Assembly (NCBI GenBank): GCA_019423685.1
Contig: JAHZAY010000005.1
Span: forward strand, 20,057-84,056
Direction of reading: 5' to 3'
DNA length: 64,000 bases
From: Clostridiales bacterium
Lineage (GTDB): Bacteria; Bacillota; Clostridia; Oscillospirales; Ruminococcaceae
The position numbers were made by a program, and so were the translations under genes. This document shows, piece after piece, positions 1-64,000 of the stretch; the first letter of the stretch is position 1; each line of letters starts with the position of its first letter. The notes beneath the pieces are model-generated. The model saw nothing but the letters and a program-made list of their open reading frames with translations. It was not told the origin of the DNA and did not search any database.

Positions 1-2
1 CA

Positions 3-2363
3 GAAGTTCCGTTCAACAAATCCCATGTAGAAATCGGGTATTCCGACGCCAACCAGGCCCACTGGAGCTACTGCGACCCGGTGGAGGGCCGCCTGCCTCG
101 GGAGGACACCAATGAGGCCGCTACCGACACCCATGTATTGCAGCTGCTGGGGGTGGAGCCGAAAATTGGAACCTCGTTTACCGTCACCTTCGATGTAGAC
201 GGCCATGAGACCACCCAGACCTTTACCCTGTGCGGGTGGTGGGAATATGACCAAGCTGTAGTGGCCAATCACATCCTCATCCCGGAAAGCCGGCTGGAAG
301 AAGTCCTGTCACAGGTCGGCGTGACTTTCCCTACCGACGACGGCATAACAGCAAGTTGGAACCTGGATGTGATGCTCCAGAACGGCGCCCGATCAATTGA
401 ATCCGATATGGAGAAAATTTTGGCAAATCACGGCTATCAGTCCCAGACGCCCGGAGAAAACTACATCTCGATCGGCATCAACTGGGGCTATACCGGCGCG
501 CAGCTCTCGAGCAATCTGGACCCCGCTACGGCAGTCATGATCCTCGGCATCCTGCTTCTCATCTTGTTGACCGGCTATCTCATTATCTATAATGTGTTCC
601 AGATCTCTGTAGCGGGGGATATCCGCTTTTATGGCCTGCTCAAAACCATCGGCACCACCCCGCGGCAGCTCCGGCGGATCATCCGCACCCAAGCGCTGAT
701 CCTCTCGCTCATCGGCATCCCCATCGGCCTGCTTCTGGGTTGGCTGCTGGGCGGCGTGCTCACCCCCATCATCGCTGCACAGCTCAACGGGGTCACCACT
801 GTGGTCTGTGTCACTCCGCTTCTCTTTGTGGGTGCGGCCATCTTTGCTTTGGGGACGGTGCTCATCTCCTGCCGCCGTCCCGGCCGTCTGGCTGGCAAGG
901 TTTCCCCGGTGGAAGCGGTGCGCTACACCGAAGGCAAGGCGCTCAAACAGAAAGAAAAGCGAAACGGCAAGGGGGTGTCTTTGCTGTCCATGGCCTGGGC
1001 CAATTTGGGCCGCAGCCGGGGCAAGACCTTCCTCACCGTGCTGTCTTTGACGCTGGCAGTAGTGCTGCTGACCCTGACGGTGACCATCACCGGGGGCTTT
1101 GACATGGATAAATACGTCTCGAACTTCACTGCCAGCGACTTTATCCTGGCCGATGCAAGACAGTTCCAGACCGGCGGAGACGCGTTTTATGACGGAATGG
1201 AAGTACCAGAGGAAGTTATTGACGCCATCGACGCCCAAGGCGGCATCACCGGAAGCGGCCGGGTCTATGGCAAAACATCGGCTGCTGTGGAGTTTGTCAC
1301 CGAAGAATACTACCGCTCCATGCAGGGGCGATGGCTCACCCAGGAGCAGTTGGACATCGCGGTGGCTTCCCAGGAACGCACCGAGGGCGGCCTGCTGGCC
1401 GATCGGGTCCAACTCTATGGCATGGAACCTTTCGCCTTAGACCATCTGGAGGTGCTGCAAGGGGACCTCTCCAAGCTCAACGATCCCGACGGAAATTTCA
1501 TCGCCGCCGTGTACAGTGACGACGACTATGGCGAACCGATCATGGACAGCCACTGGGCCCGTCTTGGAGATACCGTGACCATCCGATATGTAGAAGAGTA
1601 CGAATACTATAATCCCACCACCGGCGAGGTTTACGGTGCCTTGGAGGATGTGCCCGAAGGTGCAAACTACGCCCAGCGGGCCGTCAAATATCGGGATGTG
1701 GACTACACCGTAGCCGCTCTGGTGGTCGTCCCCTCCGCCTTGAGCTACCGCTACTACGGCGCTGACGAATTTGTTCTCGGTGCGCAGAGATTTATTCGGG
1801 ATACCGGGACGGACTTGGTCATGTACTATGCATTCGACACCACAGATGAATCCAATGCCGCGATGGAGGCCTTCCTTCAGGACTACACGGAAAATGTAAA
1901 TCCCCAGTTTGACTATGAGAGCAAAGCCACCTATGCTGGAGAATTTGAGAGTACCCGGAATATGTTTCTCCTGCTTGGGGGCGCCCTCAGCTTCATCGTG
2001 GGTCTGGTAGGAGTGCTCAACTTCTTCAACGCCATCCTCACCGGCATCACCGCCCGCCGCCGGGAACTGGCCGTTCTTCAATCGATCGGCATGACAACCC
2101 GCCAGTTGCAGACGATGCTCGCTCTCGAAGGGCTGCTGTACACCTCTGGTTCTGTGCTGCTTGCTCTGGCTTGGATTTTGCTCACCGCCCCCTTTGTGGG
2201 TCCCGCCCTCGACAAGACGATCTGGTTCTTCACCTACCACTTCACCATCTGGCCGATTCTGGTAGTGCTGCCCCTGTTTGCCGCCCTGGGCATTGTAATC
2301 CCGGTGGCAACCTGTCGGATTACCCAGCGTTACTCGGTGGTGGAACGGCTGCGCGTGGAGTAA
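3..2363 (+). CDS. ABC transporter permease, FtsX/MacB type with two FtsX domains (5' end lies outside the window)
   Basis: The frame is open from base 3, with no stop upstream of the listed GTG at 81, so the gene starts upstream of the window. Two hydrophobic helix bundles flank a large soluble loop. The signatures GLLKTIGTTPRQLRRII and LQSIGMTTRQLQTML are typical of FtsX-family permeases. Confidence 0.8.
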   Translation, partial: EVPFNKSHVEIGYSDANQAHWSYCDPVEGRLPREDTNEAATDTHVLQLLGVEPKIGTSFTVTFDVDGHETTQTFTLCGWWEYDQAVVANHILIPESRLEEVLSQVGVTFPTDDGITASWNLDVMLQNGARSIESDMEKILANHGYQSQTPGENYISIGINWGYTGAQLSSNLDPATAVMILGILLLILLTGYLIIYNVFQISVAGDIRFYGLLKTIGTTPRQLRRIIRTQALILSLIGIPIGLLLGWLLGGVLTPIIAAQLNGVTTVVCVTPLLFVGAAIFALGTVLISCRRPGRLAGKVSPVEAVRYTEGKALKQKEKRNGKGVSLLSMAWANLGRSRGKTFLTVLSLTLAVVLLTLTVTITGGFDMDKYVSNFTASDFILADARQFQTGGDAFYDGMEVPEEVIDAIDAQGGITGSGRVYGKTSAAVEFVTEEYYRSMQGRWLTQEQLDIAVASQERTEGGLLADRVQLYGMEPFALDHLEVLQGDLSKLNDPDGNFIAAVYSDDDYGEPIMDSHWARLGDTVTIRYVEEYEYYNPTTGEVYGALEDVPEGANYAQRAVKYRDVDYTVAALVVVPSALSYRYYGADEFVLGAQRFIRDTGTDLVMYYAFDTTDESNAAMEAFLQDYTENVNPQFDYESKATYAGEFESTRNMFLLLGGALSFIVGLVGVLNFFNAILTGITARRRELAVLQSIGMTTRQLQTMLALEGLLYTSGSVLLALAWILLTAPFVGPALDKTIWFFTYHFTIWPILVVLPLFAALGIVIPVATCRITQRYSVVERLRVE

Positions 2364-2641
2364 CTGCATTTAGAAAAGTTGCAGAAATGCCTGCCGCAGC
2401 ATGAGAATGGGACAAATGGGCGTGATATAACAACTATAATTTCTTCCAACAAACTTCTCCTCTAGAAAGCTAATTTTCACCTGTCGGGCGATCGCTTTTC
2501 TGGACCCTTTTGGAGGAGGGATTTCCCTAAAAAGCTATCCATCGTGACTGACCGCCTTTACAGGCAGATTCTTTTGGAATTAAAGCCCACCCAGATGAGA
2601 TCAGGAGGGTCCCCCGTTTTGCATAATGGCCCAAACAATTG

Positions 2642-2671
2642 TTGACGTTAAAACGCTGTGTGCGCTATAAT
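2642..2671 (+). promoter_or_regulatory. putative sigma-A promoter for the LuxR-type regulator gene
   Basis: TTGACG (2642-2647), an 18 nt spacer, then TATAAT (2666-2671), about 50 nt upstream of the ATG at 2723. Confidence 0.4.
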
Positions 2672-2722
2672 CAATTTATAGATTGTATGCCGGCTTGACA
2701 TGAGATGGATGGGGGACTCAAG

Positions 2723-3934
2723 ATGAAAAATTATCTGTCGATTCGAGAGGCATCGGAGAAGTGGGGCGTCTCCGAACGAAGAATCAATCAATATTGTGTA
2801 GAAGGGCGAATTCCCGGCGCGCAGCGCATAGGGAAATCCTGGGCCATTCCCTGCAATGCAGAAAAGCCCGGGGATCCACGTCGGGTGCGCAGCCAGACAA
2901 AACCGATAATAGCCCCTCCAATTACCGACAGCCTGCTGGATCACGCAAACCTCATGCCCTTAATGAACACATCCTTCACACCCGGACACTGCCGGGAAGC
3001 GGTCGCTTCTATGGCGGCAGGACCTCGGCGGAACATTGCCATGGCGGAATATTACTATTTCACTGGAAAAGCCAAACTAGCCGCAAGGGCCGCAGAGCCC
3101 TATCTCACCAGTTCTGAGATGGGGGCAAGGCTCTCCTCCTGCCTAATTTATGCCTATTCAAACCTTTCTTTGGGGCGCATCCAGCGGGCAAGATTTGCCC
3201 TTGACGAGATGAACGCCGCCCTTTTTGCTGCTGGAAAGTTCTCGCCGCAGTTTCAAGCAGCATCGGCCTTCATCGCATCGGCCGGAGCAGTGCTTTTACA
3301 CCTGCCGCTTCCAGAAGAGCTCCCCGAAATCGAAAGTTTTCTTCCACTATTATCTCCAGGGCTTCGCGCCTTTTCCCTCTATGTGCAGGCCCACTATCTC
3401 TATCTAAAGGAAGAATACCACAAGAGTATCGGAATTGTAGAGGCTACTCTTGCCATGGGCGCAGATGCCTACCCCATCCCCGCCATCTATCTGCACCTTG
3501 TCGCGGTGATGGATTATATGAGCTTAAAGCAGCCCGAGCGTGCAAAAGCACATCTCCTGTTAGCCTGGAAAATTGCGCAACCGGACGACCTGATCGAGGG
3601 ATTTGGAGAACACCATGGACTTTTAGGGGCCATGTTGGAAGCGGTCATCAAGCCCTCATGGCCGGAAGATTTTAAACGAATTATCGAAATCACCTACCGC
3701 TTCTCTTCTGGTTGGCGCAGAATCCACAACCCCATTACAGGGGACGATGTGGCAGATGACCTGACTACCACAGAGTTTTCGATCGCCATGCTTGCAGCAA
3801 GGGGATGGACCACGCAGGAGATTGCGGAGCATCTGAACATCTCCATCAATACGGCAAAGAGTCATATTTCCGACGTCATGAAAAAGCTGAAGGTACAAAA
3901 CCGCAAAGGCCTAAAACAACACATGCTGCAATAA
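2723..3934 (+). CDS. transcriptional regulator with an N-terminal MerR/excisionase-like HTH and a C-terminal LuxR-type HTH
   Basis: The N-terminus YLSIREASEKWGVSERRINQYCVEGRIPGAQRIGKSWAIP looks like an HTH_17/MerR-type motif. The C-terminus FSIAMLAARGWTTQEIAEHLNISINTAKSHISDVMKKLKV is a LuxR/GerE HTH. I chose the ATG at 2723 because GGGGGA lies 6 nt upstream; the track ORF starts at 2705. Confidence 0.75.
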   Translation: MKNYLSIREASEKWGVSERRINQYCVEGRIPGAQRIGKSWAIPCNAEKPGDPRRVRSQTKPIIAPPITDSLLDHANLMPLMNTSFTPGHCREAVASMAAGPRRNIAMAEYYYFTGKAKLAARAAEPYLTSSEMGARLSSCLIYAYSNLSLGRIQRARFALDEMNAALFAAGKFSPQFQAASAFIASAGAVLLHLPLPEELPEIESFLPLLSPGLRAFSLYVQAHYLYLKEEYHKSIGIVEATLAMGADAYPIPAIYLHLVAVMDYMSLKQPERAKAHLLLAWKIAQPDDLIEGFGEHHGLLGAMLEAVIKPSWPEDFKRIIEITYRFSSGWRRIHNPITGDDVADDLTTTEFSIAMLAARGWTTQEIAEHLNISINTAKSHISDVMKKLKVQNRKGLKQHMLQ

Positions 3935-4050
3935 TCAAAACGCTTGCCTTTTCTCTATCAGATGAACACTTGAGCAGGATGGAGGAACCAATACGTGCCA
4001 CATTTGAGATTTTCCTTGCAATGCAAACTTTCGCTTATTTTCTTATACAG

Positions 4051-4088
4051 AAAAATCCGTTCCATTTTAAAAATGGAACGGATTTTTT
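4051..4088. terminator. bidirectional intrinsic terminator between convergent genes
   Basis: Perfect hairpin aaaaatccgttccatttt / aaaatggaacggatttttt, flanked by an A-run and a T-run. Confidence 0.7.
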
Positions 4089-4104
4089 AAGAGGGAAAAA
4101 GAAG

Positions 4105-4602
4105 CTACTCTGCCGGCTTAATCTGTGCATATCCTTTCCACGCAAACAGCGCCTTCTCTCCAATTTCTCCATATACCTTTTCTACATTGCAGATGTACAG
4201 GTAGTGGTCACCTACCTCGTGGAATTCCTTGAGGGTACACTGTATCGCCACTCTGGTGTGCAGCGGGACGAGAATTTCGCTCTCCGGCAACTGCTGCATC
4301 TCGATCTGAAACTTTCCAATCTTGTCGGTATCTCGTCCTGTGGTGCTGCCGCAGCCCAGTACCGCATCGGCAATTGCTTCTCCCGGTACGGTGAGAACGA
4401 CCTTCTTGGTTTCCCGCACCCGCTCTCCGCTATAGGAAGTCTTGGCCATCGCATAGGCGATCATATTGGGGTTATAGGACAGGTAGGTCCACCAAGATAC
4501 TGTAGCGAGGTTGGTAGAGCCATCCGGTTTGAGGGTGCATACCAGCGATACCGGATTTGGGGAGGTCAGTCGCGAGGCAAATGGCAGTTCAATTGGTTTC
4601 AT
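4105..4602 (-). CDS. flavin reductase-like (FMN-binding split-barrel) protein
   Basis: 165 aa. The N-terminal pattern LTSPNPVSLVCTLKPDGSTNLATVSWWT is typical of the flavin reductase-like domain. AAAGGAAG lies 7 nt upstream of the ATG. Confidence 0.7.
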   Translation of the reverse strand: MKPIELPFASRLTSPNPVSLVCTLKPDGSTNLATVSWWTYLSYNPNMIAYAMAKTSYSGERVRETKKVVLTVPGEAIADAVLGCGSTTGRDTDKIGKFQIEMQQLPESEILVPLHTRVAIQCTLKEFHEVGDHYLYICNVEKVYGEIGEKALFAWKGYAQIKPAE

Positions 4603-4647
4603 GAGAACACTTCCTTTCTATTTGGATAAATCGTGCTTGATAAAATA

Positions 4648-5196
4648 TTAGTGAATGGATTTTCCCAGTTCATAGGCCTGCTGCAATTCGGGTTTATCGG
4701 CGATATCTCCGACCTGCATATTCCCTCCTGCCAACACATGGCCGAGATTTTTCCACTTCAGGTGGTCCATCAGGTGGTCATAGTACAGGACAACATCGTC
4801 AAATCCGTGTCCTTCCGCAGCCATCAACAGCACTCCCGAACGGCCATTCGCCCGCAAAAAGTTGCCGTCATGCTCTTCCAGCGCGAACAAGCGGTCGATT
4901 GCGGTGCGCAGCTGCCCGCTCAGATTCCAGTAGTACAGAGGGCTTGCCAGCACCACCACATCACATTCCCTTATTGCGGGATAAATTTTCTGCATGTCGT
5001 CCTTCTGGACACAGGGACATTCCCGGCTGCTGTGGCCGCCAAAGCAGCCCTTGCACCCGTGGATCTCCATCTGATCCAGCAAAAATGCGGTGGCCGTGTT
5101 CCCTGCGCTTTCGGCTCCTTCGGTGAGGGCCTTCACCAAAGCGGAGGTATTGCCGTTTTTGCGGGGGCTGCCATTGAGAATTACAATTTTCTTCAT
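4648..5196 (-). CDS. NADPH-dependent FMN reductase / iron-sulfur flavoprotein-like protein
   Basis: MKKIVILNGSPRKNGNTSALV is the flavodoxin-like FMN reductase signature. I chose the second ATG (5196) for its GGAG spacing of 8 nt. Confidence 0.75.
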   Translation of the reverse strand: MKKIVILNGSPRKNGNTSALVKALTEGAESAGNTATAFLLDQMEIHGCKGCFGGHSSRECPCVQKDDMQKIYPAIRECDVVVLASPLYYWNLSGQLRTAIDRLFALEEHDGNFLRANGRSGVLLMAAEGHGFDDVVLYYDHLMDHLKWKNLGHVLAGGNMQVGDIADKPELQQAYELGKSIH

Positions 5197-5224
5197 CGCC
5201 ATCTCTCCTTTTTATTCCTTGCGA

Positions 5225-5872
5225 TTATTCCATGCCCCGATACACCACTTCGGAGATGGGTTTGCGGCTGGATTTAAAGCGGTTGACCGGCGCGTTTGGA
5301 TCGGGGTACCCGATGCCGATGCCCATGAGCACCGCCTTTTCCTGTGGGATTTCCAATACCTCCCGAATCAGGTCTGGATAGCCCACAAAGGCCGCTGCCG
5401 GGATGCTCGCAAGCCCGTGCTCGGTGGCAGAGAGCATCAAACTCTGCACAAAACTGCCACAGTCAAATACCGACCAACTCGGCAGGCAGCGGTCCAGACA
5501 GACAAAAATCATCGTTTGGGCGTGAAAGAGATCCCGTTTTTGCAGGGTATAGTCCAGATTTTTGTGCGGTTCATGTGCACAAATTCTATCAAAGTACTCG
5601 TCGATTTTCCCGCGCATCTGCGGCGCCCACTGCCCATCAAAACGGTTATCCAGATCTGCTCGGATTTTCTGCTTGCGGCAGCTTTCATACCCCTGACGAA
5701 TCTTGCACATTGCCTTCGGTCCGGCAACAAATATCTCCCACGGCTGGGAATTTTCACAGGATGGCGATAAAAATGCCGCGCGCAACACCTCCTCCAACTG
5801 CTCGCGCGGGACCTCACGCTCTAAAAAACAGCGGCAGGAATGGCGGCTTTCCAACGCTTGCTGTACGTCCAT
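5225..5872 (-). CDS. nitroreductase family protein
   Basis: 215 aa. The start ALESRHSCRCF, the motif SPSCENSQPW and the C-terminal IGIGYP are typical of the nitroreductase fold. It is the first gene of a three-gene flavoenzyme operon divergent from hxlR. Confidence 0.8.
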   Translation of the reverse strand: MDVQQALESRHSCRCFLEREVPREQLEEVLRAAFLSPSCENSQPWEIFVAGPKAMCKIRQGYESCRKQKIRADLDNRFDGQWAPQMRGKIDEYFDRICAHEPHKNLDYTLQKRDLFHAQTMIFVCLDRCLPSWSVFDCGSFVQSLMLSATEHGLASIPAAAFVGYPDLIREVLEIPQEKAVLMGIGIGYPDPNAPVNRFKSSRKPISEVVYRGME

Positions 5873-6055
5873 GCTGTACCTCTTTTCCCAAAGGATTGAC
5901 TTTCCCTTTGTTTTATACTATGATTATATCAAAAACAGAATATAAAATAAGTACGCACATTTATGTTATATACTAACTTAAAGGGAAGTGTTATTGTGCA
6001 TCACCTCACATGAATCCGCACCGACAAGCTGGAGGATACCGGCTTTCACTACACC

Positions 6056-6364
6056 ATGTCGCTCATCCAGAGAAAATACAAGATGTTTTTGCTGTATGCC
6101 CTGATGGGCTACGGGGTCGTTCGCTTTAATGAACTCAAACGGTACATCCCAGGCATCTCGTACAAGACCTTGAGCAGCACCTTAAAGGAGCTGGAAGCAG
6201 ACGGTCTTGTACACCGAGAAGAGTACCCACAGATTCCTCCCAAGGTGGAATACAGCCTCACAGACAAAGGCAAATCGCTTATTCCCATTCTGGACGCGAT
6301 GTGTGACTGGGGAGAAGAAAACCGCCTGTCTATGACAGAGATTGCCGAAGAAAAAAACGAATAG
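6056..6364 (+). CDS. HxlR family transcriptional regulator (N-terminus uncertain, see finding)
   Basis: RFNELKRYIPGISYKTLSSTLKELEADGLVHREEYPQIPPKVEYSLTDKGKSL is the HxlR winged-helix signature. The ATG at 6056 has no Shine-Dalgarno sequence. An in-frame GTG at 5996 has one, but it is followed by a TGA at 6011. Confidence 0.8.
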   Translation: MSLIQRKYKMFLLYALMGYGVVRFNELKRYIPGISYKTLSSTLKELEADGLVHREEYPQIPPKVEYSLTDKGKSLIPILDAMCDWGEENRLSMTEIAEEKNE

Positions 6365-6376
6365 CGGCATAAAAAA

Positions 6377-6409
6377 AGGACGCACTGCCAATGCAGTGCG
6401 TCCTTTTTT
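6377..6409. terminator. bidirectional intrinsic terminator
   Basis: Hairpin aggacgcactg ... cagtgcgtcct, flanked by an A-run (6371-6377) and a T-run (6404-6409). Confidence 0.75.
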
Positions 6410-7163
6410 AGTCTTCATCTGAGAGGATTGCGTCCATCGTCCGCGCAAACAGTTCCTGCCGCATTGCGGGCGTCATCTTCCATTCCCATTCTGGATCTTG
6501 TGGATGCAGCGGGTGCCGGTCTGAAACCATCAACACCGCTGCCACCTGCAACCCCAGGTATTTCCCGACGCTAAACAGTGCAGAGGTCTCCATATCCACC
6601 GCTACTACACCTTTCTGGCGCCAAAGTTGCTCCTTATAAAAGGTCTGCCGATAGACCGCATCGGTCGAGACAATGGGCAGAGCTTTCGCTTCCTTGATGC
6701 TGGAAAGCTTGGAAAACAGCGCTTTGTCCGGCAGGGCACAGTCGATCTGCTGATAATAGTGCAGGGACGTTCCTTCCTCCACAAATGCTCTGTCCGGGAC
6801 AAGGACATCTCCCACCTGCGCCTGATCGGAAAATCCTCCGCACATTCCAACCGAAAACACCTTTTGTACGCCGAGAGCCGCGATGATCTCCAGCGTATCG
6901 ACCGCCTGCGGTGCACCGCGCCCTCCGTCCAAAAAGCAAATCTGCTCGTTGAGCTTCCAAACCGGGCCTCCCTGCAAGAAGCGAGGCAGCTTTTCGGTCA
7001 ACAGCGTGCAGGGATAGTGGTCCAAAAGATATTGCGGACCACTGTGCATATAAAAGAGAATAGCCGTCTGTGGCAGGCTAACAGGCGCGCCATTGTGCGT
7101 GGATTCCACATGTGCCTTGGCTGTAATGACCGGCGCCGTTTTGTCCTCGTCAAATTTCCACAT
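6408..7163 (-). CDS. nucleoside phosphorylase family (PNP/UDP_1-like) protein
   Basis: The motifs GGRGAPQAVDTLEIIAALGVQKVFSVGMCGG and AVDMETSALFSVG are typical of the purine/uridine phosphorylase superfamily. GAGGGGGG lies upstream of the ATG. Confidence 0.7.
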   Translation of the reverse strand: MWKFDEDKTAPVITAKAHVESTHNGAPVSLPQTAILFYMHSGPQYLLDHYPCTLLTEKLPRFLQGGPVWKLNEQICFLDGGRGAPQAVDTLEIIAALGVQKVFSVGMCGGFSDQAQVGDVLVPDRAFVEEGTSLHYYQQIDCALPDKALFSKLSSIKEAKALPIVSTDAVYRQTFYKEQLWRQKGVVAVDMETSALFSVGKYLGLQVAAVLMVSDRHPLHPQDPEWEWKMTPAMRQELFARTMDAILSDED

Positions 7164-7190
7164 ACTTTCCCCCCTCTGTTAAAAGAGGTC

Positions 7191-7742
7191 TTATACCCTC
7201 TTATAGATAATCGGGACGTCGTAACCGAAGGTGCGGTTGCCATTTACCTCCATCGACTCCGAAACTTCCAGCTGCTCTTCAGAAAAACGCTCAAACAGGG
7301 AGAACTTGAGTACCGGAGAGAACATGCTCTCGCTGCCACCTTCCCACACGCCGTCGTGTTCACGGTACAAAGCGGGCGTAAATTTCGCCGACGGTTTTAA
7401 ATCGGAATAGGCTACCGGCTTCAGATTTTCCGCTGTAAAGCTGTCCTTGTCATATCCTTCCGGCATCTCATAGGAGGTAAGCTGGATTCCTCCCTCCTCC
7501 TCGGTAAACAAAAACAGATGCGGGGAAGCGTTGGTTCTGTCCCCAACGGTGTAGTAGCTCTCTTCCAGTACAAATACCCCTGCAAAGCCTTCCGGCAGGC
7601 CGGTAATCTTGTCGTTGCAGGCAGTGTTGACGTGACGTGCCAGCGGGAATTTATCGTTTCCCTGTGCCTTCATCTGTTCATACTGCTCTGCGTTATCAAA
7701 CTTTCCTGTCAATAACTTTGTAAACTGTTGGATTGCATTCAT
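7191..7742 (-). CDS. CpcT/CpeT-like (DUF1001-type beta-barrel) protein, function unknown
   Basis: The ORF has a good RBS (AAGGAGA, 7 nt). The N-terminal LLTGKFDNAEQY resembles the L-x-G-x-F-x-N-x-x-Q signature of CpcT/CpeT-family proteins. The family call is by eye only. Confidence 0.45.
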   Translation of the reverse strand: MNAIQQFTKLLTGKFDNAEQYEQMKAQGNDKFPLARHVNTACNDKITGLPEGFAGVFVLEESYYTVGDRTNASPHLFLFTEEEGGIQLTSYEMPEGYDKDSFTAENLKPVAYSDLKPSAKFTPALYREHDGVWEGGSESMFSPVLKFSLFERFSEEQLEVSESMEVNGNRTFGYDVPIIYKRV

Positions 7743-7819
7743 TTTTCATTCTCCTTTTTTTGCTTATTTTCCACACTCGATCGTTTAATCGGTGGAATTA
7801 TCTTTTTTTCTCAACTATA

Positions 7820-9181
7820 TCACGCAGTAAAAAAATAGAGCAATAAACTCAAAGCTAGGAGGTCTGCGCAACCTCCCGGGCTGATCCTCTTTTCGGTAAA
7901 CCTTTGGTCGAGCTGGCGCAGCCGCTCAGCGGTAGGTCCCAAAGCGAGCGTGTTGGCTGCCTGTTCCTGAGCCCAATGCAGCGTATCGAGGTCAGAGCGG
8001 ATGAGGATGTTGGTGTCCTGTACCTTTGCAATCAGCTGCAACAGCGCAAAAAGGGCGGCGTCGTTGAGGCTTTTGCCCTCCCCCACAGCTTGTCGGAGCG
8101 CCGGAAGCGCAATTTGTAGCACCGACGGAAATCCCGCTGCGGCCTCCCCGCGGATTCCTGTGACCTGATAGTGCAGGTACAGTCGCTCTCCGTGGGTAAG
8201 CTGGTCCTTCTTATCGAGTCCCTCAAAGTCGCGCAATAGATCCTCACAGAGGATTTTACAGCGCTGGGCAAAGACACACAGGTCAAATGGTTGCCCTATG
8301 AAGCTTCCCAACACCGCACAGAAGATCCCCATTGAAAAGATCGCACCCTTGTGGGTGTTGATCCCTCCAGTCGCGAGAAGCATCCGCTCTTCGGCCAGCT
8401 TGCCATCCATGCGCAGCAGCAAAAAAAGTTCTTTTGGCTTTTCTCGGTACAGCGCTCCCTTTGTTGCACAGTCACGAAAGTAGGGGTACAGTGCGCTGGC
8501 GCTGCTCAAAAAGGTAAACTCATCCATATCGCGGTGCGCCCCGCTGTTTTCTCGGTCCACAAGTCCCGGTTTTGGCGCGACGTGCACCTCATACAACAGG
8601 GCTCGGCAGGCCAGCCCCGCTACCTTGTCCGCCCACTCTTCGATCCTGTAGCCGTCGATCAGCTCCACCGTGCGGCGCAGCAGTTGCTGTACGCTGTGCC
8701 GCCTGCTGCGCGCGCAGGCAGCCGCCATCTCCCCGCACAAAAGACACCTTCTGGGCGGCAGTCCCAGTTGTTGGCGGGAAATCTTGGGGACATCCTTTGC
8801 CAACACATCGATATCAAACAACCGTCCGAGCGCAAAGCCCTCCTCAATCTCCACCATTCTCCTCTTGGTGGTGACAAGGTCGAGGTCGGTCAAGAGATAG
8901 AGCTCATCGCCCGTTCTGTCGTGGCGTTCAACCGACCGCAGGATCTTGGCCTGTTCAAAGCGCAGTTGGGTGAGGATGCGGTGTTTTCCTTCTTCAAAGG
9001 CTATGGAAAAGAGGGGCGCGCTCTTGATTGCCCCGGCAATGTTTAAGGTAAAGCTGATGAGCGTTCCCGCATTGCAAAGCATCTCCTGTTGGGTGGCGGC
9101 GCGCCTCTCCCGTGCATCCAAAATTTCCTGCAAGCTCAGCGGCGGCACTTCGAGTATCTGCTGTAAATCCTGTTCTATCAT
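7820..9181 (-). CDS. citXG: bifunctional CitX-CitG: holo-ACP synthase fused to triphosphoribosyl-dephospho-CoA synthase
   Basis: At 453 aa it equals a CitX-sized N-terminal part (LQEILDARERRAATQQ) plus a CitG-like C-terminal part (KPGLVDRENSGAHRDMD, GGINTHKGAIF). The start overlaps the citC stop by 4 nt. Confidence 0.85.
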   Translation of the reverse strand: MIEQDLQQILEVPPLSLQEILDARERRAATQQEMLCNAGTLISFTLNIAGAIKSAPLFSIAFEEGKHRILTQLRFEQAKILRSVERHDRTGDELYLLTDLDLVTTKRRMVEIEEGFALGRLFDIDVLAKDVPKISRQQLGLPPRRCLLCGEMAAACARSRRHSVQQLLRRTVELIDGYRIEEWADKVAGLACRALLYEVHVAPKPGLVDRENSGAHRDMDEFTFLSSASALYPYFRDCATKGALYREKPKELFLLLRMDGKLAEERMLLATGGINTHKGAIFSMGIFCAVLGSFIGQPFDLCVFAQRCKILCEDLLRDFEGLDKKDQLTHGERLYLHYQVTGIRGEAAAGFPSVLQIALPALRQAVGEGKSLNDAALFALLQLIAKVQDTNILIRSDLDTLHWAQEQAANTLALGPTAERLRQLDQRFTEKRISPGGCADLLALSLLLYFFTA

Positions 9182-10224
9182 CGGTCACTTGTTTCCTGTC
9201 TGAGAGTTTGGGCAATCTGCTGTCCCTGCGGGGACTGCAAAAATTGCAGCGTTGTGGGTGGGACCATCTTGGCAATCGCATCCCAATCCCCATTTTTTAG
9301 GCACTCCCGCACCTTGGAGGCGCTGATCTCCACTCCATCCAACTTTTTGCGCGGGATCTCAATCACCTCGACCCCATACTCCGAAAGGATGCGTTTCATC
9401 TCCCGGTTGTAGGCATTGGTGACCGGGCAAAACGGCTCGGTGCCGACAAAGCGCCGGGTGATGGAGAGGGATTTGGCAAAATATTCGCAGAAGATGCGCA
9501 GGTCCAGCTCGCAGTTGATCTGCTCGGCCCTTGCCTGTTCCTTGAGAAAATAGGTCGGGAACACCGCCGAAGAAATCAGGTAGTCGGAGGTGTGGTGCAA
9601 GAGGACATTGTCGATGCCCCCAATTCCCTGCCGGACCAGTTCATACCGCACATCCGCCGGAAAGGCGCTGCGGTCCTCCGAAAGTACAAAGAGGTGCAGG
9701 GTATCGCATTGGGCGGCCGCCGTCTCAATCAGATAGCGGTGACCGTTGGTGAAGGGATTGCAGTTCATCACCGCCGCCCCAATCACTCCGCCCTCTTGCT
9801 GGGGACGTTGGAGGGATTGGACATACTTCTGGATTCCTCCCCGCACATTTTCCATAAAGAGGACGTCCTGTGTCTCAATGATGGGATAAAATCCGAGATC
9901 GGAAAACATCGCCCTATTTTTCGGTTTGGTAAAGACAAAGAGGTGGCTCTTGCCGTTCTCCATCGCATAGTTGAGCAGCAGCGTGACGATGCGGGAGGAA
10001 AGCCCTTCTCCCTGATATTTGTCATCCACCGCCACGCACTTGATGACGTTGTCCTGCAACGAGCCGGTGGCGGCGATCTCTCCGTCGCGGGTTACCAGAT
10101 TGACGGTGTACTGCACCCCCTCATCGTAGCGAAGCTGCATGGAGTGCAAAAACTCTTCCAGCCGGCGAAGCTTTCTTCCGCTAAAGGGGTGGCCGTACTC
10201 CTCATAAAATTGGCTGTACTCCAT
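9178..10224 (-). CDS. citC: [citrate/citramalate lyase] ligase (acetate:SH-ACP ligase), CitC homologue
   Basis: It has an N-terminal GNAT-like domain followed by a cytidylyltransferase-like NPFTNGHRYLIE motif, as in CitC. Confidence 0.85.
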   Translation of the reverse strand: MEYSQFYEEYGHPFSGRKLRRLEEFLHSMQLRYDEGVQYTVNLVTRDGEIAATGSLQDNVIKCVAVDDKYQGEGLSSRIVTLLLNYAMENGKSHLFVFTKPKNRAMFSDLGFYPIIETQDVLFMENVRGGIQKYVQSLQRPQQEGGVIGAAVMNCNPFTNGHRYLIETAAAQCDTLHLFVLSEDRSAFPADVRYELVRQGIGGIDNVLLHHTSDYLISSAVFPTYFLKEQARAEQINCELDLRIFCEYFAKSLSITRRFVGTEPFCPVTNAYNREMKRILSEYGVEVIEIPRKKLDGVEISASKVRECLKNGDWDAIAKMVPPTTLQFLQSPQGQQIAQTLRQETSDR

Positions 10225-10233
10225 CGCAGCCTC

Positions 10234-10824
10234 CTACCAGCTGATCTTCTCGCCCGGATGCACAATCAGGCGGTTCGGGGCGGCAAAGCTCTCCGCTGCC
10301 TGCTGGGAAAAGAGCTGGCCTGGGGCCATGTGGACGGGGACATTGTGCTTTGCACCGATCAGCTCGGCGCAGTGTGCTGCCTCTTTTGCATCCATGTTGT
10401 ACACTCCGTCGATCGGCAGGAACGCATAGTCGATCTGCTCACCCGACATCGTGTGCATCTGCTCTGTCTCGGAGGTGTCGCAGGCAATGTAGAGTTTCTT
10501 TCCTTCCACCTCAATCAGAAAACCCACGCACTGGTTTTTGGGATGATTTTTGTTGTAGGCCTCGGTGCCGCGCACCGTGACGTCGCCGACTGTGAAGGTG
10601 CGGTATTGTGCGCCATCGATAAAGTCGGTTTCGCGCAGGATTTTGCCTTCCGGCTTCAGGGTGACCAATCCAACCTGATTGTGGTCGCCGTGTTCGTGGG
10701 AAACCAGCACCAGATCTGCCGGCAGATCATAGCCCTCTCCCGCAAATGGGTCAACATACACTGTGACCCCTTGATCGCTGACAAGGCGGTAACTTCCGTG
10801 TCCCTGATACAAGAGTTCTGTCAT
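10234..10824 (-). CDS. MBL-fold metal-dependent hydrolase (UPF0173-like)
   Basis: VYVDPFAGEGYDLPADLVLVSHEHGDHN carries the H-x-H-x-D-H metallo-beta-lactamase motif. The stop lies 9 nt before the citC start. Confidence 0.8.
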   Translation of the reverse strand: MTELLYQGHGSYRLVSDQGVTVYVDPFAGEGYDLPADLVLVSHEHGDHNQVGLVTLKPEGKILRETDFIDGAQYRTFTVGDVTVRGTEAYNKNHPKNQCVGFLIEVEGKKLYIACDTSETEQMHTMSGEQIDYAFLPIDGVYNMDAKEAAHCAELIGAKHNVPVHMAPGQLFSQQAAESFAAPNRLIVHPGEKISW

Positions 10825-10855
10825 TAAAAAACCTCCTTAAATAGATTATGGTTCC

Positions 10856-10884
10856 ATTATACCAGCAAGGTAAGTTTATTTCTA
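10856..10884 (-). promoter_or_regulatory. putative promoter of the MBL-citC-citXG operon
   Basis: On the minus strand: TAGAAA, 17 nt spacer, then TGgTATAAT (extended -10), about 30 nt upstream of the ATG at 10824. Confidence 0.4.
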
Positions 10885-10987
10885 TTCTTTCTTTTTGAAT
10901 TCTTTCCTTTCTTTGTGTTATAAAAAAGGGGCTATCTTTGGGTACCACGCATCACGACAAAATTTTTTAAGCTGCCTTATGTGTCTT

Positions 10988-11025
10988 AAAAAAGAAAAGT
11001 CCCGAAAGGCGGTGCCTTTCGGGAC
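10988..11025 (-). terminator. intrinsic terminator ending the glutamate-fermentation operon
   Basis: On the minus strand the hairpin gtcccgaaagg ... cctttcgggac is followed by ttttctttttt, just downstream of the citF stop. Confidence 0.8.
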
Positions 11026-11037
11026 AAAAAGCAATCG

Positions 11038-12450
11038 TTATTTTACCGAATGGATGACATCCAGCAGGCTGCCGTCGCGGTAGAGGACATTCGCGACAAC
11101 CTTCTGGCCCATGTGAACCGGCTTTGGTACACCGGCAAGCTCCTCTGCCATCTGCTTGAGATCCTCGATCTCCACAACAGGCAGCTTAGCCGCTTTGAGC
11201 TTCTCTTTGAGCTCCACATTCTTGCCATACTTGGTGTTGACTGCAATGCCGCGCTGGGTAACGACAACATCCACCGTCTTGCCTGGGGTGGAGATGCACA
11301 GGCATCTGTCCACTACCAGCGGCAGTCTTGCACGGGTCAGCGGTGCAATGATGATTGCCAGCTTTGCACCTGCTGCGGTGTCGCAGTGTCCGCCGGAACC
11401 GCCCATAATGTAGCCGTTAGAATCGGTGTGGACGTTGACATTAAAGTCCAGATCCACCTGGGTGGCACCGAGAAGGACAACGTCCAGATTGTCTACGCCC
11501 GCGCTCTTTCCGCTGACGCCCGCATACTGGGTTGCAGAAACTTCCATGTGTTTGGGGTTGGTGCGGATCGATTCTACTGCCTTCAGATCAAAGCACTGTA
11601 CATCCAAGAGCGCCTCAAAGCAGCCCTCGTTGAGCATATCGACCATGTAGCCGGTGATGCCGCCCATGCCGTAGCTGCCCTTGATGCCCTTTTCCAGCAT
11701 CATGTCCTTGACATATTTTGCGGTGGCCAAAGTTGCACCGCCTGCACCGGTCTGGAAGGAGAAACCATCTTTGAGCAGACCGGATGCCTCGATAACCTTG
11801 GAGGCATAGCTTGCCATCTTCAGGCCAACTGGGTCGCGGGTAATCTTGGTGGTACCGGAAACGATACCTGCCGGGTTGCCGATCTGGTCAACCTTAACCA
11901 CATAGTCGACATAGACCTCCGGAATGGAGAAGCCGACTAACGGATACGCTACCAGGTTATCGGTGACGACGACAACCTTCTTTGCGTTCATTGCATCAGC
12001 AAACGCATAGCCGATGGAACCGCAGGCAGAAGGTCCAACCTTACCGGTGCAGTTGCCCATATCATCGGCTGTCGGCGCAGCGATGAAGGCCACATCGATG
12101 ACCGAAGTGCCCTTCTCCATATCGGAGGCTCTGCCGCCGTGGCTGCGGAAAACAACCGGCTTATCCATCAAGCCCTCCGAGATGGCCTTGCCCACCTTGG
12201 CGCCCATATAGTTGCACTCCAGGCCGGTGACCACGCCATTTTTAATGTGGCCGATGATCGGCTCATGGATATCAAAGATCGAGCTTGCGTTGACGGTCAG
12301 GTTCTTGATGCCCATCTTGGCAATCTCGTCCAGCACCATGTTCAGCACATAGTCGCCGTTGCGCATGTGGTGGTGGAAAGAAATGGTCATGCCGTCGCGC
12401 AGCTCACATTTTTCAATTGCTTCTCTAATAGATGCTACTAACTTACTCAT
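11038..12450 (-). CDS. citF: citrate/citramalate lyase alpha subunit (CitF homologue, CoA-transferase component)
   Basis: The N-terminus MSKLVASIREAIEKCELRDGMTISFHHHMRNGD and overall length match CitF. I chose the ATG at 12450 (SD GGAGAGGTGGA), which overlaps the citE stop. Confidence 0.85.
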   Translation of the reverse strand: MSKLVASIREAIEKCELRDGMTISFHHHMRNGDYVLNMVLDEIAKMGIKNLTVNASSIFDIHEPIIGHIKNGVVTGLECNYMGAKVGKAISEGLMDKPVVFRSHGGRASDMEKGTSVIDVAFIAAPTADDMGNCTGKVGPSACGSIGYAFADAMNAKKVVVVTDNLVAYPLVGFSIPEVYVDYVVKVDQIGNPAGIVSGTTKITRDPVGLKMASYASKVIEASGLLKDGFSFQTGAGGATLATAKYVKDMMLEKGIKGSYGMGGITGYMVDMLNEGCFEALLDVQCFDLKAVESIRTNPKHMEVSATQYAGVSGKSAGVDNLDVVLLGATQVDLDFNVNVHTDSNGYIMGGSGGHCDTAAGAKLAIIIAPLTRARLPLVVDRCLCISTPGKTVDVVVTQRGIAVNTKYGKNVELKEKLKAAKLPVVEIEDLKQMAEELAGVPKPVHMGQKVVANVLYRDGSLLDVIHSVK

Positions 12451-13324
12451 CGTCTTCCACCTCTCCAAACATTGCTTTTTCCATCTCAATGACCTGTCTT
12501 GCACGCTCCACGATCGGTGCATCGATCATCTTGCCGTGCAGCGAGACAACGCCCTTGCCTTGCTGTTTGGCGATGCGGATGGTCTCCATGACCTCGTGGG
12601 CATAGTCGATCTCTGCCTGTGTTGGGCTGAAGACCTCGTTGATGCCCTCGACATGGCGCGGCGAGATGGAAGCTTTGCCGGAGAAGCCCAAAGCTTTTGC
12701 AAACTGGGCATCCTTGTACAGGCCCTCGATATCGTCGACATCGGTGAATGGGGTATCGTAGACGTCGATGCCGCAGGCACGCGCTGCGCAGACCAGTCTT
12801 GTGCGGGCATAGAAGATTTCGGTGCCCTCTTTGGTGCGCTTGCAGCGCAGGTCGGCAGTCAGGTCCTCGCCGCCCAGGAACAGCGCTGCTACGCGCTTAT
12901 CGGCAGAGGCAATTTGGAAAGCGTTTTCAACGCCCAGTGCAGTCTCGATCAGGGGGATCAGTTTGACGGTGTTCTTCTCAAAGCCGCACTTCTCTTCCAG
13001 CTTTGTGATGTACTCGGATACCGTCTTGACATCCTGCGCACAGCTTACCTTTGGCGGCATAATCATGTTTGGCTTCAACGGGATAATCTCATCGAGGTCA
13101 TGGGTCCAGTAATCGGTCTCAACCGGGTTGATGCGGATGATGATTTCGCAGCCCTTATAGTGCAGGTTTTTCAGCGCGTTGCGCACCAGAATTCTGGCCG
13201 AATCCTTTTCTGCCGGGGAGACAGCATCTTCCAGGTCGAAGATGATGCTGTCCGCGCCCAGCACGTCGCCGTTCATCAAAAGGTTTGGGGTGTTGCCCGG
13301 GATAAATAGCATCGATCTTCTCAT
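12443..13324 (-). CDS. citE: citrate/citramalate lyase beta subunit (CitE homologue, acyl-CoA/ACP lyase)
   Basis: RRSMLFIPGN ... IIFDLEDAV ... LIETALGVENA is the HpcH/CitE signature. The start shares an ATGA overlap with the citD stop. Confidence 0.85.
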   Translation of the reverse strand: MRRSMLFIPGNTPNLLMNGDVLGADSIIFDLEDAVSPAEKDSARILVRNALKNLHYKGCEIIIRINPVETDYWTHDLDEIIPLKPNMIMPPKVSCAQDVKTVSEYITKLEEKCGFEKNTVKLIPLIETALGVENAFQIASADKRVAALFLGGEDLTADLRCKRTKEGTEIFYARTRLVCAARACGIDVYDTPFTDVDDIEGLYKDAQFAKALGFSGKASISPRHVEGINEVFSPTQAEIDYAHEVMETIRIAKQQGKGVVSLHGKMIDAPIVERARQVIEMEKAMFGEVEDDE

Positions 13325-13590
13325 CAGTTTTCCCCTCCCGCTCTCTTGATGGCGGTCTCGACGCGCGCCTGAATAACGCAGTCTACAGCGCCCTTATCGT
13401 TGATCGAAATTTTGCCGGCATGTACATCCAGCTCATCCAGTACCTGCTGGACACTCGCTTGAATCTGGTCGGCATACTGGTTATAGACCACCGACTCAAT
13501 CTCAATTTCCAGCTTGTCGCTGGGCTCTACCTTAACATAGGCGTCGCTGGACTCCAGAGTCCCGGCGACAGCGGTTGTTTTGATGTTCAT
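13324..13590 (-). CDS. citD: citrate/citramalate lyase acyl carrier protein (gamma subunit, CitD homologue)
   Basis: 88 aa. AGTLESSDAYVKVEP contains the conserved Ser that carries the prosthetic group. Confidence 0.85.
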   Translation of the reverse strand: MNIKTTAVAGTLESSDAYVKVEPSDKLEIEIESVVYNQYADQIQASVQQVLDELDVHAGKISINDKGAVDCVIQARVETAIKRAGGEN

Positions 13591-13607
13591 GGTTGTTTTT
13601 CTCCTCT

Positions 13608-14144
13608 CTACTCCTCGATCCCTTTGCGGCTTCCCAAGCCCTGATCGAAGGGGTGCTTCTCCTTGACAAACTTGGTGACATAGTCAGCCCGGTCGGTCAG
13701 GGGACTGATATCCATGCCATAGTCATGGCCGGTGATAACAAGCTCGGTTCCTGCTGGCCGCTGATCCATCATCTCCAGGATCTGCTCTTTCGGGACGGTG
13801 CCCAGATTAAAGGCATCGATCGCCTCGTCCAGCACGACCAGATCGTATTCGCCGGTGAAGTATTTTTTGCGCACCTGATCGAACACCTTCTGGAATTTTT
13901 CTTTGTAATACTCCTGCTGTTCCGGAGTGAGGTTAAACATAAAGGGGATCGGGCCCTCATTCTCGATATACTCGACTCCCGGCAGTGAACGGATCACACT
14001 GACCTCACCACTGGTCGGTTCCTTCAGGAACTGATAGACCAATACCTTGAAACCGTGTCCCACACAGCGCACAATCTGGCCGATGGCTGCGGTAGTTTTG
14101 CCTTTGCCATCGCCGTAGTAAAGCTGAATACAACCCTTGTCCAT
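13608..14144 (-). CDS. cobO: ATP:cob(I)alamin adenosyltransferase, CobA/CobO/BtuR type
   Basis: IQLYYGDGKGKTTAAIGQ is the P-loop, and LVVLDE plus TGH motifs are as in CobA/BtuR. The ATG at 14144 has AAAGGAGGA 9 nt upstream. Confidence 0.8.
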   Translation of the reverse strand: MDKGCIQLYYGDGKGKTTAAIGQIVRCVGHGFKVLVYQFLKEPTSGEVSVIRSLPGVEYIENEGPIPFMFNLTPEQQEYYKEKFQKVFDQVRKKYFTGEYDLVVLDEAIDAFNLGTVPKEQILEMMDQRPAGTELVITGHDYGMDISPLTDRADYVTKFVKEKHPFDQGLGSRKGIEE

Positions 14145-14224
14145 CCTGCTGATTCCTCCTTTGCGGCACCCCGACAACAAAGGCCGCCTTGCGCGGGCGG
14201 CCTTTTGCGCTCGGATGCTTTCTT

Positions 14225-15199
14225 TTAATAGATGCGCTCAATCGAGTCTATGTCGGTGCCGATCTTCGGGGCCTCTTTGCGGCCAACCAGGCCTACAATG
14301 AGGTATGCGTTTCGCACTGGATCGTACGGTATATCCTTGATGAGCTTAAAGCCCTCGATCTCGCCGCTGCTGCGCACATGGTTGCGCGGAGCGTTGCAGT
14401 GGTACACTACATCGCCTATGCTGATATGCTCCTCGTCGTGGAAGGAGATGGGCACATCCTGGTCGATGACAGCCTGTACCTTGCGCTCAATCGAATCCAG
14501 CGAGACGATCGGTTTTTCCTTAAAGCAGAGCACAAAGCCGTGTTTGACATCGGCGTGCTCATATTCTTCCGGACGTCCGTGAGAAAGGATATACCCGGTG
14601 ATGTCCTCCGCCGAGTGCACCATTTTGCGGTAACGAATCGATTTGAAAACGATGTTGGCGATATCCTGCGGCACTGGGCCAAACAGGTCGGGGCGGGTGA
14701 CAATGACCTCCTCGCCGACACCGAGCATCAGGTCGGCATTGACCGGCAGGTCACTGCTTTCCCGTTTGAGGAATGGGTAGATCAGGTCAAAGTGCTCCAC
14801 CACAACGCGCTTGCCCTTTGACAGAGCCGCCATGATGGCGCGCGCCAGCTCCGGCAGTTGGGTGAATCCCTGCTCAAAGCGAATGTCCAGATGATAGGTG
14901 TGCGGGGTGGCAAACAGCGAAAAGCCGCGCTTGTTGATCCCCATTCCCAGTGGATCGTCCAACATCTCCAAAATCGGCAGCGGGCGCACATTGACACCCT
15001 CGTCGTCATTGGTCAGCTCCAGTCCCGGGAACATGCCCTTAATCAGCATACTCTTTCCCGATCCGGCGTCGCCGATGACGCCAATCAGTTTGTCCATCGG
15101 TCTCAGGTACTGCTGTGCAAGCTGCATACCCAACTCCGCCATGCGCACATTGCCGCGCGGTGCAAAATAGATGCTGTACAGATGGCTGATATATGACAT
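14225..15199 (-). CDS. P-loop protein of unknown function with an HprK-like Walker A region
   Basis: LIGVIGDAGSGKSMLIKGMFPGLELTNDDEGVNV resembles the HPr kinase C-terminal-domain motif G-D-S-G-x-G-K-S ... G-x-x-L-x-A-D-D-x-V. The ATG at 15199 has GGGGAGG 6 nt upstream. The gene is embedded in the glutamate mutase operon. Confidence 0.6.
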   Translation of the reverse strand: MSYISHLYSIYFAPRGNVRMAELGMQLAQQYLRPMDKLIGVIGDAGSGKSMLIKGMFPGLELTNDDEGVNVRPLPILEMLDDPLGMGINKRGFSLFATPHTYHLDIRFEQGFTQLPELARAIMAALSKGKRVVVEHFDLIYPFLKRESSDLPVNADLMLGVGEEVIVTRPDLFGPVPQDIANIVFKSIRYRKMVHSAEDITGYILSHGRPEEYEHADVKHGFVLCFKEKPIVSLDSIERKVQAVIDQDVPISFHDEEHISIGDVVYHCNAPRNHVRSSGEIEGFKLIKDIPYDPVRNAYLIVGLVGRKEAPKIGTDIDSIERIY

Positions 15200-15244
15200 G
15201 AAGCGCCTCCCCTCTTCCAAAATATCGATAACATAGTAAATATG

Positions 15245-15277
15245 CCGATAGGGATCCTGTGACAGAATCCCTATCGG
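15245..15277 (-). other. intercistronic 11-bp stem-loop between mal and the P-loop gene
   Basis: ccgatagggat (15245-15255) pairs perfectly with atccctatcgg (15267-15277). No U-tract follows on the sense (minus) strand. Confidence 0.5.
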
Positions 15278-15308
15278 TTATTTGTGTATGGCTAACCTGT
15301 CGGGTTAG

Positions 15309-16556
15309 TTATTTTTTCTTTGCGTTTCTCAGAGCAAGGATGCGGTTCATCTCGTTGTATACGATCATGTAGCCTTCATCTACGCCCATACCTGGTTTTG
15401 CAAGGATCTGGTCTGGCTGGGTAGCCATTGCGCAGTCCACACATACCTGGCAGGAACGGTCGGTCTCGTTGCAGGTACCGCCCTGATATGCGCCGAAGTT
15501 GTGCTGTTTGCAGTACAGAACAGCCTCGATGGTGTTGTTGATGCCGCCAAGGTCTGGGGTCTTGATCTGAGCCATATGGCCAGCTTTGTTGTCGCAGAAG
15601 TAGATGACATCCTCGAGGGTGTTGCACCACTCGTCAGCAACCAGCTCTACGTTGATGCCGCGTCTGTCAACCTCTTCGCGCAGGCCCTTCAGGCAAAGCA
15701 TCTGTTTTTCTCTTTCACCGGCATCCATCGGGCCTTCGATGCGCAGATGGAACGGTTTTGCAGCCTCTTCCAGCTCAGCCAGATAGTCTGCCATTGCTTT
15801 GTAGTTCTCATCGCCGAATGCCTGGCCGATGGTGCCATATACGTCGATGTGGAAAATTGGGTTGTAGTCCTCGCTTGCACGCAGTTTGATGACGCGGTCA
15901 CGCAGCCAGCATACATACTCTTTGAGCTTGGAGCCGTCGCGGCCGAGCTTGGTCTCTACGTTGTTGATCAGAGCGTGTGGCAGGATTGCTGCGCCCTTGA
16001 GGATCATCTTATCTGCGTTCTCATAGCGGTTGTCGCCGGACTGGGTGAAGATCGGAATTGGTTTCTCCGATACGGTGGTGCCGTACTCGTCTGCTACAAC
16101 TTCGCTCATCAGTCTCTTGGAAGATTTTGCTACTGCATCCAGAATTGCCTGGGAAACACCGTAACGGATCGCGGTGTGCAATCTCTTGCCGTCTACTTCG
16201 ATTGCTTCCATCATCTTGGTCAGCTCTCTGAAGTTGTCCGCCTCTTTGCCAACCAGAGCAGGTTTGATGTATTTCTCGATTACTGGGATAAAGTCCTCAG
16301 CCAGGAACAGCGGGTCACGGCCGCCTGCACCAGAATACTGAACTGCTGCGCAGTCGCCCCATGCGATCTGGCCATCTTCCAAAACCAGCATAACCGAGAT
16401 GGATTCGCCGGCCTGACGGATGGATTTAAAACCTGGAGTTACTGGAGTGCCGATGTAAGCAGCACCGTCGGAAACTGCACCGCTCTTAATTGCTTTCTGG
16501 TCGTCGAAGAAGAAGCCTGTACGGCCTGGAGCACATACTACGTCTACGATTTTCAT
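15309..16556 (-). CDS. mal: methylaspartate ammonia-lyase (beta-methylaspartase)
   Basis: MKIVDVVCAPGRTGFFFDDQKAIKSGA closely matches the clostridial methylaspartase N-terminus. The length of 415 aa and position next to glmE also fit. Confidence 0.95.
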   Translation of the reverse strand: MKIVDVVCAPGRTGFFFDDQKAIKSGAVSDGAAYIGTPVTPGFKSIRQAGESISVMLVLEDGQIAWGDCAAVQYSGAGGRDPLFLAEDFIPVIEKYIKPALVGKEADNFRELTKMMEAIEVDGKRLHTAIRYGVSQAILDAVAKSSKRLMSEVVADEYGTTVSEKPIPIFTQSGDNRYENADKMILKGAAILPHALINNVETKLGRDGSKLKEYVCWLRDRVIKLRASEDYNPIFHIDVYGTIGQAFGDENYKAMADYLAELEEAAKPFHLRIEGPMDAGEREKQMLCLKGLREEVDRRGINVELVADEWCNTLEDVIYFCDNKAGHMAQIKTPDLGGINNTIEAVLYCKQHNFGAYQGGTCNETDRSCQVCVDCAMATQPDQILAKPGMGVDEGYMIVYNEMNRILALRNAKKK

Positions 16557-16661
16557 GATAAAAATCTCCCTTCTATAAAGGCCCGCAGCCCTCTCCCCAC
16601 TGTGGGGGAGAAGGGAACTGCGCGCGCATTTTAATGCTTTTTCAAAATTATCCCAAAAAGG

Positions 16662-18134
16662 TTATCTCGGTCTGCCAACCAGACGGCCTTTGCTGATGGC
16701 ATAAACGTCGTCGATTACCATCTGGAAGGAAACGGCGCGGTTTTCTGCCTTAGCGCGCTCTTCGAGTTTCTCGCGATGGAACTTCTTCAGATCGTCGGTA
16801 AATGGCAGGTTGCCGATTTCCAGGATACGAACTGCACCGCCGTTGTCACGAGCTGGCAGCATGATGCCTGCATTGCACTTAGCTGGACCAAACGGTACGT
16901 CGATGACGCCCGCATGGATTGCAGCGATAGCGCCCAGAATGATGTCGCCATGACCCAATGCGATGACTTTGTCCATGATGCAACGGGTCTCCGCCTTGAT
17001 GATCTCCTTTTCGTGCTCCATACGGGAACCTACGGTTACCTGGTCAACCAGCATGTTGGTCAACTGTTTGGTGCAGCGCAGACCGGCGGCATTTGCTTCC
17101 TTGGTCGGTACACCAGCAGCCTCATGTGGTGTCTTAACGATAACCTTGGTCGCTTTTGCCAGGGTTGCGCAGGCAGCGCCCCAGGAGATAACGCCAAATG
17201 CTTTTGCTTCGTCAGCCGGGAAACCGCCCATCCACTGATGGAATACGGTGGTTACGTTGATGTCATAATAGCCGAACTTGTGCAGGTACTCTTCGGTCAG
17301 CTCTTCCAGAGTGCGGATTGCAGCGACGTCCTGAATCTGGTTGCCCAGTTGGCCGTAACCGACGGTGATGTTCTTAACGCCCTGCTCTGCAGCTGCCAGT
17401 GCTTCAATGATGGCAACCGAGTGGGAGATGCACGGAGGTACCAGAGTGCCGGTCAGCGGGCCGTATGGCTCACGGTTGATCGGAACGCCAGCTTCCTCAT
17501 AGATGCCGGTCAGGCGGTCTACATACTGCCAATCCTTCATGGTCTGCTCGATCGGAATATTCTTGGCGTATGGGATATTGTAGGAGATGCCGCCGCCCTC
17601 ATAGGAGGTGAAGCCGCCGGCATAGGTGATTTCGGTCAGGAGTCTGGCATCCGGAGTACCGTGACGGACCTGCAGCGGGGTGTCGAGCGCATCGACAACC
17701 TGACGGCAGCCGTGTACACCGTGGTTAACTGCCGGGAAGCCGTTGAGGAATGGGTGGAAATTGCCGCTTGCCATGCCTTCTTTTTCGCGGCGGATACCTT
17801 CAGCACAGTTCTCGTACTGATTCTGACGGGTATAGGAGTCGATGGTGGTTGGCAGCAGATCTGCTTCACCGGCATCCTGCAGGTGTTTGAGCAGTTCGAT
17901 GTGATTTTCGATCAGGCCCACGCCAGCTCTTGGCTGAATCAGGGTTACGCCCTCTTTTTTGGCCTTGTTGAGCTTGTGGGAGAAGATCTTATGTTCCGGC
18001 AGAGATTTGTGGTAGGCGATGGCTTCGTCCAGGTCTACCTCTTTGCCGGTCGGCCATGTGGCAAGGACTTCTTTACGCATTTTATAAAATTCGTCGTCGG
18101 TCCATTTTTTGTTTTTGATGTCAATGGTTTCCAT
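16662..18134 (-). CDS. glmE: glutamate mutase epsilon (large, catalytic) subunit
   Basis: [50 protein letters not shown] and [22 protein letters not shown] track the Clostridium GlmE/MutE sequence along its whole length. Confidence 0.95.
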
Positions 18135-18140
18135 CTACGT

Positions 18141-19532
18141 TTACTCCTTTACTAACTCCTTTTTCATAATTCTTAAAGCGGTATCGGGATATTCGGTGCT
18201 GAGCAGGCCCATTGCCGCCAAAATGTACTTGCGGTCGACATAGATGTCTGCGCTCTTTGGTTTCAGCGAGAACGGATCAACCGGATTAAACAGCGCATGT
18301 GCGGCAATCTGTGCGGTGCGTTTGGTGTGGATAATGGCGCCGCCGGTGACAACCACCGTCTTAACTCCCGTCAAATCCTTACCGGTCTGCATGTAGCTGA
18401 CACCCATTGGGGAATAATACTGCTCCAGATGTCCGGCGTGGCGGGTAACTGCAACCTCAATTGCAAGGGAAGCCAGTGCATAATCCAATGCCTCGAGCTC
18501 GCTGTCATCATCGCCCGGTACGACGTCGGTGTGTACGCCCAGATAGTCGATCAGCTCCTTGCAGCGGTCCTCACTCAATCCCGAAAGCTCCGAAACGCGC
18601 ATGATGTCGGTGGCGTCCACGATGCCATGAATGCTGTACCGCATGCCGATGTCGCCCTCAACGGTGCGCTTAGCATATTCTTCGCGCAATCCCTTGAGTG
18701 CCGTCATGCCCATAGTAGGCAAACCGAAGGACATCGAGTAGACGTCGGTGGTTGCGCCGCCAAGGTCCACTCCGACCAGATCTCCGATGCCGTCCTCGTT
18801 CTTACTGCCCTTTGCCAGCAGCTTCATGGCGGTCAGCATAGCCGATGGGGTCGGCATCAGGATACCTTGAATCAGGTCCTGTGCGCGGCTCAAGCCCTTA
18901 GCTTTGACAATCTGCTCAAGGAACAGCTCGCGGATCTTTTTCTGGACTGGCTCCACATTTGGAATATCCAGACGCGGCATGACGTTTTCACAGACATAGG
19001 TCTGTTTGTCTTTCAAGATTTCCTGGCACTTGTCGGAACAGTTGCGGTTTCCGGCAATGATGATGGGGAAATCATGTTTGGCCTTTGCCAACATCTGTGC
19101 GTTGAAGATGATATTTTCCTTGTTGCCTCCATCTGTGCCGCCGGTCAGCAGGCAGATATCGGGGTTAATCTTATCGATTTCCTCCAAATCCCCTTCGGTC
19201 AGCTCATAGGAATAGGTCTTGATGACCTTTGCGCCCGCACCAAGAGATGCCTGGCGGGCGGCTTTGGCAGTCAGTTCCGGTACAAGACCGATGGCCACCA
19301 TCCGCAGTCCTCCAGCTGCGCTGGAGCAAGCATACCGCTCAGAGAAGGAAATGTCGCCGATCTGTTCCTTTAAGATGGCCAGCGCATTGTTGAGGCCATC
19401 GTTGATGTCGGTTTCAATGGTGGTAAAACTCTGTGCGGTGCCCAGGATTTTTTCTTCGTCCACATCCACCGCAGTGATTTTGGTATATGTGCTGCCAAAA
19501 TCGATCAGCAAAACTGCCTTCATTGTCTTCAC
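18141..19532 (-). CDS. glmL: glutamate mutase-associated GlmL/MutL protein (ASKHA-fold putative reactivase/chaperone)
   Basis: It has LLIDFGSTYTK (phosphate-1 motif) and VGVDLGGATTD (ASKHA motif). It sits between glmS and glmE as in the clostridial mutS-mutL-mutE arrangement. Confidence 0.85.
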   Translation of the reverse strand: MKTMKAVLLIDFGSTYTKITAVDVDEEKILGTAQSFTTIETDINDGLNNALAILKEQIGDISFSERYACSSAAGGLRMVAIGLVPELTAKAARQASLGAGAKVIKTYSYELTEGDLEEIDKINPDICLLTGGTDGGNKENIIFNAQMLAKAKHDFPIIIAGNRNCSDKCQEILKDKQTYVCENVMPRLDIPNVEPVQKKIRELFLEQIVKAKGLSRAQDLIQGILMPTPSAMLTAMKLLAKGSKNEDGIGDLVGVDLGGATTDVYSMSFGLPTMGMTALKGLREEYAKRTVEGDIGMRYSIHGIVDATDIMRVSELSGLSEDRCKELIDYLGVHTDVVPGDDDSELEALDYALASLAIEVAVTRHAGHLEQYYSPMGVSYMQTGKDLTGVKTVVVTGGAIIHTKRTAQIAAHALFNPVDPFSLKPKSADIYVDRKYILAAMGLLSTEYPDTALRIMKKELVKE

Positions 19533-19552
19533 CCTCTTTATAAAGTATCAGA

Positions 19553-19987
19553 CTAGTCCTCTACGTGAAGATCTTTCTTCAGGCAATCAATCGTAACCTG
19601 TGGGTCGGTGCCTGGGCCAAACGCGCGGTCAAAGCCCATTGCTTTGTAACGTCTTTCGATTTCCTCTACCGGCACTTTGCCGACAACCAGGTTGCCGCCT
19701 GCATACAGCAGGATGCCTTTCAGGCCAGCCTCATCGCACTTCTGGCGCATACCGGTGCAGTCAATCTCACCCTGGCCATACAGCGAGGAAACAACGATGG
19801 CATCTGCTCCAACCTCGACAGCAGCCTTGATAAACTCATCCTGTGGAACCAGTACGCCCAGGTTGGTTACGTCAAAGCCGGCATCCAGAAAGGCGCGGTT
19901 GAGGATGGCATTACCTACTGCGTGAACATCCGCTCCGATAACGCCGATAACCAGTTTTTTCTTTTCTTTTTTCTCAGTATTTTCCAT
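19553..19987 (-). CDS. glmS: glutamate mutase sigma (small, B12-binding) subunit
   Basis: [11 protein letters not shown] carries the D-x-H-x-x-G cobalamin-binding motif. [38 protein letters not shown] is nearly identical in pattern to clostridial GlmS/MutS. Confidence 0.95.
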
Positions 19988-20026
19988 TTTTCTCGCACCT
20001 CTTATTTTTATTTGACGGCATCTGCG

Positions 20027-20584
20027 CTATTTGAGCGAATCCAGATACTCTTTTCTTCCAATTTCGTACAGGTTGTTGCCCTCGCTGTCGATGATGACGA
20101 AAGCCGGCAGATCCTCAACCTCCAGGCGGCGCAGAGCCTCCGCACCGAGATCCTCATACGCAATGATTTCCGCTTTTTTGATGCAGCGGGACAGCAGTGC
20201 GCCTGCACCGCCGATGGCGCCAAAATAAACTGCGCCGTACTTCTTCATCGCGTCCACAACCTCTTTGCTGCGCTTGCCCTTACCGATCATGCCGCGCTGT
20301 CCCAGCTCGATCATCGTTGGGGAGTAAGCATCCATGCGGTAGCTGGTGGTTGGACCAGCAGAACCGATGACCTGATTGCCCTTTGCCGGCGCCGGTCCAA
20401 CATAATAGATGACCGAATCTTTTGGATCAAACGGCAGTTCTTTGCCCTGTGCAACCAGTTCGCACAGACGTTTGTGCGCCGCATCGCGGGCGGTGTAGAT
20501 GACACCTGTGATCAGTACGCTGTCTCCACATTTTAAATCCTTTACCTGCTCCAAGGTAAGTGGAGTTGTTATCCGCTTTTCCAT
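20027..20584 (-). CDS. Fe-S hydro-lyase beta subunit (class I fumarate hydratase/tartrate dehydratase type); probable mesaconase beta
   Basis: GVIYTARDAAHKRL and GKGKRS motifs match the FumA C-terminal/TtdB-type domain. The gene sits directly upstream of glmS. Confidence 0.8.
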   Translation of the reverse strand: MEKRITTPLTLEQVKDLKCGDSVLITGVIYTARDAAHKRLCELVAQGKELPFDPKDSVIYYVGPAPAKGNQVIGSAGPTTSYRMDAYSPTMIELGQRGMIGKGKRSKEVVDAMKKYGAVYFGAIGGAGALLSRCIKKAEIIAYEDLGAEALRRLEVEDLPAFVIIDSEGNNLYEIGRKEYLDSLK

Positions 20585-20601
20585 AACCTGCTCCTCCTCC
20601 T

Positions 20602-21441
20602 TTACATCTCTACCGTCTTGTGACGGGTGACATGGCAGTTGATGTTGACGGCAATCGGAAGGCCCGCAATGTGTGTCGGCATCTTCTCGATGTTGACAGC
20701 CAGTGCAGTGGTCTTGCCGCCGACGCCCTGTGGGCCGATGCCCAGTGCGTTGATCTTCTCGAGCATTTCCTTCTCAAGATCTGCATAGAACGGGTCGGCG
20801 TTGCGCACGTCGGTGCTGCGCATCAGTGCCTTTTTGGCCAGCAGTGCTGCTTTGTCAAAGGTTCCGCCGATGCCGACTCCGACGACGATTGGCGGGCATG
20901 GGTTTGGACCAGCATCCTCTACAACCTTGAGGATGAAGTCTTTGACACCCTGCAGGCCGTCAGAAGGTTTGAGCATTTTGATCTGGCTCATATTCTCACT
21001 GCCGAATCCCTTTGGTGCAACAGTGAGCTTGAAGCCGTCGCCTGGCACGATATCGTAGTAGATCATTGCTGGAGTATTATCGGTGGTGTTGACGCGGTCG
21101 AGTGGGTCGCGGACAACCGATTTGCGCAGGCAGCCCTCGATGTAGCCCTCACGCACGCCCTCATTGACCGCCTCTTCCAGGTTTCCGTTGATATGTACGT
21201 CCTGTCCAATCTCCATAAAGACGCAGGCCATACCAGTATCCTGGCAGATCGGAACGTAGTTTTCCTCTGCGATCAGATAATTTTCGTGGATGATACCCAG
21301 GATATTTTTTGCCAGTGCCCAGGGTTCGTCCTGCTCGCACTTGTTGATCTTTTCCTTGATATCTTCCGGAAGATAGGAATTTGCTTCCATGCAAAGACGC
21401 TTTACCTGAGCGGTAATGTCCTTGGCATTAATCTCTCTCAT
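20602..21441 (-). CDS. Fe-S hydro-lyase alpha subunit (class I fumarate hydratase type); probable mesaconase alpha
   Basis: PICQDTGMACVF is the Fe-S ligand motif of class I fumarases, and GVGIGGT is also present. It is the first gene of the operon. Confidence 0.8.
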   Translation of the reverse strand: MREINAKDITAQVKRLCMEANSYLPEDIKEKINKCEQDEPWALAKNILGIIHENYLIAEENYVPICQDTGMACVFMEIGQDVHINGNLEEAVNEGVREGYIEGCLRKSVVRDPLDRVNTTDNTPAMIYYDIVPGDGFKLTVAPKGFGSENMSQIKMLKPSDGLQGVKDFILKVVEDAGPNPCPPIVVGVGIGGTFDKAALLAKKALMRSTDVRNADPFYADLEKEMLEKINALGIGPQGVGGKTTALAVNIEKMPTHIAGLPIAVNINCHVTRHKTVEM

Positions 21442-21552
21442 CGTATTTTCCCTCCCGATAGTTTTGGCCGGACCGGTTATCCGGCCAGACCTTTATTTGA
21501 TAAACGCACGGAGTCGTTCCCCCTGCGCATTATATCCTTTTTTCCTGTGTCT

Positions 21553-21581
21553 ACTGTACCACCATTTTTTCCGTTTTGCAA
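21553..21581 (-). promoter_or_regulatory. candidate promoter of the glutamate-fermentation operon
   Basis: On the minus strand: TTGCAA (21576-21581), 17 nt spacer, then TGgTACAGT (-10 at 21553-21558). The -35 element lies inside the repeated AAAACTTGCAAAA motif. Confidence 0.35.
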
Positions 21582-21586
21582 GTTTT
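21574..21586. repeat. 13-nt motif TTTTGCAAGTTTT, copy 1 (palindromic TTGCAA core)
   Basis: Exact 13-mer, repeated at 21676-21688. A third TTGCAAG core lies at 21596-21602. Confidence 0.9.
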
Positions 21587-21675
21587 CTTTCATCCTTGCA
21601 AGATTGTTTTCACCGTGTAAAAAGTGGGCAATTTGCGCGTATTTCGGCCCATTTCCGGTGAAAGCGCTTAAACTT

Positions 21676-21688
21676 TTTTGCAAGTTTT
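21676..21688. repeat. 13-nt motif TTTTGCAAGTTTT, copy 2
   Basis: Exact repeat of 21574-21586, 102 nt away, in the 415-nt region upstream of the operon. Confidence 0.9.
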
Positions 21689-21856
21689 ATCTCTTTTGCT
21701 GAAAGCAGACAAAACGGCAATCGCTCCAGCACCTTCTTAATTAAAATATATCACAAATTCCTGTCTTTTAAAAGGCTTTTTTAGCACATTTTCCAAAAAG
21801 AGGAGAGCTTTTTCTCAGCGCACTTTCATGTTTTGAATCTCGCACTGCATCCTCTC

Positions 21857-22732
21857 TCAGTCTCCCATCTGCAAATACCGAAATCCTTCTCCATGTACCT
21901 CATTGGATTCCAGCACCACCATAAAGGAGGCCGGATCTGCAGCTTTGACTGCCTGCTGCACCTCGTACATCTGCCTGTCGCTGCACGCACACATCACCAC
22001 CTGCTTGTCGTCCTGCCGGTATCCCCCATACGCCTTTAAAATGGTGGAGCCCCGCTTGCAGGTGTCGTCGATGACCTGACAAATTCTGCTTCCCTGCTCG
22101 GTGACCACCAGCGCCAGCTTTCCGGCATTGGCGCCGTACATCACCTTGTCCACAACTGCCGAAAACAAAAAGCTGACGATCATCCCATAGATGACGCCGT
22201 CGGCATCCTGAAACAGCACGCCGCCTGCCAACACAATCGCCACATCGGTAACAAATGCAATTTTTCCAATTGATAAGTCCGGCCGCACCGCCTTCATCGC
22301 CATCACCACAAAATCAGCTCCTCCGCTCGAAGAATTCTGCATATAAATCAGCGCATATCCCAGCCCCATCGTCACGCCGGTGCACAGTGCCGCCAACATC
22401 CGATCTCCATCATAGGCCGGAAGCAGCGGGCCCACATAGTCGATCAGCAGGGAGGAAACCAGCATACACCGCACCGACCGCAGAAAAAAGCCCTTGCCCA
22501 GCATGCGGTAGCACACCACCGCCAGCGGAATATTCAGCAGCACGCTCACTGCACCGATGGGCAACCCCCACAGCCGGTTAAAGATCAGTGCGATGCCTGA
22601 AAAACCGGTCAGCGGAAAGGCCGCATTCACCGCAAAGCAGTCCAGCGCCACTGCCACTAAAAATCCGCCCAAGGTCTCCAGTCCAAAAGATAGCAGCATC
22701 TTTTCCAACTGTTTTTTTGATTGATGTTTCAT
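21857..22732 (-). CDS. YitT family membrane protein (C-terminal DUF2179)
   Basis: It has a multi-pass N-terminal region (FPLTGFSGIALI, GGADFVVM). The C-terminal GSTILKAYGGYRQDDKQVVMCACSDRQMYEVQQAVKAADPASFMVV is typical of DUF2179. Confidence 0.8.
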   Translation of the reverse strand: MKHQSKKQLEKMLLSFGLETLGGFLVAVALDCFAVNAAFPLTGFSGIALIFNRLWGLPIGAVSVLLNIPLAVVCYRMLGKGFFLRSVRCMLVSSLLIDYVGPLLPAYDGDRMLAALCTGVTMGLGYALIYMQNSSSGGADFVVMAMKAVRPDLSIGKIAFVTDVAIVLAGGVLFQDADGVIYGMIVSFLFSAVVDKVMYGANAGKLALVVTEQGSRICQVIDDTCKRGSTILKAYGGYRQDDKQVVMCACSDRQMYEVQQAVKAADPASFMVVLESNEVHGEGFRYLQMGD

Positions 22733-23005
22733 TCCCTTTCCCGTCCTCTCTGATTGTTCTGTCCTTTTCCTTCAACAAAAAAGAGCGCCTGCGGCTCTTC
22801 GATATGATCCGCAAACGCTCTTTTCCGTATTTCAGAATAGCACACAATTTTATTGCTGTCAAATTTTATATTTTTATACAAATTGTTGAATATTTTGCTC
22901 CCTTTCTCGACCACACCCTCCTTGCCCAACTGTGCAATCTATGGTATGATAAAAGCAAATCTGTGTGGAGAATTGCTCTTTTAAATTTGGAAAGGAAGTG
23001 TCCTG

Positions 23006-23620
23006 ATGAAACTGCAAAAACGGCTATCTCGGATAACCTGCTTGCTGCTTGTATTCTGCTTTGCTCTGATGCTCGGCTCCTGCAAAGCGGACAATAGCCA
23101 GAGTTCTGCTGCTGTGGGTGAAAACACCATCCAGCCTGCTGTGCTGACTCAGGCAGAGAACGACCTGCTGGCATTGGTCGGAGAGCAGCAGCCTCTGCTG
23201 TTTGATTTTACCGTTTCGGGCGCTTCTGGCTGCAGCGTGCAGCTGTTGACATTGGAGGATGGAAGCTGGCAGCCTGCCGGCGGCTCCACAAATTCCTCCG
23301 TTCCTGCCGAATACTCTGGACGGATAGCCTTTACCTTCGGGGAGGACGGCCGCTTTTCGGGCCTTGCCTTCCAGGATGAGTCTGGTGTCTCCCGGATCAC
23401 CCAGGACCCGGACGGCCAGACCTTTTCCGCCCACGCCTCCACCACCGTCGCGGACCCGGTTCAGATCACCCTGAATGAACCGATCGCCCTGTGGGTCTAC
23501 TACGGGGAAAAGGAGGCTTCTGCCTCCACAACAGCCTATTTCCCCGATCAGGCGCTGGAAAACCCGGAAAGAATTAGCAGCGACTTTGCGCAGCTGATTA
23601 CCATCACCTTTACAAAATAA
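23006..23620 (+). CDS. lipoprotein of unknown function (paralogue of 25785-26381)
   Basis: The signal peptide has the lipobox LMLGSC. No recognisable catalytic motif. Confidence 0.7.
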   Translation: MKLQKRLSRITCLLLVFCFALMLGSCKADNSQSSAAVGENTIQPAVLTQAENDLLALVGEQQPLLFDFTVSGASGCSVQLLTLEDGSWQPAGGSTNSSVPAEYSGRIAFTFGEDGRFSGLAFQDESGVSRITQDPDGQTFSAHASTTVADPVQITLNEPIALWVYYGEKEASASTTAYFPDQALENPERISSDFAQLITITFTK

Positions 23621-23723
23621 CATGAATACCGCTCCATAACTCCCGATTCAAAAGGGCCGGTTTGTGTTTGACGCAAACCGGCCCTTTCTTTTTCATCTTT
23701 CATCAACGCAGTGGGAAATTGTC

Positions 23724-24305
23724 CTAGTCCAGCTCCATCCGATCGCTGGGAGAAATGGTGCGCAGCACCCTGCAGGGGTTGCCCACTGCGACCGAGTTTG
23801 CGGGGATGTCCCTAGTCACCACGCTGCCAGCACCGATCACGCAGTTGTCGCCGATGGTGACGCCGGGCAGCACTGTGCACCCGCCACCAAACCAGACGTT
23901 GTTGCCCACCACGATAGGGCGAGCAAATTCCACCCCACTCCTGCGCTGTTCTGGGTCAATCGGATGAGCAGCGGTGTAAAAGCCGCAGTTTGGACCGATC
24001 TGCATGTCGTCCCCAAAGGTGACTGGTGCGCAATCGAGGATCACAAGGTTGTGATTGGAGTAAAAATTCTTTCCTATCGAGATGTTGCTCCCATAGTCGC
24101 ACCAAAAATCCGGCTCCAGGTGGGGCAGCTCCTGCGCGGCATTGGGGAGCAGAGCGCGCAAAATTGCGGCTTTCTTGTTCTCCTCCTGAGGCGCAGTCTG
24201 GTTAAAGGCAAAGCACAGCTCCTTGCACCTTCTGCGCGCCTGCACAAGCTCTGGGTCCCCCGCATCATACACCTTGCCTGCAATCATCTTTTCCCTCTCT
24301 GTCAT
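23724..24305 (-). CDS. maa: maltose/galactoside O-acetyltransferase (hexapeptide-repeat family)
   Basis: The N-terminus MTEREKMIAGKVYDAGDPELVQARRRCKELCFAFN is Mac-domain-like. It is followed by left-handed beta-helix hexapeptide repeats (IGDNCVIGAGSVV). Confidence 0.85.
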   Translation of the reverse strand: MTEREKMIAGKVYDAGDPELVQARRRCKELCFAFNQTAPQEENKKAAILRALLPNAAQELPHLEPDFWCDYGSNISIGKNFYSNHNLVILDCAPVTFGDDMQIGPNCGFYTAAHPIDPEQRRSGVEFARPIVVGNNVWFGGGCTVLPGVTIGDNCVIGAGSVVTRDIPANSVAVGNPCRVLRTISPSDRMELD

Positions 24306-24501
24306 CCAAAAGTTCCTCCCCTTATTGCCCCCAAGGGCTCATTTTTTCTCATTATAGCACAGTATCTTTTCTGCCGGCAACACTGCATCCTGTCAGGAAT
24401 TGCTTCTCCTTGCCGCCCAATTCGGTTCTGAAAGGGAAAAAGATGTTATATCATGTTAAATTTTTTAACAAAATGTTATTTTTGTATTTGCTTTATGAAC
24501 T

Positions 24502-24528
24502 TTAGCACTCTCCTATTGACAGTGCTAA
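24502..24528 (+). promoter_or_regulatory. CIRCE element (HrcA operator)
   Basis: TTAGCACTC-N9-CAGTGCTAA versus the consensus TTAGCACTC-N9-GAGTGCTAA (one mismatch). It overlaps the -35 box of the hsp20 promoter. Confidence 0.8.
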
Positions 24529-24544
24529 TTGTTTGCGCTATACT
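24516..24544 (+). promoter_or_regulatory. sigma-A promoter of the hsp20 tandem
   Basis: TTGACA (24516-24521), 17 nt spacer, then TATACT (24539-24544). Confidence 0.7.
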
Positions 24545-24680
24545 GTGTTCAGAACAAAAGAAAAGGACCTGATGGGACGAAGATCCCAGAGAGCTCCCAG
24601 TCGGGGGTTCCGGTTCAAAGAAACGATCCCCTTCCTTTGTTCATAGAACAGTGAACATAGATGAAATGGAGGAATGTTTT

Positions 24681-25130
24681 ATGTTACTGCCTAGCATCTT
24701 TGGTGAAAATTTGTTCGATGATTTTGATAACTTCAATTTTAATAGAGCGCTTAACCGCATGAACCACGAGCTGTACGGCAAACACAGCCACAACATGATG
24801 AAGGCCGATGTACGCGAGACCGAGAACAGCTACGAGCTGGATGTCGACCTGCCAGGCTTCAAGAAAGATGAGATTAAGGTAGAGTTGGACAACGGTTACC
24901 TGAATATCTCCGCTTCCAAGGGTCTGGACAAAGACGAGGAGAACAACAAAGGCGAGTACATCCGCCGCGAGCGCTATGCCGGTGCGATGAGCCGCAGCTT
25001 CTATGTCGGCGAGCAGTTGACCCAGCAGGATGTCAAAGCAAAATTTGAGGATGGCATCCTGAGAATCAGCATCCCGAAGAAGGAAGAACAGCAGCAGGTT
25101 GCACAGGATAAACACATTGCTATTGAATAG
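24681..25130 (+). CDS. Hsp20/alpha-crystallin family small heat-shock protein, copy 1
   Basis: The alpha-crystallin domain reads DVRETENSYELDVDLPGFKKDEIKVELDNGYLNISA ... FEDGILRISIPKK. GGAGGA lies 7 nt upstream of the ATG at 24681. Confidence 0.9.
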   Translation: MLLPSIFGENLFDDFDNFNFNRALNRMNHELYGKHSHNMMKADVRETENSYELDVDLPGFKKDEIKVELDNGYLNISASKGLDKDEENNKGEYIRRERYAGAMSRSFYVGEQLTQQDVKAKFEDGILRISIPKKEEQQQVAQDKHIAIE

Positions 25131-25201
25131 CAGCCGCCGCACCGCAAGGTGCAAAAAAATCTTTGCAAATAATAACTGATATAAATTTGGAGGAATGACT
25201 T

Positions 25202-25648
25202 ATGTTACCAACCCTGTTTAGAGACAATCTTTTCGATGATATGTTTAACTTTGACGACTTTGACAAAGAGATGGACCGCATGATGAGACCGCTGTACGGC
25301 AAACATGCGCAGAACGTCATGAAGACCGATGTGCGTGAGACCGAGAACAGCTATGAGCTGGACATCGACCTGCCAGGCTTCAAGAAGGATGAGATCAAGG
25401 TAGAGCTGGACAACGGCTACCTGAGCATCTCCGCTTCCAAGGGTCTGGACAAGGACGAAGAGAACAACAAGGGCAAATATATCCGCCGCGAGCGCTATGC
25501 TGGCGCAATGAACCGTACCTTCTACGTCGGCAATCATCTGACCCAGCAGGATATCAAGGCAAAATTTGAGGACGGTATCCTGAAGATCAGCGTACCAAAG
25601 AAGGATGTTCAGCAGGTTGCTGCCAACAAGCACATCGCCATTGAATAG
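25202..25648 (+). CDS. Hsp20/alpha-crystallin family small heat-shock protein, copy 2 (tandem duplicate)
   Basis: The core is nearly identical to copy 1 at both protein and DNA level. It has the same GGAGGAATG-N-ATG translation start context, and no terminator lies between the copies. Confidence 0.9.
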   Translation: MLPTLFRDNLFDDMFNFDDFDKEMDRMMRPLYGKHAQNVMKTDVRETENSYELDIDLPGFKKDEIKVELDNGYLSISASKGLDKDEENNKGKYIRRERYAGAMNRTFYVGNHLTQQDIKAKFEDGILKISVPKKDVQQVAANKHIAIE

Positions 25649-25699
25649 TCTTTTATCTCCACATCCCTTTTGTCCGTTTGTGACTTTATATTCCCGAAC

Positions 25700-25747
25700 A
25701 GCAGGGGGAGCGAACCCAATGGGTTCGCTCCCCCTGCTTTATTTTTT
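25700..25747. terminator. intrinsic terminator (bidirectional position)
   Basis: An 18-bp perfect stem agcagggggagcgaaccc / gggttcgctccccctgct with loop aat, followed by a T-run. Confidence 0.85.
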
Positions 25748-25784
25748 CCCCAATATTGTAGGCTCACCTATAGCCGTCAAAAGC

Positions 25785-26381
25785 TTACTCAGACAGGGTA
25801 AGCGCAAGCATCTGTGCCTGGTCGCCGCCGATCTGTTCTGGGTGATGGTAAAAATCAACGGGGATCGCCGCCTGCGTGTTGCTGCTCTCCTCATTGCCGA
25901 TCAGCAACAGCAGAGGAAGCGGCTCCCCCACAACGACCGTTTGCTCCTGCTGTGCAAAAGCTGAGGCCGCGTAAACGGCACCTTCTTTAAAGGAAATTTC
26001 CGGACACGCACTGGCAACAGACCCATCGTCTCCCTGCCAGGCGATGCGGCATTCTTTAGCTATTTCCCCGGAAAGGGCAAGCAGCAGCCTGCCAGAAATG
26101 GGCGTTGCATCGTCGTACTGCAGCCCAAAAAGGGTTCCTTCCTGCTTTTTCCACTCTCCTGCTTCCAGCGAGTAGAGGTTCACCTCCAACCTGGTGGTTT
26201 CTTGCGAGGAAAGGTGATAGACGACCGTGTCGTCTCCCGCTACAAGGTGCAAGATGCTCTCTTCCTCTTTTGAAAGCTGAGCCGGCACAAGGACATCCTG
26301 TGTGCCAGCACTCGCCTGGCACCCCGAAAAGACAAGACAACAGACAACAAGCAGCATAGACAAAAAGCACCTTCGGAGCAT
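25785..26381 (-). CDS. lipoprotein of unknown function (paralogue of 23006-23620)
   Basis: It has the lipobox LVFSGC. Collinear similarity to 23006-23620 includes LSKEEESILHLVAGD vs LTQAENDLLALVGEQ, LEAGEWK vs LEDGSWQ, ISGRLLLAL vs YSGRIAFTF and VVVGEPLPLLLLIG vs ITLNEPIALWVYYG. Confidence 0.7.
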   Translation of the reverse strand: MLRRCFLSMLLVVCCLVFSGCQASAGTQDVLVPAQLSKEEESILHLVAGDDTVVYHLSSQETTRLEVNLYSLEAGEWKKQEGTLFGLQYDDATPISGRLLLALSGEIAKECRIAWQGDDGSVASACPEISFKEGAVYAASAFAQQEQTVVVGEPLPLLLLIGNEESSNTQAAIPVDFYHHPEQIGGDQAQMLALTLSE

Positions 26382-26474
26382 GACGGTTCCTCCTTAACTT
26401 AAGACAGCAATTGCTGTTTTAAGGAAAGCATATCAGTTCCTTAGACATTTGTCAATAAGCAAGTCAAACAACCT

Positions 26475-26513
26475 AAAAAGGGGAGGGCCTTATTAAAAGG
26501 CCCTCCCCTTTTT
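26475..26513. terminator. intrinsic terminator downstream of the aldo/keto reductase gene
   Basis: Hairpin aaaaaggggagggcc ... ggccctccccttttt, with A/T runs on both sides. Confidence 0.8.
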
Positions 26514-26534
26514 CTATCTTGCCCAATCAGCAGC

Positions 26535-27710
26535 TTATTTTGCTGCTGCCTGTGCTGCTTCTGCTGCCTCAACCTCTACCTTCTTCTGCTCATACAGCTT
26601 TGCAATCATCTCCAGCTTGTCTGGGATGGCAATCATCTGTGGGCACTTGGTGGTGCAGGACATGCAGCGGACACAGTGCTCCGCGCCATTGCCGTGTGCA
26701 ACGACCTCTTTGTAGTCATTGACAAAGGATTTCTCCTTGCCAAAAATCTTATAGCGGGAATAGATCGCAAAGATCTCCGGGATATCGACTCCCATCGGGC
26801 AATCCATGCAGTACCGGCAGCCGGTGCACGGAATCTCGTTTACCTTGCGGATTTCCTCAACTACCTTCGCAACAGCTTCCAGTTCCTTGTCGTTCATTGG
26901 CTCAAAGTTGGTCATGGTGGCGACGTTGTCGATCAGCTGCTGCTCATCGCTCATACCGCTGAGTACAACGGCAACCTGTGGCAGCGACTCAACCCAGCGG
27001 ATAGCCCAGCTGGCGATCGAGCGGTTTGGCTCCATATCCAGGAACGGTTTTGCGCGCTGTTCGTCGATGGTGGCAAGGTAACCGCCGCGTACCGGCTCCA
27101 TAACCATAACCGGCAGGTTGCGTTTTTCCAGCTCGCGGTAGAGCTGCTCTGCGCCCTGGTTCTGCCAATCCAGATAGTTCAGCTGAATCTGGACGAAATC
27201 CCAGTCATAATCGTTGAGAATTTGGGTGAATACCTGATAGGTGTCGTGGAAGGAGAAGCCCAGGTGTTTGATCTTGCCCTGACGCTTCATCTCCTGCAAG
27301 AACTCTACGCAATGCAGATCTTTGACCTTCTTGTAGTGGTTGCGGTTTAAGCTATGTACCAGATAAAAGTCGATGTAGTCGGTCTTGAGGGTTTTCAGCT
27401 GGTTTTCAAAGCGGCGCTTCATGTCCTCCTCATCCTCGCAGACCCAGATGCTCATCTTGTCTGCAATATAGAAGGTGCTGCGGTCGTAATTTTCAAACGC
27501 CTTTCCAAAAATCTTCTCGGATTCGCCCTTATGATAGACCATCGCGGTATCAAAATAGTTGATACCCATCTCGTACGCTTTGTGCAGCAAATCTACTGCC
27601 GCATCAAAATCTACTTCATCGCCGTTCTTTGGGAAGCGCATGCCCCCGTAACCCAGACGGGAGATCTCCAGTCCCAATGTTGGAATCATTCTGCGGTCGA
27701 TCATATTCAT
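26535..27710 (-). CDS. aldo/keto reductase with a C-terminal 4Fe-4S ferredoxin-type domain
   Basis: The AKR N-terminus reads LGLEISRLGYGGMRFP ... GINYFDTAMVY. The C-terminus carries CTGCRYCMDCP and CVRCMSCTTKCP cysteine clusters. The ATG at 27710 follows AAGGAGA. Confidence 0.85.
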   Translation of the reverse strand: MNMIDRRMIPTLGLEISRLGYGGMRFPKNGDEVDFDAAVDLLHKAYEMGINYFDTAMVYHKGESEKIFGKAFENYDRSTFYIADKMSIWVCEDEEDMKRRFENQLKTLKTDYIDFYLVHSLNRNHYKKVKDLHCVEFLQEMKRQGKIKHLGFSFHDTYQVFTQILNDYDWDFVQIQLNYLDWQNQGAEQLYRELEKRNLPVMVMEPVRGGYLATIDEQRAKPFLDMEPNRSIASWAIRWVESLPQVAVVLSGMSDEQQLIDNVATMTNFEPMNDKELEAVAKVVEEIRKVNEIPCTGCRYCMDCPMGVDIPEIFAIYSRYKIFGKEKSFVNDYKEVVAHGNGAEHCVRCMSCTTKCPQMIAIPDKLEMIAKLYEQKKVEVEAAEAAQAAAK

Positions 27711-27879
27711 TCTCTCCTTGCTTCTTAAGAGTGACTCCCGCCCCACAGGCAGGAATCCTGCACCTTTATCCTACCACAAAATCGCCTCCATGTAAAATGG
27801 CAGCTTCTCAAAAAGACAAAAGAATGTAAACATTCCTAAAATTTACACCCATTCCCACCTCCCTTGTGCACAGAAAAGA

Positions 27880-27908
27880 TTGACCTTTCCCGACAGGTGG
27901 TTTAAAAT
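27880..27908 (+). promoter_or_regulatory. putative sigma-A promoter of rpe
   Basis: TTGACC (27880-27885), 17 nt spacer, then TAAAAT (27903-27908). Confidence 0.5.
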
Positions 27909-27995
27909 AAAATGGAATTCATTTGCCTGTCGGGCAGCAGCTTGTTGCAGAGCCTCTCCCGACTCCATCGTCTTTGAAGAAAGGTCGTGCCCTTT

Positions 27996-28640
27996 ATGAT
28001 AAAAGTTTCCCCCTCCATCCTCTCCGCCGATTTTTCCTGCTTGGGTGAGCAGGCCCGCAAAATGCAGCAGGCGGGCGCACCCTGGCTGCACATCGACGTC
28101 ATGGACGGCCACTTTGTTCCCAACATCTCCTTCGGCGCACCGGTTATGAAGTGCATCCGCAAGGATTTTGACGGCGTATTCGACGTCCACCTGATGATCA
28201 GCGATCCGCTGCGCTATGCACAGGACTTCGCCAAGGCCGGCGCCGACATCATCACCTTCCATCTGGAATCGGACAGCGACCCGGACGCCACCATTGCGCA
28301 CATCCACGAGCTGGGCTGCAAAGCCGGCATCTCCATCAAACCTGGCACTCCCGCCGAGGCGGTCAAGCCCTATCTCGATCGCGTGGAGATGGTGCTGGTG
28401 ATGACCGTTGAACCGGGATTTGGCGGACAGAAATTTATGACCGATATGATGCCAAAGGTATCGGCGATCCGCCAATGGATCACCGATACCGGCCGCGAAA
28501 TCGACCTGCAGGTAGACGGCGGCGTCAACGCTGAAACGGCCAAAGTATGCAAACAGGCCGGGGCCAATGTACTGGTGGCCGGTTCCTACCTGTTCTCTAA
28601 AGAGGACTATGCTGCGGCCATCAAAACTTTGATCGACTAG
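27996..28640 (+). CDS. rpe: ribulose-phosphate 3-epimerase
   Basis: SPSILSADFSCLGEQ, LHIDVMDGHFVPNISFG, VMTVEPGFGGQKF and VDGG motifs are all present. Confidence 0.9.
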   Translation: MIKVSPSILSADFSCLGEQARKMQQAGAPWLHIDVMDGHFVPNISFGAPVMKCIRKDFDGVFDVHLMISDPLRYAQDFAKAGADIITFHLESDSDPDATIAHIHELGCKAGISIKPGTPAEAVKPYLDRVEMVLVMTVEPGFGGQKFMTDMMPKVSAIRQWITDTGREIDLQVDGGVNAETAKVCKQAGANVLVAGSYLFSKEDYAAAIKTLID

Positions 28641-28849
28641 CTGCAAAGCTGCTCTGCGCCCGGCGCCGCCCTTTGCAGTTGTGTCCCCTTGCCCTTCCCT
28701 CTTCCGGCAGGGCCTGTAAGCGGCGCAGCAAAAAGTACGCTTGATCACCTTCCTACAAAATGGAATGCTGGCAAGCTGTTGGCTTAGCCACAGGCCGGCA
28801 CGGGGCAGTTCCCCACCTTCCATCACACTGAAAGGAGTTATTTCTCTTC

Positions 28850-29905
28850 ATGTCTCTGTTACAGTGGCTGACTACCGGCTCTTTTAACGGCATCTATCTT
28901 GAACAGATGAAGGAACCGGCCCTTTCTCGGCCCTTCCTGCATTTTTTCAGCAGTGCTACCATCCAGAGCAAACCGATCCACCACGGATATGACCTGTCCC
29001 ATCCGCTCAGCTGCGAGCAACTGGCCGATGTCGCCCGTCAGGCGGGCATCATCGACGAACACGACGGAAAGCCGCTGGCGGACAAGATCCTTCACGCTGC
29101 GCGGCAAAAAATTTCTGCGGTCTGCGTCGACGCCATCGACGACGAACCCTATGTCTCCAGCCAAATCAATCCCCTGCTGCATTGCAGCAGCCAGATTGTG
29201 CGCGCAGCCAATTGGATCAGCTCTGCATTGGATGTGAGCGAACGATTTATCGCAATCTATAAAAACATGTCTGCACTGGACACCAAAATTCCTTCCTTCA
29301 TCGACGGCGTAGAGGTGCGCCGGATGCAGGGACGTTACCCAATGGAAATCCGTGCTTTCCGAAGCTTTAAAAATGCGACCTTTATTGCAGGGGCCGCAAG
29401 CCTCCTGCACCTTTACCGCGCCGTCACCGAAGGACGCGCACAGACCACCTCGTTTGTCACCGTCGCGGGCAACTGCGTCGGCACGCCCCGCAACTACGAG
29501 GTCACCATCGGCACCCCTGTTTCGGTGCTGCTGGAGCGCTGCGGCCTCATTCAGTCGCCTTCGATTATTGTAGAGGGCGGCGCCATGCGCGGCATTGCGC
29601 TGGATGACCCGGACCACACCGCCATCCGTCCCAGCACTAGCTCCATTCTGGTCTTCCACGTCGACCGGCAGGAACAGCTGTACAGCTGCATCGGCTGCGG
29701 GCGCTGTATCGAAGCCTGCCCCTCCGGCCTCAACCCTCAGAAGCTTTACCGCTGTGTGACCACCAATCACAAACAGACCGCTCTGAGCCTTGGAATCCAA
29801 AACTGCATCGGCTGTGCCAGCTGCAGTTATATCTGCCCTTCCCGCCTGGACCTGGCACACAACATTGTTCAGGCAAAACTCCGGCTTTCCCCAGACCCGG
29901 AATAA
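28850..29905 (+). CDS. RnfC-like protein lacking the nucleotide/FMN-binding glycine-rich motifs (SLBB plus 2x[4Fe-4S] retained)
   Basis: The C-terminal CIGCGRCIEACP and CIGCASCSYICP ferredoxin motifs match the RnfC C-terminus. The region that aligns with the RnfC GxGGAGFP and INGAECEPY segments reads IIDEHDGKPLADKI and CVDAIDDEPY. It is about 90 aa shorter than canonical RnfC. Confidence 0.7.
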   Translation: MSLLQWLTTGSFNGIYLEQMKEPALSRPFLHFFSSATIQSKPIHHGYDLSHPLSCEQLADVARQAGIIDEHDGKPLADKILHAARQKISAVCVDAIDDEPYVSSQINPLLHCSSQIVRAANWISSALDVSERFIAIYKNMSALDTKIPSFIDGVEVRRMQGRYPMEIRAFRSFKNATFIAGAASLLHLYRAVTEGRAQTTSFVTVAGNCVGTPRNYEVTIGTPVSVLLERCGLIQSPSIIVEGGAMRGIALDDPDHTAIRPSTSSILVFHVDRQEQLYSCIGCGRCIEACPSGLNPQKLYRCVTTNHKQTALSLGIQNCIGCASCSYICPSRLDLAHNIVQAKLRLSPDPE

Positions 29906-29933
29906 AGTCCTTTCTAAAGGAGGTCCTTTACCC

Positions 29934-30911
29934 TTGTCTTCGACACGATACCACATGCCTTACATCCGGCACTCCGATGCCGCCCGCACCATCATGGGGG
30001 ACGTCATCATCGCGCTGGCGCCGCTGTACTTTATGGCATACTTCTACTATGGCTCCCGCGTGCTGCTGTTGGCTGCTGCCGCGATCCTCAGCTGTACCGT
30101 CTGCGACTGGCTGTGCAGCCTTATCCTCTATCGCCGGATCAATTCTCGCGATCTGAGCCCTGTTGTCACCGGCCTGATTCTGTGTGCACTGATGCCGCCC
30201 ACCATCTCCTTTTCGGTGGTCGTCTGGGCATCGGTGTTCTCTATTGTGATCTGCAAGGAGCCTTTTGGCGGAAGCGGTCACAACATCTTTAACCCCGCCG
30301 CTGCCGGTCTTGCCTTCGCCACCATCTGCTGGAGCGGTCAGATGTTCTCCTACACCCAGCCGCTGCAACGGCTGCCAATTGCAATCGACAATACTGTAAC
30401 TCTGATGCAGGGTCCGACAGCCACCTTAAAACTTGGCGGCATCCCCCGTCTGGAGCTGACAGAACTGCTGCTGGGCAACTTTGCCGGCCCAATCGCCTCA
30501 ACCTTCACGCTGATCATTGCCGCGTCGCTGCTCTATCTGCTGGCGCGCAACGTAGTCAAGTGGTACTCGGTTGTCTCCTTCGTGCTGCCGGTTGCGGTGC
30601 TTGCCGCCTTCAACCACCCTTATGGCGTCAGCTCACTGGAATCGATTACCAACGAGTTGTTCGTCGGCTCGCTGTGGTTTGTTGCGGTATTCATGCTCAG
30701 CGACCCGGTCACCTCCCCGAAATATCGTCTTTCCCGCATCTTATATAACCTTTGTGCCGGCATCATGGTCATGCTGTTCCGTTATTTCAGCCCTCTGGAG
30801 CTGAGCGCTGCCTTTGCGGTGCTGCTGATGAATGCGTTGGCACCAGTATTTGACATTGCCTGCGAACAGTTGATTATCCGCCAGAAGCAGAAAGGAGGCA
30901 GCGCATCATGA
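29934..30911 (+). CDS. RnfD/NqrB-family membrane protein (divergent)
   Basis: IMGDVIIALAPL, DLSPVVTGLILCALMPPT, KEPFGGSGHNIFNPAAAG, MLSDPVTSP and LLMNALAPVFD are collinear with RnfD. The TTG at 29934 lies 10 nt after AAAGGAGG; an alternative ATG is at 29955. Confidence 0.75.
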   Translation: MSSTRYHMPYIRHSDAARTIMGDVIIALAPLYFMAYFYYGSRVLLLAAAAILSCTVCDWLCSLILYRRINSRDLSPVVTGLILCALMPPTISFSVVVWASVFSIVICKEPFGGSGHNIFNPAAAGLAFATICWSGQMFSYTQPLQRLPIAIDNTVTLMQGPTATLKLGGIPRLELTELLLGNFAGPIASTFTLIIAASLLYLLARNVVKWYSVVSFVLPVAVLAAFNHPYGVSSLESITNELFVGSLWFVAVFMLSDPVTSPKYRLSRILYNLCAGIMVMLFRYFSPLELSAAFAVLLMNALAPVFDIACEQLIIRQKQKGGSAS

Positions 30912-31558
30912 CCTTTACCCGCAAGTACGAGCGAATCCTGCGCAAAACACGCGGTATCCTCTACAAAAATCCGCTGCTCTCTCTGGGGCTGGCAATGCCT
31001 TTGGCGATCATTCCGTCCTACAATCTCACCATCACTGCCGCCGTTTGTCTATCCATGCTGATCTGCTTTGTGCCGACGGTATTCATCGCCGGCATCATCG
31101 GCAAGCGGATTGTTTCCCCATGGCAGGTGGTTGTCTACCCGTTGATTGCCTGTGTGCTGATGATTCCAACCCGCATGCTGTTGCAGATGCTCTTTCCCAT
31201 GATTCAGGACACATTGGGCATCTATTTTTCGCTGATCTGTGTCAACACCCTGCTGTTTTATGCCACCGATCACGCCGCTCAAAAGCGTCCATTGCAGGCA
31301 TTGGGACTCGGTTTGCGGCTGTGGTTTGGCGCGGCGTTGGTTGCATTGATCTGCGGAGCAATCCGCGAGATTGCCGCCACCGGGGCAATTCTTGGCGTCG
31401 TCCTCTTCCCGAACGGTTCCCACATTCCCATTGCGCAGATGGCAATGGGCGGCTTTATTCTGTTGGCTTTCTTTGCGGCGCTGTGCCGCTTGATCCATCG
31501 CAGCATCCTATGGCTAACCAAGCGGGCGGATGCAAGCAAAGGGGGTGAACAGCGATGA
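30908..31558 (+). CDS. RnfE/NqrD-like membrane protein (divergent)
   Basis: LYKNPLLSLGLAMPLAI, GIYFSLICVNTLL and ICGAIREIAATG are collinear with RnfE motifs (NPVLVQLLGLCP, IPLIVVNC, GAIREILG). The start shares an ATGA overlap with the upstream gene. Confidence 0.65.
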   Translation: MTFTRKYERILRKTRGILYKNPLLSLGLAMPLAIIPSYNLTITAAVCLSMLICFVPTVFIAGIIGKRIVSPWQVVVYPLIACVLMIPTRMLLQMLFPMIQDTLGIYFSLICVNTLLFYATDHAAQKRPLQALGLGLRLWFGAALVALICGAIREIAATGAILGVVLFPNGSHIPIAQMAMGGFILLAFFAALCRLIHRSILWLTKRADASKGGEQR

Positions 31559-32154
31559 TGACCTATCTTGCAGAATTGTCGACAGCCTTTATGACTGCGT
31601 TGGCACTGGAAAATCTGCTGTTTGCCCGCGCCATCGACATTCCCCGCCTGTATGAGCGGCGATCCATTCAACAGATTGTCTACATCGGACTTACCCTTAC
31701 CGTCATCAACGCTGTTGGCGCGATACCTTCCTACTTTGTCAACCGCTTCTTAGGCTCCAAACCGCCGCTTTCTGACTTCATGACTCCGGCACAGCTTTGT
31801 GTCAACATTCTGGTCTTATTGGTAATTTATTTCCTCATCCGCCGTTTCTCGCCAAAACTGTTCAGTAGAATCGGGGAAAGTTTACCTTTTTATGGAGTCA
31901 ACTGCGTCACCTTGGGCACCCTGATGGTTGCATCGAGAATGAGCAGCAGCACAAACTTCTTTTTCTTCTTCGGTTACTGTGTGGGAGCAGGCGTTGGTTT
32001 TATGGTCGCACTTCTTTTGTTGTGGTCGGTTCGCCAGCGCCTTTCGATGACCCGCATTCCTAAAACATTCCGCGGCTTACCAATCACGTTGCTTTCTCTT
32101 GGCATCATTTCGCTTGCGCTGTTCGGCCTGCTGGGCAACCAGCTGCCGGCATAA
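31555..32154 (+). CDS. RnfA/NqrE-like membrane protein (divergent)
   Basis: LPFYGVNCVTLG and RIPKTFRGLPITLLSLGIISLALFGL parallel the RnfA motifs LPLITTNCAVLG and [25 protein letters not shown]. The start shares an ATGA overlap with the upstream gene. Confidence 0.7.
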   Translation: MMTYLAELSTAFMTALALENLLFARAIDIPRLYERRSIQQIVYIGLTLTVINAVGAIPSYFVNRFLGSKPPLSDFMTPAQLCVNILVLLVIYFLIRRFSPKLFSRIGESLPFYGVNCVTLGTLMVASRMSSSTNFFFFFGYCVGAGVGFMVALLLLWSVRQRLSMTRIPKTFRGLPITLLSLGIISLALFGLLGNQLPA

Positions 32155-32178
32155 AGTGCGCGCTCGGGAGGGATTATT

Positions 32179-33381
32179 ATGGGAAGACCTTACAAGATCA
32201 AACGTCACAAACAGATTTACCGCCGCTCGACGGGCAGTGTGGTGCTGCGCGTTTTGGTGATTGTGGTGGCCATCGCCGCCCTGTTTGCCCTTGGATGGGC
32301 ACTGTACGCCCCGGTCAGCAACTGGATCGCCCAGCGGCAAAACCAAACTCCTCAGCAGACAATCGGTTCTTCCGACGAACAACAGTCGCAGGAAGAGATG
32401 GTGCCCGGCGCATCGCAGACCGAGGAAGATCTGCCCCAAGCGGAGGAACAGCCTGTTTCCTCGACTTCCGCTATGACCGCCTACCTGCCGCCTGAAACGG
32501 TGCAGGACAGTGCCGCCTTCTCCTCTGCCTTAACCGCGGCAAAGGATGCCGGCTACGACAGCATCCTGATCGACCTGAAAACCGATGACGGCACAGTCAC
32601 CTACTCCATCCAGTACAACGAAACTACCGATGCGCGCGTCACCACCACGACGCCGATCGATCTTGCCTCCACAGTCCAGCAAATTCGCGACGCGGGCCTT
32701 ATGCCAGTGGCCTCGATCCACACCTTCCGCGATCACCTGTATCCGTCCGTCGATCACGATGCAGCTACCTGGTACCTTGATTCCAGCTCGCTGTGGCTGG
32801 ACAATTCTCCAGACAACGGCGGTCGCGTTTGGATGAATCCCTTCTCGGACGCTGCACAAAACTACATCCAGAAGATTGTGGACGACGCCTGCAACGCCGG
32901 ATTTGAAGAAATTATCCTGCAAGATGTACAATTCCCTGAGGGCTACTCGCTGGATATGATCGACTACTTCGAACATGCCGGGGATGACAAACACGCCTTC
33001 TTGCAGCAGTACATTGCGCAGATGACCGAATACGCTGCGGGCAAAGGGGTGGAGCTGACAGCCCTGTTCCCCGCCACCAGCATGCTGGGTGGGGAGAGCG
33101 ACATGTACTTCGGCGACACGACCGACCTTGTCTCGGGCACCGTGGCAATCGATCTGCGGGACAGCGTCTTTGGTACCGGACTGCAAAATGACCAGATTTC
33201 CATCCCCGATCCGGGAGCAGACCCCTACAACACGGTGCGCACCGCCGCCGCAGCACTGCGCGAAAAGCTGCCGAACACCCAAATCATCGCTCTGCTCGAC
33301 GCCGACGGCGTTGCCGAGCGCACCGAGGCGGCCGCACAGAGCGACATTGTGCGCTACATCGTCTACTCTCCGACCTTCTAA
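32179..33381 (+). CDS. membrane-anchored putative glycoside hydrolase-like protein (DUF4015/GHL-type TIM-barrel)
   Basis: It has an N-terminal TM helix (VVLRVLVIVVAIAALFALGWALYAPV), then a Q/E/S-rich linker. Next comes a domain with ILIDLKTDDGTVTY ... HTFRDH ... WMNPF ... GFEEIILQDVQFPEG, resembling the DUF4015 pattern (ViDvKdd.G ... FkD ... WvnP ... GFDEIqfDYvRFP). The gene starts 24 nt after the RnfA-like gene. Confidence 0.55.
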   Translation: MGRPYKIKRHKQIYRRSTGSVVLRVLVIVVAIAALFALGWALYAPVSNWIAQRQNQTPQQTIGSSDEQQSQEEMVPGASQTEEDLPQAEEQPVSSTSAMTAYLPPETVQDSAAFSSALTAAKDAGYDSILIDLKTDDGTVTYSIQYNETTDARVTTTTPIDLASTVQQIRDAGLMPVASIHTFRDHLYPSVDHDAATWYLDSSSLWLDNSPDNGGRVWMNPFSDAAQNYIQKIVDDACNAGFEEIILQDVQFPEGYSLDMIDYFEHAGDDKHAFLQQYIAQMTEYAAGKGVELTALFPATSMLGGESDMYFGDTTDLVSGTVAIDLRDSVFGTGLQNDQISIPDPGADPYNTVRTAAAALREKLPNTQIIALLDADGVAERTEAAAQSDIVRYIVYSPTF

Positions 33382-33414
33382 ATCCTTTTACAATCTCATA
33401 ACTCTGTAAAGCGC

Positions 33415-33447
33415 AAAGCGGCTAAGGAAACATTCCTTAGCCGCTTT
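33415..33447 (+). terminator. possible terminator hairpin after the Rnf-like/DUF4015 operon (weak U-tract)
   Basis: aaagcggctaaggaa / ttccttagccgcttt forms a perfect 15-bp stem with loop aca. Only a short T-rich tail follows. Confidence 0.45.
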
Positions 33448-33722
33448 CCTTATATGAACGGGAGCGGGGCGCGCCCTTTGCCCGACACTCTATCCTATGC
33501 TTTCTTCGGGCAATTGGCAAAAGTCTCCCCGACGCTCCGCACAGTTCTATCCCTTTCCACATCACAGATCGGCCGCGGTTTTGCCCTGTTTCACCCCCGC
33601 TTTTTTTACGCAGGAGCGGGCAGAATTTTTTTCGTCCCACCGCAATTGTCTCCGTTCTCCCCTCGCTTTCTTTTTTGTCCGATACCCCCCCTTTTTGCAA
33701 ATCCCCCTTAAAAAAGCTCTGC

Positions 33723-33759
33723 AAAAAAGAGGGATAAGGCACAAGACCTTATCCCTCTT
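33723..33759 (-). terminator. intrinsic terminator of the Rrf2 gene
   Basis: On the minus strand aagagggataagg ... ccttatccctctt is followed by tttttt. Confidence 0.75.
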
Positions 33760-33819
33760 ACGCAATCTGTATATGCCCGCAGCTACTTTAGCAAGCCCAG
33801 GTGGACCCGCTTGCCTCTT

Positions 33820-34269
33820 TTATTGGGCGCTCTCCTGTTTCTCCAACAGGCTGTGGTAGCGTTCGAGCATCTGTCCCAAGGTGATCCGCTGCATCTGCTG
33901 TTGCACCGCTTTTGCAATCTCCTCATAGGGCTCGCGCAGCACTTCGGCAATATTGCGCCCTACCGGACACAGCGGCGAAGGGGCCGGGTGCAGCCCGATC
34001 AACCGTTCAAGACCCTGTGGCTCCAGCGCGTGATAAACCTCCCACAGCGTCACCTGATCGGGAGAAACCGCCATCGTCGCGCCGCCGACACCGCGGGCAA
34101 TGTGAATAATTCCCGCCTTTTGCAGCGCACCCAGAAGGCTGCGGATGGCAGCCGGATTGCAGCCGGTTGTTTTGGAAAGCAATTCGCTGGTGACCCGAAC
34201 CTGCTGGCCATATTCGGCAATAAAGATTAAACAGTGCATCGCGATAGAACTTTTTGTACTGATTTTCAT
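33820..34269 (-). CDS. Rrf2 family transcriptional regulator
   Basis: MKISTKSSIAMHCLIFIA ... TSELLSKTTGCNPAAIRSLLGALQKAGII is the Rrf2 HTH. The ATG at 34269 follows GAGGGA by 6 nt. Confidence 0.85.
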   Translation of the reverse strand: MKISTKSSIAMHCLIFIAEYGQQVRVTSELLSKTTGCNPAAIRSLLGALQKAGIIHIARGVGGATMAVSPDQVTLWEVYHALEPQGLERLIGLHPAPSPLCPVGRNIAEVLREPYEEIAKAVQQQMQRITLGQMLERYHSLLEKQESAQ

Positions 34270-34419
34270 TTTCAATCCCTCTATACAAATAAACCTTGTC
34301 TTTATTATACGGTATTTACACCGGATTGTAAACGAAAATTGTTTGCCCCCACCGGTCTTGTTCGTACCCTCTAAAGAATACCCTCTGTTCCAATGCTGTG
34401 TTTTGGGATATACAGCAAC

Positions 34420-34446
34420 AAAAGCCGCCCCGGTGGGGCGGCTTTT
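34420..34446 (-). terminator. intrinsic terminator of perR-rbr
   Basis: Hairpin aaaagccgcccc / ggggcggctttt, with a T-run on the minus strand just after the rbr stop. Confidence 0.8.
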
Positions 34447-34471
34447 GTTTTATTTTGTCTTTTAAACCAGA

Positions 34472-35008
34472 TTAATAGTTCTGTGCTCTGAGCTCGAAGT
34501 ATGCCTTTGGATGTGCGCATACCGGGCAAACTTCCGGCGCTTCCTCGCCGAAGTGGATATGTCCGCAGTTGCGGCAGATCCAAGCCTTTTTGCCTTCGCG
34601 GTTGAATACTTTGCCTTCCTCGATGTTCTTGCACAGAGCTTTGTAGCGCTCCTCGTGCTCTTTCTCGATGGCAGCTACGCCCTCGAAGAGGTTTGCAATG
34701 TGATCGAAGCCCTCTTCTCTTGCCTCTTTTGCGAAGGTAGCATACATATCGGTCCACTCATAGTTCTCGCCGGCAGCTGCATCTTTGAGGTTGTCTACGG
34801 TCTTGCCGATGCCGCCGTTGAGGAGCTTAAACCACATTTTTGCGTGCTCTTTTTCGTTGTTGGCAGTCTCGGTAAAGATCGCAGAGATCTGCTCAAAGCC
34901 CTCTTTTTTAGCCTGGGAAGCGTAGTAAGTGTACTTGTTTCTTGCCTGGGATTCTCCTGCAAATGCAGCCTGCAAATTTTTCTCAGTCTTTGTTCCTTTG
35001 AGTTCCAT
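34472..35008 (-). CDS. rbr: rubrerythrin
   Basis: The ferritin-like diiron motifs are ESQARNKY and NEKEHAKMW. The C-terminus has a rubredoxin-like CRNCG ... CPVC. Confidence 0.9.
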
Positions 35009-35040
35009 AGTGATAGTTCCGCCTTTCTTTGTAAAATCGT

Positions 35041-35445
35041 TTATTTAGACTCTTCTTTCTGGCAGCTTCGACAGATACCCCAGGCCCGAATCTGGACCTC
35101 CTGTACCTGTGCGCCGACCTGTGCAAACGTGGCTTTCAGCGACTCCGTCTCCCTCCCAACATCGCACGGCAGGTCAAATACTCCGCCGCACTGGGTACAG
35201 ATCAGATGTGGGTGCATGGTGGTCACCGCGTCAAAGCGATCTCCGCCAATGCCGGTATGGATGCGCCGCAGCAGCCCCATCTCCTCCAGAATGTTTAGAT
35301 TCCGGTAAACCGTCCCCAGGCTGATCTCGGGAAGCTGTTCTTTTACTGTGAGGTAAACTTCCTCCGCGTTTGGGTGCTCATGAGAGGCCTTCACCGCGTC
35401 ATACACAAGCGTCCGCTGACGTGAATTTCTTCTTTGTTCCGCCAT
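35041..35445 (-). CDS. perR: Fur family repressor, probably PerR
   Basis: The Fur-family HTH reads [11 protein letters not shown] ... HPNAEEVY ... [19 protein letters not shown], with CxxC ... CxxC pairs (CTQCG, CRSC). It is co-transcribed with rbr, as in clostridial perR-rbr units. Confidence 0.75.
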
Positions 35446-35461
35446 CTCTTCGCTCCTTATC

Positions 35462-35480
35462 AGTAATAGTTCTTATTACT
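35462..35480 (-). promoter_or_regulatory. AT-rich inverted repeat (candidate Fur/PerR box) in the perR leader
   Basis: AGTAATA-gttct-TATTACT is a perfect 7-nt inverted repeat. It lies between the -10 box and the RBS of perR. Confidence 0.4.
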
Positions 35481-35486
35481 TATTAA

Positions 35487-35514
35487 AGTATACCACAGAT
35501 TATTGAAAAGTCAA
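35487..35514 (-). promoter_or_regulatory. sigma-A promoter of perR-rbr
   Basis: On the minus strand: TTGACT (35509-35514), 16 nt spacer, then TGgTATACT (extended -10, 35487-35492). Confidence 0.6.
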
Positions 35515-35688
35515 GTGCACTTTTTACCCAATTTTATATCCCATTTCTTAGCTAGTATACCCACAAAGCCACATCACCAATCCAAAAGGAGCCAAAGCAC
35601 TGCCAGGAAAGTTGGGATAGCGAGGACAAGGGATTATGCAGGATTCACAAAAATAAAGAAAATGGGATAAAAAAGCCAAATTCTGCCC

Positions 35689-35717
35689 TTGACAGCATGC
35701 ACACTCTTCGATATAAT
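35689..35717 (+). promoter_or_regulatory. sigma-A promoter of rplJ-rplL
   Basis: Consensus TTGACA (35689-35694), 17 nt spacer, then TATAAT (35712-35717). Confidence 0.75.
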
Positions 35718-35987
35718 AATAAAGCTGTCAATTCCAAAGACAGCAGGTGCAAATGCAAAACAGCATTGCTTAAAGCAAGCCTGCCGAGGAAATGATGAGA
35801 AAGTATTATGACTTTTCATCTGCTCTTTTGCCTCGGAGCGTCATGCTTTGAGGAAAAAGGGCTTTTTTAATTTTTCGGGTGATCCGAAAAAGCAACCCTT
35901 TTTCGGAGCGGCGATTTGCATCGAATCCGCGCCGCGGCCTCCCCCAAAAAGGACCGCGCACAAACATTTTTCAGGAGGTGAACTGAT
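35718..35987 (+). ncRNA. rplJ 5' leader (probable L10(L12)4 autoregulatory leader)
   Basis: A structured untranslated region of about 270 nt lies between a consensus promoter and rplJ. It has several hairpins and U-rich tracts, for example gccgagg ... cctcggag and gggctttttt. The position is as expected for the Firmicute L10 leader. The motif itself was not verified by a covariance model. Confidence 0.45.
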
Positions 35988-36539
35988 TTGCCTAACGAAA
36001 AGGTTTTACTCGAAAAACAGCAGTATGTTGCCGAGCTCAAAGACAAACTCGCAAACGCTGCTGCCGGTGTCCTGGTAGATTACAAGGGCATCACCGTAGC
36101 TGACGACACCAAGCTCCGTAAAGAGCTGCGTGAAGCTGGCGTTGAGTACCGTGTTGTAAAGAACACCATGCTCCGCCTGGCACTGAAGGACACTCCTTAC
36201 GAGGAGATCTCCAACGTGCTGGAAAACACCACCGCGATCGCAATCTCCCCGGAGGACCCGATCGTCGCTGCAAAAATCATCTGCAAATACATCGAGGGCG
36301 CTAAGAGCTCTTACGCTGTAAAAGCTGGTTTTGCAGATGGCAAACCGATGGATAAAGCTGGCGTTGAGACCCTGTCCAAACTGCCGAACAAGGAAGGCCT
36401 CGTTTCCATGTTGCTCAGCGTACTCACTGGCAACCTCAGAGGTCTGGCTGTTGCAATCAAAGCAATCGGCGAGAAGAAAGAGGAAGAGGCTGGCGCACCT
36501 GCCGAGGCTGCTACTGCTGAGGCTTCTGCTGCTGAATAA
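35988..36539 (+). CDS. rplJ: 50S ribosomal protein L10
   Basis: The TTG start follows AGGAGG. KQQYVAELKDKLANAAAGVLVDYKGITVADDTKLRKELREAGVEYRVVKNT is the L10 signature. Confidence 0.95.
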   Translation: MPNEKVLLEKQQYVAELKDKLANAAAGVLVDYKGITVADDTKLRKELREAGVEYRVVKNTMLRLALKDTPYEEISNVLENTTAIAISPEDPIVAAKIICKYIEGAKSSYAVKAGFADGKPMDKAGVETLSKLPNKEGLVSMLLSVLTGNLRGLAVAIKAIGEKKEEEAGAPAEAATAEASAAE

Positions 36540-36615
36540 TCCATCATCCGCACTGCATTGTGGCTAAAATGGCCACAGCACTGAATTTGAAAATTTACAT
36601 TATGGAGGTACTATC

Positions 36616-36990
36616 ATGGCTTCTGAGAAAGTTTTAGCATTTGTTGAGAATGTTAAAGAACTGACTGTTCTTGAGCTTGCTGAGCTCGTAAAAGCACTGG
36701 AAGAAGAATTTGGCGTTTCTGCCGCTGCTCCTGTTGCTGTAGCTGCCGCTCCGGCTGCTGCTGCTGCTGAGGAGGAGAAGACCGAGTTTGACGTAATCCT
36801 GAAGAGCGCAGGTGGCTCCAAGATGGGCGTTATCAAACTGGTTAAAGAGATCACCGGCCTGGGCCTGAAAGAGGCTAAAGCTCTGGTTGACGAGTGCCCG
36901 AAACCGATCAAAGAGGGCATTTCCAAAGCTGACGCTGAGGAGATCAAGACCAAACTGGAAGAGGCTGGCGCTGAGGTAGAACTCAAGTAA
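36616..36990 (+). CDS. rplL: 50S ribosomal protein L7/L12
   Basis: It has the Ala-rich hinge and the C-terminal domain [10 protein letters not shown] ... [24 protein letters not shown] ... [18 protein letters not shown]. Confidence 0.95.
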
Positions 36991-37014
36991 GTCTTTAACA
37001 GAAAAAAGTTTTTT

Positions 37015-37051
37015 ACCGGATACAGAAAAGTTTCTGTATCCGGTTTTTTTC
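37015..37051 (+). terminator. intrinsic terminator of rplJL
   Basis: accggatacagaaa / tttctgtatccggt forms a 14-bp stem followed by ttttttt. Confidence 0.9.
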
Positions 37052-37160
37052 TGCCCTTGTCTGCCTTTCCCGCAGGCAAAAAGTTTTGCGCTCTCCTTGG
37101 TTTTGTGTTATACTAGTCCTAAATTCGCACACCCACCTTTTACTGTAAAAAGGAGCATCC

Positions 37161-39125
37161 ATGACTTCCCAATTTCTTCCTATTACCAGAGCTGAGGCCA
37201 CCGCACGCGGATGGGACCAGCTCGACTTTGTCTATATTATCGGCGACGCCTATGTCGATCACCCAAGTTTTGGCGCCGCAATCATCTCCCGCGTTATCGA
37301 ATCGCTCGGCTTTTCCATCGGCATCATCTCGCAGCCGGTTTCGGACCGCGACTATATGGAATTTGGCGCGCCCAAGTACGCCTTCCTGGTCACTGGAGGG
37401 AACATCGACTCGATGGTCGCCCACTACACCGCAGCCAAGAGAAAGCGCAGCGACGACGCCTACACTCCCGGTGGCAAAGCAGGCCGGCGCCCTGATCGAG
37501 CCACCATCGTCTATTCCCGCAAGCTGCGCCAGCTTTATCCCGACTCTTCGATTGTCATCGGCGGTCTGGAAGCTTCGCTGCGCCGCTTTGCCCACTATGA
37601 CTATTGGGATGACGCCGTTCGCCCCTCCATTTTGATCGACTCACAGGCCGATCTGCTGCTGTACGGCATGGGCGAAAAGGTGATCGCTCAGCTCACCGGA
37701 CAGCTCAAAGCGGGAAAGGAGATCCACCAGATCCGGGACATTCGCGGCACCTGCTACCTGTGCACCCAGGACGAGATCCCCAAGGACAGTGTAACCTGTG
37801 CCTCCTTCCACAAAGTTTCGGAAAATAAAGAGAGCTATGCCAAAGCGCATCAAATCCAGACCGAATGGCAGGACGCTGTCTACGGCAAAACCATTGTGCA
37901 AAAGCAGACCAACGACCTGTATTTGGTACAAAATCCGCCGATGCCCACCCTTACCCGCGAAGAGTTGGACCGCGTGTTCGATCTGCCCTTTACCCGCACC
38001 TACCACCCCTCCTACGAGGCGATGGGCGGTGTGGACGCCATCAAAGAAGTTGAGTTTTCGATTATCCAGAACCGCGGCTGCTTTGGCAACTGCAATTTCT
38101 GCGCCATCACCTTCCATCAGGGACGGCAGGTAGTCTCCCGCAGCGAGGACTCGATCGTCCGCGAGGCCGAGGAGATGACCCACAACCCCCATTTTAAGGG
38201 GTACATCCACGATGTGGGCGGCCCAACGGCCGATTTCCGCTACCCCTCCTGCAAAAAGCAGCTCAAATATGGCCTGTGCCAAAACCGCAAGTGCCTGGCC
38301 CCTAAGCCCTGCCCGCAGCTGGAAGTGGACCACATGGAGTATGTGGAAGTCTTGCGCAAGCTGCGCGCCATTCCAGGTGTCAAAAAGGTGTTTGTCCGCT
38401 CGGGAATCCGCTATGACTACCTCAACGCCGACCCCAACCCTACCTTCCTGCGGGAATTGGTACAGTACCACATCAGCGGACAGCTCAAGGTCGCCCCCGA
38501 ACACTGTGTCAACCATGTCCTCGACAAGATGGGCAAACCGCACATTCAGGACTTTGACCGCTTCTGCAAGCGCTTTTATGAGGAGACCAAGAAAGCCGGC
38601 AAGGAACAGTATCTGGTCCCCTATCTGATGTCCTCCCATCCGGGATGCACCATCGCCGACGCGGTGGAGCTGGCTCTCTATCTCAAGCGCCACCACATGC
38701 GCCCTGAGCAGGTGCAGGACTTCTACCCCACCCCCGGCACAAACTCCACCTGTATGTTCTACACCGGCTTGGACCCGCAGACGATGGAGCCGGTTTATGT
38801 TCCCAGAACGGCACAGGAAAAGTTCTATCAGCGCACCCTTCTGCAATCCTACAAGCCGGAGAACCGACACGCGGTGATCGAGGCCCTCATCTATGCGCAC
38901 CGGGAGGACCTGATCGGCTATGGTCCGGACTGCCTGGTTGCCCCGGACAACGAATACATCCGCACCCACTCCCGCAAGCCCGCTGCCACCAGCAAAGCCA
39001 CAAACCAAAAGGCAGGCTCTGCCCGCTCCAAGGCGCCAGCTCACCGCTCCAGAAGGGGCAGTGTGGTCACCCGCAACGGGCTGCTGACCAACGATACCCA
39101 TTCCCCTCGCCGCAGAGGCCGATAA
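37161..39125 (+). CDS. ygiQ: YgiQ family radical SAM protein (UPF0313)
   Basis: The N-terminus FLPITRAEATARGWDQLDFVYIIGDAYVDHPSFG is typical of YgiQ. The radical SAM CFGNCNFC (CxxxCxxC) motif and a basic C-terminal tail are present. Confidence 0.85.
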   Translation: MTSQFLPITRAEATARGWDQLDFVYIIGDAYVDHPSFGAAIISRVIESLGFSIGIISQPVSDRDYMEFGAPKYAFLVTGGNIDSMVAHYTAAKRKRSDDAYTPGGKAGRRPDRATIVYSRKLRQLYPDSSIVIGGLEASLRRFAHYDYWDDAVRPSILIDSQADLLLYGMGEKVIAQLTGQLKAGKEIHQIRDIRGTCYLCTQDEIPKDSVTCASFHKVSENKESYAKAHQIQTEWQDAVYGKTIVQKQTNDLYLVQNPPMPTLTREELDRVFDLPFTRTYHPSYEAMGGVDAIKEVEFSIIQNRGCFGNCNFCAITFHQGRQVVSRSEDSIVREAEEMTHNPHFKGYIHDVGGPTADFRYPSCKKQLKYGLCQNRKCLAPKPCPQLEVDHMEYVEVLRKLRAIPGVKKVFVRSGIRYDYLNADPNPTFLRELVQYHISGQLKVAPEHCVNHVLDKMGKPHIQDFDRFCKRFYEETKKAGKEQYLVPYLMSSHPGCTIADAVELALYLKRHHMRPEQVQDFYPTPGTNSTCMFYTGLDPQTMEPVYVPRTAQEKFYQRTLLQSYKPENRHAVIEALIYAHREDLIGYGPDCLVAPDNEYIRTHSRKPAATSKATNQKAGSARSKAPAHRSRRGSVVTRNGLLTNDTHSPRRRGR

Positions 39126-39158
39126 AGAGGAAGATTATCCACGGAGGGACCTTTTTTC

Positions 39159-40145
39159 ATGGCAAGACGAAAGCGAAAACAAATTAACAACCTGCCCAAG
39201 TGGCTTTTATCTGCGCTGGGCGCGGCCGTACTCATTCTGGGGTTCATCTTTTACGGCGGCGATCTGGGCGGAATCGACACCTCCTTTGCGCAGGAATGTA
39301 TGAACTTCATCGACCGCATCCTCTATGGCGGGCCGACATCCCCTTCCCCCACCTTGCCCACCTCCGGTGAGCTGAAGGTGTATATCATCGATGTCGGACA
39401 AGGCGAGAGTATCCTCATCAGCACCGAAGAAAGGTCGATGCTAATTGATGCCGGAGAAAACGACAAGGGCGACGAGGTGCTCGACTTTATCCACGACCTG
39501 GGATTGGAACAGCTGGACTATGTGCTGGCCACCCATCCCGACTCCGACCACATCGGCGGGATGGACACCGTGCTGGAAAACATCGACGTGACAGAGGGTG
39601 TCTTTTTCGGCGAGATGCCGGACAAGCTGATCCCCACCACCAAGACCTATGAGGATGTGCTGGACGTCATCGAGGAGAAGGATATTTCCCTCTTTACTGC
39701 CCTGGCAGGCGACACCATCGACCTTGGCAGCGGAGCTGTCTTGACGGTGCTTGGCCCAGTGGACCCACAGGCAGCGGACAACAAAAACGACACTTCGGTC
39801 GTCACCCGGTTGGATTTTGGGGAGAGCTCCTTTCTCTTTAATGGCGACCAGGAGGAGGATATGGAGCTGCAGCTGCTGCAAAGCGGCGCCGACTTGGACT
39901 GCGACATGATGACGATGGGACATCACGGCAGCTCGACCTCCTCCAGCCAGCAATATCTGGATGCAGTGACTCCGGAATACGCTTCGATCTCCTGTGGGCG
40001 CGGCAACCAATATGGACATCCGCACGACGAAACGATAGAAAAGTTGGAGGCAATGGGGGTCGAATATTACCGCACCGATGTCAACGGAAACATTACCTTC
40101 ACAAGTGACGGCGAGGACATCAGCGTCCGCACCGAAAAGCCGTAA
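39159..40145 (+). CDS. MBL-fold hydrolase related to the ComEC/Rec2 C-terminal domain, membrane anchored
   Basis: It has an N-terminal TM helix, then LKVYIIDVGQGESILI ... ATHPDSDHIGG ... GHHGS motifs. Confidence 0.75.
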   Translation: MARRKRKQINNLPKWLLSALGAAVLILGFIFYGGDLGGIDTSFAQECMNFIDRILYGGPTSPSPTLPTSGELKVYIIDVGQGESILISTEERSMLIDAGENDKGDEVLDFIHDLGLEQLDYVLATHPDSDHIGGMDTVLENIDVTEGVFFGEMPDKLIPTTKTYEDVLDVIEEKDISLFTALAGDTIDLGSGAVLTVLGPVDPQAADNKNDTSVVTRLDFGESSFLFNGDQEEDMELQLLQSGADLDCDMMTMGHHGSSTSSSQQYLDAVTPEYASISCGRGNQYGHPHDETIEKLEAMGVEYYRTDVNGNITFTSDGEDISVRTEKP

Positions 40146-40169
40146 ACTAAAAAAAGTAGGTGAACAACA

Positions 40170-40403
40170 ATGAAAGAACTGATTATCGACCGATTTGAGG
40201 AAGGATATGTGGTCTGTGAGACGCCGTCCGGCAGCTTTGACGCAATCCCCCGCAAAAACCTGCCGCCCGAGGCCGAAGAAGGCAGCTGCATCGTCGTCTA
40301 TGACGACGGGCACATCGAAGTGGACATCGAAAAAACGATGCGCCGCCGTGCAGCCAACATGTATAAACTCAAAAATCTGCTGTGCAAGCGAAAAGAAAAA
40401 TAG
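40170..40403 (+). CDS. DUF3006-like small protein
   Basis: MKELIIDRFEEGYVVCE ... IPRKNLPPEAEEGSCIV is the pattern of DUF3006 proteins, which commonly follow ComEC-like MBL genes. Confidence 0.6.
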   Translation: MKELIIDRFEEGYVVCETPSGSFDAIPRKNLPPEAEEGSCIVVYDDGHIEVDIEKTMRRRAANMYKLKNLLCKRKEK

Positions 40404-40405
40404 GT

Positions 40406-40439
40406 AAAAAAAACGGGAGCAAAATGCTCCCGTTTTTTT
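40406..40439. terminator. bidirectional intrinsic terminator
   Basis: Hairpin acgggagc-aaaat-gctcccgt, with an A-run upstream and a T-run downstream, between convergent genes. Confidence 0.85.
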
Positions 40440-40662
40440 ATACATGTCGTTCCCTTGCTGTTTCGTGGCTTGTTTCGGTATCGCGGAAGAAGAAGGAAAT
40501 CGCCCAGACACCAGCCAGAGCCACCAACGTGTACACGATGCGGCTGAGGATCGCTGTCTGTCCGCCAAACAACGCCGCTACCAGGTCAAACTGGAAGATA
40601 CCGATGCTGCCCCAGTTGAGTGCTCCGATAATAACCAGTGCCAATACAAGTTTATCTAGCAT
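40438..40662 (-). CDS. DUF378 family small membrane protein
   Basis: LALVIIGALNWGSIGIFQFDLVAALFGG matches the DUF378 signature (GALNWG ... FDLV). Confidence 0.7.
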   Translation of the reverse strand: MLDKLVLALVIIGALNWGSIGIFQFDLVAALFGGQTAILSRIVYTLVALAGVWAISFFFRDTETSHETARERHV

Positions 40663-40756
40663 TCTAACATCTCCTTATCATTTTTTAAGGGACAATGTTA
40701 GTTTTCACCGTTCTTTGCGTTCTATACATCCTGCTAAAAACATATTTTGGTATGAA

Positions 40757-41023
40757 CTATTTCCCACTAAGTTCTTTTAAACAACTCTCACAAACCCAAT
40801 TCTCTTTGAATTTTTTTAAATTTTGCTGCGAAGAACAAAAAGCGCAGCAGTTTTCTTTGGACGGTTCATATTTTTTGATGACTATGGTGTTGTCCTGCAT
40901 CTGTATCTCCACCGCGTCCCGGATCTGGATATGCAAGGTCTTGCGCATCTCGATAGGCAGCACAACCCTTCCCAATTCGTCTATCTTTCGGACAATTCCT
41001 GTCGTTTTCAACGTAATCCGCAT
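40757..41023 (-). CDS. AbrB/SpoVT-family DNA-binding protein with a C-terminal Cys4 extension
   Basis: TGIVRKIDELGRVVLPIEMRKTL is the SpoVT-AbrB swapped-hairpin motif. The C-terminus has CAFC-x15-CESC. The start is uncertain (ATG 41023 or ATG 41068). Confidence 0.7.
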   Translation of the reverse strand: MRITLKTTGIVRKIDELGRVVLPIEMRKTLHIQIRDAVEIQMQDNTIVIKKYEPSKENCCAFCSSQQNLKKFKENWVCESCLKELSGK

Positions 41024-41192
41024 CCTTTCCCTGTCTAGATTCGTCTTTTTATGATAAATATACTTCATTTTCCATTTTCTGTCAATTCCTTTTGTGGCGG
41101 CTTATGCGACTTCAAGGGGATAAATGGGACTCTTTTTTTGCGGTCTTGTCGAACTTTGACACATCCTATCAAATTAAGGAGGTTGTTTTTCT

Positions 41193-41801
41193 GTGCTTGC
41201 CGTGCTGATTGTCGGAATTTTGATTCTATCCGTTGTGACTTCCATTTTCCAGGGGAATGTCGAGGCTCTCTGCGAGTCGATTCTTGCCTCTCCACAAAGG
41301 GCGCTGGAACTTTGCATCGCCACCGGCTGTTCCATCTGCCTTTGGAGCGGTGTGATGGAGGTGGCACGGCAGGCCGGGATTTTAAAAGGGTTGTCTAGGC
41401 TGTTTTCTCCGCTGGTTTCCGCCCTCTTTCCGAGGGTACAAAGCGAAGAGATCCGGCAATCGATCTGTGCAAACCTCTCCGCCAACCTGCTCGGACTCGG
41501 CGCAGCAGCAGCTCCAGCAGGCATTGCCGCTGTACGGGGACTTCAGCAATACTGTCCAGACCGTTCGAGCGCCTGCAACGAAAGCATCCTGGTGATTGTG
41601 CTCAACACCGCTTCCTTGCAGCTCATCCCCACCACCGCTGCTATGCTGCGCTTACAGGCCGGTTCTGCCGAACCGATGGCCATTCTCCCCGCTGTTTGGG
41701 TCACCTCCGCCCTCTCGATTAGCGCAGGCCTCATCGCCGCCAAATTTTTAGGAAGGGCATCCTCCCCACAACTTTATCAAAGCAGGAGGCAGACACAATG
41801 A
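41193..41801 (+). CDS. spmA: spore maturation protein A (nucleoside recognition/Gate domain)
   Basis: The GTG start follows AAGGAGG. It is a membrane protein with ALELCIATGCSICLWSGVMEVA, and it pairs with a downstream SpmB-like gene through a 4-nt overlap. Confidence 0.7.
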   Translation: MLAVLIVGILILSVVTSIFQGNVEALCESILASPQRALELCIATGCSICLWSGVMEVARQAGILKGLSRLFSPLVSALFPRVQSEEIRQSICANLSANLLGLGAAAAPAGIAAVRGLQQYCPDRSSACNESILVIVLNTASLQLIPTTAAMLRLQAGSAEPMAILPAVWVTSALSISAGLIAAKFLGRASSPQLYQSRRQTQ

Positions 41802-42319
41802 GCTTCTTTTCCAACCTGTTGATCCCTGTTTTGTTGGCCGCCATCTTTTTGACCGCCCTATTCAAGCGGGTGGATATTCTCAGCGCCTTTGGCAAAGGTG
41901 TACTCGACGGATTGCAGGTCGTACTGGATATGTTCCCTGCCCTGCTGCTGCTGACTTTAGCCGTCGGCGCATTCTCTGCCTCGGGAGCGCTGAATGTCCT
42001 CTCCTCTGCGCTCAAGGTGCCCGCCAAACTGCTTGGCCTGCCCCAAGAAGTCATTCCCCTGACACTGCTGCGTCCGCTATCGGGCAGCGGGGCGTTGGTT
42101 ATCTTTGAGCAGATTCTCTCCGAGGTCGGTCCAGACAGTTTTGCCGGCAGAGTTGCAAGCGTGTTGATGGGTTCAACCGAGACAACCTTTTACACCATCG
42201 CCCTCTACTGTTCTGCCGCCAACATTCAAAAAAGCCGCTATGCTGCACCGGCCTCGCTGTGCGCCGATCTGATGGGATTTCTTGCCAGTGCAGCGGTGGT
42301 TCGGTGGCTAATGGGGTAA
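41798..42319 (+). CDS. spmB: spore maturation protein B
   Basis: LRPLSGSGALVIFEQIL ... GSTETTFYTIALY is typical of SpmB. It is translationally coupled to spmA. Confidence 0.7.
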   Translation: MSFFSNLLIPVLLAAIFLTALFKRVDILSAFGKGVLDGLQVVLDMFPALLLLTLAVGAFSASGALNVLSSALKVPAKLLGLPQEVIPLTLLRPLSGSGALVIFEQILSEVGPDSFAGRVASVLMGSTETTFYTIALYCSAANIQKSRYAAPASLCADLMGFLASAAVVRWLMG

Positions 42320-42349
42320 GTTATACAGCAAAAATTGGTAAAGCAGCGA

Positions 42350-42724
42350 TTATTCTCGTTTTTTGCGATCCAATTGACCTGCTATTTGCACCGGCACAAT
42401 CAGAATTGCCGCGATGGCAGCGACAGAGAAGAGGATAAATAAGAAAACGGCAAAATACAAATCCACTTTTGCAAAAAACAAAACAGCGGATAAAATGACG
42501 CTGATAGCCGAAAAAACGGCACATAAAAACCCGGCCGCATTGTTGCCATACTCCCATTTTTGCTGACTTGCCATTATTTTTTTATGATGATACCCTACCC
42601 TACAATCGGGAAATTTTGTGCGTTTCTTTCTCAAAACAAATGCTAAAATTCCTAAAATCAGAGCCAATACAAGATAAAGCAATTCCACCAAAATCATTTG
42701 TCCCCACAATCTCCCTTCTGTCAT
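42350..42724 (-). CDS. SdpI/YhfL-like small membrane protein
   Basis: Four predicted TM segments. The motif RVGYHHKKIMASQQKWEY resembles the SdpI-family IGYRT ... S ... W loop. Confidence 0.5.
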   Translation of the reverse strand: MTEGRLWGQMILVELLYLVLALILGILAFVLRKKRTKFPDCRVGYHHKKIMASQQKWEYGNNAAGFLCAVFSAISVILSAVLFFAKVDLYFAVFLFILFSVAAIAAILIVPVQIAGQLDRKKRE

Positions 42725-42787
42725 TCATCCTTATTTTCCGTCTACCTTTTTTCACCGGTTTATCCCTCAGCAAAGTGCCCAGCCATC

Positions 42788-44005
42788 TTAAGCTTTTTTA
42801 GTGAAATCATCTTCTATTCGCACCACCGGCTCGGTGTAGTCCAACCCGCCCGGGAAGATCTGTTGTGTGAATGTGCTGTAGTACCGGTCTGTACAGGCAG
42901 CTTCCAACTCAGCGCAGTCGTGTGCATTTGCAGAAGTTTTGGACAAGGTTTTGAGACTCACCGATACCGGCAGCGAGGCTGTGCGCTTCATTGTGGAAAG
43001 AATCTCCCTTCCCCGCCCATTCATTGCGAGCACCCGCAGATAGGGTGGCGGGAGTTTGTGCGCCTGCCCCGGTATCTGCAAAAAGGCCGCCAACACCAGC
43101 CGCCGCACCCGAGAAAGCGGATAGCGCTTGGTCTTTATCAGGCTGTACAGCTCGTCGAGCGAACAAGCTCTCTGCGACGCCGCATACAGGCGGTTTTCGA
43201 TCCCCTCCGAAACATCCGGCAAAAGGGCAAGCTCCTCCCGATGCATTTGGCGCAAGGCAGAGAGGACGGCGCGCTCACCGTTTTTCATCTTGGCAAGTTT
43301 GCCCATTTGGGTCGCCTGTTGAAAGCGTGCAGCAGCCTTTTTGGGCAGATAAGGCTCTGCCTGTTCCCATCTGCCCTGATACAACAGTTCCCGCAGAAAG
43401 CTTGCCGAGGCATACCCCTCAACCGGTGCACCGTCATGGGCGTTGCCCACCCGCTCCAGCGCCACCGGTTCGACCGTCGCGGCAAGCTGCTCAAGCTGGG
43501 TCAGATACTCCACCGCGAGGATGTTGTTGGGACTTTGCAGCACCGATGCGACCGCATCGCCGCAGACCTGTCGCACCGCCTCTTCTCTTGCGGCGGCAAA
43601 GGTGATACCCTTTGCCAGTTCCGATTGCAATTGCCCACGCACAGCATCCTCCTGCAAGGCGCCTGCCGCTTGACGCAGCAGGGCAACATCGGCATCCTCT
43701 GCGCCAAAACCCAGCCAGTCCACACAGCCCATCGCCTGTACAAGATGAACCGCTCCAAAGGCAAACCCTTGCGCTCCTGCACAGGCATAAGCTGTCGGCA
43801 GCTCCACCACAAGATCTGCGCCCGCATCCAGTGCGGCAGCAGCCCGCACCCGCTTTGGAAAGATGGCCGGCGTGCCCCGCTGGGTAAAATTCGGGCTCAT
43901 CACCACAACAAGGTGACTGGCGCCCCGCTCGCGCAGCTTTTGCAGCTGCCAGAGATGCCCTTTGTGAAAGGGATTATATTCCGCAATGACGGCGGCGATC
44001 TTCAT
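42788..44005 (-). CDS. tmcAL: tRNA(Met) cytidine acetate ligase (YlbM/UPF0348 nucleotidyltransferase)
   Basis: IAEYNPFHKGHLWQL is the HxGH nucleotidyltransferase motif, and VVVMSPNFTQRG ... DLVVELP matches the YlbM/TmcAL family. Confidence 0.8.
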   Translation of the reverse strand: MKIAAVIAEYNPFHKGHLWQLQKLRERGASHLVVVMSPNFTQRGTPAIFPKRVRAAAALDAGADLVVELPTAYACAGAQGFAFGAVHLVQAMGCVDWLGFGAEDADVALLRQAAGALQEDAVRGQLQSELAKGITFAAAREEAVRQVCGDAVASVLQSPNNILAVEYLTQLEQLAATVEPVALERVGNAHDGAPVEGYASASFLRELLYQGRWEQAEPYLPKKAAARFQQATQMGKLAKMKNGERAVLSALRQMHREELALLPDVSEGIENRLYAASQRACSLDELYSLIKTKRYPLSRVRRLVLAAFLQIPGQAHKLPPPYLRVLAMNGRGREILSTMKRTASLPVSVSLKTLSKTSANAHDCAELEAACTDRYYSTFTQQIFPGGLDYTEPVVRIEDDFTKKA

Positions 44006-44254
44006 GTTCCAGCCTCCTATTTTTCGGTGAATTGTTTGTTCGTCTTAACCGCTCTATGCGCTTATTGGAGCTTAATTTTGGCTTACTTTTCGGGAAAATT
44101 GGCGATTTTTTACCTCTTTTGCCAAAATATTAGCTCCCCTCTCTTGAAAAGTTTCTTCAAATATAATAATATAGTAAGTGTAAAGGAGTGTCAATCTGCC
44201 TCTTCACCGCTTTTTTGTGCGGCGAGGCTTTAAAAAATTATGGAGGAATTTGAT

Positions 44255-45451
44255 ATGAAAATTCTTGTTTTAAACTGCGGAAGCTCCTCTCTGAAATATC
44301 AGCTGATTGATATGGAGAACGAGCAGGTTCTGACCAAAGGTCTGTGCGAGAGAATCGGCATCGAAGGCTCCGTTCTGACCCACAAAGTACCGGGCAAAGA
44401 CAACTATGTTGTTGAGACCCCAATGCCAGACCATTCCGTAGCTGTTAAATTGGTTCTGGATGCTCTGACCGACAAAGATCACGGCGTCATCTCCTCGGTT
44501 GACGAGATCAATGCAATCGGTCACCGCGTACTCCACGGCGGCACAAAATTCACCAAATCCATCGTTGTCAACGAGGATGTAAAAGCTGCTATCCGCGAGT
44601 GCTTCGACCTTGGCCCTCTGCACAACCCTGCAAACCTGATGGGTATCGAAGCTTGCGAGAAAGTTTGCCCAGGCAAACCAAACGTAGCTGTATTCGACAC
44701 CACCTTCGGTATGGCAATGGATGAAAAATCCTACCTGTACGCAATCCCATACGAGTACTATGAGAAGTACGGCATCCGCCGCTACGGCTTCCACGGCACC
44801 AGCCACACCTTCGTATCCAAAGAAGCCATCAAATTCGGCGGTCTGGACCCAGAAAAAGCAAAAGTAATCGTTTGCCACATCGGCAACGGCGCTTCTGTTT
44901 CCGCTTCCATCGGCGGCAAGTGCGTCGATACCTCGATGGGCCTCACCCCTCTGGAGGGCCTGATTATGGGTACCCGCTCCGGTGACCTCGATCCGGCCGT
45001 TGTACAGTACATCTGCAACAAAGAGCACAAGACTGTTGACGAAGTACTCAACATCCTCAACAAGAAATCCGGCCTTCTGGGCATGAGCGGCGGCCTGTCC
45101 TCCGACTGCCGTGACATCACCAAAGCGGCTGAAGAAGGCCATCACCTGGCTAAAGTTACTCTGGATGCTTACACCTACCGCATCGCAAAATATGTCGGCT
45201 CCTATGCTGCTGCTATGAACGGCGTTGATGCAATTGCCTTCACCGCTGGCGTCGGCGAGAACGACAAAGAGATCCGCGAAGAGCTGTGCGAGAAATACTG
45301 GGGTTACCTCGGCGTCAAGATCGACAAAGAGGCCAACAACACCAGAGGCGAGAACAAAGTGATCTCCGCTGCCGATTCCAAGGTCAAAGTTATGGTTATT
45401 CCAACCAACGAAGAGCTTGCAATCGCAAGAGACACCCTGGCTCTCATCTAA
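44255..45451 (+). CDS. ackA: acetate kinase
   Basis: MKILVLNCGSSSLKYQL, GHRVLHGG, FHGTSH and EELAIA motifs are present. GGAGGA lies upstream of the ATG at 44255. Confidence 0.95.
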   Translation: MKILVLNCGSSSLKYQLIDMENEQVLTKGLCERIGIEGSVLTHKVPGKDNYVVETPMPDHSVAVKLVLDALTDKDHGVISSVDEINAIGHRVLHGGTKFTKSIVVNEDVKAAIRECFDLGPLHNPANLMGIEACEKVCPGKPNVAVFDTTFGMAMDEKSYLYAIPYEYYEKYGIRRYGFHGTSHTFVSKEAIKFGGLDPEKAKVIVCHIGNGASVSASIGGKCVDTSMGLTPLEGLIMGTRSGDLDPAVVQYICNKEHKTVDEVLNILNKKSGLLGMSGGLSSDCRDITKAAEEGHHLAKVTLDAYTYRIAKYVGSYAAAMNGVDAIAFTAGVGENDKEIREELCEKYWGYLGVKIDKEANNTRGENKVISAADSKVKVMVIPTNEELAIARDTLALI

Positions 45452-45466
45452 CTTTCCTAAAACTGC

Positions 45467-45500
45467 AAGGCCGCTGCCCGTCTGGGCAGCGGCCTTTTTC
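45467..45500 (+). terminator. intrinsic terminator of ackA
   Basis: aaggccgctgccc-gtct-gggcagcggcctt followed by ttt. Confidence 0.85.
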
Positions 45501-45682
45501 ATTTGCATTTTGGCCTATTCTATCCCGGCCGCAGCCAAAAAGCGGCAATCCACATAGCTCTCTGCAAGTTAGGGGGTAAAATGCGAAGATCCTATTTTAC
45601 CCCTCTTGCAATCCTGTAAATTTGTTGTACAATGATAATACCAACCTCCATCACATGCCATTCAGAAAGGAAGACTTCCTCC

Positions 45683-46603
45683 ATGATTACCCAGGAACAT
45701 TTGCAGGATGCCATCGACTATGGCCGCTGCTTTATCAAATTTGGCAAACCCGCCTCCTACATCCCGGAACTTGCCCGGGTCAACAAGTACCAACTCGGTG
45801 TCTGCATCGTCGGATTGGACGGCACCATCATGGAGTGCGGCGACACCCGCATACCGTTTACCATTCAAAGTATCTCCAAGCTGGCCTCGCTGATTATGGC
45901 CATCAGCGACCGAGGGGCCGACTATCTCTTCCACGACAAGGTGGGGGTAGAGCCGACCGGCGATCCGTTTAACTCGATCATCAAGCTGGAGACCAAAACG
46001 AAGCCCTTCAACCCCTTCATCAACGCGGGGGCGATCACAGTGGCCGACTGCATCAACGGCGCAAATGCCGACGAAAAGTTTGAGCGCTTTCTGGCCTTTA
46101 TCCGCAAGCTGTGCGGGAACGAGGAGATTGCCTTAAACGAAGCGGTCTACCTTTCCGAGAAGTCGACCGGCGACCGCAACCGCGCATTGGCCTATTACCT
46201 GAAAGCCAGCGGCATTTTGGAAGGCAATGTGGAGGAATGTCTGGACTTTTACTTTCGGATGTGTTCGGTGAATGTCACCGCAGTGGACATCGCGCAGATG
46301 AGTGCGGTGCTGGCAAACCACGGAACCTATCCGGGCACCGACGAGGAGCTGATCCCTCCGGCGAGCGCCAAAGCCATCCGCGCGCTGATGCTGACCTGCG
46401 GGATGTATGACGGTTCGGGCGAATTTGCCATGACGGTGGGCTTCCCGGCCAAGAGCGGCGTGGGCGGCGGCATTGCGGCGGCGCTGGTGGACCGGATGGG
46501 CATCGGCGTGTTCGGCCCGTCGCTGGACGAGAAGGGCAACAGTGTGGGCGGCATCAAGGTGCTGGAGCACATCTCGAAGAATTTGGATTTTAATTTGTTC
46601 TAA
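45683..46603 (+). CDS. glsA: glutaminase A
   Basis: YIPELA, FTIQSISK (active-site Ser-x-x-Lys), NAGAI and PAKSGVGGGI motifs are present. The ATG at 45683 follows AAAGGAAG. Confidence 0.9.
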   Translation: MITQEHLQDAIDYGRCFIKFGKPASYIPELARVNKYQLGVCIVGLDGTIMECGDTRIPFTIQSISKLASLIMAISDRGADYLFHDKVGVEPTGDPFNSIIKLETKTKPFNPFINAGAITVADCINGANADEKFERFLAFIRKLCGNEEIALNEAVYLSEKSTGDRNRALAYYLKASGILEGNVEECLDFYFRMCSVNVTAVDIAQMSAVLANHGTYPGTDEELIPPASAKAIRALMLTCGMYDGSGEFAMTVGFPAKSGVGGGIAAALVDRMGIGVFGPSLDEKGNSVGGIKVLEHISKNLDFNLF

Positions 46604-46621
46604 TAGGGACAGAGGAAAAGC

Positions 46622-46657
46622 AAGGAAGGCCATCCCCGGGCGGGGATGGCCTTCCTT
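46622..46657. terminator. hairpin between convergent genes (terminator-like, weak U-tract)
   Basis: aaggaaggccatcccc-gggc-ggggatggccttcctt forms a 16-bp perfect stem. Confidence 0.6.
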
Positions 46658-46684
46658 ATATTGTGGGTGAAAACATAAAGGGTG

Positions 46685-47230
46685 CTAGATTTGTTGATGA
46701 TATTCGTACTCAGCGTCATCATAAACGAGGGTGCCGCGCAGACGCATCGAAACATCTCCTTCTCCGATCGGGTAATCCAGTTTCAGCTCAGCGGTTCCGT
46801 CCTCCGAAAGCGTGACAGGATAAGATTCTTCGCTGCCTGCGTGTGAAACCGTCAGCTCTTTTAGCTCGCAGTCCTTTGTTTCAATCGAAATCTTCAGTGA
46901 GTCAATTTTTCCATTGTCCACCTTGTATGCATAAGTTCCCTTGACGATAACCGCCTCGTCCTCCGGGCCCTGAATGCCGGTATGGTATTGTCCCAAAGGT
47001 GGCAGCGCATAAAAATATCCCTGGAACAGGGTTTCGTCCTCGCTGCAATAAGTGGTGCTGGAGTAGGAATTGCCATAGCTGCTTTCCAAATATTCCTTAT
47101 ACCCCTCCGGTTCCCCGGCCGTGATGGTCGCGTAGTCGGGTAAAGTCAGCTCAACAGATTGAGAGGCGCAAGCAGCTAAGCTCATCACGATCAAAATAAA
47201 AATCAGGACAAGGCAAAACTTTTTCTTCAC
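46685..47230 (-). CDS. lipoprotein of unknown function
   Basis: The GTG at 47230 lies 4 nt after GAAGGTGA. The signal peptide VKKKFCLVLIFILIVMSLAAC has the lipobox LAAC. Confidence 0.6.
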   Translation of the reverse strand: MKKKFCLVLIFILIVMSLAACASQSVELTLPDYATITAGEPEGYKEYLESSYGNSYSSTTYCSEDETLFQGYFYALPPLGQYHTGIQGPEDEAVIVKGTYAYKVDNGKIDSLKISIETKDCELKELTVSHAGSEESYPVTLSEDGTAELKLDYPIGEGDVSMRLRGTLVYDDAEYEYHQQI

Positions 47231-47438
47231 AAAATCACCTTCATTACAGATTTTATTAATAATATGTATGGTTTTATTGTAGCAAGCTTTCAGATATTTG
47301 TCAAACAAATGAGCAACCCCTGCAAAGCGGTCTCCGAATAGGTGACGGCGAACTGGTTGAGATTTTTGATGCCCTCGATACTCAGCAGGCAGCGCTCAAT
47401 CTTCTCCAAATCAAAACTCGGATCTGTCTATTTTAGTA

Positions 47439-47470
47439 AAAGAGCCAGCCCTTTCGGGCTGGCCCTCTTG
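47439..47470 (-). terminator. intrinsic terminator after the SdpI-like gene
   Basis: The gccagccc-tttc-gggctggc core stem is extended by flanking pairs. On the minus strand it is followed by cttttact. Confidence 0.55.
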
Positions 47471-47473
47471 TTT

Positions 47474-47851
47474 TTACAGGTTTTCTCTTCTATGTCCGTT
47501 CTTATCGTAGTAGTACCGCAGGTCTTTTTCGATTGGGATATAGGGGATAATCAGCATGACAACATCCATCGCCAGCAGTGCGCGCTCAACAATATCGGCA
47601 GGCAGCACAAACACGCCCACAACTGACAGGATCAGCGCCACCAAACCCAATCCCACCATCCAGCGGCCATAGCGCACATGGGCATACAGCCAGGTGTCGG
47701 GGCTCTTCAGCGCCCACTGGGTGCGGTAACCGATGAAAAAGTTGCCCAGGTTGTCCGGATTTTTGGGGTATGCGGGCGGCTTGCGCATCCACCAGAAACC
47801 CCAGATAATCATCAATACGGGAATCAAAAGCTGTATCATCTTGTTTGACAA
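47474..47851 (-). CDS. SdpI family membrane protein
   Basis: FFIGYRTQWALKSPDTWLYAH matches the SdpI-family loop motif (GYRT ... S ... W ... A). Four TM segments. Confidence 0.6.
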   Translation of the reverse strand: MSNKMIQLLIPVLMIIWGFWWMRKPPAYPKNPDNLGNFFIGYRTQWALKSPDTWLYAHVRYGRWMVGLGLVALILSVVGVFVLPADIVERALLAMDVVMLIIPYIPIEKDLRYYYDKNGHRRENL

Positions 47852-47965
47852 TCCTTTCTAAGATAATCTCGTGTGCAAATGCAGGGGAACTCATTACAGT
47901 ATAGCACAGAAAATTCCTTTTGTAAAAAGGTTTCTTTGCTATCTGTACTTCTCCGCAAAAAACGC

Positions 47966-47994
47966 TTGACAAACTGCATCGAGCTGTGTATACT
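47966..47994 (+). promoter_or_regulatory. sigma-A promoter of the GntR(YtrA)-ABC operon
   Basis: TTGACA (47966-47971), 17 nt spacer, then TATACT (47989-47994). Confidence 0.65.
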
Positions 47995-47996
47995 TG

Positions 47997-48006
47997 AACT
48001 ATAGTT
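47997..48006 (+). promoter_or_regulatory. perfect 10-nt palindrome AACTATAGTT at the predicted transcription start (candidate operator)
   Basis: The palindrome is read directly from the sequence. It lies 3 nt downstream of the -10 box. Confidence 0.4.
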
Positions 48007-48053
48007 AATTATTCAACTAACTAACCACTCAACAACCGAAGGGAGGGGTTCAC

Positions 48054-48422
48054 TTGCGGATTAACTTTTCAAGCCAAACCCCCATCTTTGTGCAGGTGCA
48101 GCAGGGGCTGGAGGATGAGATCCTTTCTGGAGTCTACCAGGAAGGGGAGCAGATTCCATCCATCACCGAGCTTGCTGCCAGCTACAAGATCAATCCGGCG
48201 ACCGCCCTCAAGGGCATCAACCTGTTGGTGGACGCCGGCATCGTCTATAAAAAAAGGGGAATTGGAATGTTTGTCTGTGAAGGAGCTCTACAAAAGCTCA
48301 CCCAAAAGCGTCAAGAGGAATTTTTCACCCAATATGTACTGCCGCTGGTGCAGGAGGCCAAGCGCCTGTCCATCAGCCCGGAGCAGCTGCGGGAATGGAT
48401 TGAAAGGGGACTCTCACAATGA
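48054..48422 (+). CDS. GntR family transcriptional regulator, YtrA subfamily
   Basis: 122 aa. The winged helix reads PIFVQVQQGLEDEILSGVYQEGEQIPSITELAASYKINPATALKGINLLVDAGIVYKKRGIGMFV, followed by a short C-terminal helix pair. Confidence 0.85.
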   Translation: MRINFSSQTPIFVQVQQGLEDEILSGVYQEGEQIPSITELAASYKINPATALKGINLLVDAGIVYKKRGIGMFVCEGALQKLTQKRQEEFFTQYVLPLVQEAKRLSISPEQLREWIERGLSQ

Positions 48423-49285
48423 AACTGAGTTGCCAAAATGTGACAAAACAATTTAAAGATCAAACTGCGGTCGACAATGTCAGCTTTACCCTGTCTGAGC
48501 CGATGATCTGCGGACTGCTGGGGCGCAATGGTGCGGGCAAAACCACCCTGCTGCGCATGATTGCCAACCACTTTTTGCCCACCAGTGGCCAGATACAGCT
48601 GGATGGACAAAGGCTGTGGGAGAATGAGACGGCACAGCGGCAGATCTTTTTTGCCACCGAAAGCTCCTACTTTGGGGAACTGAAGGTGAGCGACCTCATC
48701 CGCTGGATGGCCGCAGCTTACCCCCATTTCCAAACCGAGCAGTGTCTAAGCTATGCCAAGCAGTTCGATCTGGATCTAAAAAAGAACAACTTCAAGCTCT
48801 CCACCGGGTACAAGTCGGTGCTGCGGGTGGTGCTGGCGCTTTCGGCTCACACCCCATTGCTGCTGCTCGACGAACCGACCTTGGGGATGGATGCCTTCCA
48901 CCGCGAGCTATTCTATAAACTGTTAATCGAGAGCTACAGTGAATCTCCTTCCTGCATCCTGCTCTCAACCCACCTGATCGGCGAGGTGGAGGGACTGCTG
49001 GAACGGGTATTCATCCTCAATCGCGGCAGATTGCTGGTCGATGACAGTGCCGAGCAGCTGCTCTGCCAGGGCTACTGCGTATCGGGGCGCATCGCAGAGG
49101 TAGATGACTTCTGTGCAGGGCGCCACGTCATCGGGGCGGATGTGGTCGGCGGATTAAAGACCGCGGCCATTCTGGGCGAGCGAGGAGAGGTCCCTGACAC
49201 ACTGGACATCACCGGCTTGAGCCTGCAACAACTCTTTGTCCAGCTGGTCGGGGCAGAAAATCCGTCCGACCCATCCCGTGAGTAA
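48419..49285 (+). CDS. ABC transporter ATP-binding protein
   Basis: It has Walker A GRNGAGKTT, the signature LSTGYKS and Walker B LLLLDEP. The start shares an ATGA overlap with the regulator gene. Confidence 0.85.
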   Translation: MKLSCQNVTKQFKDQTAVDNVSFTLSEPMICGLLGRNGAGKTTLLRMIANHFLPTSGQIQLDGQRLWENETAQRQIFFATESSYFGELKVSDLIRWMAAAYPHFQTEQCLSYAKQFDLDLKKNNFKLSTGYKSVLRVVLALSAHTPLLLLDEPTLGMDAFHRELFYKLLIESYSESPSCILLSTHLIGEVEGLLERVFILNRGRLLVDDSAEQLLCQGYCVSGRIAEVDDFCAGRHVIGADVVGGLKTAAILGERGEVPDTLDITGLSLQQLFVQLVGAENPSDPSRE

Positions 49286-49307
49286 ACTGAAAAAGGAGGC
49301 TTCCTTT

Positions 49308-50003
49308 ATGAATGCCGCAACATCCCTGCGCTACCACCTGTACGAATACCGCACTGCCATTCCCATTTTCTACTCTATCGTTATCATTTTGCTGCTGTTA
49401 TCCGCCATCCTTTCCGGGGAAAACTCCTATGTCTCCGGGCTGGAATATTCCACCGGCTGGTTTCTCTGCATCTCCGCAATGAATTCTTTCCGCGGTCACT
49501 TTCTCTTTCATCTACAACTCGGCTCCACCCGGCGCACACTCTTTAAGGGCTGGCTGCTGTTTTGCGCCATCCTTTCCCTGCTCGTCACCGTCACCAATGT
49601 GCTACTGGTACTTGCCGCACATCTGTTTGTCCCTTCCTTTTCCTCCCCGCTTTTTGCTATCCAGATCGAATCTGCTCCACTGCGCATACTCGCCGGAGGC
49701 TTCTCTTCCCTTTGCTCCAACCTGCTGGCGATGGCGCTGGGGTACCTAGTTACCTGTGGATTTTACCGCCTCAATAAAATCGGCAAGTGGGTCGTTGGGC
49801 TGCTCATCGGAGGTGCGGTACTGCTCTTTATCAACCTCACCATCCAGTTTGAAAGCATCGTCACCGCCATGCTGGAAACCATGTTCACCCTCCCCTATGT
49901 CCATCCCTTCTTTGCCGGCGGAATTTATCTGTTGGCCGCTGCCATCCTCCTGATGCTGTGCTGGGCAATTATCCGCAACATCCCGGAAAAAAGCAGAGCA
50001 TAA
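49308..50003 (+). CDS. multi-pass membrane protein (probable ABC-2-type permease partner)
   Basis: The ATG at 49308 follows AAAAGGAGG. About six hydrophobic segments. Its position is typical for the permease of a YtrA-type module. Confidence 0.55.
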   Translation: MNAATSLRYHLYEYRTAIPIFYSIVIILLLLSAILSGENSYVSGLEYSTGWFLCISAMNSFRGHFLFHLQLGSTRRTLFKGWLLFCAILSLLVTVTNVLLVLAAHLFVPSFSSPLFAIQIESAPLRILAGGFSSLCSNLLAMALGYLVTCGFYRLNKIGKWVVGLLIGGAVLLFINLTIQFESIVTAMLETMFTLPYVHPFFAGGIYLLAAAILLMLCWAIIRNIPEKSRA

Positions 50004-50036
50004 ATAAGAACAAGTTGTAAACTTTTTTCTTGCCTA

Positions 50037-50065
50037 TTGCAAAATAGAGAGTTGTGCGGTATACT
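50037..50065 (+). promoter_or_regulatory. sigma-A promoter of the desulfoferrodoxin gene
   Basis: TTGCAA (50037-50042), 17 nt spacer, then TATACT (50060-50065). Confidence 0.6.
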
Positions 50066-50133
50066 ATATTCAGAAAGAAAATAAACTAATTTGGTATATA
50101 TTCAACAACGAATTTAAGAAAGAAGGAACTTGT

Positions 50134-50508
50134 ATGAAATTTTATGTTTGCAAACATTGTGGAAATATCATCACCTTTATGGAGACCAAAGGTGTTCCGG
50201 TTGTATGCTGCGGTGAAAAGATGAGTGAGCTCGTTCCAGGCAGCACCGATGCAGCTACCGAGAAGCACGTTCCGGTTGTCCATGTAGATGGCAACACCGT
50301 CACCGTATCGGTCGGTTCCGTTGCACACCCAATGCTCGCAGAGCACTCGATCAAATGGATCATCCTCGAGACTGCAAACGGTTTCCAGCGCAAGAACCTG
50401 AACCCAGGCGACAAACCGGAAGCGGTCTTTGCCCTCACCGCCGGTGAGAAACCAGTTGCCGCTTACGCATTCTGCGACCTGCACGGACTGTGGAGCGCAA
50501 ACATCTAA
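50134..50508 (+). CDS. dfx: desulfoferrodoxin (2Fe superoxide reductase)
   Basis: The N-terminal desulforedoxin motif is CKHCGN ... CCG. The centre II ligands are EKHVP and HPM ... H, with C-x-x-H (CDLH) near the C-terminus. Confidence 0.9.
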   Translation: MKFYVCKHCGNIITFMETKGVPVVCCGEKMSELVPGSTDAATEKHVPVVHVDGNTVTVSVGSVAHPMLAEHSIKWIILETANGFQRKNLNPGDKPEAVFALTAGEKPVAAYAFCDLHGLWSANI

Positions 50509-50552
50509 CAGCTTTTTTCTAAGAGAAAACTCAAAACACACCTCTTTTACTG

Positions 50553-50587
50553 GGCGGGACGCTGCAAGCGTCCCGCCTTTGTTTTTT
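50553..50587 (+). terminator. intrinsic terminator of dfx
   Basis: ggcgggacgc-tgcaa-gcgtcccgcc followed by tttgtttttt. Confidence 0.9.
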
Positions 50588-50653
50588 GGCTTGACCGCTC
50601 TCCCCTTTTTTTGTATAATAGGGAAAGCATTTTACAGATTGGAGAATGAACAG

Positions 50654-51016
50654 ATGGGGAAACGGGATAAACAAATACTGCTGGGACTTGTCGCAGTCGC
50701 TGCCATCCTGATGCTGGCCTTCTTTGTGATGGAAAAGCTCTCCGGTCCCGGGGCGTGGGCACTCATTACCATCAATGGAGAACCGGTACAGGAGATCGAC
50801 CTCACCCACGCTCAGGACCAGCAGATCGACCTGAACAGCTACGGGGTCGATGTGGTGTTGGAGATACAGGATCATTGCATTCACTTTCTTTCCTCCGACT
50901 GCCCGGACCACCTGTGCATCGGATTTGGGTGGCTGGAAAAGGAACCGCAAAGTGCCGTCTGTATGCCCAACCGGGTCGCAGTGACCATCAACACAAAACC
51001 CACCCTGACAGACTGA
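50654..51016 (+). CDS. NusG domain II-containing membrane-anchored protein (DUF1312-like)
   Basis: It has an N-terminal TM helix, then CPDHLCIGFGWL ... AVCMPNRVAVTI, which matches the NusG_II family motif (CPD ... C ... G ... vCLPn). Confidence 0.65.
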   Translation: MGKRDKQILLGLVAVAAILMLAFFVMEKLSGPGAWALITINGEPVQEIDLTHAQDQQIDLNSYGVDVVLEIQDHCIHFLSSDCPDHLCIGFGWLEKEPQSAVCMPNRVAVTINTKPTLTD

Positions 51017-51131
51017 GCCCGCACCTAATTCGCAAGTTAGCCAAGTACAGAATCTTGGCTTCTACTACACCGCACCCAGTTTTAGAAAATCGAGTTTTAT
51101 CTGCCGCCTTACCCAATCGTCTTTCTGCAAT

Positions 51132-51164
51132 AAAAAAGGCTCCCCAAAAGGGAGCCTTTTTTTT
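51132..51164. terminator. bidirectional intrinsic terminator
   Basis: aggctccc-caaaa-gggagcct, with an A-run upstream and an 8-T run downstream. Confidence 0.8.
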
Positions 51165-51213
51165 GCGTCTTTTATCCTTATCCAATTTCCATTAAATAAG
51201 GAAGAAAACTTTT

Positions 51214-52491
51214 TTATTCCTCGTCCACTCTCTTCTTGCGCAGGTACTTGTCGACTGCCTCGACCATGTTCTGCGGGATCTTGCGCGGTACCGGGAAGAC
51301 CATCGCGTTGACCATGTGATCGGCAAATTCCTGGATGAAGGCTGCGGTCTTGCCGAAGTTTTTGTAATCGAGGTAGTCAATCACGTCGTGGCGGCAGTGG
51401 ATCATCGCGCCGCCGTTTCTGCCAAAGCGGCAGAAGTTGATGGCCGGAACGCCCTCGTTGACAAACGGTACCGAATCGCTGGAGTAGACGTCCTGGGTGA
51501 CATCGGTGGAGAAGCCGAGCTCCTTGGACAGGTACTCAACAAAGCGGCAGAGCGACTCATCCGCGGTGATGGCCGCCCAGTCAGCGCCCAGAACCGGACC
51601 GGCAACGTCGACGTTGATCATCAGCTGAACGTCCTTGAGCTCGTCCTTGTGGGCGGCGACATACGCCTTGGAGCCCAGCAGGCCGCACTCCTCGGAGCCG
51701 TACCAGCAGAAGGTCAGGTTGCGCTTTGGCGGGTTCTGTTTGTAGTGGCGGGCCAGCTCCATCAGGATAACTGAGCCTGCGCCGTTGTCGTAGACGCCGT
51801 GGCTGAACTGCACGCTGTCAAAGTGCGCGCCAAAGGTGACGTTCTCGCTGCCGCCATCGGTGCCCGGGATGTGCAGGATGACGTTTCTGGACGGACGGGT
51901 AACATCGTCCTGAATCAGGGTGAAGGTGACCTCCTCCGGCTCGCCCTTAACTAGCTCCATCGCGTCGATGGCACGCAGCACACCGCCCGGGATCTTGCCA
52001 TAGCGCAGCGCCCAGTAGCGCAGCTCGCGCTCCGGCAGGTCGGTCTCTTCACGGGCGTCCGAAACATTGCCGTTCCAGGTCAGGAAGGCGGCGACGCCGT
52101 AGCGAACCATCCTCTCATACACTTCCTCGTTCATCTTGCCGTTGTTGACCAGTACGATCTTGCCCTTTTTGTCGTACAGGTCGACGTCGCTGCCCTGCTG
52201 CACATAGGCAAACGGGGCGGTCAGGCCCTCCTCCGGGGTGGAGCCGGAGCGGCGGTATCCCTGAATCTCCCACTCCTTGCCCAGTGCCTTGAGCGATACC
52301 TTGTGGATGTCGGCGGTCTCGACGTCAAACTCCTCGATGGTCGCCTCCATCCCCTCCTTGGCCAGCTCATCCTTGATGATGTTGGCGGCCTTGGTCTCCT
52401 CGGCGGAGGTGCTGGTGCGGATAAAGTTGATCTTCTCCAGATCCGCAAAGATGCGTTTGCCCATCGCGTCGGTGTTCTTTAAAATGTCCAT
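51214..52491 (-). CDS. M28 family metallo-aminopeptidase
   Basis: GAHFDSV ... YDNGAGSVILMELA ... YGSEECGLLGS are the zinc-ligand motifs of peptidase family M28. Confidence 0.8.
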   Translation of the reverse strand: MDILKNTDAMGKRIFADLEKINFIRTSTSAEETKAANIIKDELAKEGMEATIEEFDVETADIHKVSLKALGKEWEIQGYRRSGSTPEEGLTAPFAYVQQGSDVDLYDKKGKIVLVNNGKMNEEVYERMVRYGVAAFLTWNGNVSDAREETDLPERELRYWALRYGKIPGGVLRAIDAMELVKGEPEEVTFTLIQDDVTRPSRNVILHIPGTDGGSENVTFGAHFDSVQFSHGVYDNGAGSVILMELARHYKQNPPKRNLTFCWYGSEECGLLGSKAYVAAHKDELKDVQLMINVDVAGPVLGADWAAITADESLCRFVEYLSKELGFSTDVTQDVYSSDSVPFVNEGVPAINFCRFGRNGGAMIHCRHDVIDYLDYKNFGKTAAFIQEFADHMVNAMVFPVPRKIPQNMVEAVDKYLRKKRVDEE

Positions 52492-52621
52492 GTAGCCACT
52501 CTCCTCTTTTTATGTTGGATTAAAAAAGGCGGTATAAAATATGCACAAAAAGAAGCGTTTATGTTTTCCTTTTCTGTGCTCTTTTTCCCTGCACTCCCAG
52601 TATAGCACAAACTTGCGCCGC

Positions 52622-53965
52622 TTACAATCCCGATACGGTCAATCCTTTGAGCAAAATAGACGGAGTCTGTACAAACTGGCTGCCAGCAGCAGTCGGGGCA
52701 GGATCGTTGCCCATCGCCTCAATTTCCTCCAGGAGCGTATAGATGTTGCCCGCGATGGTGACCTCGCAGAACGGTTTGACCGGTTTGCCATTTTCCACCA
52801 GCATGCCCTTGCTCAACAGCGAGAAGCTGCCATTGATGGTGTTGACGCCGGCAAATACACCTTCCAGATCGGTGACGATGATGCCGTTGCCCATCTTTTC
52901 ACACATCTGTTCCATGCTCAACTCGGTGCCGGAAGCGCTCTGCAATACCACGTTGGTGACGCCGGTGCCGACCGAGGACTGGATATCCGCCTTAAAGCCA
53001 TTGCCGCTGCCGGACACATTTTCCTTCGCTGCACTCTTGCGGTTATACAGCATCGATTCAAACTTGCCAGCACGGATGAGATACTTCTTGCTGACCGGGC
53101 AGCCTTCATCGTCAAAGTGGCGATGTACGCGGCCGGTGGCGAGCTGTGGGTCCTCCAGCAGTTCGACGTCGGCGCAGGCAATCTGTTCGCCCTGTCTGCC
53201 GGCCAGTTTGCTCATCTTATTCTGCATCTCCGAAGCGTAGAAGATCGGCAGATATGCTTCCAACAATTCCGCCGCCGCGGTATTTTGCAGGATGACAGCG
53301 TATTTTCCCGAAGCGAGTGGTTTTGCGTGCAGGCGCTGTGCACCCAGCTTTGCGACCTCCCGTGCCAATCCAGTCACATCAATCTGATCGAGGCTGGCGG
53401 CGCTGCGGCCTCCATACGCAATTTCTGTGTCGCCATCTTCACGCGAAACAACTCCGATGGAAACCGAGGCAACCTGACTGCTGTCGGTCATGCAGGTGCC
53501 CTGATCATCCATCAGCACAACCTCTTTCCAGGAATGGTTATAGCGGCAGTTGCTCAGGTTGGAGATTTTCTTTTCTTCCTTAGCTGCTTTTTCGGCCTTG
53601 ACCAGCACCTGGACAGCGTCCATCTCATTTGCCGGAGCAAAGTCACTGTGATGGTTGACCTCCCTTTCAAAAGCGGGCAGCGGCTGATACTCTTCCTGTG
53701 AAGCCTCCGCCGCAATCTGCATCTGTTCGACTACGTCGTCCATCCCATCCAAGGTATTAAAGAAGGTGCAGCATCTCTTGCCGCCCTTGCCTGCCTCTAC
53801 AAAATAAGCGTTTTCCTTGGCGCGGGTGAAGCTGTCGCGGGCGCCGTCCAGCACCCCGACGCCAAACCGCTCGGTCCGCTCGATGTAGAAGCGGACATCG
53901 GTAAATCCTTCCTCTTTTAATCTCTGCGCAAGGGCGCAGAGCACTGTCTTTTCCGAAGTCATCAT
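52622..53965 (-). CDS. pmbA: PmbA/TldE family metalloprotease component
   Basis: 447 aa. The TldD/PmbA-fold C-terminal motifs are GNGFKA, VTNVVLQ, FAGVNTINGSFSL and IAGNIY. The start overlaps the tldD stop by 4 nt. Confidence 0.8.
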   Translation of the reverse strand: MMTSEKTVLCALAQRLKEEGFTDVRFYIERTERFGVGVLDGARDSFTRAKENAYFVEAGKGGKRCCTFFNTLDGMDDVVEQMQIAAEASQEEYQPLPAFEREVNHHSDFAPANEMDAVQVLVKAEKAAKEEKKISNLSNCRYNHSWKEVVLMDDQGTCMTDSSQVASVSIGVVSREDGDTEIAYGGRSAASLDQIDVTGLAREVAKLGAQRLHAKPLASGKYAVILQNTAAAELLEAYLPIFYASEMQNKMSKLAGRQGEQIACADVELLEDPQLATGRVHRHFDDEGCPVSKKYLIRAGKFESMLYNRKSAAKENVSGSGNGFKADIQSSVGTGVTNVVLQSASGTELSMEQMCEKMGNGIIVTDLEGVFAGVNTINGSFSLLSKGMLVENGKPVKPFCEVTIAGNIYTLLEEIEAMGNDPAPTAAGSQFVQTPSILLKGLTVSGL

Positions 53966-55353
53966 TCCTGATCTCCTCCTACCGTCATTTCGGTGACTCT
54001 GACTGTCGGCTGGCCCGCTCCAATATAGAGCGCACCGCTGGCCGCATAGCAGAAGCCCTGGCCCAGTGCGTAATCGTTTCCGACCATATCGACCTTCTTG
54101 AGGATGTCGCCGCCGGTGCCGATGAGGGTTGCACTTCTGACCGGGGTGGTGATCTTGCCGTTTTCGATCAGGAAGGTTTCCCCGGTATTGAAGTTAAATT
54201 CACCGGTTGCCGGATTGACCGAACCGGCATTGATGGCGTTGACATAGATGCCGCGCTCGGTGGAGGCGATCATCTCCTCGGGGCTGTCGGTGCCGGGAGC
54301 GATGTAGGTGTTGGTCATGCGGGAAGTCGGCTCATAGCGGAAGCTCTGGCGGCGGGAAGAACCGGTCGGCTCACAGCCCAGAATTCTGGCATGCAGCTTG
54401 TCGACCATATAGCTCTTGAGGATACCATTTTCGATGAGTACGTTTTTGCGGGTCGGCACGCCCTCATCGTCCACCTTGAGCGAACCCCACTGACCCGGCA
54501 TACTGCCGTCATCGATGAGGGTAACCTTTTCAGAGGCAACCTTCTGACCGATCTTGCCGGAAAATTCGGAGTTTCCGCGCGCTGTGCTGGAGGCCTCGAG
54601 CGAGTGTCCGCACGCCTCGTGGAAGAACAGGCCGCCAAAGCCGTTTGCAATGATGACCGGCATTCTGCCTGTCGGGCAGGCTTTGGCGTGCAGCATCGCT
54701 TTGGCATTTTTAGCTGCTTGGCGGACAGCTCCATCGACATCGATCTCGTCATAGAACTCAAAGCCCTTCATTGCACCCGGACCGGTGTAACTGGACTGGC
54801 GGTCTGAGCCCTCTTCGCAGAACACGGTGATGTGCAGTCTGGTCTTGACGCGGCGGTCATCTACAAAGCGGCCCTCCGAGTTGGCGATGCGAACCTTCTG
54901 ATCCATATCCAGATATTTCACCCTCACCTGGCTGACCAGCTCATCGGCATCATGTCCTGTCTTGACAACGCGCTTAATCAGCGCCATCTTGTCTTTGAGT
55001 CCCACCTGCTGCGGATACCGTGCGATCGGATTGAGCGATACCTGCTGCAACTGCTCCAGCGCCTGACGGGCAAAGTGGCCTTCGCGGTACTCGCAGGCTG
55101 CGCGCAGCATGGAAAGCAGGTTCTCCTCGCTCAGGTCAGCGGTGTAGAGGTAGGCGCTCTCTGTTCCCTTAAACAGGCGAATGCCGACGCCCTTTTCGGC
55201 GCCCGCAGAGGAGTCCAGCACCTTTTGATCGAGAACGGTCAGATTGCTTCTGCGCACATCCTCATAAAAGACCTCTGCAAAATCCGCACCGTGGCAGACA
55301 GCATAGTCCAGAATTTTTTCAATCAAGTCCTGATTCAAAACAGATCCCTCCAT
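53962..55353 (-). CDS. tldD: TldD family metalloprotease
   Basis: FFHEACGHSLE is the HExxxH zinc motif of TldD. Also present are GDGS-like MPGQWGSLKVDDEG and the C-terminal GFCYAASG. Confidence 0.85.
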   Translation of the reverse strand: MEGSVLNQDLIEKILDYAVCHGADFAEVFYEDVRRSNLTVLDQKVLDSSAGAEKGVGIRLFKGTESAYLYTADLSEENLLSMLRAACEYREGHFARQALEQLQQVSLNPIARYPQQVGLKDKMALIKRVVKTGHDADELVSQVRVKYLDMDQKVRIANSEGRFVDDRRVKTRLHITVFCEEGSDRQSSYTGPGAMKGFEFYDEIDVDGAVRQAAKNAKAMLHAKACPTGRMPVIIANGFGGLFFHEACGHSLEASSTARGNSEFSGKIGQKVASEKVTLIDDGSMPGQWGSLKVDDEGVPTRKNVLIENGILKSYMVDKLHARILGCEPTGSSRRQSFRYEPTSRMTNTYIAPGTDSPEEMIASTERGIYVNAINAGSVNPATGEFNFNTGETFLIENGKITTPVRSATLIGTGGDILKKVDMVGNDYALGQGFCYAASGALYIGAGQPTVRVTEMTVGGDQE

Positions 55354-55363
55354 TTCTTCCTAT

Positions 55364-55397
55364 AAAAAAGCGGCTGCGGGGATATCCCCACAGCCGC
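55364..55397 (-). terminator. intrinsic terminator of the opp operon, abutting the tldD start
   Basis: On the minus strand gcggctgtgggg-atat-ccccgcagccgc (one mismatch) is followed by tttttta. The tldD ATG is at 55353. Confidence 0.7.
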
Positions 55398-55432
55398 CCC
55401 GAAAGCATGAAATTATGATGAAAATCGAAGAG

Positions 55433-56434
55433 TTATTTATCTTTGTTCTGAGCATGGCAGAGATGGCAAGCCACAAAGTGGTTTGGCTCAATCTCCAACA
55501 GCTTTGGAGTTTCTTTCGCGCAGATGTCCATTGCATAGCGGCATCTTGCTCTGAATTTGCAGCCCGGTGGCGGGTTGATCGGGCTTGGCACTTCGCCTTC
55601 CAGTTTGATGCGCTCACGGGTCGCCTCAACGTCTGGGTCCGCAGTCGGGATGGCGGAAATCAGTGCCTGAGTATATGGATGCATTGGCTTGTCATACAGA
55701 TCGTAGTTGCTGGCCAGCTCTACCATCGAGCCCAGATACATAACGCCGACGCGGTCGGAGATATGTTTTACCATCGAAAGGTCGTGGGAGATGAAGAGGT
55801 AGGTCAAGCCAAATTCCTTCTGGAGTTTGATCAGAAGGTTGACAACCTGTGCCTGAATGGAAACGTCCAATGCAGAAATCGGCTCATCGCAGACGATGAA
55901 CTTCGGCTCAACAGCCAGTGCGCGGGCGATGCCGACACGCTGACGCTGACCGCCGGAGAGCTCATGTGCAAAGCGGTTTGCATATTCTGGGTTCAGACCA
56001 ACCTTGCCGAGCAGATCGGCAACACGCTCGTTCTTTTCCTTATCGGTCATGTGGAAGTGAACGTCCATTCCCTCGGAAATAATCTCGCCGATGGTCATAC
56101 GAGGGTCCAGAGATGCGTATGGGTCCTGGAAAATGATCTGTACATTTTTGCGGAACTCCAGCAGGTCTTTTCCTTTGAGGGTGGAGATGTCCTTGCCGTC
56201 AAACACAACCTTACCGGAAGTTGGCTCATACAGCTTCATCATGGTACGGCCGCAGGTGGTCTTGCCGCAGCCAGACTCGCCTACAAGACCGAGGGTCTCG
56301 CCGCGTTTGATCGAAACGGAGACGTGGTCTACCGCTTTGAGCACCTGCTTTTTACCTGCTTTAAAGAATTTGCACAGGTCGGTGACCTCCATGATGGTGT
56401 CGGCATTTTGCAGTTTTTCAATTACCTGATCCAT
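55433..56434 (-). CDS. oppF: oligopeptide/dipeptide ABC transporter ATP-binding protein (OppF type)
   Basis: It has Walker [10 protein letters not shown], the signature LSGGQRQR, Walker B FIVCDEP, and the C-terminal oligopeptide-type extension with PPGCKFRARC. Confidence 0.85.
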   Translation of the reverse strand: MDQVIEKLQNADTIMEVTDLCKFFKAGKKQVLKAVDHVSVSIKRGETLGLVGESGCGKTTCGRTMMKLYEPTSGKVVFDGKDISTLKGKDLLEFRKNVQIIFQDPYASLDPRMTIGEIISEGMDVHFHMTDKEKNERVADLLGKVGLNPEYANRFAHELSGGQRQRVGIARALAVEPKFIVCDEPISALDVSIQAQVVNLLIKLQKEFGLTYLFISHDLSMVKHISDRVGVMYLGSMVELASNYDLYDKPMHPYTQALISAIPTADPDVEATRERIKLEGEVPSPINPPPGCKFRARCRYAMDICAKETPKLLEIEPNHFVACHLCHAQNKDK

Positions 56435-57456
56435 TACTTCGCCTCCCTATCATAGAAGGATTTTACCTTTGGAGCATTTGGATGCTGCAACCAGCAGGAT
56501 ACCCTGTGGGTATCGGTGATGGTAGTCTCAAACGGATTGCGCTCTTTGCAGATTGGCATGCAGTATTCGCATCTGGATGCAAACGGGCAGCAATTGAGTG
56601 GTAGGATCAGATCCGGCGGGGTACCCTTCAGAGCGTACAGTTCCTGTTTTGCCTCTTTAGCAAGTTTTGGAACAGAGCTCAGCAGCGCCCATGTATAAGG
56701 ATGCTTGGAATCGTAGAAGATTTCTCTTGCAGTTCCGCGCTCCAATACCTGACCAGCATACATAACCTGGATTCTGTCTGCAAAGTTTGCAACAACGCCC
56801 AAGTCGTGAGTTACCAGAATGATTGCTGTGTTCATCTTCTCTTTCAGCTCACGCATCAGGTCCATAATCTGTGCCTGGATGGTAACATCCAGAGCGGTAG
56901 TCGGCTCATCGGCAATCAGGATCTTCGGATTGCAGGCCAGCGCCATTGCAATCATAACACGCTGACGCATACCACCGGACATCTCATGCGGATAGCTGTC
57001 AATTCTTTTTTCTGCGCTCGGGATATTGACCATCTTGAGCATCTTGATGGCTTCCTCGCGCGCTTCCTTTTTGTTCAGATGGCGATGGATGCGCAAGCTC
57101 TCCATAATCTGTTTACCGACGGTCATGGTCGGATTCAACGAAGTCATTGGGTCCTGGAAGATCATACCAACTTCATCGCCGCGGAAAGCGCACAGCTCTT
57201 TTTTATTCAGTGCCAGTACATCTTTGCCGTCGCACTCAATCTTAGAGCCTTCCTTAATGACTGCAAACGGAGGTTTGAGCAGGCGGAGGATCGACTTTGC
57301 GGTTACCGTTTTGCCGCAGCCGGACTCACCTACAAATGCCAGTGTTTCGCCGCGATCCAGGTGGAAGCTGACGCCGCGCACTGCCTTGACCTCACCAGCA
57401 TAGGTATTAAAGGATACGCTCAGGTTTTCTACATCCAAAATTCTATCGTTTGCCAT
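56434..57456 (-). CDS. oppD: oligopeptide/dipeptide ABC transporter ATP-binding protein (OppD type)
   Basis: It has [28 protein letters not shown] and the C-terminal CPFASRC motif. Confidence 0.85.
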
Positions 57457-57473
57457 TTTCTGTATCCCTCCTA

Positions 57474-58430
57474 CTACTTTCTCAGTTTCGGGTCAAGCGC
57501 ATCACGCAGGCCGTCACCCAGCAGGGTAAAGCCGAGCATGGTCAGCGCGATCATCAACGACGGGAAGAACAGCTGGTATGGATAGAACATGAAGTTCTGC
57601 TGCGCGGCGGAAGCCAAAGCGCCCCAGCTGGTTTCCGGCGGCTGTACGCCCAAACCGACGTAGCTCAGGAATGCCTCGGAGAAGATGTAACCCGGGATAT
57701 CGAAGGTGATTGCAACAATGATGATGCCCAAAGTGTTCGGGATCAGATGACGCATAATGGTCTTAAGTGGGGAAACGCCCAGTGCAGTAGCTGCCAGGAC
57801 ATATTCCTGAGACTTTAACTGAAGCATCTGGCCGCGAACCAGTCGCGCAATGCCGCACCATCCGGTGAGAACCAGGGCCAGCATCATCGTGCCGATACTC
57901 TTGGAATCGGTGACAACCGAGATAAGGATAACGGTGAGCAGGTAAGGGATGCTCAACAAAACCTCAACGATACGCATCATGATATCGTCGACGATGCCGC
58001 CGAAGTAGGAAGCAATACCGCCATAGATACTGCCCACAACGCTGGCTACAACCGCGCCGACAATACCGATGGTCAGCGATACGCGGCCGCCCTGGAATAC
58101 ACGGGCAAACAGGTCACGGCCCAGATCGTCGGTACCAAACCAGTGTTTTGCACTTGGCAGCTGGTTGATTTCTGCAGTGTTCATCTCTTCATAGTTGTAA
58201 CCGGAGATACCAGGACCGATTACAACAAAGATGACCATCAGGATGAGGATAATCAGCGCAACCAGCGCAATTTTATTTTCTCTGAATCTTCTCCACGCAT
58301 CTGCCCAATAGCTTACCTTTGGACGGGCAATAATATCTCCGGAGAAGTCATCCGTGCCAATAATTTCAAACTTTTCTGCCGGAATGTCTTCCCACTCCGT
58401 TGCAGATACATTTTTGTTCTCTTCTGACAT
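57474..58430 (-). CDS. oppC: oligopeptide ABC transporter permease (OppC type)
   Basis: The N-terminal OppC_N-like region reads WRRFRENKIALVAL. The BPD-transporter EAA-like loop reads EYVLAATALGVSPLKTIMRHLIPN. Confidence 0.85.
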   Translation of the reverse strand: MSEENKNVSATEWEDIPAEKFEIIGTDDFSGDIIARPKVSYWADAWRRFRENKIALVALIILILMVIFVVIGPGISGYNYEEMNTAEINQLPSAKHWFGTDDLGRDLFARVFQGGRVSLTIGIVGAVVASVVGSIYGGIASYFGGIVDDIMMRIVEVLLSIPYLLTVILISVVTDSKSIGTMMLALVLTGWCGIARLVRGQMLQLKSQEYVLAATALGVSPLKTIMRHLIPNTLGIIIVAITFDIPGYIFSEAFLSYVGLGVQPPETSWGALASAAQQNFMFYPYQLFFPSLMIALTMLGFTLLGDGLRDALDPKLRK

Positions 58431-58442
58431 GTGTTCTCCTCC

Positions 58443-59375
58443 TTACTTATTGCCGCTGATGCGGATTCTTGGGTCAAGGATGGTATAGGCGATATCGATG
58501 AGCAGCTGTGCCAAAACAAAGAGGGCTGCAGCAAAGATGGTGGTGCCGATAATCATGGTATAGTCACGGTCGTTGATGGAGGATACAAAGTAGAAACCGA
58601 GGCCCGGGATGCCGAACATCTTCTCTACTACGAACGAACCAGTGAAGATGCCGGAGATCTGGCCGCCCAGCATGGTGATGCACGGCAGAATCGCATTCTT
58701 CAAAACGTGATTTTTGATGACATTAAAGCCGCTGACGCCCTTCGCCTCTGCAGTCAGGATGTAGTCCTGTCCCATAACCTCCAGCATATTGGACTTGAGG
58801 TAACGGGCATAGGTCGCGATTGGTCCAAAGGCCATTGCGATAACCGGCAGAATGATGTGCTCCGGTTTACCCCATCCGGTGGTCGGCAGAATCATCCACT
58901 TTACAGTGAAGAAGTACTGCAGCAGTGCCGCCAAAACAAAGACCGGAACAGTGATACCCAGAATCGCGATAAACATAACCAGGTAATCCGGCCACTTATT
59001 CTTGTTCAGCGCCGCCACAATTCCCAGCACAATACCGATTGTGACACCAAACAGCAGCGCCAGGCCGCCAGTGGTGGCAGAAACTTTGGAGTTTGTGAGC
59101 AGAGTGTGGGTGATGCTCTGGCCAGGATATTTCAGAGACTCGCCCAGATCACCCTGGGTAACCAGGTTCTTCAAGAAGATTGCATACTGCTCGGTGACCG
59201 GCTTGTCCAAACCGTACTTCGCGTAGTAGTTCGCCCTGGCCTGCTCCGGCAGCTTGTTGACCGTAGCGCCCAGCGGGTCACCAGGAATGGAATGCATCAT
59301 GAAAAAGGTCACTGCGGAGATGATCAGCAGCGTAACCAGCATGTAGCCAATACGCTTCAGGATATACTTAAACAT
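58443..59375 (-). CDS. oppB: oligopeptide ABC transporter permease (OppB type)
   Basis: MFKYILKRIGYMLVTLLIISAVTFFMM is the typical OppB/DppB N-terminus. The EAA loop reads DYILTAEAKGVSGFNVIKNHVLKNA. Confidence 0.85.
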   Translation of the reverse strand: MFKYILKRIGYMLVTLLIISAVTFFMMHSIPGDPLGATVNKLPEQARANYYAKYGLDKPVTEQYAIFLKNLVTQGDLGESLKYPGQSITHTLLTNSKVSATTGGLALLFGVTIGIVLGIVAALNKNKWPDYLVMFIAILGITVPVFVLAALLQYFFTVKWMILPTTGWGKPEHIILPVIAMAFGPIATYARYLKSNMLEVMGQDYILTAEAKGVSGFNVIKNHVLKNAILPCITMLGGQISGIFTGSFVVEKMFGIPGLGFYFVSSINDRDYTMIIGTTIFAAALFVLAQLLIDIAYTILDPRIRISGNK

Positions 59376-59490
59376 GCTTTTCCCCCTTTTTTCCCTTCGT
59401 TCTCAATATCGAAAGGAAACAGGCAGCCAAAGGCTGCCTGTTTCCGCCTTCTACATAAAAGTGAGAAGATTGATTTGTGCTCTTTTTGGT

Positions 59491-61191
59491 TTACCGGCCG
59501 CTTACATAAGCGTATTTCAGACCGGTGGAAGTGAACGGCATGGTGTTTGCGTTCTTGATATAGGTGTAACGGAAGGTGTTGGCGGCTTCGTTAACAACTG
59601 GGCAGAGCGGGCCTTCCTCAAACAGGAGGGTCTCAGCCTGCTTGTACAGCTCAACACGTTTTGCCTCGTCCATCTCTACAGCAGCCTGGTCGAGCAGGGA
59701 GTCATATTCCTCGCTTACCCAGCCGGTGTTGATGTTGCCGGAGTCAGAACGCATTAGGTTCAGCATTGCGTATGGATCGTTGTAGTCGATCGACCAGGAC
59801 ATGTAGCCCATCTGGTAGTCGCCGTCCATAACCTTCTGGTTGAAGGTGCCCCACTCGTTGAAGTCGAGGACAACAGTGACACCCAGAACATCCTTAAAGG
59901 TCTGCTGATAGTACTCGCCGTAGTTTCTCATCCACTGAGAGGTATCGCCGAAGCTCAGGGTTACTTCCAGGGTGGAAGGATCGCTGCCAAGGCCAAGCTC
60001 TTCCATACCGGTGAGCAGCAACTCTTTTGGATCCAGACCTTCTTCATACATGGTCTGCAGAGGAGCCTCAAACTGCTCTCTGTAGTTGCCCTGTTCACCA
60101 GTGGTAACACCATCCGGTACCCAGCCATAAGCCGGAGCCATGGTGCCGTTGTAGATAACCTCTACAACATCCTCGCGGTCAAGTGCCAGAGTGAAGGCGT
60201 TGCGGATGTTCTTGTTCTGGAACAACTCATCGGTAGTGTTGTAGAAATTGAATCGAACCGATGGAGAAGTGTAATGCAGATACTCTACATTGTCCATCTG
60301 CTCGAAACGATCCATCCACTCGCGGACGATGCAGCCGCAGGAATCGATAGAGGCGTTGCTGAAGGAATTGTAGATCGCATTCTCATCGTTCATGATGTTG
60401 TAGGTGATGGTGTCAAGGTTTACATTTTCAGCATCCCAGTAGCTTTCGTTCTTGGTCATGACCAGCTGGGAGTTGTGGGTCCAGGTATCGAGTTTGAACG
60501 GACCGTTGTAAACCAGGTTTGCCGCGTCGGCACCGAAGGTGTCGCCGTACTGCTCAACGATGTCCTGACGCTGTGGCATCATGACACGGGTATCGGTCAG
60601 GGACAGGAAGTATGGGGTCGGCTGCTCCAGGGTGAAGACCAGGGTCTTCTCGTCGGTAGCTTCAACGCCCAGTTCGGAAACATCCATCTCACCAGCCAGA
60701 ACAGCCTCGCCGTTCTTCAGGCAGGTCAGCAGGTAGGAGTTTGGAGAACCTACATCTGGGGTCATAATTCTTCTGACTGCGTAAGCGTAATCCTCAGCGG
60801 TTACAGGCTGGCCGTCGCTCCAGGTGTTGTCACGCAGATGGAAGGTCCAGACATCGCCGGTCTCGTTGGATTCCCAGGTCTCAGCGCCGGCACCTTCACG
60901 GACGTTCTGTCCGTCTTTTTCACCCAGTCTGGTCAGAGGCTCCATAACGTTGGTCAGAACTGAGGAGCTGTAGGTGTCGTTACCGACTACGCTGTCCAGA
61001 GTGGTTGGCTCACTGCCGAGGTAGCCGTTAAAATACTGCTCCGCATCCAGCACGTTGCCGTCGATGGTCTTCTGCTCTGCTGTGGCAGCGCCTTCACCGT
61101 TGGCAGAGGATTCTTCCTCGCCGCCGCAAGCTGCCAGAGAAAGCATCATCGCGCCTGCCAGCAGAACTGCCAGGATTTTTTTGATCTTCAT
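59491..61191 (-). CDS. oppA: oligopeptide ABC transporter substrate-binding lipoprotein (family 5 SBP)
   Basis: The ATG at 61191 follows AAAGGAGA by 7 nt. The signal peptide has the lipobox LSLAAC. Family-5 SBP motifs are present (LTRLGEKDG, WSDGQPVTAEDY). Confidence 0.85.
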   Translation of the reverse strand: MKIKKILAVLLAGAMMLSLAACGGEEESSANGEGAATAEQKTIDGNVLDAEQYFNGYLGSEPTTLDSVVGNDTYSSSVLTNVMEPLTRLGEKDGQNVREGAGAETWESNETGDVWTFHLRDNTWSDGQPVTAEDYAYAVRRIMTPDVGSPNSYLLTCLKNGEAVLAGEMDVSELGVEATDEKTLVFTLEQPTPYFLSLTDTRVMMPQRQDIVEQYGDTFGADAANLVYNGPFKLDTWTHNSQLVMTKNESYWDAENVNLDTITYNIMNDENAIYNSFSNASIDSCGCIVREWMDRFEQMDNVEYLHYTSPSVRFNFYNTTDELFQNKNIRNAFTLALDREDVVEVIYNGTMAPAYGWVPDGVTTGEQGNYREQFEAPLQTMYEEGLDPKELLLTGMEELGLGSDPSTLEVTLSFGDTSQWMRNYGEYYQQTFKDVLGVTVVLDFNEWGTFNQKVMDGDYQMGYMSWSIDYNDPYAMLNLMRSDSGNINTGWVSEEYDSLLDQAAVEMDEAKRVELYKQAETLLFEEGPLCPVVNEAANTFRYTYIKNANTMPFTSTGLKYAYVSGR

Positions 61192-61281
61192 GATAATTTC
61201 TCCTTTCGGGCTTATCAAACTCTCTTATTTTACACGACCCCTTCTTTTTAGTCGTGCAATTAACAAACAACATGAACCGAA

Positions 61282-61965
61282 TCAGGCGGTTGTTTCCATG
61301 TAGGGCCAGAATAAATCGTCCTGTACCTTCGTGCTCTTTCCCTGTTGGAGAACATTGTATGCCAGGTCGTAATGCCTTTGCAGGGCCTGTACGATTTCCT
61401 GTTCCCGCTGGGTTTCATAGGCTTTGAGCAACTCCTGGTGGCGCTGTGTACACCGCATGACGTCCGATTTTTCCACTGCGGCAAACACCGCCATGTTGCT
61501 GGCGTCCATGCTTTTCCAGATGTGCTCCAGTTTTGGAAATCCCGCTTCTTCTACAATACATGCGTGAAAGCTGTTATCCAGCTGTGCCAACATACACAGG
61601 TCATTGCCTGCAATGTGCATCTGCTGGACACATTCCCGCATCTTCTGCAATGCCCCGGGGCTCACCTTGCCCCGACACAATCTGACCGCCAATACTTCGA
61701 GCACCGCCCGCAGCAGGCCTACCTCATAAATATCCTTTTCATTGAGGGCTGCCACCGAGCATCCGACGTTGCGCTCATACCGGACCAGCCCTTCCTGCTC
61801 CAGCTGCCGCAGCGCCTCTCGTACCGGTCCGCGGCTGACGCCGAGCATCAATGCGATTTCCTGCTCCTTCAGTCGTTCTCCGGACTTCATCTGGCCTGTC
61901 AAGATTTTTTTTCGGATCTCATCCGCCACTTCTTGCCTCAGGGTTTTGTAGTTTAGTTGTCCCAT
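61282..61965 (-). CDS. GntR family transcriptional regulator with FCD (FadR C-terminal) domain
   Basis: LKEQEIALMLGVSRGPVREALRQLEQEGLV is the GntR HTH, followed by an all-helical C-terminal domain. Confidence 0.85.
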   Translation of the reverse strand: MGQLNYKTLRQEVADEIRKKILTGQMKSGERLKEQEIALMLGVSRGPVREALRQLEQEGLVRYERNVGCSVAALNEKDIYEVGLLRAVLEVLAVRLCRGKVSPGALQKMRECVQQMHIAGNDLCMLAQLDNSFHACIVEEAGFPKLEHIWKSMDASNMAVFAAVEKSDVMRCTQRHQELLKAYETQREQEIVQALQRHYDLAYNVLQQGKSTKVQDDLFWPYMETTA

Positions 61966-62226
61966 TTGCTCCCCCCGTGCTGTTAGCAGCTGATCAAGAT
62001 TTTGCAGTATGCTGAAGATTGTCTACAATCTCCACGCTTTGTATTGTAGCACAGTTCGCCACCGATTGCAACAAATTCAGAAACACTTTGTTCATTTTAT
62101 TTATTTTTTCTGTTAATTTTACGTACAATTTGCTTAAAAACTAGCAATAAAACCGCTCTTTCTCCAAATTTTGGTTGTTTATAGAGACAAAATTCCATAT
62201 TTGAAAATGGTCTTGAGAACAACAGA

Positions 62227-62253
62227 CAAAAAAGGCGCCCGAAAGGACGCCTT
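62227..62253 (-). terminator. intrinsic terminator of the second GntR/FCD gene
   Basis: On the minus strand aaggcgtcc-tttc-gggcgcctt (with one G-U pair) is followed by ttttttg. Confidence 0.6.
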
Positions 62254-62280
62254 CTTTTAAAACAATAAAATTTCAACCCA

Positions 62281-62973
62281 CTAGAGGGTAAAATCCAATT
62301 TGTAGGGAAACTCTTTTGCAGAGATTCCGTGATCTCTGAGATAGCCGGTTGTGGTCTCCATATAGTGGGTCAACAACGTCTGACAGATGTTGTCGACGTC
62401 ACCCGTCTTGATAGCGTCGAGCACTTTGCGGTGAATCTTCTCCTGATTGCGCACCACATATTCGCTCTTGCCGGTGCCGCGGTAAAAGACGATGGTGTTG
62501 CCGCTGTCCATGCTGCTCCACAAAAAATACAGTCTCTTTAAGCCGCACTCTCGAATAATACATTCGTGAAAATCGTTGTCGTTGACGATGGTCTCATCAA
62601 ATCGCTCAACTTTATCCAGACTGGCCATCCGCTGCACAATCTCCTCCATGCGCGCGATGGTCTGCTCTGAAAATTTGCCGTCGCACATTTTGACCGACAA
62701 AATCTCCAAATCCGCACGCAGCAGATACACTTCATACACATCCTGTGCGTTAAAGTCTTTGACAAAGCAGCCGACGTGAGAGGTATACTCCACCAGGCCT
62801 TCCTGCTCAATCTGGCGCAGCGCTTCGCGCACCGGACCGCGGCTGACCCCAAGCTCCTGTGCCATATCCTGCTCTACAATTCGGGTTCCAGGCTTGAGCT
62901 CTCCGGTCAGCAGCTTCATGCGGATCGCCTGTGTCACCTGTTCCCGCAAGGTTTGGCGCATAATTTTCGCCAT
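62281..62973 (-). CDS. GntR family transcriptional regulator with FCD domain (paralogue of 61282-61965)
   Basis: IVEQDMAQELGVSRGPVREALRQIEQEGLV. It is collinear and highly similar to the neighbouring regulator over the N-terminal 120 aa. Confidence 0.85.
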   Translation of the reverse strand: MAKIMRQTLREQVTQAIRMKLLTGELKPGTRIVEQDMAQELGVSRGPVREALRQIEQEGLVEYTSHVGCFVKDFNAQDVYEVYLLRADLEILSVKMCDGKFSEQTIARMEEIVQRMASLDKVERFDETIVNDNDFHECIIRECGLKRLYFLWSSMDSGNTIVFYRGTGKSEYVVRNQEKIHRKVLDAIKTGDVDNICQTLLTHYMETTTGYLRDHGISAKEFPYKLDFTL

Positions 62974-63134
62974 CCTAGTTTCCTCCTGTTCCTATCTATC
63001 TTCCCAGCATCTCCCTTTGGTGAAGTGCTGTAAGGTTTCCATATACTATTTTACCATAACATAACATTCGTTCAAATGCAATTCAAAATTGTGAAAAAAA
63101 GTCCTATCTACCCCAAATTTTTTTCCTTTTCCTC

Positions 63135-63163
63135 TTGACAGAAGGGCACAAGGCTGGTATTAT
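63135..63163 (+). promoter_or_regulatory. sigma-A promoter of the second GntR(YtrA)-ABC operon
   Basis: TTGACA (63135-63140), 17 nt spacer, then TATTAT (63158-63163). Confidence 0.65.
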
Positions 63164-63184
63164 TGTATTAAGCACTTAATACAA
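63163..63184 (+). promoter_or_regulatory. perfect 10-2-10 palindrome TTGTATTAAG-CA-CTTAATACAA (candidate YtrA-type operator)
   Basis: The palindrome is read directly from the sequence. It begins at the last base of the -10 box and covers the predicted transcription start. Confidence 0.6.
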
Positions 63185-63209
63185 TAATGAAATGAAGGGA
63201 GGCCAAAGA

Positions 63210-63608
63210 ATGACCTGGCAATTTGATGATAAGCTGCCAATCTACCTGCAAATTATCCACATTCTAAAGCAGGATCTGGCCTGCGGCAAATATCCCCCAG
63301 GGCAAAAGCTGCCCGCCGTGCGGGAGTTGGCCTTGGAGGCTGGAGTAAACCCTAACACCATGCAAAAAGCGCTTTCCGAACTGGAACGCGACGGGCTGCT
63401 GAAAAGCCAGCGCACAGCCGGGCGCTTCGTCACAGAAGATAAGGAGAAGATTATGGAAGTACGGCGCACTTTGGCATACGACGAAATCGAGAGGATGGTA
63501 GAAAACATCTCCTCACTCGGCTACCGGCGGGAGGATATCCCGCAGCTGCTTGAGCGCTATTTAAGCGCTCAGACAAAGGAGCCACAAAACAAGCTGGACA
63601 CTTTGTAA
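63210..63608 (+). CDS. GntR family transcriptional regulator, YtrA subfamily
   Basis: PIYLQIIHILKQDLACGKYPPGQKLPAVRELALEAGVNPNTMQKALSELERDGLLKSQRTAGRFVT. The ATG at 63210 follows GGGAGG. Confidence 0.85.
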   Translation: MTWQFDDKLPIYLQIIHILKQDLACGKYPPGQKLPAVRELALEAGVNPNTMQKALSELERDGLLKSQRTAGRFVTEDKEKIMEVRRTLAYDEIERMVENISSLGYRREDIPQLLERYLSAQTKEPQNKLDTL

Positions 63609-63636
63609 GGCAAGCTCTGCCGGAAAGGAAATCAAG

Positions 63637-64000
63637 ATGAACAACACGACCAATCAGATGATTCAGGGCGGCACCGTCTCAGAGCTGCCGGTTCTGCAAA
63701 TCACAAACCTGCATAAAAATTACGGCTCGCACCCGGTACTGGAAGGGGTAAGCTTTCAGATTCCCCGCGTCAAGATCGTCGGCCTGCTGGGGCCCAACGG
63801 CTGCGGAAAAACCACCATTATGAAGCTGATTGCGGGGCTGATCCCACAGGACAGCGGCGAAATCCTAATCGACGGCATCGCGCCGGGGCTGCAATCCAAA
63901 GCCCTGATCTCCTATCTGCCTGAACGCAGCTATCTAAATGACTGGATGCGCATCAGCGACCTGCTCGAATTTTTCTGCGACTTTTACCGCGACTTCGATC
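63637..64000 (+). CDS. ABC transporter ATP-binding protein (3' end outside window)
   Basis: The ATG at 63637 follows GGAAAGGAA. Translated by hand: MNNTTNQMIQGG ... LQITNLHKNYGSHPVLEGVSF ... GLLGPNGCGKTT (Walker A). The frame is still open at the window end. Confidence 0.8.
   Translation, partial: MNNTTNQMIQGGTVSELPVLQITNLHKNYGSHPVLEGVSFQIPRVKIVGLLGPNGCGKTTIMKLIAGLIPQDSGEILIDGIAPGLQSKALISYLPERSYLNDWMRISDLLEFFCDFYRDFD

Follow-up and report, generated by a model that had tools for sequence, protein, structure and literature searches.

A conserved paralogue of the Rnf complex that is depleted of redox cofactors is, from the sequences, the best explanation of four adjacent genes (C', D', E' and A') in the 64-kb window, the whole stretch of clostridial DNA that we analysed. 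The sequence-only reading had proposed a neofunctionalised Rnf-derived machine rather than the textbook ferredoxin:NAD+ oxidoreductase, and our results support this proposal, including on the three points at which it had been declared open to refutation: homology to Rnf/Nqr, domain fusion and one-off deletion. Neither the literature nor the curated models that we searched yielded a publication or model of the module.

The four genes are followed by one encoding a DUF4015 protein, and the five are tightly packed in the order C'-D'-E'-A'-DUF4015 at 28850-33381, with open reading frames where the earlier reading had placed them (Table 1). We also confirmed the ATGA overlaps at the D/E (30908-30911) and E/A (31555-31558) junctions, each preceded by a Shine–Dalgarno-like site, and the 24-nt gap between A' and the DUF4015 gene. 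The most likely start of D' is TTG at 29934, with AAAGGAGG just 5' of it, and a gene caller picked the same start in a relative (L081). The proposed extent of the unit had to be revised: the run from C' to the DUF4015 gene stands, but the unit starts at rpe rather than at 28850, and a six-gene operon, rpe-C'-D'-E'-A'-DUF4015, best explains the locus. A consensus scan of the 209-nt spacer between rpe and C' found no promoter-like site, and the sigma-70-like candidate 5' of rpe is likely to be the operon's promoter. The hairpin at the distal end, matched in stability by none of 200 shuffled sequences, is the probable transcription terminator; it was missed by a simple terminator scan because its U-tail is weak (CCUUAUAU).

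Table 1 Features of the six-gene locus (positions in the window)
Feature	Position	Strand	Evidence
Sigma-70-like promoter candidate	27880..27908	+	TTGACC, 17 nt, TAAAAT; 10/12 consensus matches; consensus match only
rpe, ribulose-phosphate 3-epimerase, first gene of the block	27987..28640	+	Pfam Ribul_P_3_epim 246 bits; TIGR01163 279 bits
C', RnfC-like cytoplasmic subunit, 351 aa	28850..29905	+	TIGR01945; best PDB sequence matches are RnfC chains
D', RnfD-like polytopic membrane subunit	29934..30911	+	Pfam NQR2_RnfD_RnfE 246 bits
E', RnfE-like membrane subunit, 216 aa	30908..31558	+	Pfam Rnf-Nqr 74 bits
A', RnfA-like membrane subunit, 199 aa	31555..32154	+	Pfam Rnf-Nqr 82 bits
DUF4015 protein, 400 aa	32179..33381	+	Pfam DUF4015 90 bits
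Strong hairpin, 34 nt past the stop codon	33415..33448	+	-25.1 kcal/mol, z-score -6.3

Pfam, NCBIfam and PDB sequence matches, together with a structural match for C', established that all four proteins are true Rnf/Nqr homologues, as had been claimed. C' matches the SLBB and 4Fe-4S dicluster families, with Complex1_51K below threshold, and lacks the RnfC_N domain, an absence that holds for the core group; its closest PDB chains are 8ahx_C and 7zc6_C, and its AF2 model (pLDDT 77.5) matches RnfC first and NqrA next. The best PDB match of D' is 7zc6_D, and E' and A' were aligned to 7zc6_E and 7zc6_A. Scores against the curated subunit models were 157 bits for C' (TIGR01945, cut-off 246), 174 for D' (TIGR01946, cut-off 207), 36 for E' (TIGR01948, cut-off 213) and 78 for A' (TIGR01943, cut-off 229).

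The absence of RnfG and RnfB from the locus, also claimed earlier, held up in searches with Pfam and with HMMs made from canonical sequences (34 of RnfG, 30 of RnfB). Across the whole 64-kb window and 19 related loci, the RnfG HMM had no match and the RnfB HMM touched only the ferredoxin motif of C', leaving neither subunit in the operon, in the window or within ~7 kb of the related loci. Nor did Pfam detect a fused FMN_bind (RnfG) or RnfB-type FeS domain in any of the five proteins; fusion, which the sequence-only reading had named as a way for its idea to fail, is thus absent by both methods.

The cofactor sites of the remaining subunits were compared between canonical loci and those sharing the G-less, B-less arrangement (orphan loci), taking residue identities from Vitt et al. 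2022 (PMC9588780) and a 2025 review (PMC12174285). Nearly all of 58 canonical sequences carry the RnfD motif D-x-x-(S/T)-(G/S)-A-T, which none of 19 orphans has, and the window's D' shows Gly at the FMN-attachment Thr column; Glu185 (57/58 canonical) and Arg130 (55/58) are likewise found in 0/19 orphans. Both [2Fe-2S] cysteines of E' are replaced in the window, whereas A' has lost the first and retains the second (C117). For RnfE, the first cysteine occurs in 42/42 canonical sequences versus 5/18 orphans and the second in 41/42 versus 0/18; for RnfA, the corresponding counts are 49/51 versus 0/19 and 50/51 versus 11/19. By alignment, the module keeps one of the four RnfA/E [2Fe-2S] cysteines and has lost the other three. 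In C', RnfC GxGGxxFP is replaced by (I/V)DExDGxPL and NxxECEPY by DAIDDEPYxSSQ across the orphan loci; on this alignment the FMN/NADH motifs are lost and the pocket is remodelled. Because RnfG and RnfB are absent and the RnfD FMN, RnfA/E [2Fe-2S] and RnfC FMN/NADH sites are lost, C'D'E'A' cannot run the semicircular transfer from ferredoxin to NAD+.

Other redox features persist. All eight [4Fe-4S] cysteines of C', in two motifs, are kept in 19/19 orphans and are the only cofactor ligands that are invariant. Of the RnfD scaffold, D' retains GGxGxNxFNPA and (D/E)PxTSP, and with them the equivalent of Asp248, a position (Asp/Glu) implicated in riboflavin and Na+ binding (PMC9588780). The invariant [4Fe-4S] ligands and the Asp/Glu at RnfD position 248 leave room for residual electron transfer. 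These features, and an organism that ferments glutamate via the methylaspartate pathway, would suit a redox device that either borrows RnfG and RnfB from elsewhere in the genome or has a shortened wire, running from a cytoplasmic donor through the two C' clusters and a non-covalent flavin (riboflavin) in D' to an acceptor. Glutamate fermentation by this pathway yields reduced ferredoxin. We nevertheless consider such a device unlikely: borrowed subunits would find no partner cofactors, with the FMN-threonine, Glu185, Arg130 and most of the RnfA/E cysteines gone; in C' a different conserved motif has taken the place of the NADH/FMN pocket; and E' and A' are under selection although a wire through C' and D' needs neither.

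The arrangement is not a one-off deletion, in agreement with the earlier reading: it recurs at the same locus in 19 species-level genomes from Oscillospiraceae and other Clostridia at 27-66% identity, and the architecture is also found on several independent metagenome contigs. In a census of the RnfC-like subunit covering the best 150 representatives (clusters) at 50% identity, orphan motifs were seen in 106 and canonical motifs in one, so that the orphan family makes up at least 106 of these top 150 clusters and probably about 149. DExDGxPL, DAIDDEPYxSSQ and LEQxKEPALSR are invariant motifs specific to the family, and dN/dS between the window and L081 is 0.13-0.22 for all five genes, indicating purifying selection. 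A functionless, decaying copy left from duplication of an rnf operon, or an artefact of a single genome through misassembly or deletion, might have been suspected from the many missing cofactor ligands and from scores far below the curated Rnf cut-offs; given intact, translationally coupled reading frames, this selection, the new invariant motifs and recurrence across genomes and contigs, we regard that explanation as extremely improbable and essentially refuted.

In the DUF4015 protein, a basic cytoplasmic tail leads through a single membrane helix and a low-complexity linker to an extracytoplasmic TIM barrel; the AF2 model (pLDDT 84) places the helix at 18-54, disorder at 56-95 and the barrel at 98-396. 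Foldseek matched the model to 4s1a, Cwp19 (5oq3), GH20-like proteins, TM1410/GH191 and PelA. The closest characterised fold match of the modelled ectodomain is Cwp19 (E-value 7e-11, with TM-scores of only 0.52-0.57), a peptidoglycan lytic transglycosylase. The membrane helix and the tail motif (Y/F)K(I/V)KR(Y/H)..Y are conserved even at 27-30% overall identity, and the putative active-site residues K134, D185, D208, N220, P221 and F252/P253 of the ectodomain are invariant or nearly so; because Glu254 of the 'FPEGY' motif is not conserved, the ectodomain is at most a putative enzyme. The gene lies 3' of A' in the window, in 15 of the 19 genome loci (L001-L013, L052 and others) and in L081, L083 and L085, and from this synteny and the conserved tail and helix its product looks coupled to the Rnf-like module. 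The link is missing in most of a second subgroup (L014-L016, L027, L029), and the ectoprotein therefore cannot account for the whole family. The claimed tie between DUF4015 and the orphan module stands and is not exclusive: a DUF4015 gene also ends some canonical rnfCDGEAB operons, lying 3' of rnfB in three other Clostridia (L025, L039, L086).

We propose that the Rnf architecture has been retained as a membrane platform, in which C' would rest on D' on the cytoplasmic side, next to an inverted E'/A' dimer. The single-pass DUF4015 protein, whose N-terminal helix, linker and outside globular domain reproduce the topology of RnfG, may dock there by way of the conserved membrane helix and the basic tail. 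C', with a conserved acidic pocket in place of the FMN pocket, could sense or transmit a cytoplasmic signal (redox state or a ligand), or possibly bind the basic tail, and a glycan-cleaving enzyme outside the membrane, with the cell wall as its target, would thereby be positioned or controlled. Taken as a whole, a cofactor-stripped platform coupled to a controlled wall-acting ectoprotein has, in our judgement, about an even chance of being correct.

The rpe gene belongs to the conserved block: it lies directly 5' of C' in 19/19 orphan genome loci and in L083, with differing genes 5' of it, and is more tightly linked to the module than is the DUF4015 gene. It exceeds the TIGR01163 cut-off of 212.6 and so scores as an ordinary housekeeping equivalog; its co-transcription suggests constitutive, growth-linked expression. 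A cell-wall role leaves the universal rpe linkage unaccounted for. Such linkage amid variable flanks could instead reflect a role in pentose-phosphate metabolism as a channel or transporter for ions or solutes, with the redox engine discarded. Transport would then run through D', whose fold is related to urea/ammonium transporters, and through the inverted E'/A' dimer, the cargo being an ion or small molecule in whose metabolism Rpe takes part; the ectoprotein might free the substrate outside. RnfD/NqrB is similar to solute transporters, the dimer of RnfA and RnfE has inverted topology and switches between inward and outward states (PMC12174285), and D' keeps the channel-lining scaffold motifs. 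We think this improbable, however: neither a kinase nor an isomerase nor a binding protein is encoded in the block, nothing points to a substrate, rpe may merely supply a constitutive promoter, and simple transport does not account for a conserved Fe-S subunit.

Set against the closest known systems, the module is homologous, subunit by subunit and with gene order preserved, to RnfC, RnfD, RnfE and RnfA of the Rnf complex itself (RnfCDGEAB, the Na+/H+-translocating ferredoxin:NAD+ oxidoreductase; 7ZC6, 8AHX, 9ERI), and it has both RnfC [4Fe-4S] motifs, the RnfD scaffold motifs and full-length six-helix RnfA/E folds. It differs in lacking RnfG, RnfB, the RnfD FMN-threonine, the four-cysteine RnfA/E site and the RnfC FMN/NADH motifs, in that all four proteins fall below NCBIfam cut-offs, and in having rpe always 5' and a DUF4015 gene usually 3'. 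Na+-NQR offers a precedent for cofactor loss within the family, since NqrA, an RnfC homologue and the second structural match of C', has shed its redox cofactors without ceasing to be an integral subunit (PMC12174285). NQR is nevertheless a working redox pump with NqrC (the RnfG homologue), NqrF, covalent FMNs and a membrane [2Fe-2S] centre, whereas the module's losses hit the membrane core and its RnfC-like subunit keeps the Fe-S clusters. Partial Rnf/Nqr-derived clusters with a proposed function unlike that of the full pump also occur in Actinobacteria and CPR, where an RnfD/NqrB domain is fused to the NqrF NAD-binding domain and ApbE or FMN-binding genes adjoin, and have been proposed to be outward electron carriers (Meheust et al. 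2021, PMC8238504); in our module there is neither this fusion nor a flavinylation motif, nor an FMN_bind or ApbE neighbour. The modelled DUF4015 ectodomain aligns with Cwp19 of Clostridioides difficile and with GHL-type TIM-barrel wall or exopolysaccharide hydrolases (TM1410/GH191, PelA) and has a conserved W-x-N-P motif and Asp residues, but sequence identity is only ~11-13%, and the protein has no cell-wall-binding repeats, its anchor being the N-terminal membrane helix with the conserved tail on the cytoplasmic side. Finally, FtsEX is a membrane complex that derives from a transporter but has given up transport; acting from the cytoplasmic side, it controls a cell-wall hydrolase outside the membrane. 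The control logic hypothesized for the module would resemble that of FtsEX and its peptidoglycan hydrolases as a functional analogy only: the two are not homologous, and FtsEX is driven by ATP where the module has a cytoplasmic Fe-S protein.

In the ORF map the five genes are co-directional and tightly packed, as the sequence-only reading had described them, with both of the ATGA overlaps that it placed at the D'/E' and E'/A' junctions, each preceded by a Shine–Dalgarno-like site. The D'/E' overlap of 4 nt leaves no room for RnfG between D and E, and the position after A' is occupied not by rnfB but by the DUF4015-type gene at the claimed distance of 24 nt, so both of the proposed absences hold. 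The most likely start of D' is a TTG lying 10 bases 3' of AAAGGAGG, and the homologous TTG is the start picked by the gene caller in a 72%-identical relative. A strong hairpin (-25.1 kcal/mol, z = -6.3) follows the last stop codon.

Positions of the module genes and of other features discussed, in the window or in the related locus (L-numbers) named
Feature	Position	Strand	Basis and annotation
C'	28850-29905	+	ORF map, 351 aa; Pfam SLBB and 4Fe-4S dicluster
D'	likely TTG 29934 to 30911	+	325 aa; Pfam NQR2_RnfD_RnfE (PF03116), 246 bits
E'	30908-31558	+	ORF map, 216 aa; Pfam Rnf-Nqr
A'	31555-32154	+	ORF map, 199 aa; Pfam Rnf-Nqr
DUF4015 gene	32179-33381	+	ORF map, 400 aa; Pfam DUF4015 (PF13200), 90.2 bits against a cut-off of 27
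Methylaspartate-pathway glutamate fermentation gene set	7820-19532	-	Glutamate mutase MutE and MutL, methylaspartate ammonia-lyase, citrate/citramalate-lyase alpha subunit (CitF), citrate lyase ligase, CitX-CitG fusion
ORF	14225-15220	-	331 aa; no Pfam match at E <= 1e-6
Tandem, highly similar ORFs	24651-25130 and 25202-25648	+	Small heat-shock-like (Hsp20/alpha-crystallin), by-eye reading of translations
ORF	25785-26381	-	198 aa; no Pfam match at E <= 1e-6
Aldo/keto reductase	26535-27746	-	C-terminal 4Fe-4S dicluster
Rrf2-family regulator, rubrerythrin, Fur/PerR-like regulator	33820-35445	-	
Ribosomal protein L10 leader	35716-35877	+	Rfam RF00557, 61 bits
ORF	42698-44233	+	511 aa; no Pfam match at E <= 1e-6
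DUF4015 gene in canonical rnfCDGEAB operon, L025	10905-12014		
DUF4015 gene in canonical rnfCDGEAB operon, L039	11690-12766		
DUF4015 gene in canonical rnfCDGEAB operon, L086	7107-8228		
RnfG-position gene, L039	8907-9659		
Amidohydro_2-family gene, L014	10163-11002		Directly 3' of A'
Amidohydro_2-family gene, L016	10201-11055		Directly 3' of A'
C', L005	6770-9532		

We built an RnfG HMM from 34 and an RnfB HMM from 30 canonical sequences, all from ordinary operons of a genome scan. The RnfG HMM had no match in the 64-kb window or in 19 orphan loci (those lacking both G and B), the RnfB HMM found no RnfB in either and touched just the ferredoxin motif of C', and FMN_bind had no match in the window. 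Pfam and custom HMMs were negative for an RnfG or RnfB domain fused into C', D', E' or A', and we rejected such fusions. A one-off deletion of a canonical operon was ruled out by at least 19 syntenic genome loci among the matches listed and by dN/dS, which was 0.13-0.22 for each of the five genes between the window and L081, a metagenomic relative with 69-81% amino-acid identity.

The genome scan took one genome per species and covered at least 80 loci, whose gene content was sorted by ORF-level BLAST. At least 19 (L001-L016, L027, L029 and L052) lack G and B, and the remainder carry ordinary rnfCDGEAB or rnfABCDGE operons; the closest of the listed orphan loci is that of Negativibacillus massiliensis (C' 66% identity). 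A search with C' returned 361 related protein clusters; the best 120 all have a length of about 350 aa and identities of 40-99%, with named sources in Oscillospiraceae, Hydrogenoanaerobacterium, Provencibacterium and Negativibacillus. We also searched 1.84 billion representatives at 50% identity with a C' profile and examined the best 150 matches: 106 carry the orphan motifs, 43 fit neither regular expression, and the sole canonical sequence ranks last, with none of the 150 reaching the curated rnfC cut-off. On these motif counts and this ranking, at 50% identity the C' family would comprise at least about 100 clusters and probably some 150. It has no curated NCBIfam model, and its members are labelled RnfC, 'SLBB domain-containing' or '4Fe-4S binding protein' in databases.

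To compare cofactor sites, we aligned orphan and canonical subunits with MAFFT from stop-to-stop ORFs and took the ligand columns from the C. tetanomorphum structure (PMC9588780) and a 2025 review (PMC12174285); all column counts depend on these alignments. Where RnfD carries its FMN threonine (Thr153 in C. tetanomorphum), D' reads QGPTA, with Gly at the Thr column, and the flavinylation motif D-x-x-(S/T)-(G/S)-A-T-P-L, which almost every one of 58 canonical RnfD sequences carries, occurs in 0 of 19 orphans. Glu185 (57/58 canonical) and Arg130 (55/58) are present in none of the orphans and Gly237 is also lost; the D' scaffold motifs GGxGxNxFNPA and (D/E)PxTSP, including the Asp248 equivalent, are retained. 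The two RnfE [2Fe-2S] cysteines, present in 42/42 and 41/42 canonical sequences, remain in 5/18 and 0/18 orphans, and those of RnfA fall from 49/51 and 50/51 to 0/19 and 11/19. At most two of these four cysteines remain in any one orphan, and the window keeps one, Cys117 of A', with Pro/Met, Thr and Pro at the other positions.

In C', the RnfC sequence GxGGxxFP is replaced in orphans by (I/V)DExDGxPL (IIDEHDGKPL in the window), NxxECEPY(L/I)T by DAIDDEPYxSSQ (VDAIDDEPYVSSQ in the window) and IEDNK by (A/V)YKN. The first two replacements, at the FMN/NADH site, are kept in 19/19 orphans, and all three vary little or not at all within the family; the Complex1_51K match of window C' lies below the Pfam threshold (20.5 bits against a cut-off of 31.2). 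The two [4Fe-4S] motifs of window C' are CIGCGRCIEACP and CIGCASCSYICP, and their eight cysteines are present in 19/19 orphans and 61/61 canonical RnfC sequences. Chains of RnfC, then NqrA, are the first structural matches to an AF2 model of C' (pLDDT 77.5). All four proteins score below the NCBIfam cut-offs (rnfC 157 against 246 bits, rnfD 174/207, rnfE 36/213 and rnfA 78/229).

Because G, B and these cofactor sites are lost, the module, as judged by its residues, cannot run the path from ferredoxin through RnfB, [2Fe-2S], FMN(G), FMN(D), riboflavin, Fe-S(C) and FMN(C) to NAD+. The sequence-only reading had argued from the missing G and B that this is not the textbook ferredoxin:NAD+ enzyme, a conclusion to which the lost ligands of the remaining subunits now add. 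A rival account is a C'-D' wire, shortened yet redox-active. A functionless remnant is another, which the new conserved motifs and the dN/dS of 0.13-0.22 oppose; together, motifs and low dN/dS point to a function that has changed rather than decayed.

The orphan loci fall into two subgroups. In the core group (the window, L001-L013, L081-L083 and L085), C' is about 350 aa long, lacks RnfC_N and starts with a conserved G-I-x-L-E-Q-x-K-E-P-A-L-S-R motif, and the DUF4015 gene is always last in the operon. In the second group (L014-L016, L027, L029 and L052), C' is 405-450 aa long with a weak RnfC_N match, E' retains the first cysteine (GLCP), and DUF4015 is usually missing, A' being followed by an Amidohydro_2 gene (in the DUF4015 place in L014 and L016), a malic enzyme gene or nothing conserved. 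The subgroups are possibly an evolutionary series. Many C' homologues bear a C-terminal extension of 200-600 aa, and such proteins, including P0234-P0249, are 560-980 aa long; the C' of core-group locus L005 has a Gln/Ala/Glu-rich extension of about 500 aa, probably coiled-coil, after its ferredoxin domain.

The most constant feature of the orphan family is one absent from the sequence-only account: the ribulose-phosphate 3-epimerase gene rpe lies directly 5' of C', often abutting it, in 19/19 listed orphan genome loci and in L083, a core-group relative, so that the conserved block starts at rpe. The window Rpe scores 279.3 bits against TIGR01163, above the equivalog cut-off of 212.6. We rejected a conserved neighbourhood beyond rpe, since the upstream genes differ in every locus examined (RNase Y, HflX, patatin, CAAX protease, sortase, TsaB, RibF-HAD or aldo-keto reductase). 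In the window the gene divergent from rpe encodes an aldo/keto reductase, and one of the same type adjoins rpe in L001, L004 and L015. A promoter-consensus scan of the window found a sigma-70-like candidate 5' of rpe (10/12 matches) and no promoter-like site in the 209-nt rpe-C' spacer. The candidate also bears on the question of sporulation, a link that we discarded: the sole match for RnfC and engulfment in the literature searched was an RnfC_N-like barrel in SpoIIQ, irrelevant here. With rpe in view, a further rival is that Rnf gave rise to a channel or transporter linked to pentose-phosphate metabolism.

Other genes of the window were noted in passing. The three genes just 3' of the operon, on the opposite strand, are neighbours in L081 too, and L001 shares the rubrerythrin; the setting could be one of oxidative stress or iron, or the synteny of close relatives may be a coincidence. 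Across the whole window the sole Rfam match to a structured RNA is the L10 leader, which precedes apparent rplJ-rplL genes identified from translation. The methylaspartate pathway, for which the window has a gene set, is the classic partner of the canonical Rnf complex in C. tetanomorphum.

The AF2 model of the DUF4015 protein (pLDDT 84) predicts an N-terminal helix (18-54), a disordered, acidic, Gln/Pro-rich linker (56-95) and a beta/alpha barrel (98-396). Its Pfam score exceeds the gathering score and the predicted fold is a TIM barrel, which places it in DUF4015 with putative catalysis. The top Foldseek match was 4S1A, a hypothetical protein of R. thermocellum, followed by the functional region of C. 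difficile Cwp19 (E = 7e-11, TM 0.52-0.57) and then by GH20-like proteins, TM1410/GH191 and the PelA hydrolase domain. Across 17 orthologues there is little or no variation at K134, G138, D185, W206, D208, GG214-215, W218, N220, P221, Y229 and F252-P253; Glu254 is not conserved. The only mention of DUF4015 in the literature searched was a fusion to YkyA domains, in a supplementary figure.

The basic cytoplasmic tail of this protein is PYKIKRHKQIYRR. Proteins only 27-30% identical overall still share the tail pattern (Y/F)K(I/V)KR(Y/H)xxxY and the membrane helix LFxxGWxLYxPV, which speaks for a specific partner on the cytoplasmic side and in the membrane. All retrieved homologues of the window protein are encoded right after a D'-E'-A' module. 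More distant DUF4015 proteins, which likewise have a basic tail and a single membrane helix, are the seventh gene of rnfCDGEAB in three other Clostridia (loci L025, L039 and L086). Given these canonical operons, the link between ectoprotein and Rnf either arose before G and B were lost or does not depend on that loss. In L039 the RnfG-position gene has no FMN_bind Pfam match and stops before the usual SGAT flavinylation motif, in an operon otherwise canonical in its cofactor motifs; this could mark a transitional stage, or else an error of ORF calling or assembly.

In the model that we prefer, C', D', E' and A' would still assemble as Rnf does, forming a platform on which the DUF4015 protein, single-pass with the same predicted topology as RnfG, would dock. 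The Fe-S clusters and remodelled acidic pocket of C' would take a cytoplasmic input that positions or controls a wall-glycan-cleaving enzyme, with expression constitutive and joint with rpe. We regard this overall picture, an Rnf-like platform coupling cytoplasmic input to the DUF4015 enzyme, as an even call, and trust any single step less; its main weaknesses are the second subgroup lacking DUF4015 and the unexplained link to rpe. Rather doubtful, in our estimate, is the proposal that the Rnf scaffold became a trans-membrane control or energising device operating without electron transfer across the membrane, in which C' senses redox or metabolic state, or D'/E'A' uses ion flow, to drive conformational changes in an extracellular, single-pass glycan hydrolase with a TonB- or RnfG-like anchor. 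If true, remodelling of the cell wall in abundant gut Clostridia would be tied, through co-transcribed rpe, to central metabolism.

The module is a real, conserved, cofactor-depleted Rnf derivative in an operon with rpe and a membrane-anchored, glycoside-hydrolase-like ectoprotein, and is apparently undescribed: the full-text literature searched held no description of the C-D-E-A module, its rpe link or its DUF4015 link, absence elsewhere being unproven. Of seven defining features of Rnf considered here, the module lacks five: joint encoding of all six subunits (RnfC, D, G, E, A and B), covalent FMN on an RnfD threonine, four invariant RnfA/RnfE cysteines for the intramembrane [2Fe-2S] centre, a NuoF-like FMN/NADH site in RnfC, and scores that pass the curated NCBIfam thresholds of rnfC, rnfD, rnfE and rnfA. 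It shares one, C' having the ligands for both [4Fe-4S] clusters of the RnfC C-terminal ferredoxin domain; the seventh, Na+/H+-coupled ferredoxin:NAD+ activity, is biochemical. Lacking five of the seven, the module should be neither classified nor annotated as an Rnf complex, though plainly Rnf-derived. Because its genes are labelled RnfC/D/E/A or '4Fe-4S binding protein', metabolic reconstructions from genomes will wrongly credit gut Oscillospiraceae with an extra, or their only, Rnf energy-conserving complex.

Nor does the module resemble Na+-NQR, whose NqrF (FAD, [2Fe-2S], NADH), NqrC and NqrB with N-terminal quinone-site helices are all missing from the window; D' aligns best to RnfD, with just 59 bits to NqrB. 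NQR/RNF-like systems (Meheust et al. 2021) fuse the RnfD/NqrB domain to the NqrF NAD-binding domain PF00175, cluster with ApbE or an FMN-binding protein and work with flavinylated proteins (PMC8238504). Their design differs from that of the window module, which has no such fusion, and we rejected a partial system of this kind since D' carries PF03116 only and the window has no FMN_bind match. Cofactor loss has a precedent within the family in NqrA, an RnfC homologue. The membrane core of Rnf and Nqr is said to conserve its cofactors strictly (PMC12174285), and the two are regarded as a closed family, all redox-driven ion pumps, yet a large branch under selection has dropped the core cofactors and two subunits while retaining the four remaining proteins, a natural experiment on the Rnf scaffold without redox chemistry. 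That DUF4015 recurs with rnf operons of the orphan and the canonical kind alike points to a connection, so far unrecognised, of Rnf with the cell envelope.

Follow-up and report, generated by a model that had tools for sequence, protein, structure and literature searches.

Rnf complexes consist of the subunits RnfCDGEAB and have been solved from C. tetanomorphum (7ZC6), A. woodii (9ERI) and A. vinelandii (8AHX). Their [2Fe-2S] ligands are C25 and C113 of RnfA and C25 and C108 of RnfE, and RnfD is flavinylated at T156 and contacts riboflavin through N123 and D249 (PMC11889175). The superfamily also holds reduced members. NqrA is a cofactor-free homologue of RnfC that still serves as a cap, structural or of unknown function, on the RnfD/NqrB-type subunit (PMC12174285), and two-subunit Nqr/Rnf-like systems occur in Actinobacteria and CPR (Meheust et al. 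2021, PMC8238504; PMC11334425). Here we analyze a clostridial module that encodes homologues of RnfC, RnfD, RnfE and RnfA; the literature searched and NCBIfam hold no description of it.

Gene order, family membership and spread of the module

The window, the whole 64,000-nucleotide stretch analyzed, carries on its plus strand a C-like gene (RnfC-like, 28850-29905, 351 aa), a D-like gene (RnfD-like, 29955-30911, 318 aa from ATG 29955), an E-like gene (RnfE-like, 30908-31558, 216 aa), an A-like gene (RnfA-like, 31555-32154, 199 aa) and a DUF4015 gene (PF13200, 32179-33381, 400 aa). The D-like protein probably starts at TTG 29934 (325 aa), which is preceded by the ribosome-binding site AAAGGAGG, rather than at ATG 29955. 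All reading frames are intact; D overlaps E, and E overlaps A, by the 4 nt ATGA. The order [rpe]-C-D-E-A-DUF4015 is that of clostridial rnfCDGEAB with G removed and the DUF4015 gene in the place of rnfB. The upstream gene rpe (27987-28640, plus strand), encoding ribulose-phosphate 3-epimerase, scores 279 bits with TIGR01163 against a cutoff of 213. With a promoter-like site ahead of rpe (27880-27908) and no terminator-like site found between rpe and the C-like gene, rpe and the module are possibly co-transcribed in the window; a terminator-like hairpin 3' of the DUF4015 gene (33596-33620, plus strand), detected by a consensus scan only, is a possible end of the operon. In L001-L012, L015, L020 and L021, which are all the loci with upstream sequence, rpe precedes the module. 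This conserved adjacency counts against the DUF4015-coupled reading that we favor below, which leaves it without explanation. A search for Rfam elements upstream of the module, metal-responsive riboswitches included, returned none.

The D-like protein matches PF03116 (E 1.9e-72), its only Pfam content, and the E-like and A-like proteins match PF02508 (E 2e-20 and 8e-23), all above gathering scores, which places the three in the Rnf/Nqr superfamily, whereas the C-like protein passes Pfam cutoffs only for SLBB and several Fer4 domains. Rnf subunits are the best PDB matches for all four proteins, yet each falls far below the cutoff of its NCBIfam model: 157 bits against 246 for rnfC, 175 against 207 for rnfD, 36 against 213 for rnfE and 78 against 229 for rnfA. 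Scores with the nqr models are likewise far under their cutoffs. D-like proteins share 34-48% identity with one another and 24-33% with canonical RnfD, a divergence similar to that between clostridial RnfD and E. coli RsxD.

An E-like profile (E<=1e-10) matches 456 representatives of 50%-identity clusters, and named genomes carrying the module belong to Negativibacillus, Ruminococcaceae and Oscillospiraceae (Clostridia). All complete genes are intact across 20 related loci, which repeat the same ligand states at 27-82% identity, and dN/dS is 0.11-0.21 for each of the five genes (C, D, E, A and DUF4015). The module is conserved in many gut Clostridia and represents an ancient lineage of Rnf/Nqr paralogues, probably a neo-functionalised one whose job differs from that of Rnf.

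The complement of subunits is also reduced. phmmer searches of the window and 18 related loci, for which RsxG, RsxB and Ftp of E. coli served as queries, found no homologue of RnfG (or of NqrC/RnfG type), RnfB or Ftp, and in the annotated gene contexts there were no FMN_bind or ApbE Pfam domains and, by domain search rather than with an NqrF query, no NqrF-type NAD-binding domain (PF00175). Genes for RnfG, RnfB or ApbE could lie elsewhere in the genome, a point against the reading that we favor below.

Cofactor ligands in the four Rnf-like proteins

Ligand identities were taken from PMC11889175 and PMC12174285, and losses were called from pairwise HMMER alignments to solved Rnf/Nqr chains, from MAFFT and from HH-suite (hhalign), three methods that agree. 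A preliminary description of this locus, based on alignment by eye, had proposed that the redox ligands are largely lost; the three methods bear this out in that the ligands are absent and not shifted, and the substitutions recur among orthologues at the 20 related loci.

The C-like protein aligns with the solved RnfC chains 8ahx_C, 7zc6_C and 9eri_C (HMMER, E 5e-29 to 4e-19), but only from chain residue ~118-128, corresponding to C-like residue 53-58, and it is ~85-145 aa shorter than they are. As the preliminary description held, its FMN/NADH motifs are gone and both ferredoxin motifs are kept. DEHDGK-P stands where RnfC has G(L/M)GGAxFP, and DAIDDEPY where it has N(G/A)xECEPY, within the acidic stretches IIDEHDGKPLADK (29048-29086) and DAIDDEPYVSSQ (29129-29164). 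A NuoF-like FMN/NADH site is not recognized by PF01512 either, whose match of 20.5 bits stays under the cutoff of 31.2. The two CxxCxxCxxxCP motifs, C280-P291 (29687-29722) and C319-P330 (29804-29839), provide the ligands of two [4Fe-4S] clusters as in RnfC, and all eight cysteines (C280/283/286/290 and C319/322/325/329) are invariant among 14 orthologues. Invariant in the same set are C209 and C231 as well as D69, E70, G73, K79, D94, D97, D98, E99 and P100, which include the D/E-rich motifs DE(H/R)D and DxDDE. An invariant acidic motif in the former FMN/NADH pocket implies a new site and not mere degeneration. In one lineage, L015, rpe, a mecA-like gene, D, E, A and DUF4015 are present and no C-like gene was found within 8 kb; given this lineage, the C-like subunit is most likely accessory.

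In the D-like protein, hhalign (probability 100) pairs A. woodii T156 with G153 (30411-30413), and both this profile-profile alignment and MAFFT set the canonical VTTAT-PL against LMQG-PT. No orthologue has Thr at the flavinylation position by hhalign or MAFFT, and the Asp and Ala context of Dxx(s/t)gA(T/S) is absent as well. The claim that flavinylation is impaired was thus right as to the loss and wrong as to the register, for the 'TAT' then taken as the remains of the flavinylation motif sits past the conserved Pro and is variable (PTAAL in L003). The riboflavin-contacting residues are retained as N113 (within 30288-30308) and D250 (within 30699-30722), equivalent to A. woodii N123 and D249, the Asn in 17/17 loci and the Asp in 16/17; both are kept even in L015.

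The E-like and A-like proteins align with 7zc6_E (E 9e-10) and 7zc6_A (E 2.8e-18), respectively, by HMMER. GMCP of RnfE reads GLAMP in the E-like protein, with Ala29 for Cys (within 30986-31006), and VVNC reads CVNT, with Thr114 for Cys (within 31235-31249). Cys111, three residues ahead of Thr114, is new and clade-specific. In the A-like protein LGICP has become AIDI-P, which lacks the Cys (AIDIP, 31630-31644), and TNC has become VNC, in which Cys117 is kept (GVNCV, 31894-31908). Of the four canonical [2Fe-2S] cysteines the window therefore has one and lacks three, in agreement with the preliminary count, and some orthologues lack all four. Across the loci, the first and second canonical cysteines are each found in 0/18 E-like proteins, and in 0/17 and 13/17 A-like proteins, respectively. 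Among 122 full-length E-like representatives of 50%-identity clusters, the C108 position is Cys in one and Ser/Thr in 91, and the Asn before it persists in 89.

The DUF4015 partner gene and a proposed role of the module

The linked DUF4015 gene, which lies outside 28850-32154, is the strongest functional clue. It is directly 3' of the A-like gene in 17/17 loci with downstream sequence, and its product belongs to PF13200 (E 1.7e-25, 90.2 bits against a Pfam cutoff of 27). A conserved basic cytoplasmic tail (32182-32226) and a single transmembrane helix (32239-32316) are followed by a disordered acidic linker and a predicted extracytoplasmic glycoside-hydrolase-like TIM barrel. The tail motif (Y/F)K(I/V)K(R/H)xxxxYR and residues of the helix are conserved even in distant orthologues, which would be unusual in a plain membrane anchor. 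On the basis of gene order and this conserved anchor, we propose that the DUF4015 protein is a fifth component of the complex. Its AF2 model (pLDDT 81.8) alternates strand and helix elements, and the best Foldseek matches are the C. difficile wall protein Cwp19 (5oq3), 4s1a and TM1410, together with GH20 enzymes; Cwp19 is the closest solved fold, yet TM-scores are only ~0.5. By sequence, 4s1a is matched with E 2.5e-8. The candidate catalytic acid (D/E five residues before a conserved FP) is Gln in the clade of the window, and the ecto-domain may therefore be no hydrolase here. The material searched contained no DUF4015 member with demonstrated activity. Elsewhere DUF4015 is fused to a YkyA domain; fusions of YkyA with polysaccharide-deacetylase domains occur too, and YkyA as the stand-alone protein PdcF interacts with one such domain (PMC12700454).

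With no RnfG or RnfB found in the window or the 18 loci, and with the sites for NADH/FMN in RnfC, for covalent FMN in RnfD and for the intramembrane [2Fe-2S] cluster in RnfA/E lost, the module should be incapable of the U-shaped electron path from ferredoxin to NAD+ by which Rnf drives ion pumping. On the strength of gene linkage and similarity of fold we favor, with moderate confidence, a reading in which the D-E-A core is an ion/solute-conducting or conformational-coupling unit that serves an extracytoplasmic glycan enzyme, with the Fe-S subunit as accessory redox input. The membrane core would be re-used without redox gating, as an ion or solute pathway or for conformational coupling. The A/E pair would act as an inverted-repeat, alternating-access unit, its central cluster site now formed by Ala/Gly and Ser/Thr beside the kept Asn. 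The DUF4015 protein would dock onto the D-E-A complex through its basic tail and transmembrane helix, and the substrate of its TIM-barrel ecto-domain would be a glycan of the cell envelope. Coupling might resemble the FtsEX-type control of wall hydrolases or consist in uptake of what the enzyme produces. With its two [4Fe-4S] clusters and new invariant acidic pocket, the C-like subunit could be the cytoplasmic input, for redox sensing or for a short path from Fe-S to riboflavin. The preliminary description had suggested a scaffold or ion-conducting role or a very different cofactor set; a broken electron path is upheld, with some redox capacity left, as the eight Fe-S cysteines and the riboflavin residues are kept. 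A redox-sensing role or a short Fe-S-to-riboflavin path from the C-like subunit may persist.

The strict invariance of the Fe-S cysteines and the near-invariant riboflavin Asn and Asp speak against the conducting or coupling reading and favor persisting redox chemistry. Such chemistry could take the form of a shortened electron-transfer complex, in which electrons pass from reduced ferredoxin or another donor through the two [4Fe-4S] clusters of the C-like subunit to non-covalent riboflavin in the D-like subunit and on to a membrane or extracytoplasmic acceptor, or in reverse, with a catalytic site newly formed in the acidic pocket that took the place of FMN, and with no ion pumping by A/E. 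C209 and C231, invariant together with the eight cysteines in 14 orthologues, fit this scheme, as do the riboflavin contacts (residue roles from PMC11889175), an FMN pocket swapped for an invariant motif without drift, and the precedent of a two-subunit RnfD-like protein that lacks the flavinylation Thr and seems to have a non-covalent flavin site (PMC11334425). We nevertheless consider it rather unlikely: no acceptor-side carrier is evident once RnfG, the RnfD FMN site and the A/E cluster are missing, purifying selection on the E-like and A-like proteins is left without explanation, and the Asn and Asp kept in L015, which has no C-like gene nearby, may be structural. Rpe is a metal-dependent enzyme in E. 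coli, and the module might be an Rnf-derived transporter of a metal cation (e.g. Fe2+ or Mn2+) or another small cation, with the C-like acidic pocket as a cytoplasmic metal site and the link to rpe reflecting metal supply. The invariant DE(H/R)D and DxDDE motifs, the constant adjacency of rpe and the Ser/Thr and Asn at the former E-like cluster site agree with this idea, although the support is circumstantial throughout, the upstream region has neither a metal-responsive riboswitch nor any further Rfam element, and the invariable DUF4015 partner is not accounted for; we judge it quite improbable.

Two further readings are contradicted by the data. A canonical Rnf, its ligands missed through faulty alignment by eye and its rnfG and rnfB encoded elsewhere, might be argued from the Pfam Rnf/Nqr families of the D-, E- and A-like proteins and from the PDB matches. 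It becomes very improbable given the accord of three independent alignment methods on the losses, NCBIfam scores far under cutoff for all four proteins and a clade whose distance from clostridial RnfD matches that of E. coli RsxD; moreover, ligand mutations in A. woodii abolish activity and growth (PMC11889175). The loss of several cofactor sites and two subunits could likewise be expected of an rnf operon remnant decaying under relaxed selection, but we give this hardly any credence in view of the low dN/dS, intact, translationally coupled reading frames in the window, complete genes intact in 20 related loci, invariant replacement motifs and a family that spans hundreds of 50%-identity clusters. 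Thus the losses are conserved, selected features and neither artefact nor decay, and it is reasonable to read the module as serving something else than electron transfer from ferredoxin to NAD+, for instance ion/solute conduction or scaffolding.

Relation to known systems

Rnf and the module have homologous C, D, E and A proteins, and the two share the clostridial-type gene order, two [4Fe-4S] clusters in C, the riboflavin Asn and Asp of RnfD and, mostly, the Asn ahead of the second cluster Cys in A/E. Unlike Rnf, a complex of six subunits, the module lacks RnfG and RnfB (window and 18 loci), the RnfC FMN/NADH motifs and the flavinyl-Thr of RnfD, its set of four [2Fe-2S] cysteines is incomplete, and a gene for a DUF4015 ecto-domain is invariably attached. 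NqrA sets a precedent for an RnfC-type subunit that persists after the loss of redox cofactors; it has lost the Fe-S clusters too, whereas the C-like protein retains both. Na+-NQR has the NqrD/E [2Fe-2S] cluster, both covalent FMNs and NqrC and has gained NqrF, none of which the module has. The two-subunit systems are, like the module, partial Rnf/Nqr derivatives, and their RnfD-like protein also lacks the flavinylation Thr and seemingly keeps a non-covalent flavin site. This protein is fused, however, to an NqrF-type PF00175 domain and paired with a flavinylated RnfG/NqrC-like protein and ApbE, neither of which holds for the module, and the systems, which belong to other phyla, include neither DUF4015 nor homologues of C, E or A.

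With the DUF4015/GHL-type TIM barrels (4S1A Cthe_0052, Cwp19 5OQ3, TM1410 2AAM) the partner protein shares the PF13200 domain and the fold, the latter at a TM-score of ~0.5 to Cwp19 and with a candidate acid residue that is not conserved in the clade of the window. FtsEX, which is of the ABC type, ATP-driven and not homologous to the module, would be an analogue in working principle only: there, a transporter-derived membrane complex passes a cytoplasmic input to an extracytoplasmic wall hydrolase by conformational change and not by substrate transport.

Gene order and extent of the family

We find five closely packed ORFs on one strand at 28850-33381 of the window. The C-like gene (28850-29905, +, 351 aa) is followed by the D-like gene, read from ATG as 29955-30911 (+, 318 aa). 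The start of the D-like gene is more likely the TTG at 29934, behind AAAGGAGG, yielding a predicted protein of 325 aa, which is the length of database protein P0207, 99% identical to the D-like protein. The E-like gene (30908-31558, +, 216 aa) and the A-like gene (31555-32154, +, 199 aa) come next, with ATGA overlaps of 4 nt at both the D/E and the E/A junctions, and the DUF4015 gene (32179-33381, +, 400 aa) closes the series. Upstream, rpe (27987-28640) is separated from the C-like gene by 210 nt, in which a consensus scan detected no terminator-like site; a promoter-like site 5' of rpe and a terminator-like hairpin at 33596-33620 are consensus matches only. An Rfam scan of the window and seven loci revealed no riboswitch or leader upstream of the module. 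Two long antisense ORFs (28859-29956, -, 365 aa; 27843-28826, -, 327 aa) overlap the C-like gene and rpe; no homology was seen to support them, and they are probably artefacts of G+C-rich coding sequence.

A profile of the E-like protein led to 10 genome loci, and in all 10 tblastn places homologues of the C-, D-, E-, A-like and DUF4015 proteins in the same order, with rpe upstream. The family is large: when all 1.84 billion cluster representatives were scanned by HMMER with the E-like profile, 1310 matched at E<=1e-3, 456 of them at E<=1e-10. Those relatives that have a name fall in Negativibacillus and uncultured Ruminococcaceae/Oscillospiraceae. All five genes show dN/dS of 0.11-0.21 (the window against two orthologues), rough values given that dS is near saturation. 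The D-like proteins are 34-48% identical within the family and 24-33% identical to canonical RnfD, while clostridial RnfD and E. coli RsxD share 32-35%, and therefore the branch is old rather than a recent degenerate copy. As the C-D-E-A order is that of the clostridial rnfCDGEAB operon with G dropped and B replaced, we infer that the module arose by duplication of an rnf operon. One further locus, L014, was rejected as a family member and left out of the family counts; it is a different Rnf-like cluster (7496-11253), without DUF4015, in which the D-like gene is split or short and the E-like protein has retained the first Cys (GLCP) but not the second (AVNS). At its A-like position lies a 196-aa protein with no Pfam match on record, followed by small proteins and DUF5058.

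The surroundings show further recurrent features. Lineages with E-like proteins of only about 27-32% identity still have rpe next to the module, and the genes upstream of rpe vary. Many lineages carry a mecA-like gene, in opposite orientation, between rpe and the first gene of the module; the window lacks it. MecA-like adaptor genes on the opposite strand are found at 5147-5719 of L011, 5290-5853 of L012, 5738-6355 of L015 and 4234-4809 of L021, related loci in other genomes. Divergent from and upstream of rpe, the window encodes an aldo/keto reductase (26535-27746, -) carrying a 4Fe-4S dicluster domain at its C-terminus. This arrangement recurs at 77-85% identity in L002-L007 and at 43% identity in the distant L011 genome, and the reductase may count as another, semi-conserved neighbour of the module. 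In L007 (N. massiliensis) a NiCo (nickel/cobalt) riboswitch, without counterpart in the window, lies at 2020-2098 (+), about 1.1 kb past the far end of the reductase gene. Directly downstream of the module is a cluster of an Rrf2 regulator, rubrerythrin and a Fur-family (PerR-like) regulator (33820-35445, -), and the rubrerythrin and Fur synteny is confined to the Negativibacillus group. The window also holds a ribosomal protein L10 leader (35716-35877, +; Rfam RF00557, 61 bits) upstream of rplJ/rplL (35988-36990) and a tandem pair of Hsp20/alpha-crystallin paralogues (24651-25130 and 25202-25648, +) with very similar C-terminal halves.

Cofactor sites of the Rnf-like subunits

In the A. woodii Rnf complex the ligands of the membrane-buried [2Fe-2S] cluster are C25 and C113 of RnfA and C25 and C108 of RnfE, T156 of RnfD carries covalent FMN, N123 and D249 of RnfD hydrogen-bond riboflavin, and RnfC binds FMN and two [4Fe-4S] clusters (PMC11889175; review PMC12174285). 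Pfam places the D-like protein in PF03116 and the E-like and A-like proteins in PF02508; the C-like protein passes Pfam cutoffs for SLBB and several Fer4 domains only, the NuoF-type FMN domain being sub-threshold. All four score far under the cutoffs of the NCBIfam Rnf models (bits against cutoff: C 157/246, D 175/207, E 36/213, A 78/229).

The preliminary description had read, by eye, a loss of most redox ligands, with a single canonical [2Fe-2S] Cys left in place. HMMER alignments to PDB chains bear this out: GMCP of RnfE is replaced by GLAMP and VVNC by CVNT in the E-like protein, LGICP of RnfA is replaced by AIDI-P in the A-like protein, where TNC corresponds to VNC, and one of the four Cys is indeed retained. 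We followed the substitutions through the loci tables and the database representatives and find them conserved among orthologues. In 122 full-length E-like representatives among the matches listed, the position of RnfE C108 is Cys in one and Ser or Thr in 91, the preceding Asn is kept in 89, and any Cys near the C25 position occurs in 14. The first Cys of the A-like protein is found in 0 of 17 places and the second in 13, with Gly, Thr or Tyr in the remaining four. A replacement site formed by E-like Cys111 (the -3 Cys of ICVN) and A-like Cys117 was considered and is not a family feature, because only 10 of the 122 representatives listed have the -3 Cys, mostly near relatives of the window's clade, and four loci have lost A-like Cys117. 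Eight E-like proteins of 420-545 aa (P0145, P0160, P0162, P0164, P0176, P0180, P0153 and P0172) bear extensions of 200-340 residues without Pfam match, and P0343 is a D-E fusion.

For the D-like protein two pairwise HMMER alignments conflict, and the register was settled by aligning a profile of 105 family members (75 after filtering) with four canonical RnfD sequences. This alignment (probability 100), supported by MAFFT, sets canonical D-x-V-T-T-A-T-P-L against N-(T)-V-T-L-M-Q-G-P-T of the window and shares a conserved Pro; Gly153 therefore occupies the position of the flavinylated Thr. The earlier reading of a partly conserved flavinylation motif thus stands as to loss, which is more complete than supposed, and fails as to register, since its 'TAT' sits two residues downstream. 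The 'TAT' itself is not conserved, being PTAAL in L003 and about 30 database proteins. The riboflavin-site residues, N113 and D250, are retained: all 17 places have the Asn, and 16 have the Asp, with Glu in the other one.

The C-like protein matches RnfC PDB chains with E-values of 5e-29 to 4e-19 (HMMER), the alignment beginning only at chain residue ~118-128, query residue 53-58. As the preliminary description had it, both Fe-S motifs are retained and the FMN/NADH motifs are gone, DEHDGK-P standing for G(L/M)GGAxFP and DAIDDEPY for N(G/A)xECEPY. The eight Fe-S Cys do not vary among 14 orthologues, the most distant of about 40% identity. Where the FMN/NADH pocket used to be, D69, E70, G73, K79, D94, D97, D98, E99, P100, S103, S104 and Q105 are invariant, and therefore the pocket has been rebuilt and not left to drift. 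Also invariant are Y137-K138-N139 and two extra Cys, C209 and C231. A single-sequence structure model of the C-like protein reached a pLDDT of 33.6. Locus L015 contains rpe and the mecA-like, D, E, A and DUF4015 genes, and no C-like gene within 8 kb (tblastn and gene table), which leaves D-E-A with DUF4015 as the invariable core and the Fe-S subunit as an accessory. With E. coli RsxG, RsxB and Ftp as queries, phmmer identified no homologue of RnfG, RnfB or ApbE in the window or 18 related loci, the sole exception being a weak Fe-S match of RsxB to C-like proteins, and the Pfam-annotated contexts contain no FMN_bind or ApbE domain.

The DUF4015 partner

The DUF4015 gene comes next after the A-like gene in all 17 places with downstream sequence (the window, L001-L012, L015 and L019-L021). 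Its protein consists of a basic N-terminal tail, one transmembrane helix, an acidic linker of ~50 residues and an α/β barrel, modelled confidently for the barrel (pLDDT 81.8) and with low predicted confidence for the linker. Scored on the query, the best structural matches reach TM-scores of about 0.4-0.5; they are Cwp19 of C. difficile (5oq3, its functional region), 4s1a, TM1410 and GH20 hexosaminidases. Cwp19 is a wall protein described as cleaving peptidoglycan, and 4s1a is an uncharacterised DUF4015 protein. The only mention of DUF4015 in the literature searched describes its fusion to a YkyA domain, which is also fused to polysaccharide-deacetylase domains; the stand-alone YkyA protein PdcF interacts with one of these (PMC12700454).

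The tail carries a motif, (Y/F)K(I/V)K(R/H)xxxxYR, that even distant orthologues retain, as they do several transmembrane residues. This conservation suggests that the tail and helix make specific contact with the membrane complex and are not a passive anchor. The basic motif, in the cytoplasmic N-terminal tail, lies at 32182-32226 of the window, and the tail may act as a docking peptide. The rebuilt, invariant pocket of the C-like subunit is acidic, but L015, where a nearby C-like gene is lacking, keeps the tail too. At the position of the acidic residue five before the conserved F-P (window 32920-32943), six distant loci have D/E, the window's clade has Gln, L015 has Ser and L010 has Ala. 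Given that this acid is not conserved, catalytic competence of DUF4015 is uncertain, and in the window's clade the barrel may be catalytically altered or inactive.

Possible functions and known systems

Decay of an rnf operon is excluded by the conservation data, and by-eye misalignment of canonical Rnf proteins by the alignment data. Given that electron entry (RnfB), the transmembrane cluster (A/E), the periplasmic shuttle (RnfG), the RnfD FMN and the NAD+ site of RnfC are absent from the module, it cannot, as judged from its sequence, be a ferredoxin:NAD+ oxidoreductase or an Rnf-type redox-driven pump. In A. woodii, activity and growth are lost when any one of these sites is mutated (PMC11889175). 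The main rival is a shortened electron conduit, in which electrons would pass from the Fe-S clusters of the C-like protein through riboflavin to an acceptor; the invariance of its Fe-S Cys speaks for this route. Given the strict link to a membrane-anchored ecto-domain, we consider that the complex most likely serves the glycan-enzyme-like DUF4015 protein. In canonical Rnf the A/E pair alternates between inward-open and outward-open states, and Na+ is bound by backbone carbonyls together with the Asn that adjoins the cluster. In the present module small or hydroxyl residues have taken the place of the cluster ligands and most members retain the Asn, which would fit an A/E pair that acts as an ion or solute pathway, or as a conformational switch no longer redox-gated. 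The complex might control DUF4015 across the membrane by an FtsEX-like logic, or might instead move the product of DUF4015 or an ion, and the Fe-S subunit would be an optional redox input. It is conceivable, if on the unlikely side, that the family is a third branch of the Rnf/Nqr superfamily, widespread in gut Clostridia, whose D-E-A core is uncoupled from transmembrane electron transfer and is instead a transmembrane coupling or transport machine for an extracellular envelope glycan enzyme (DUF4015). The Fe-S subunit, where present, would tie envelope remodelling or uptake to the cytoplasmic redox state, in the manner of a redox-gated FtsEX.

The mechanisms now proposed for Rnf and NQR turn on the [2Fe-2S] cluster that the A/E pair carries inside the membrane. 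That a large family under selection has kept the A/E fold without the cluster shows that the fold can do something else, and this family offers a natural 'cluster-less' control for models of redox-driven ion pumping. Relatives carry source names such as 'electron transport complex protein RnfD' and 'RnfE subunit', and genome-scale models of gut Clostridia may, owing to such names and to the Rnf/Nqr Pfam domains, wrongly credit these bacteria with an (extra) Rnf energy-conserving complex. The strict link gives a first functional handle on the uncharacterised DUF4015 family and points to what may be a novel form of control or transport at the envelope of Gram-positive cells. NCBIfam (June 2026) and Pfam do not set the family apart, and the literature searched contains no description of the module. 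The published Nqr/Rnf-like systems differ from it, having a two-subunit architecture and occurring in other phyla. The module is a variant inside a known superfamily, with a function that is probably new, and the loss of cofactors has a precedent there in NqrA, a cofactor-free homologue of RnfC.
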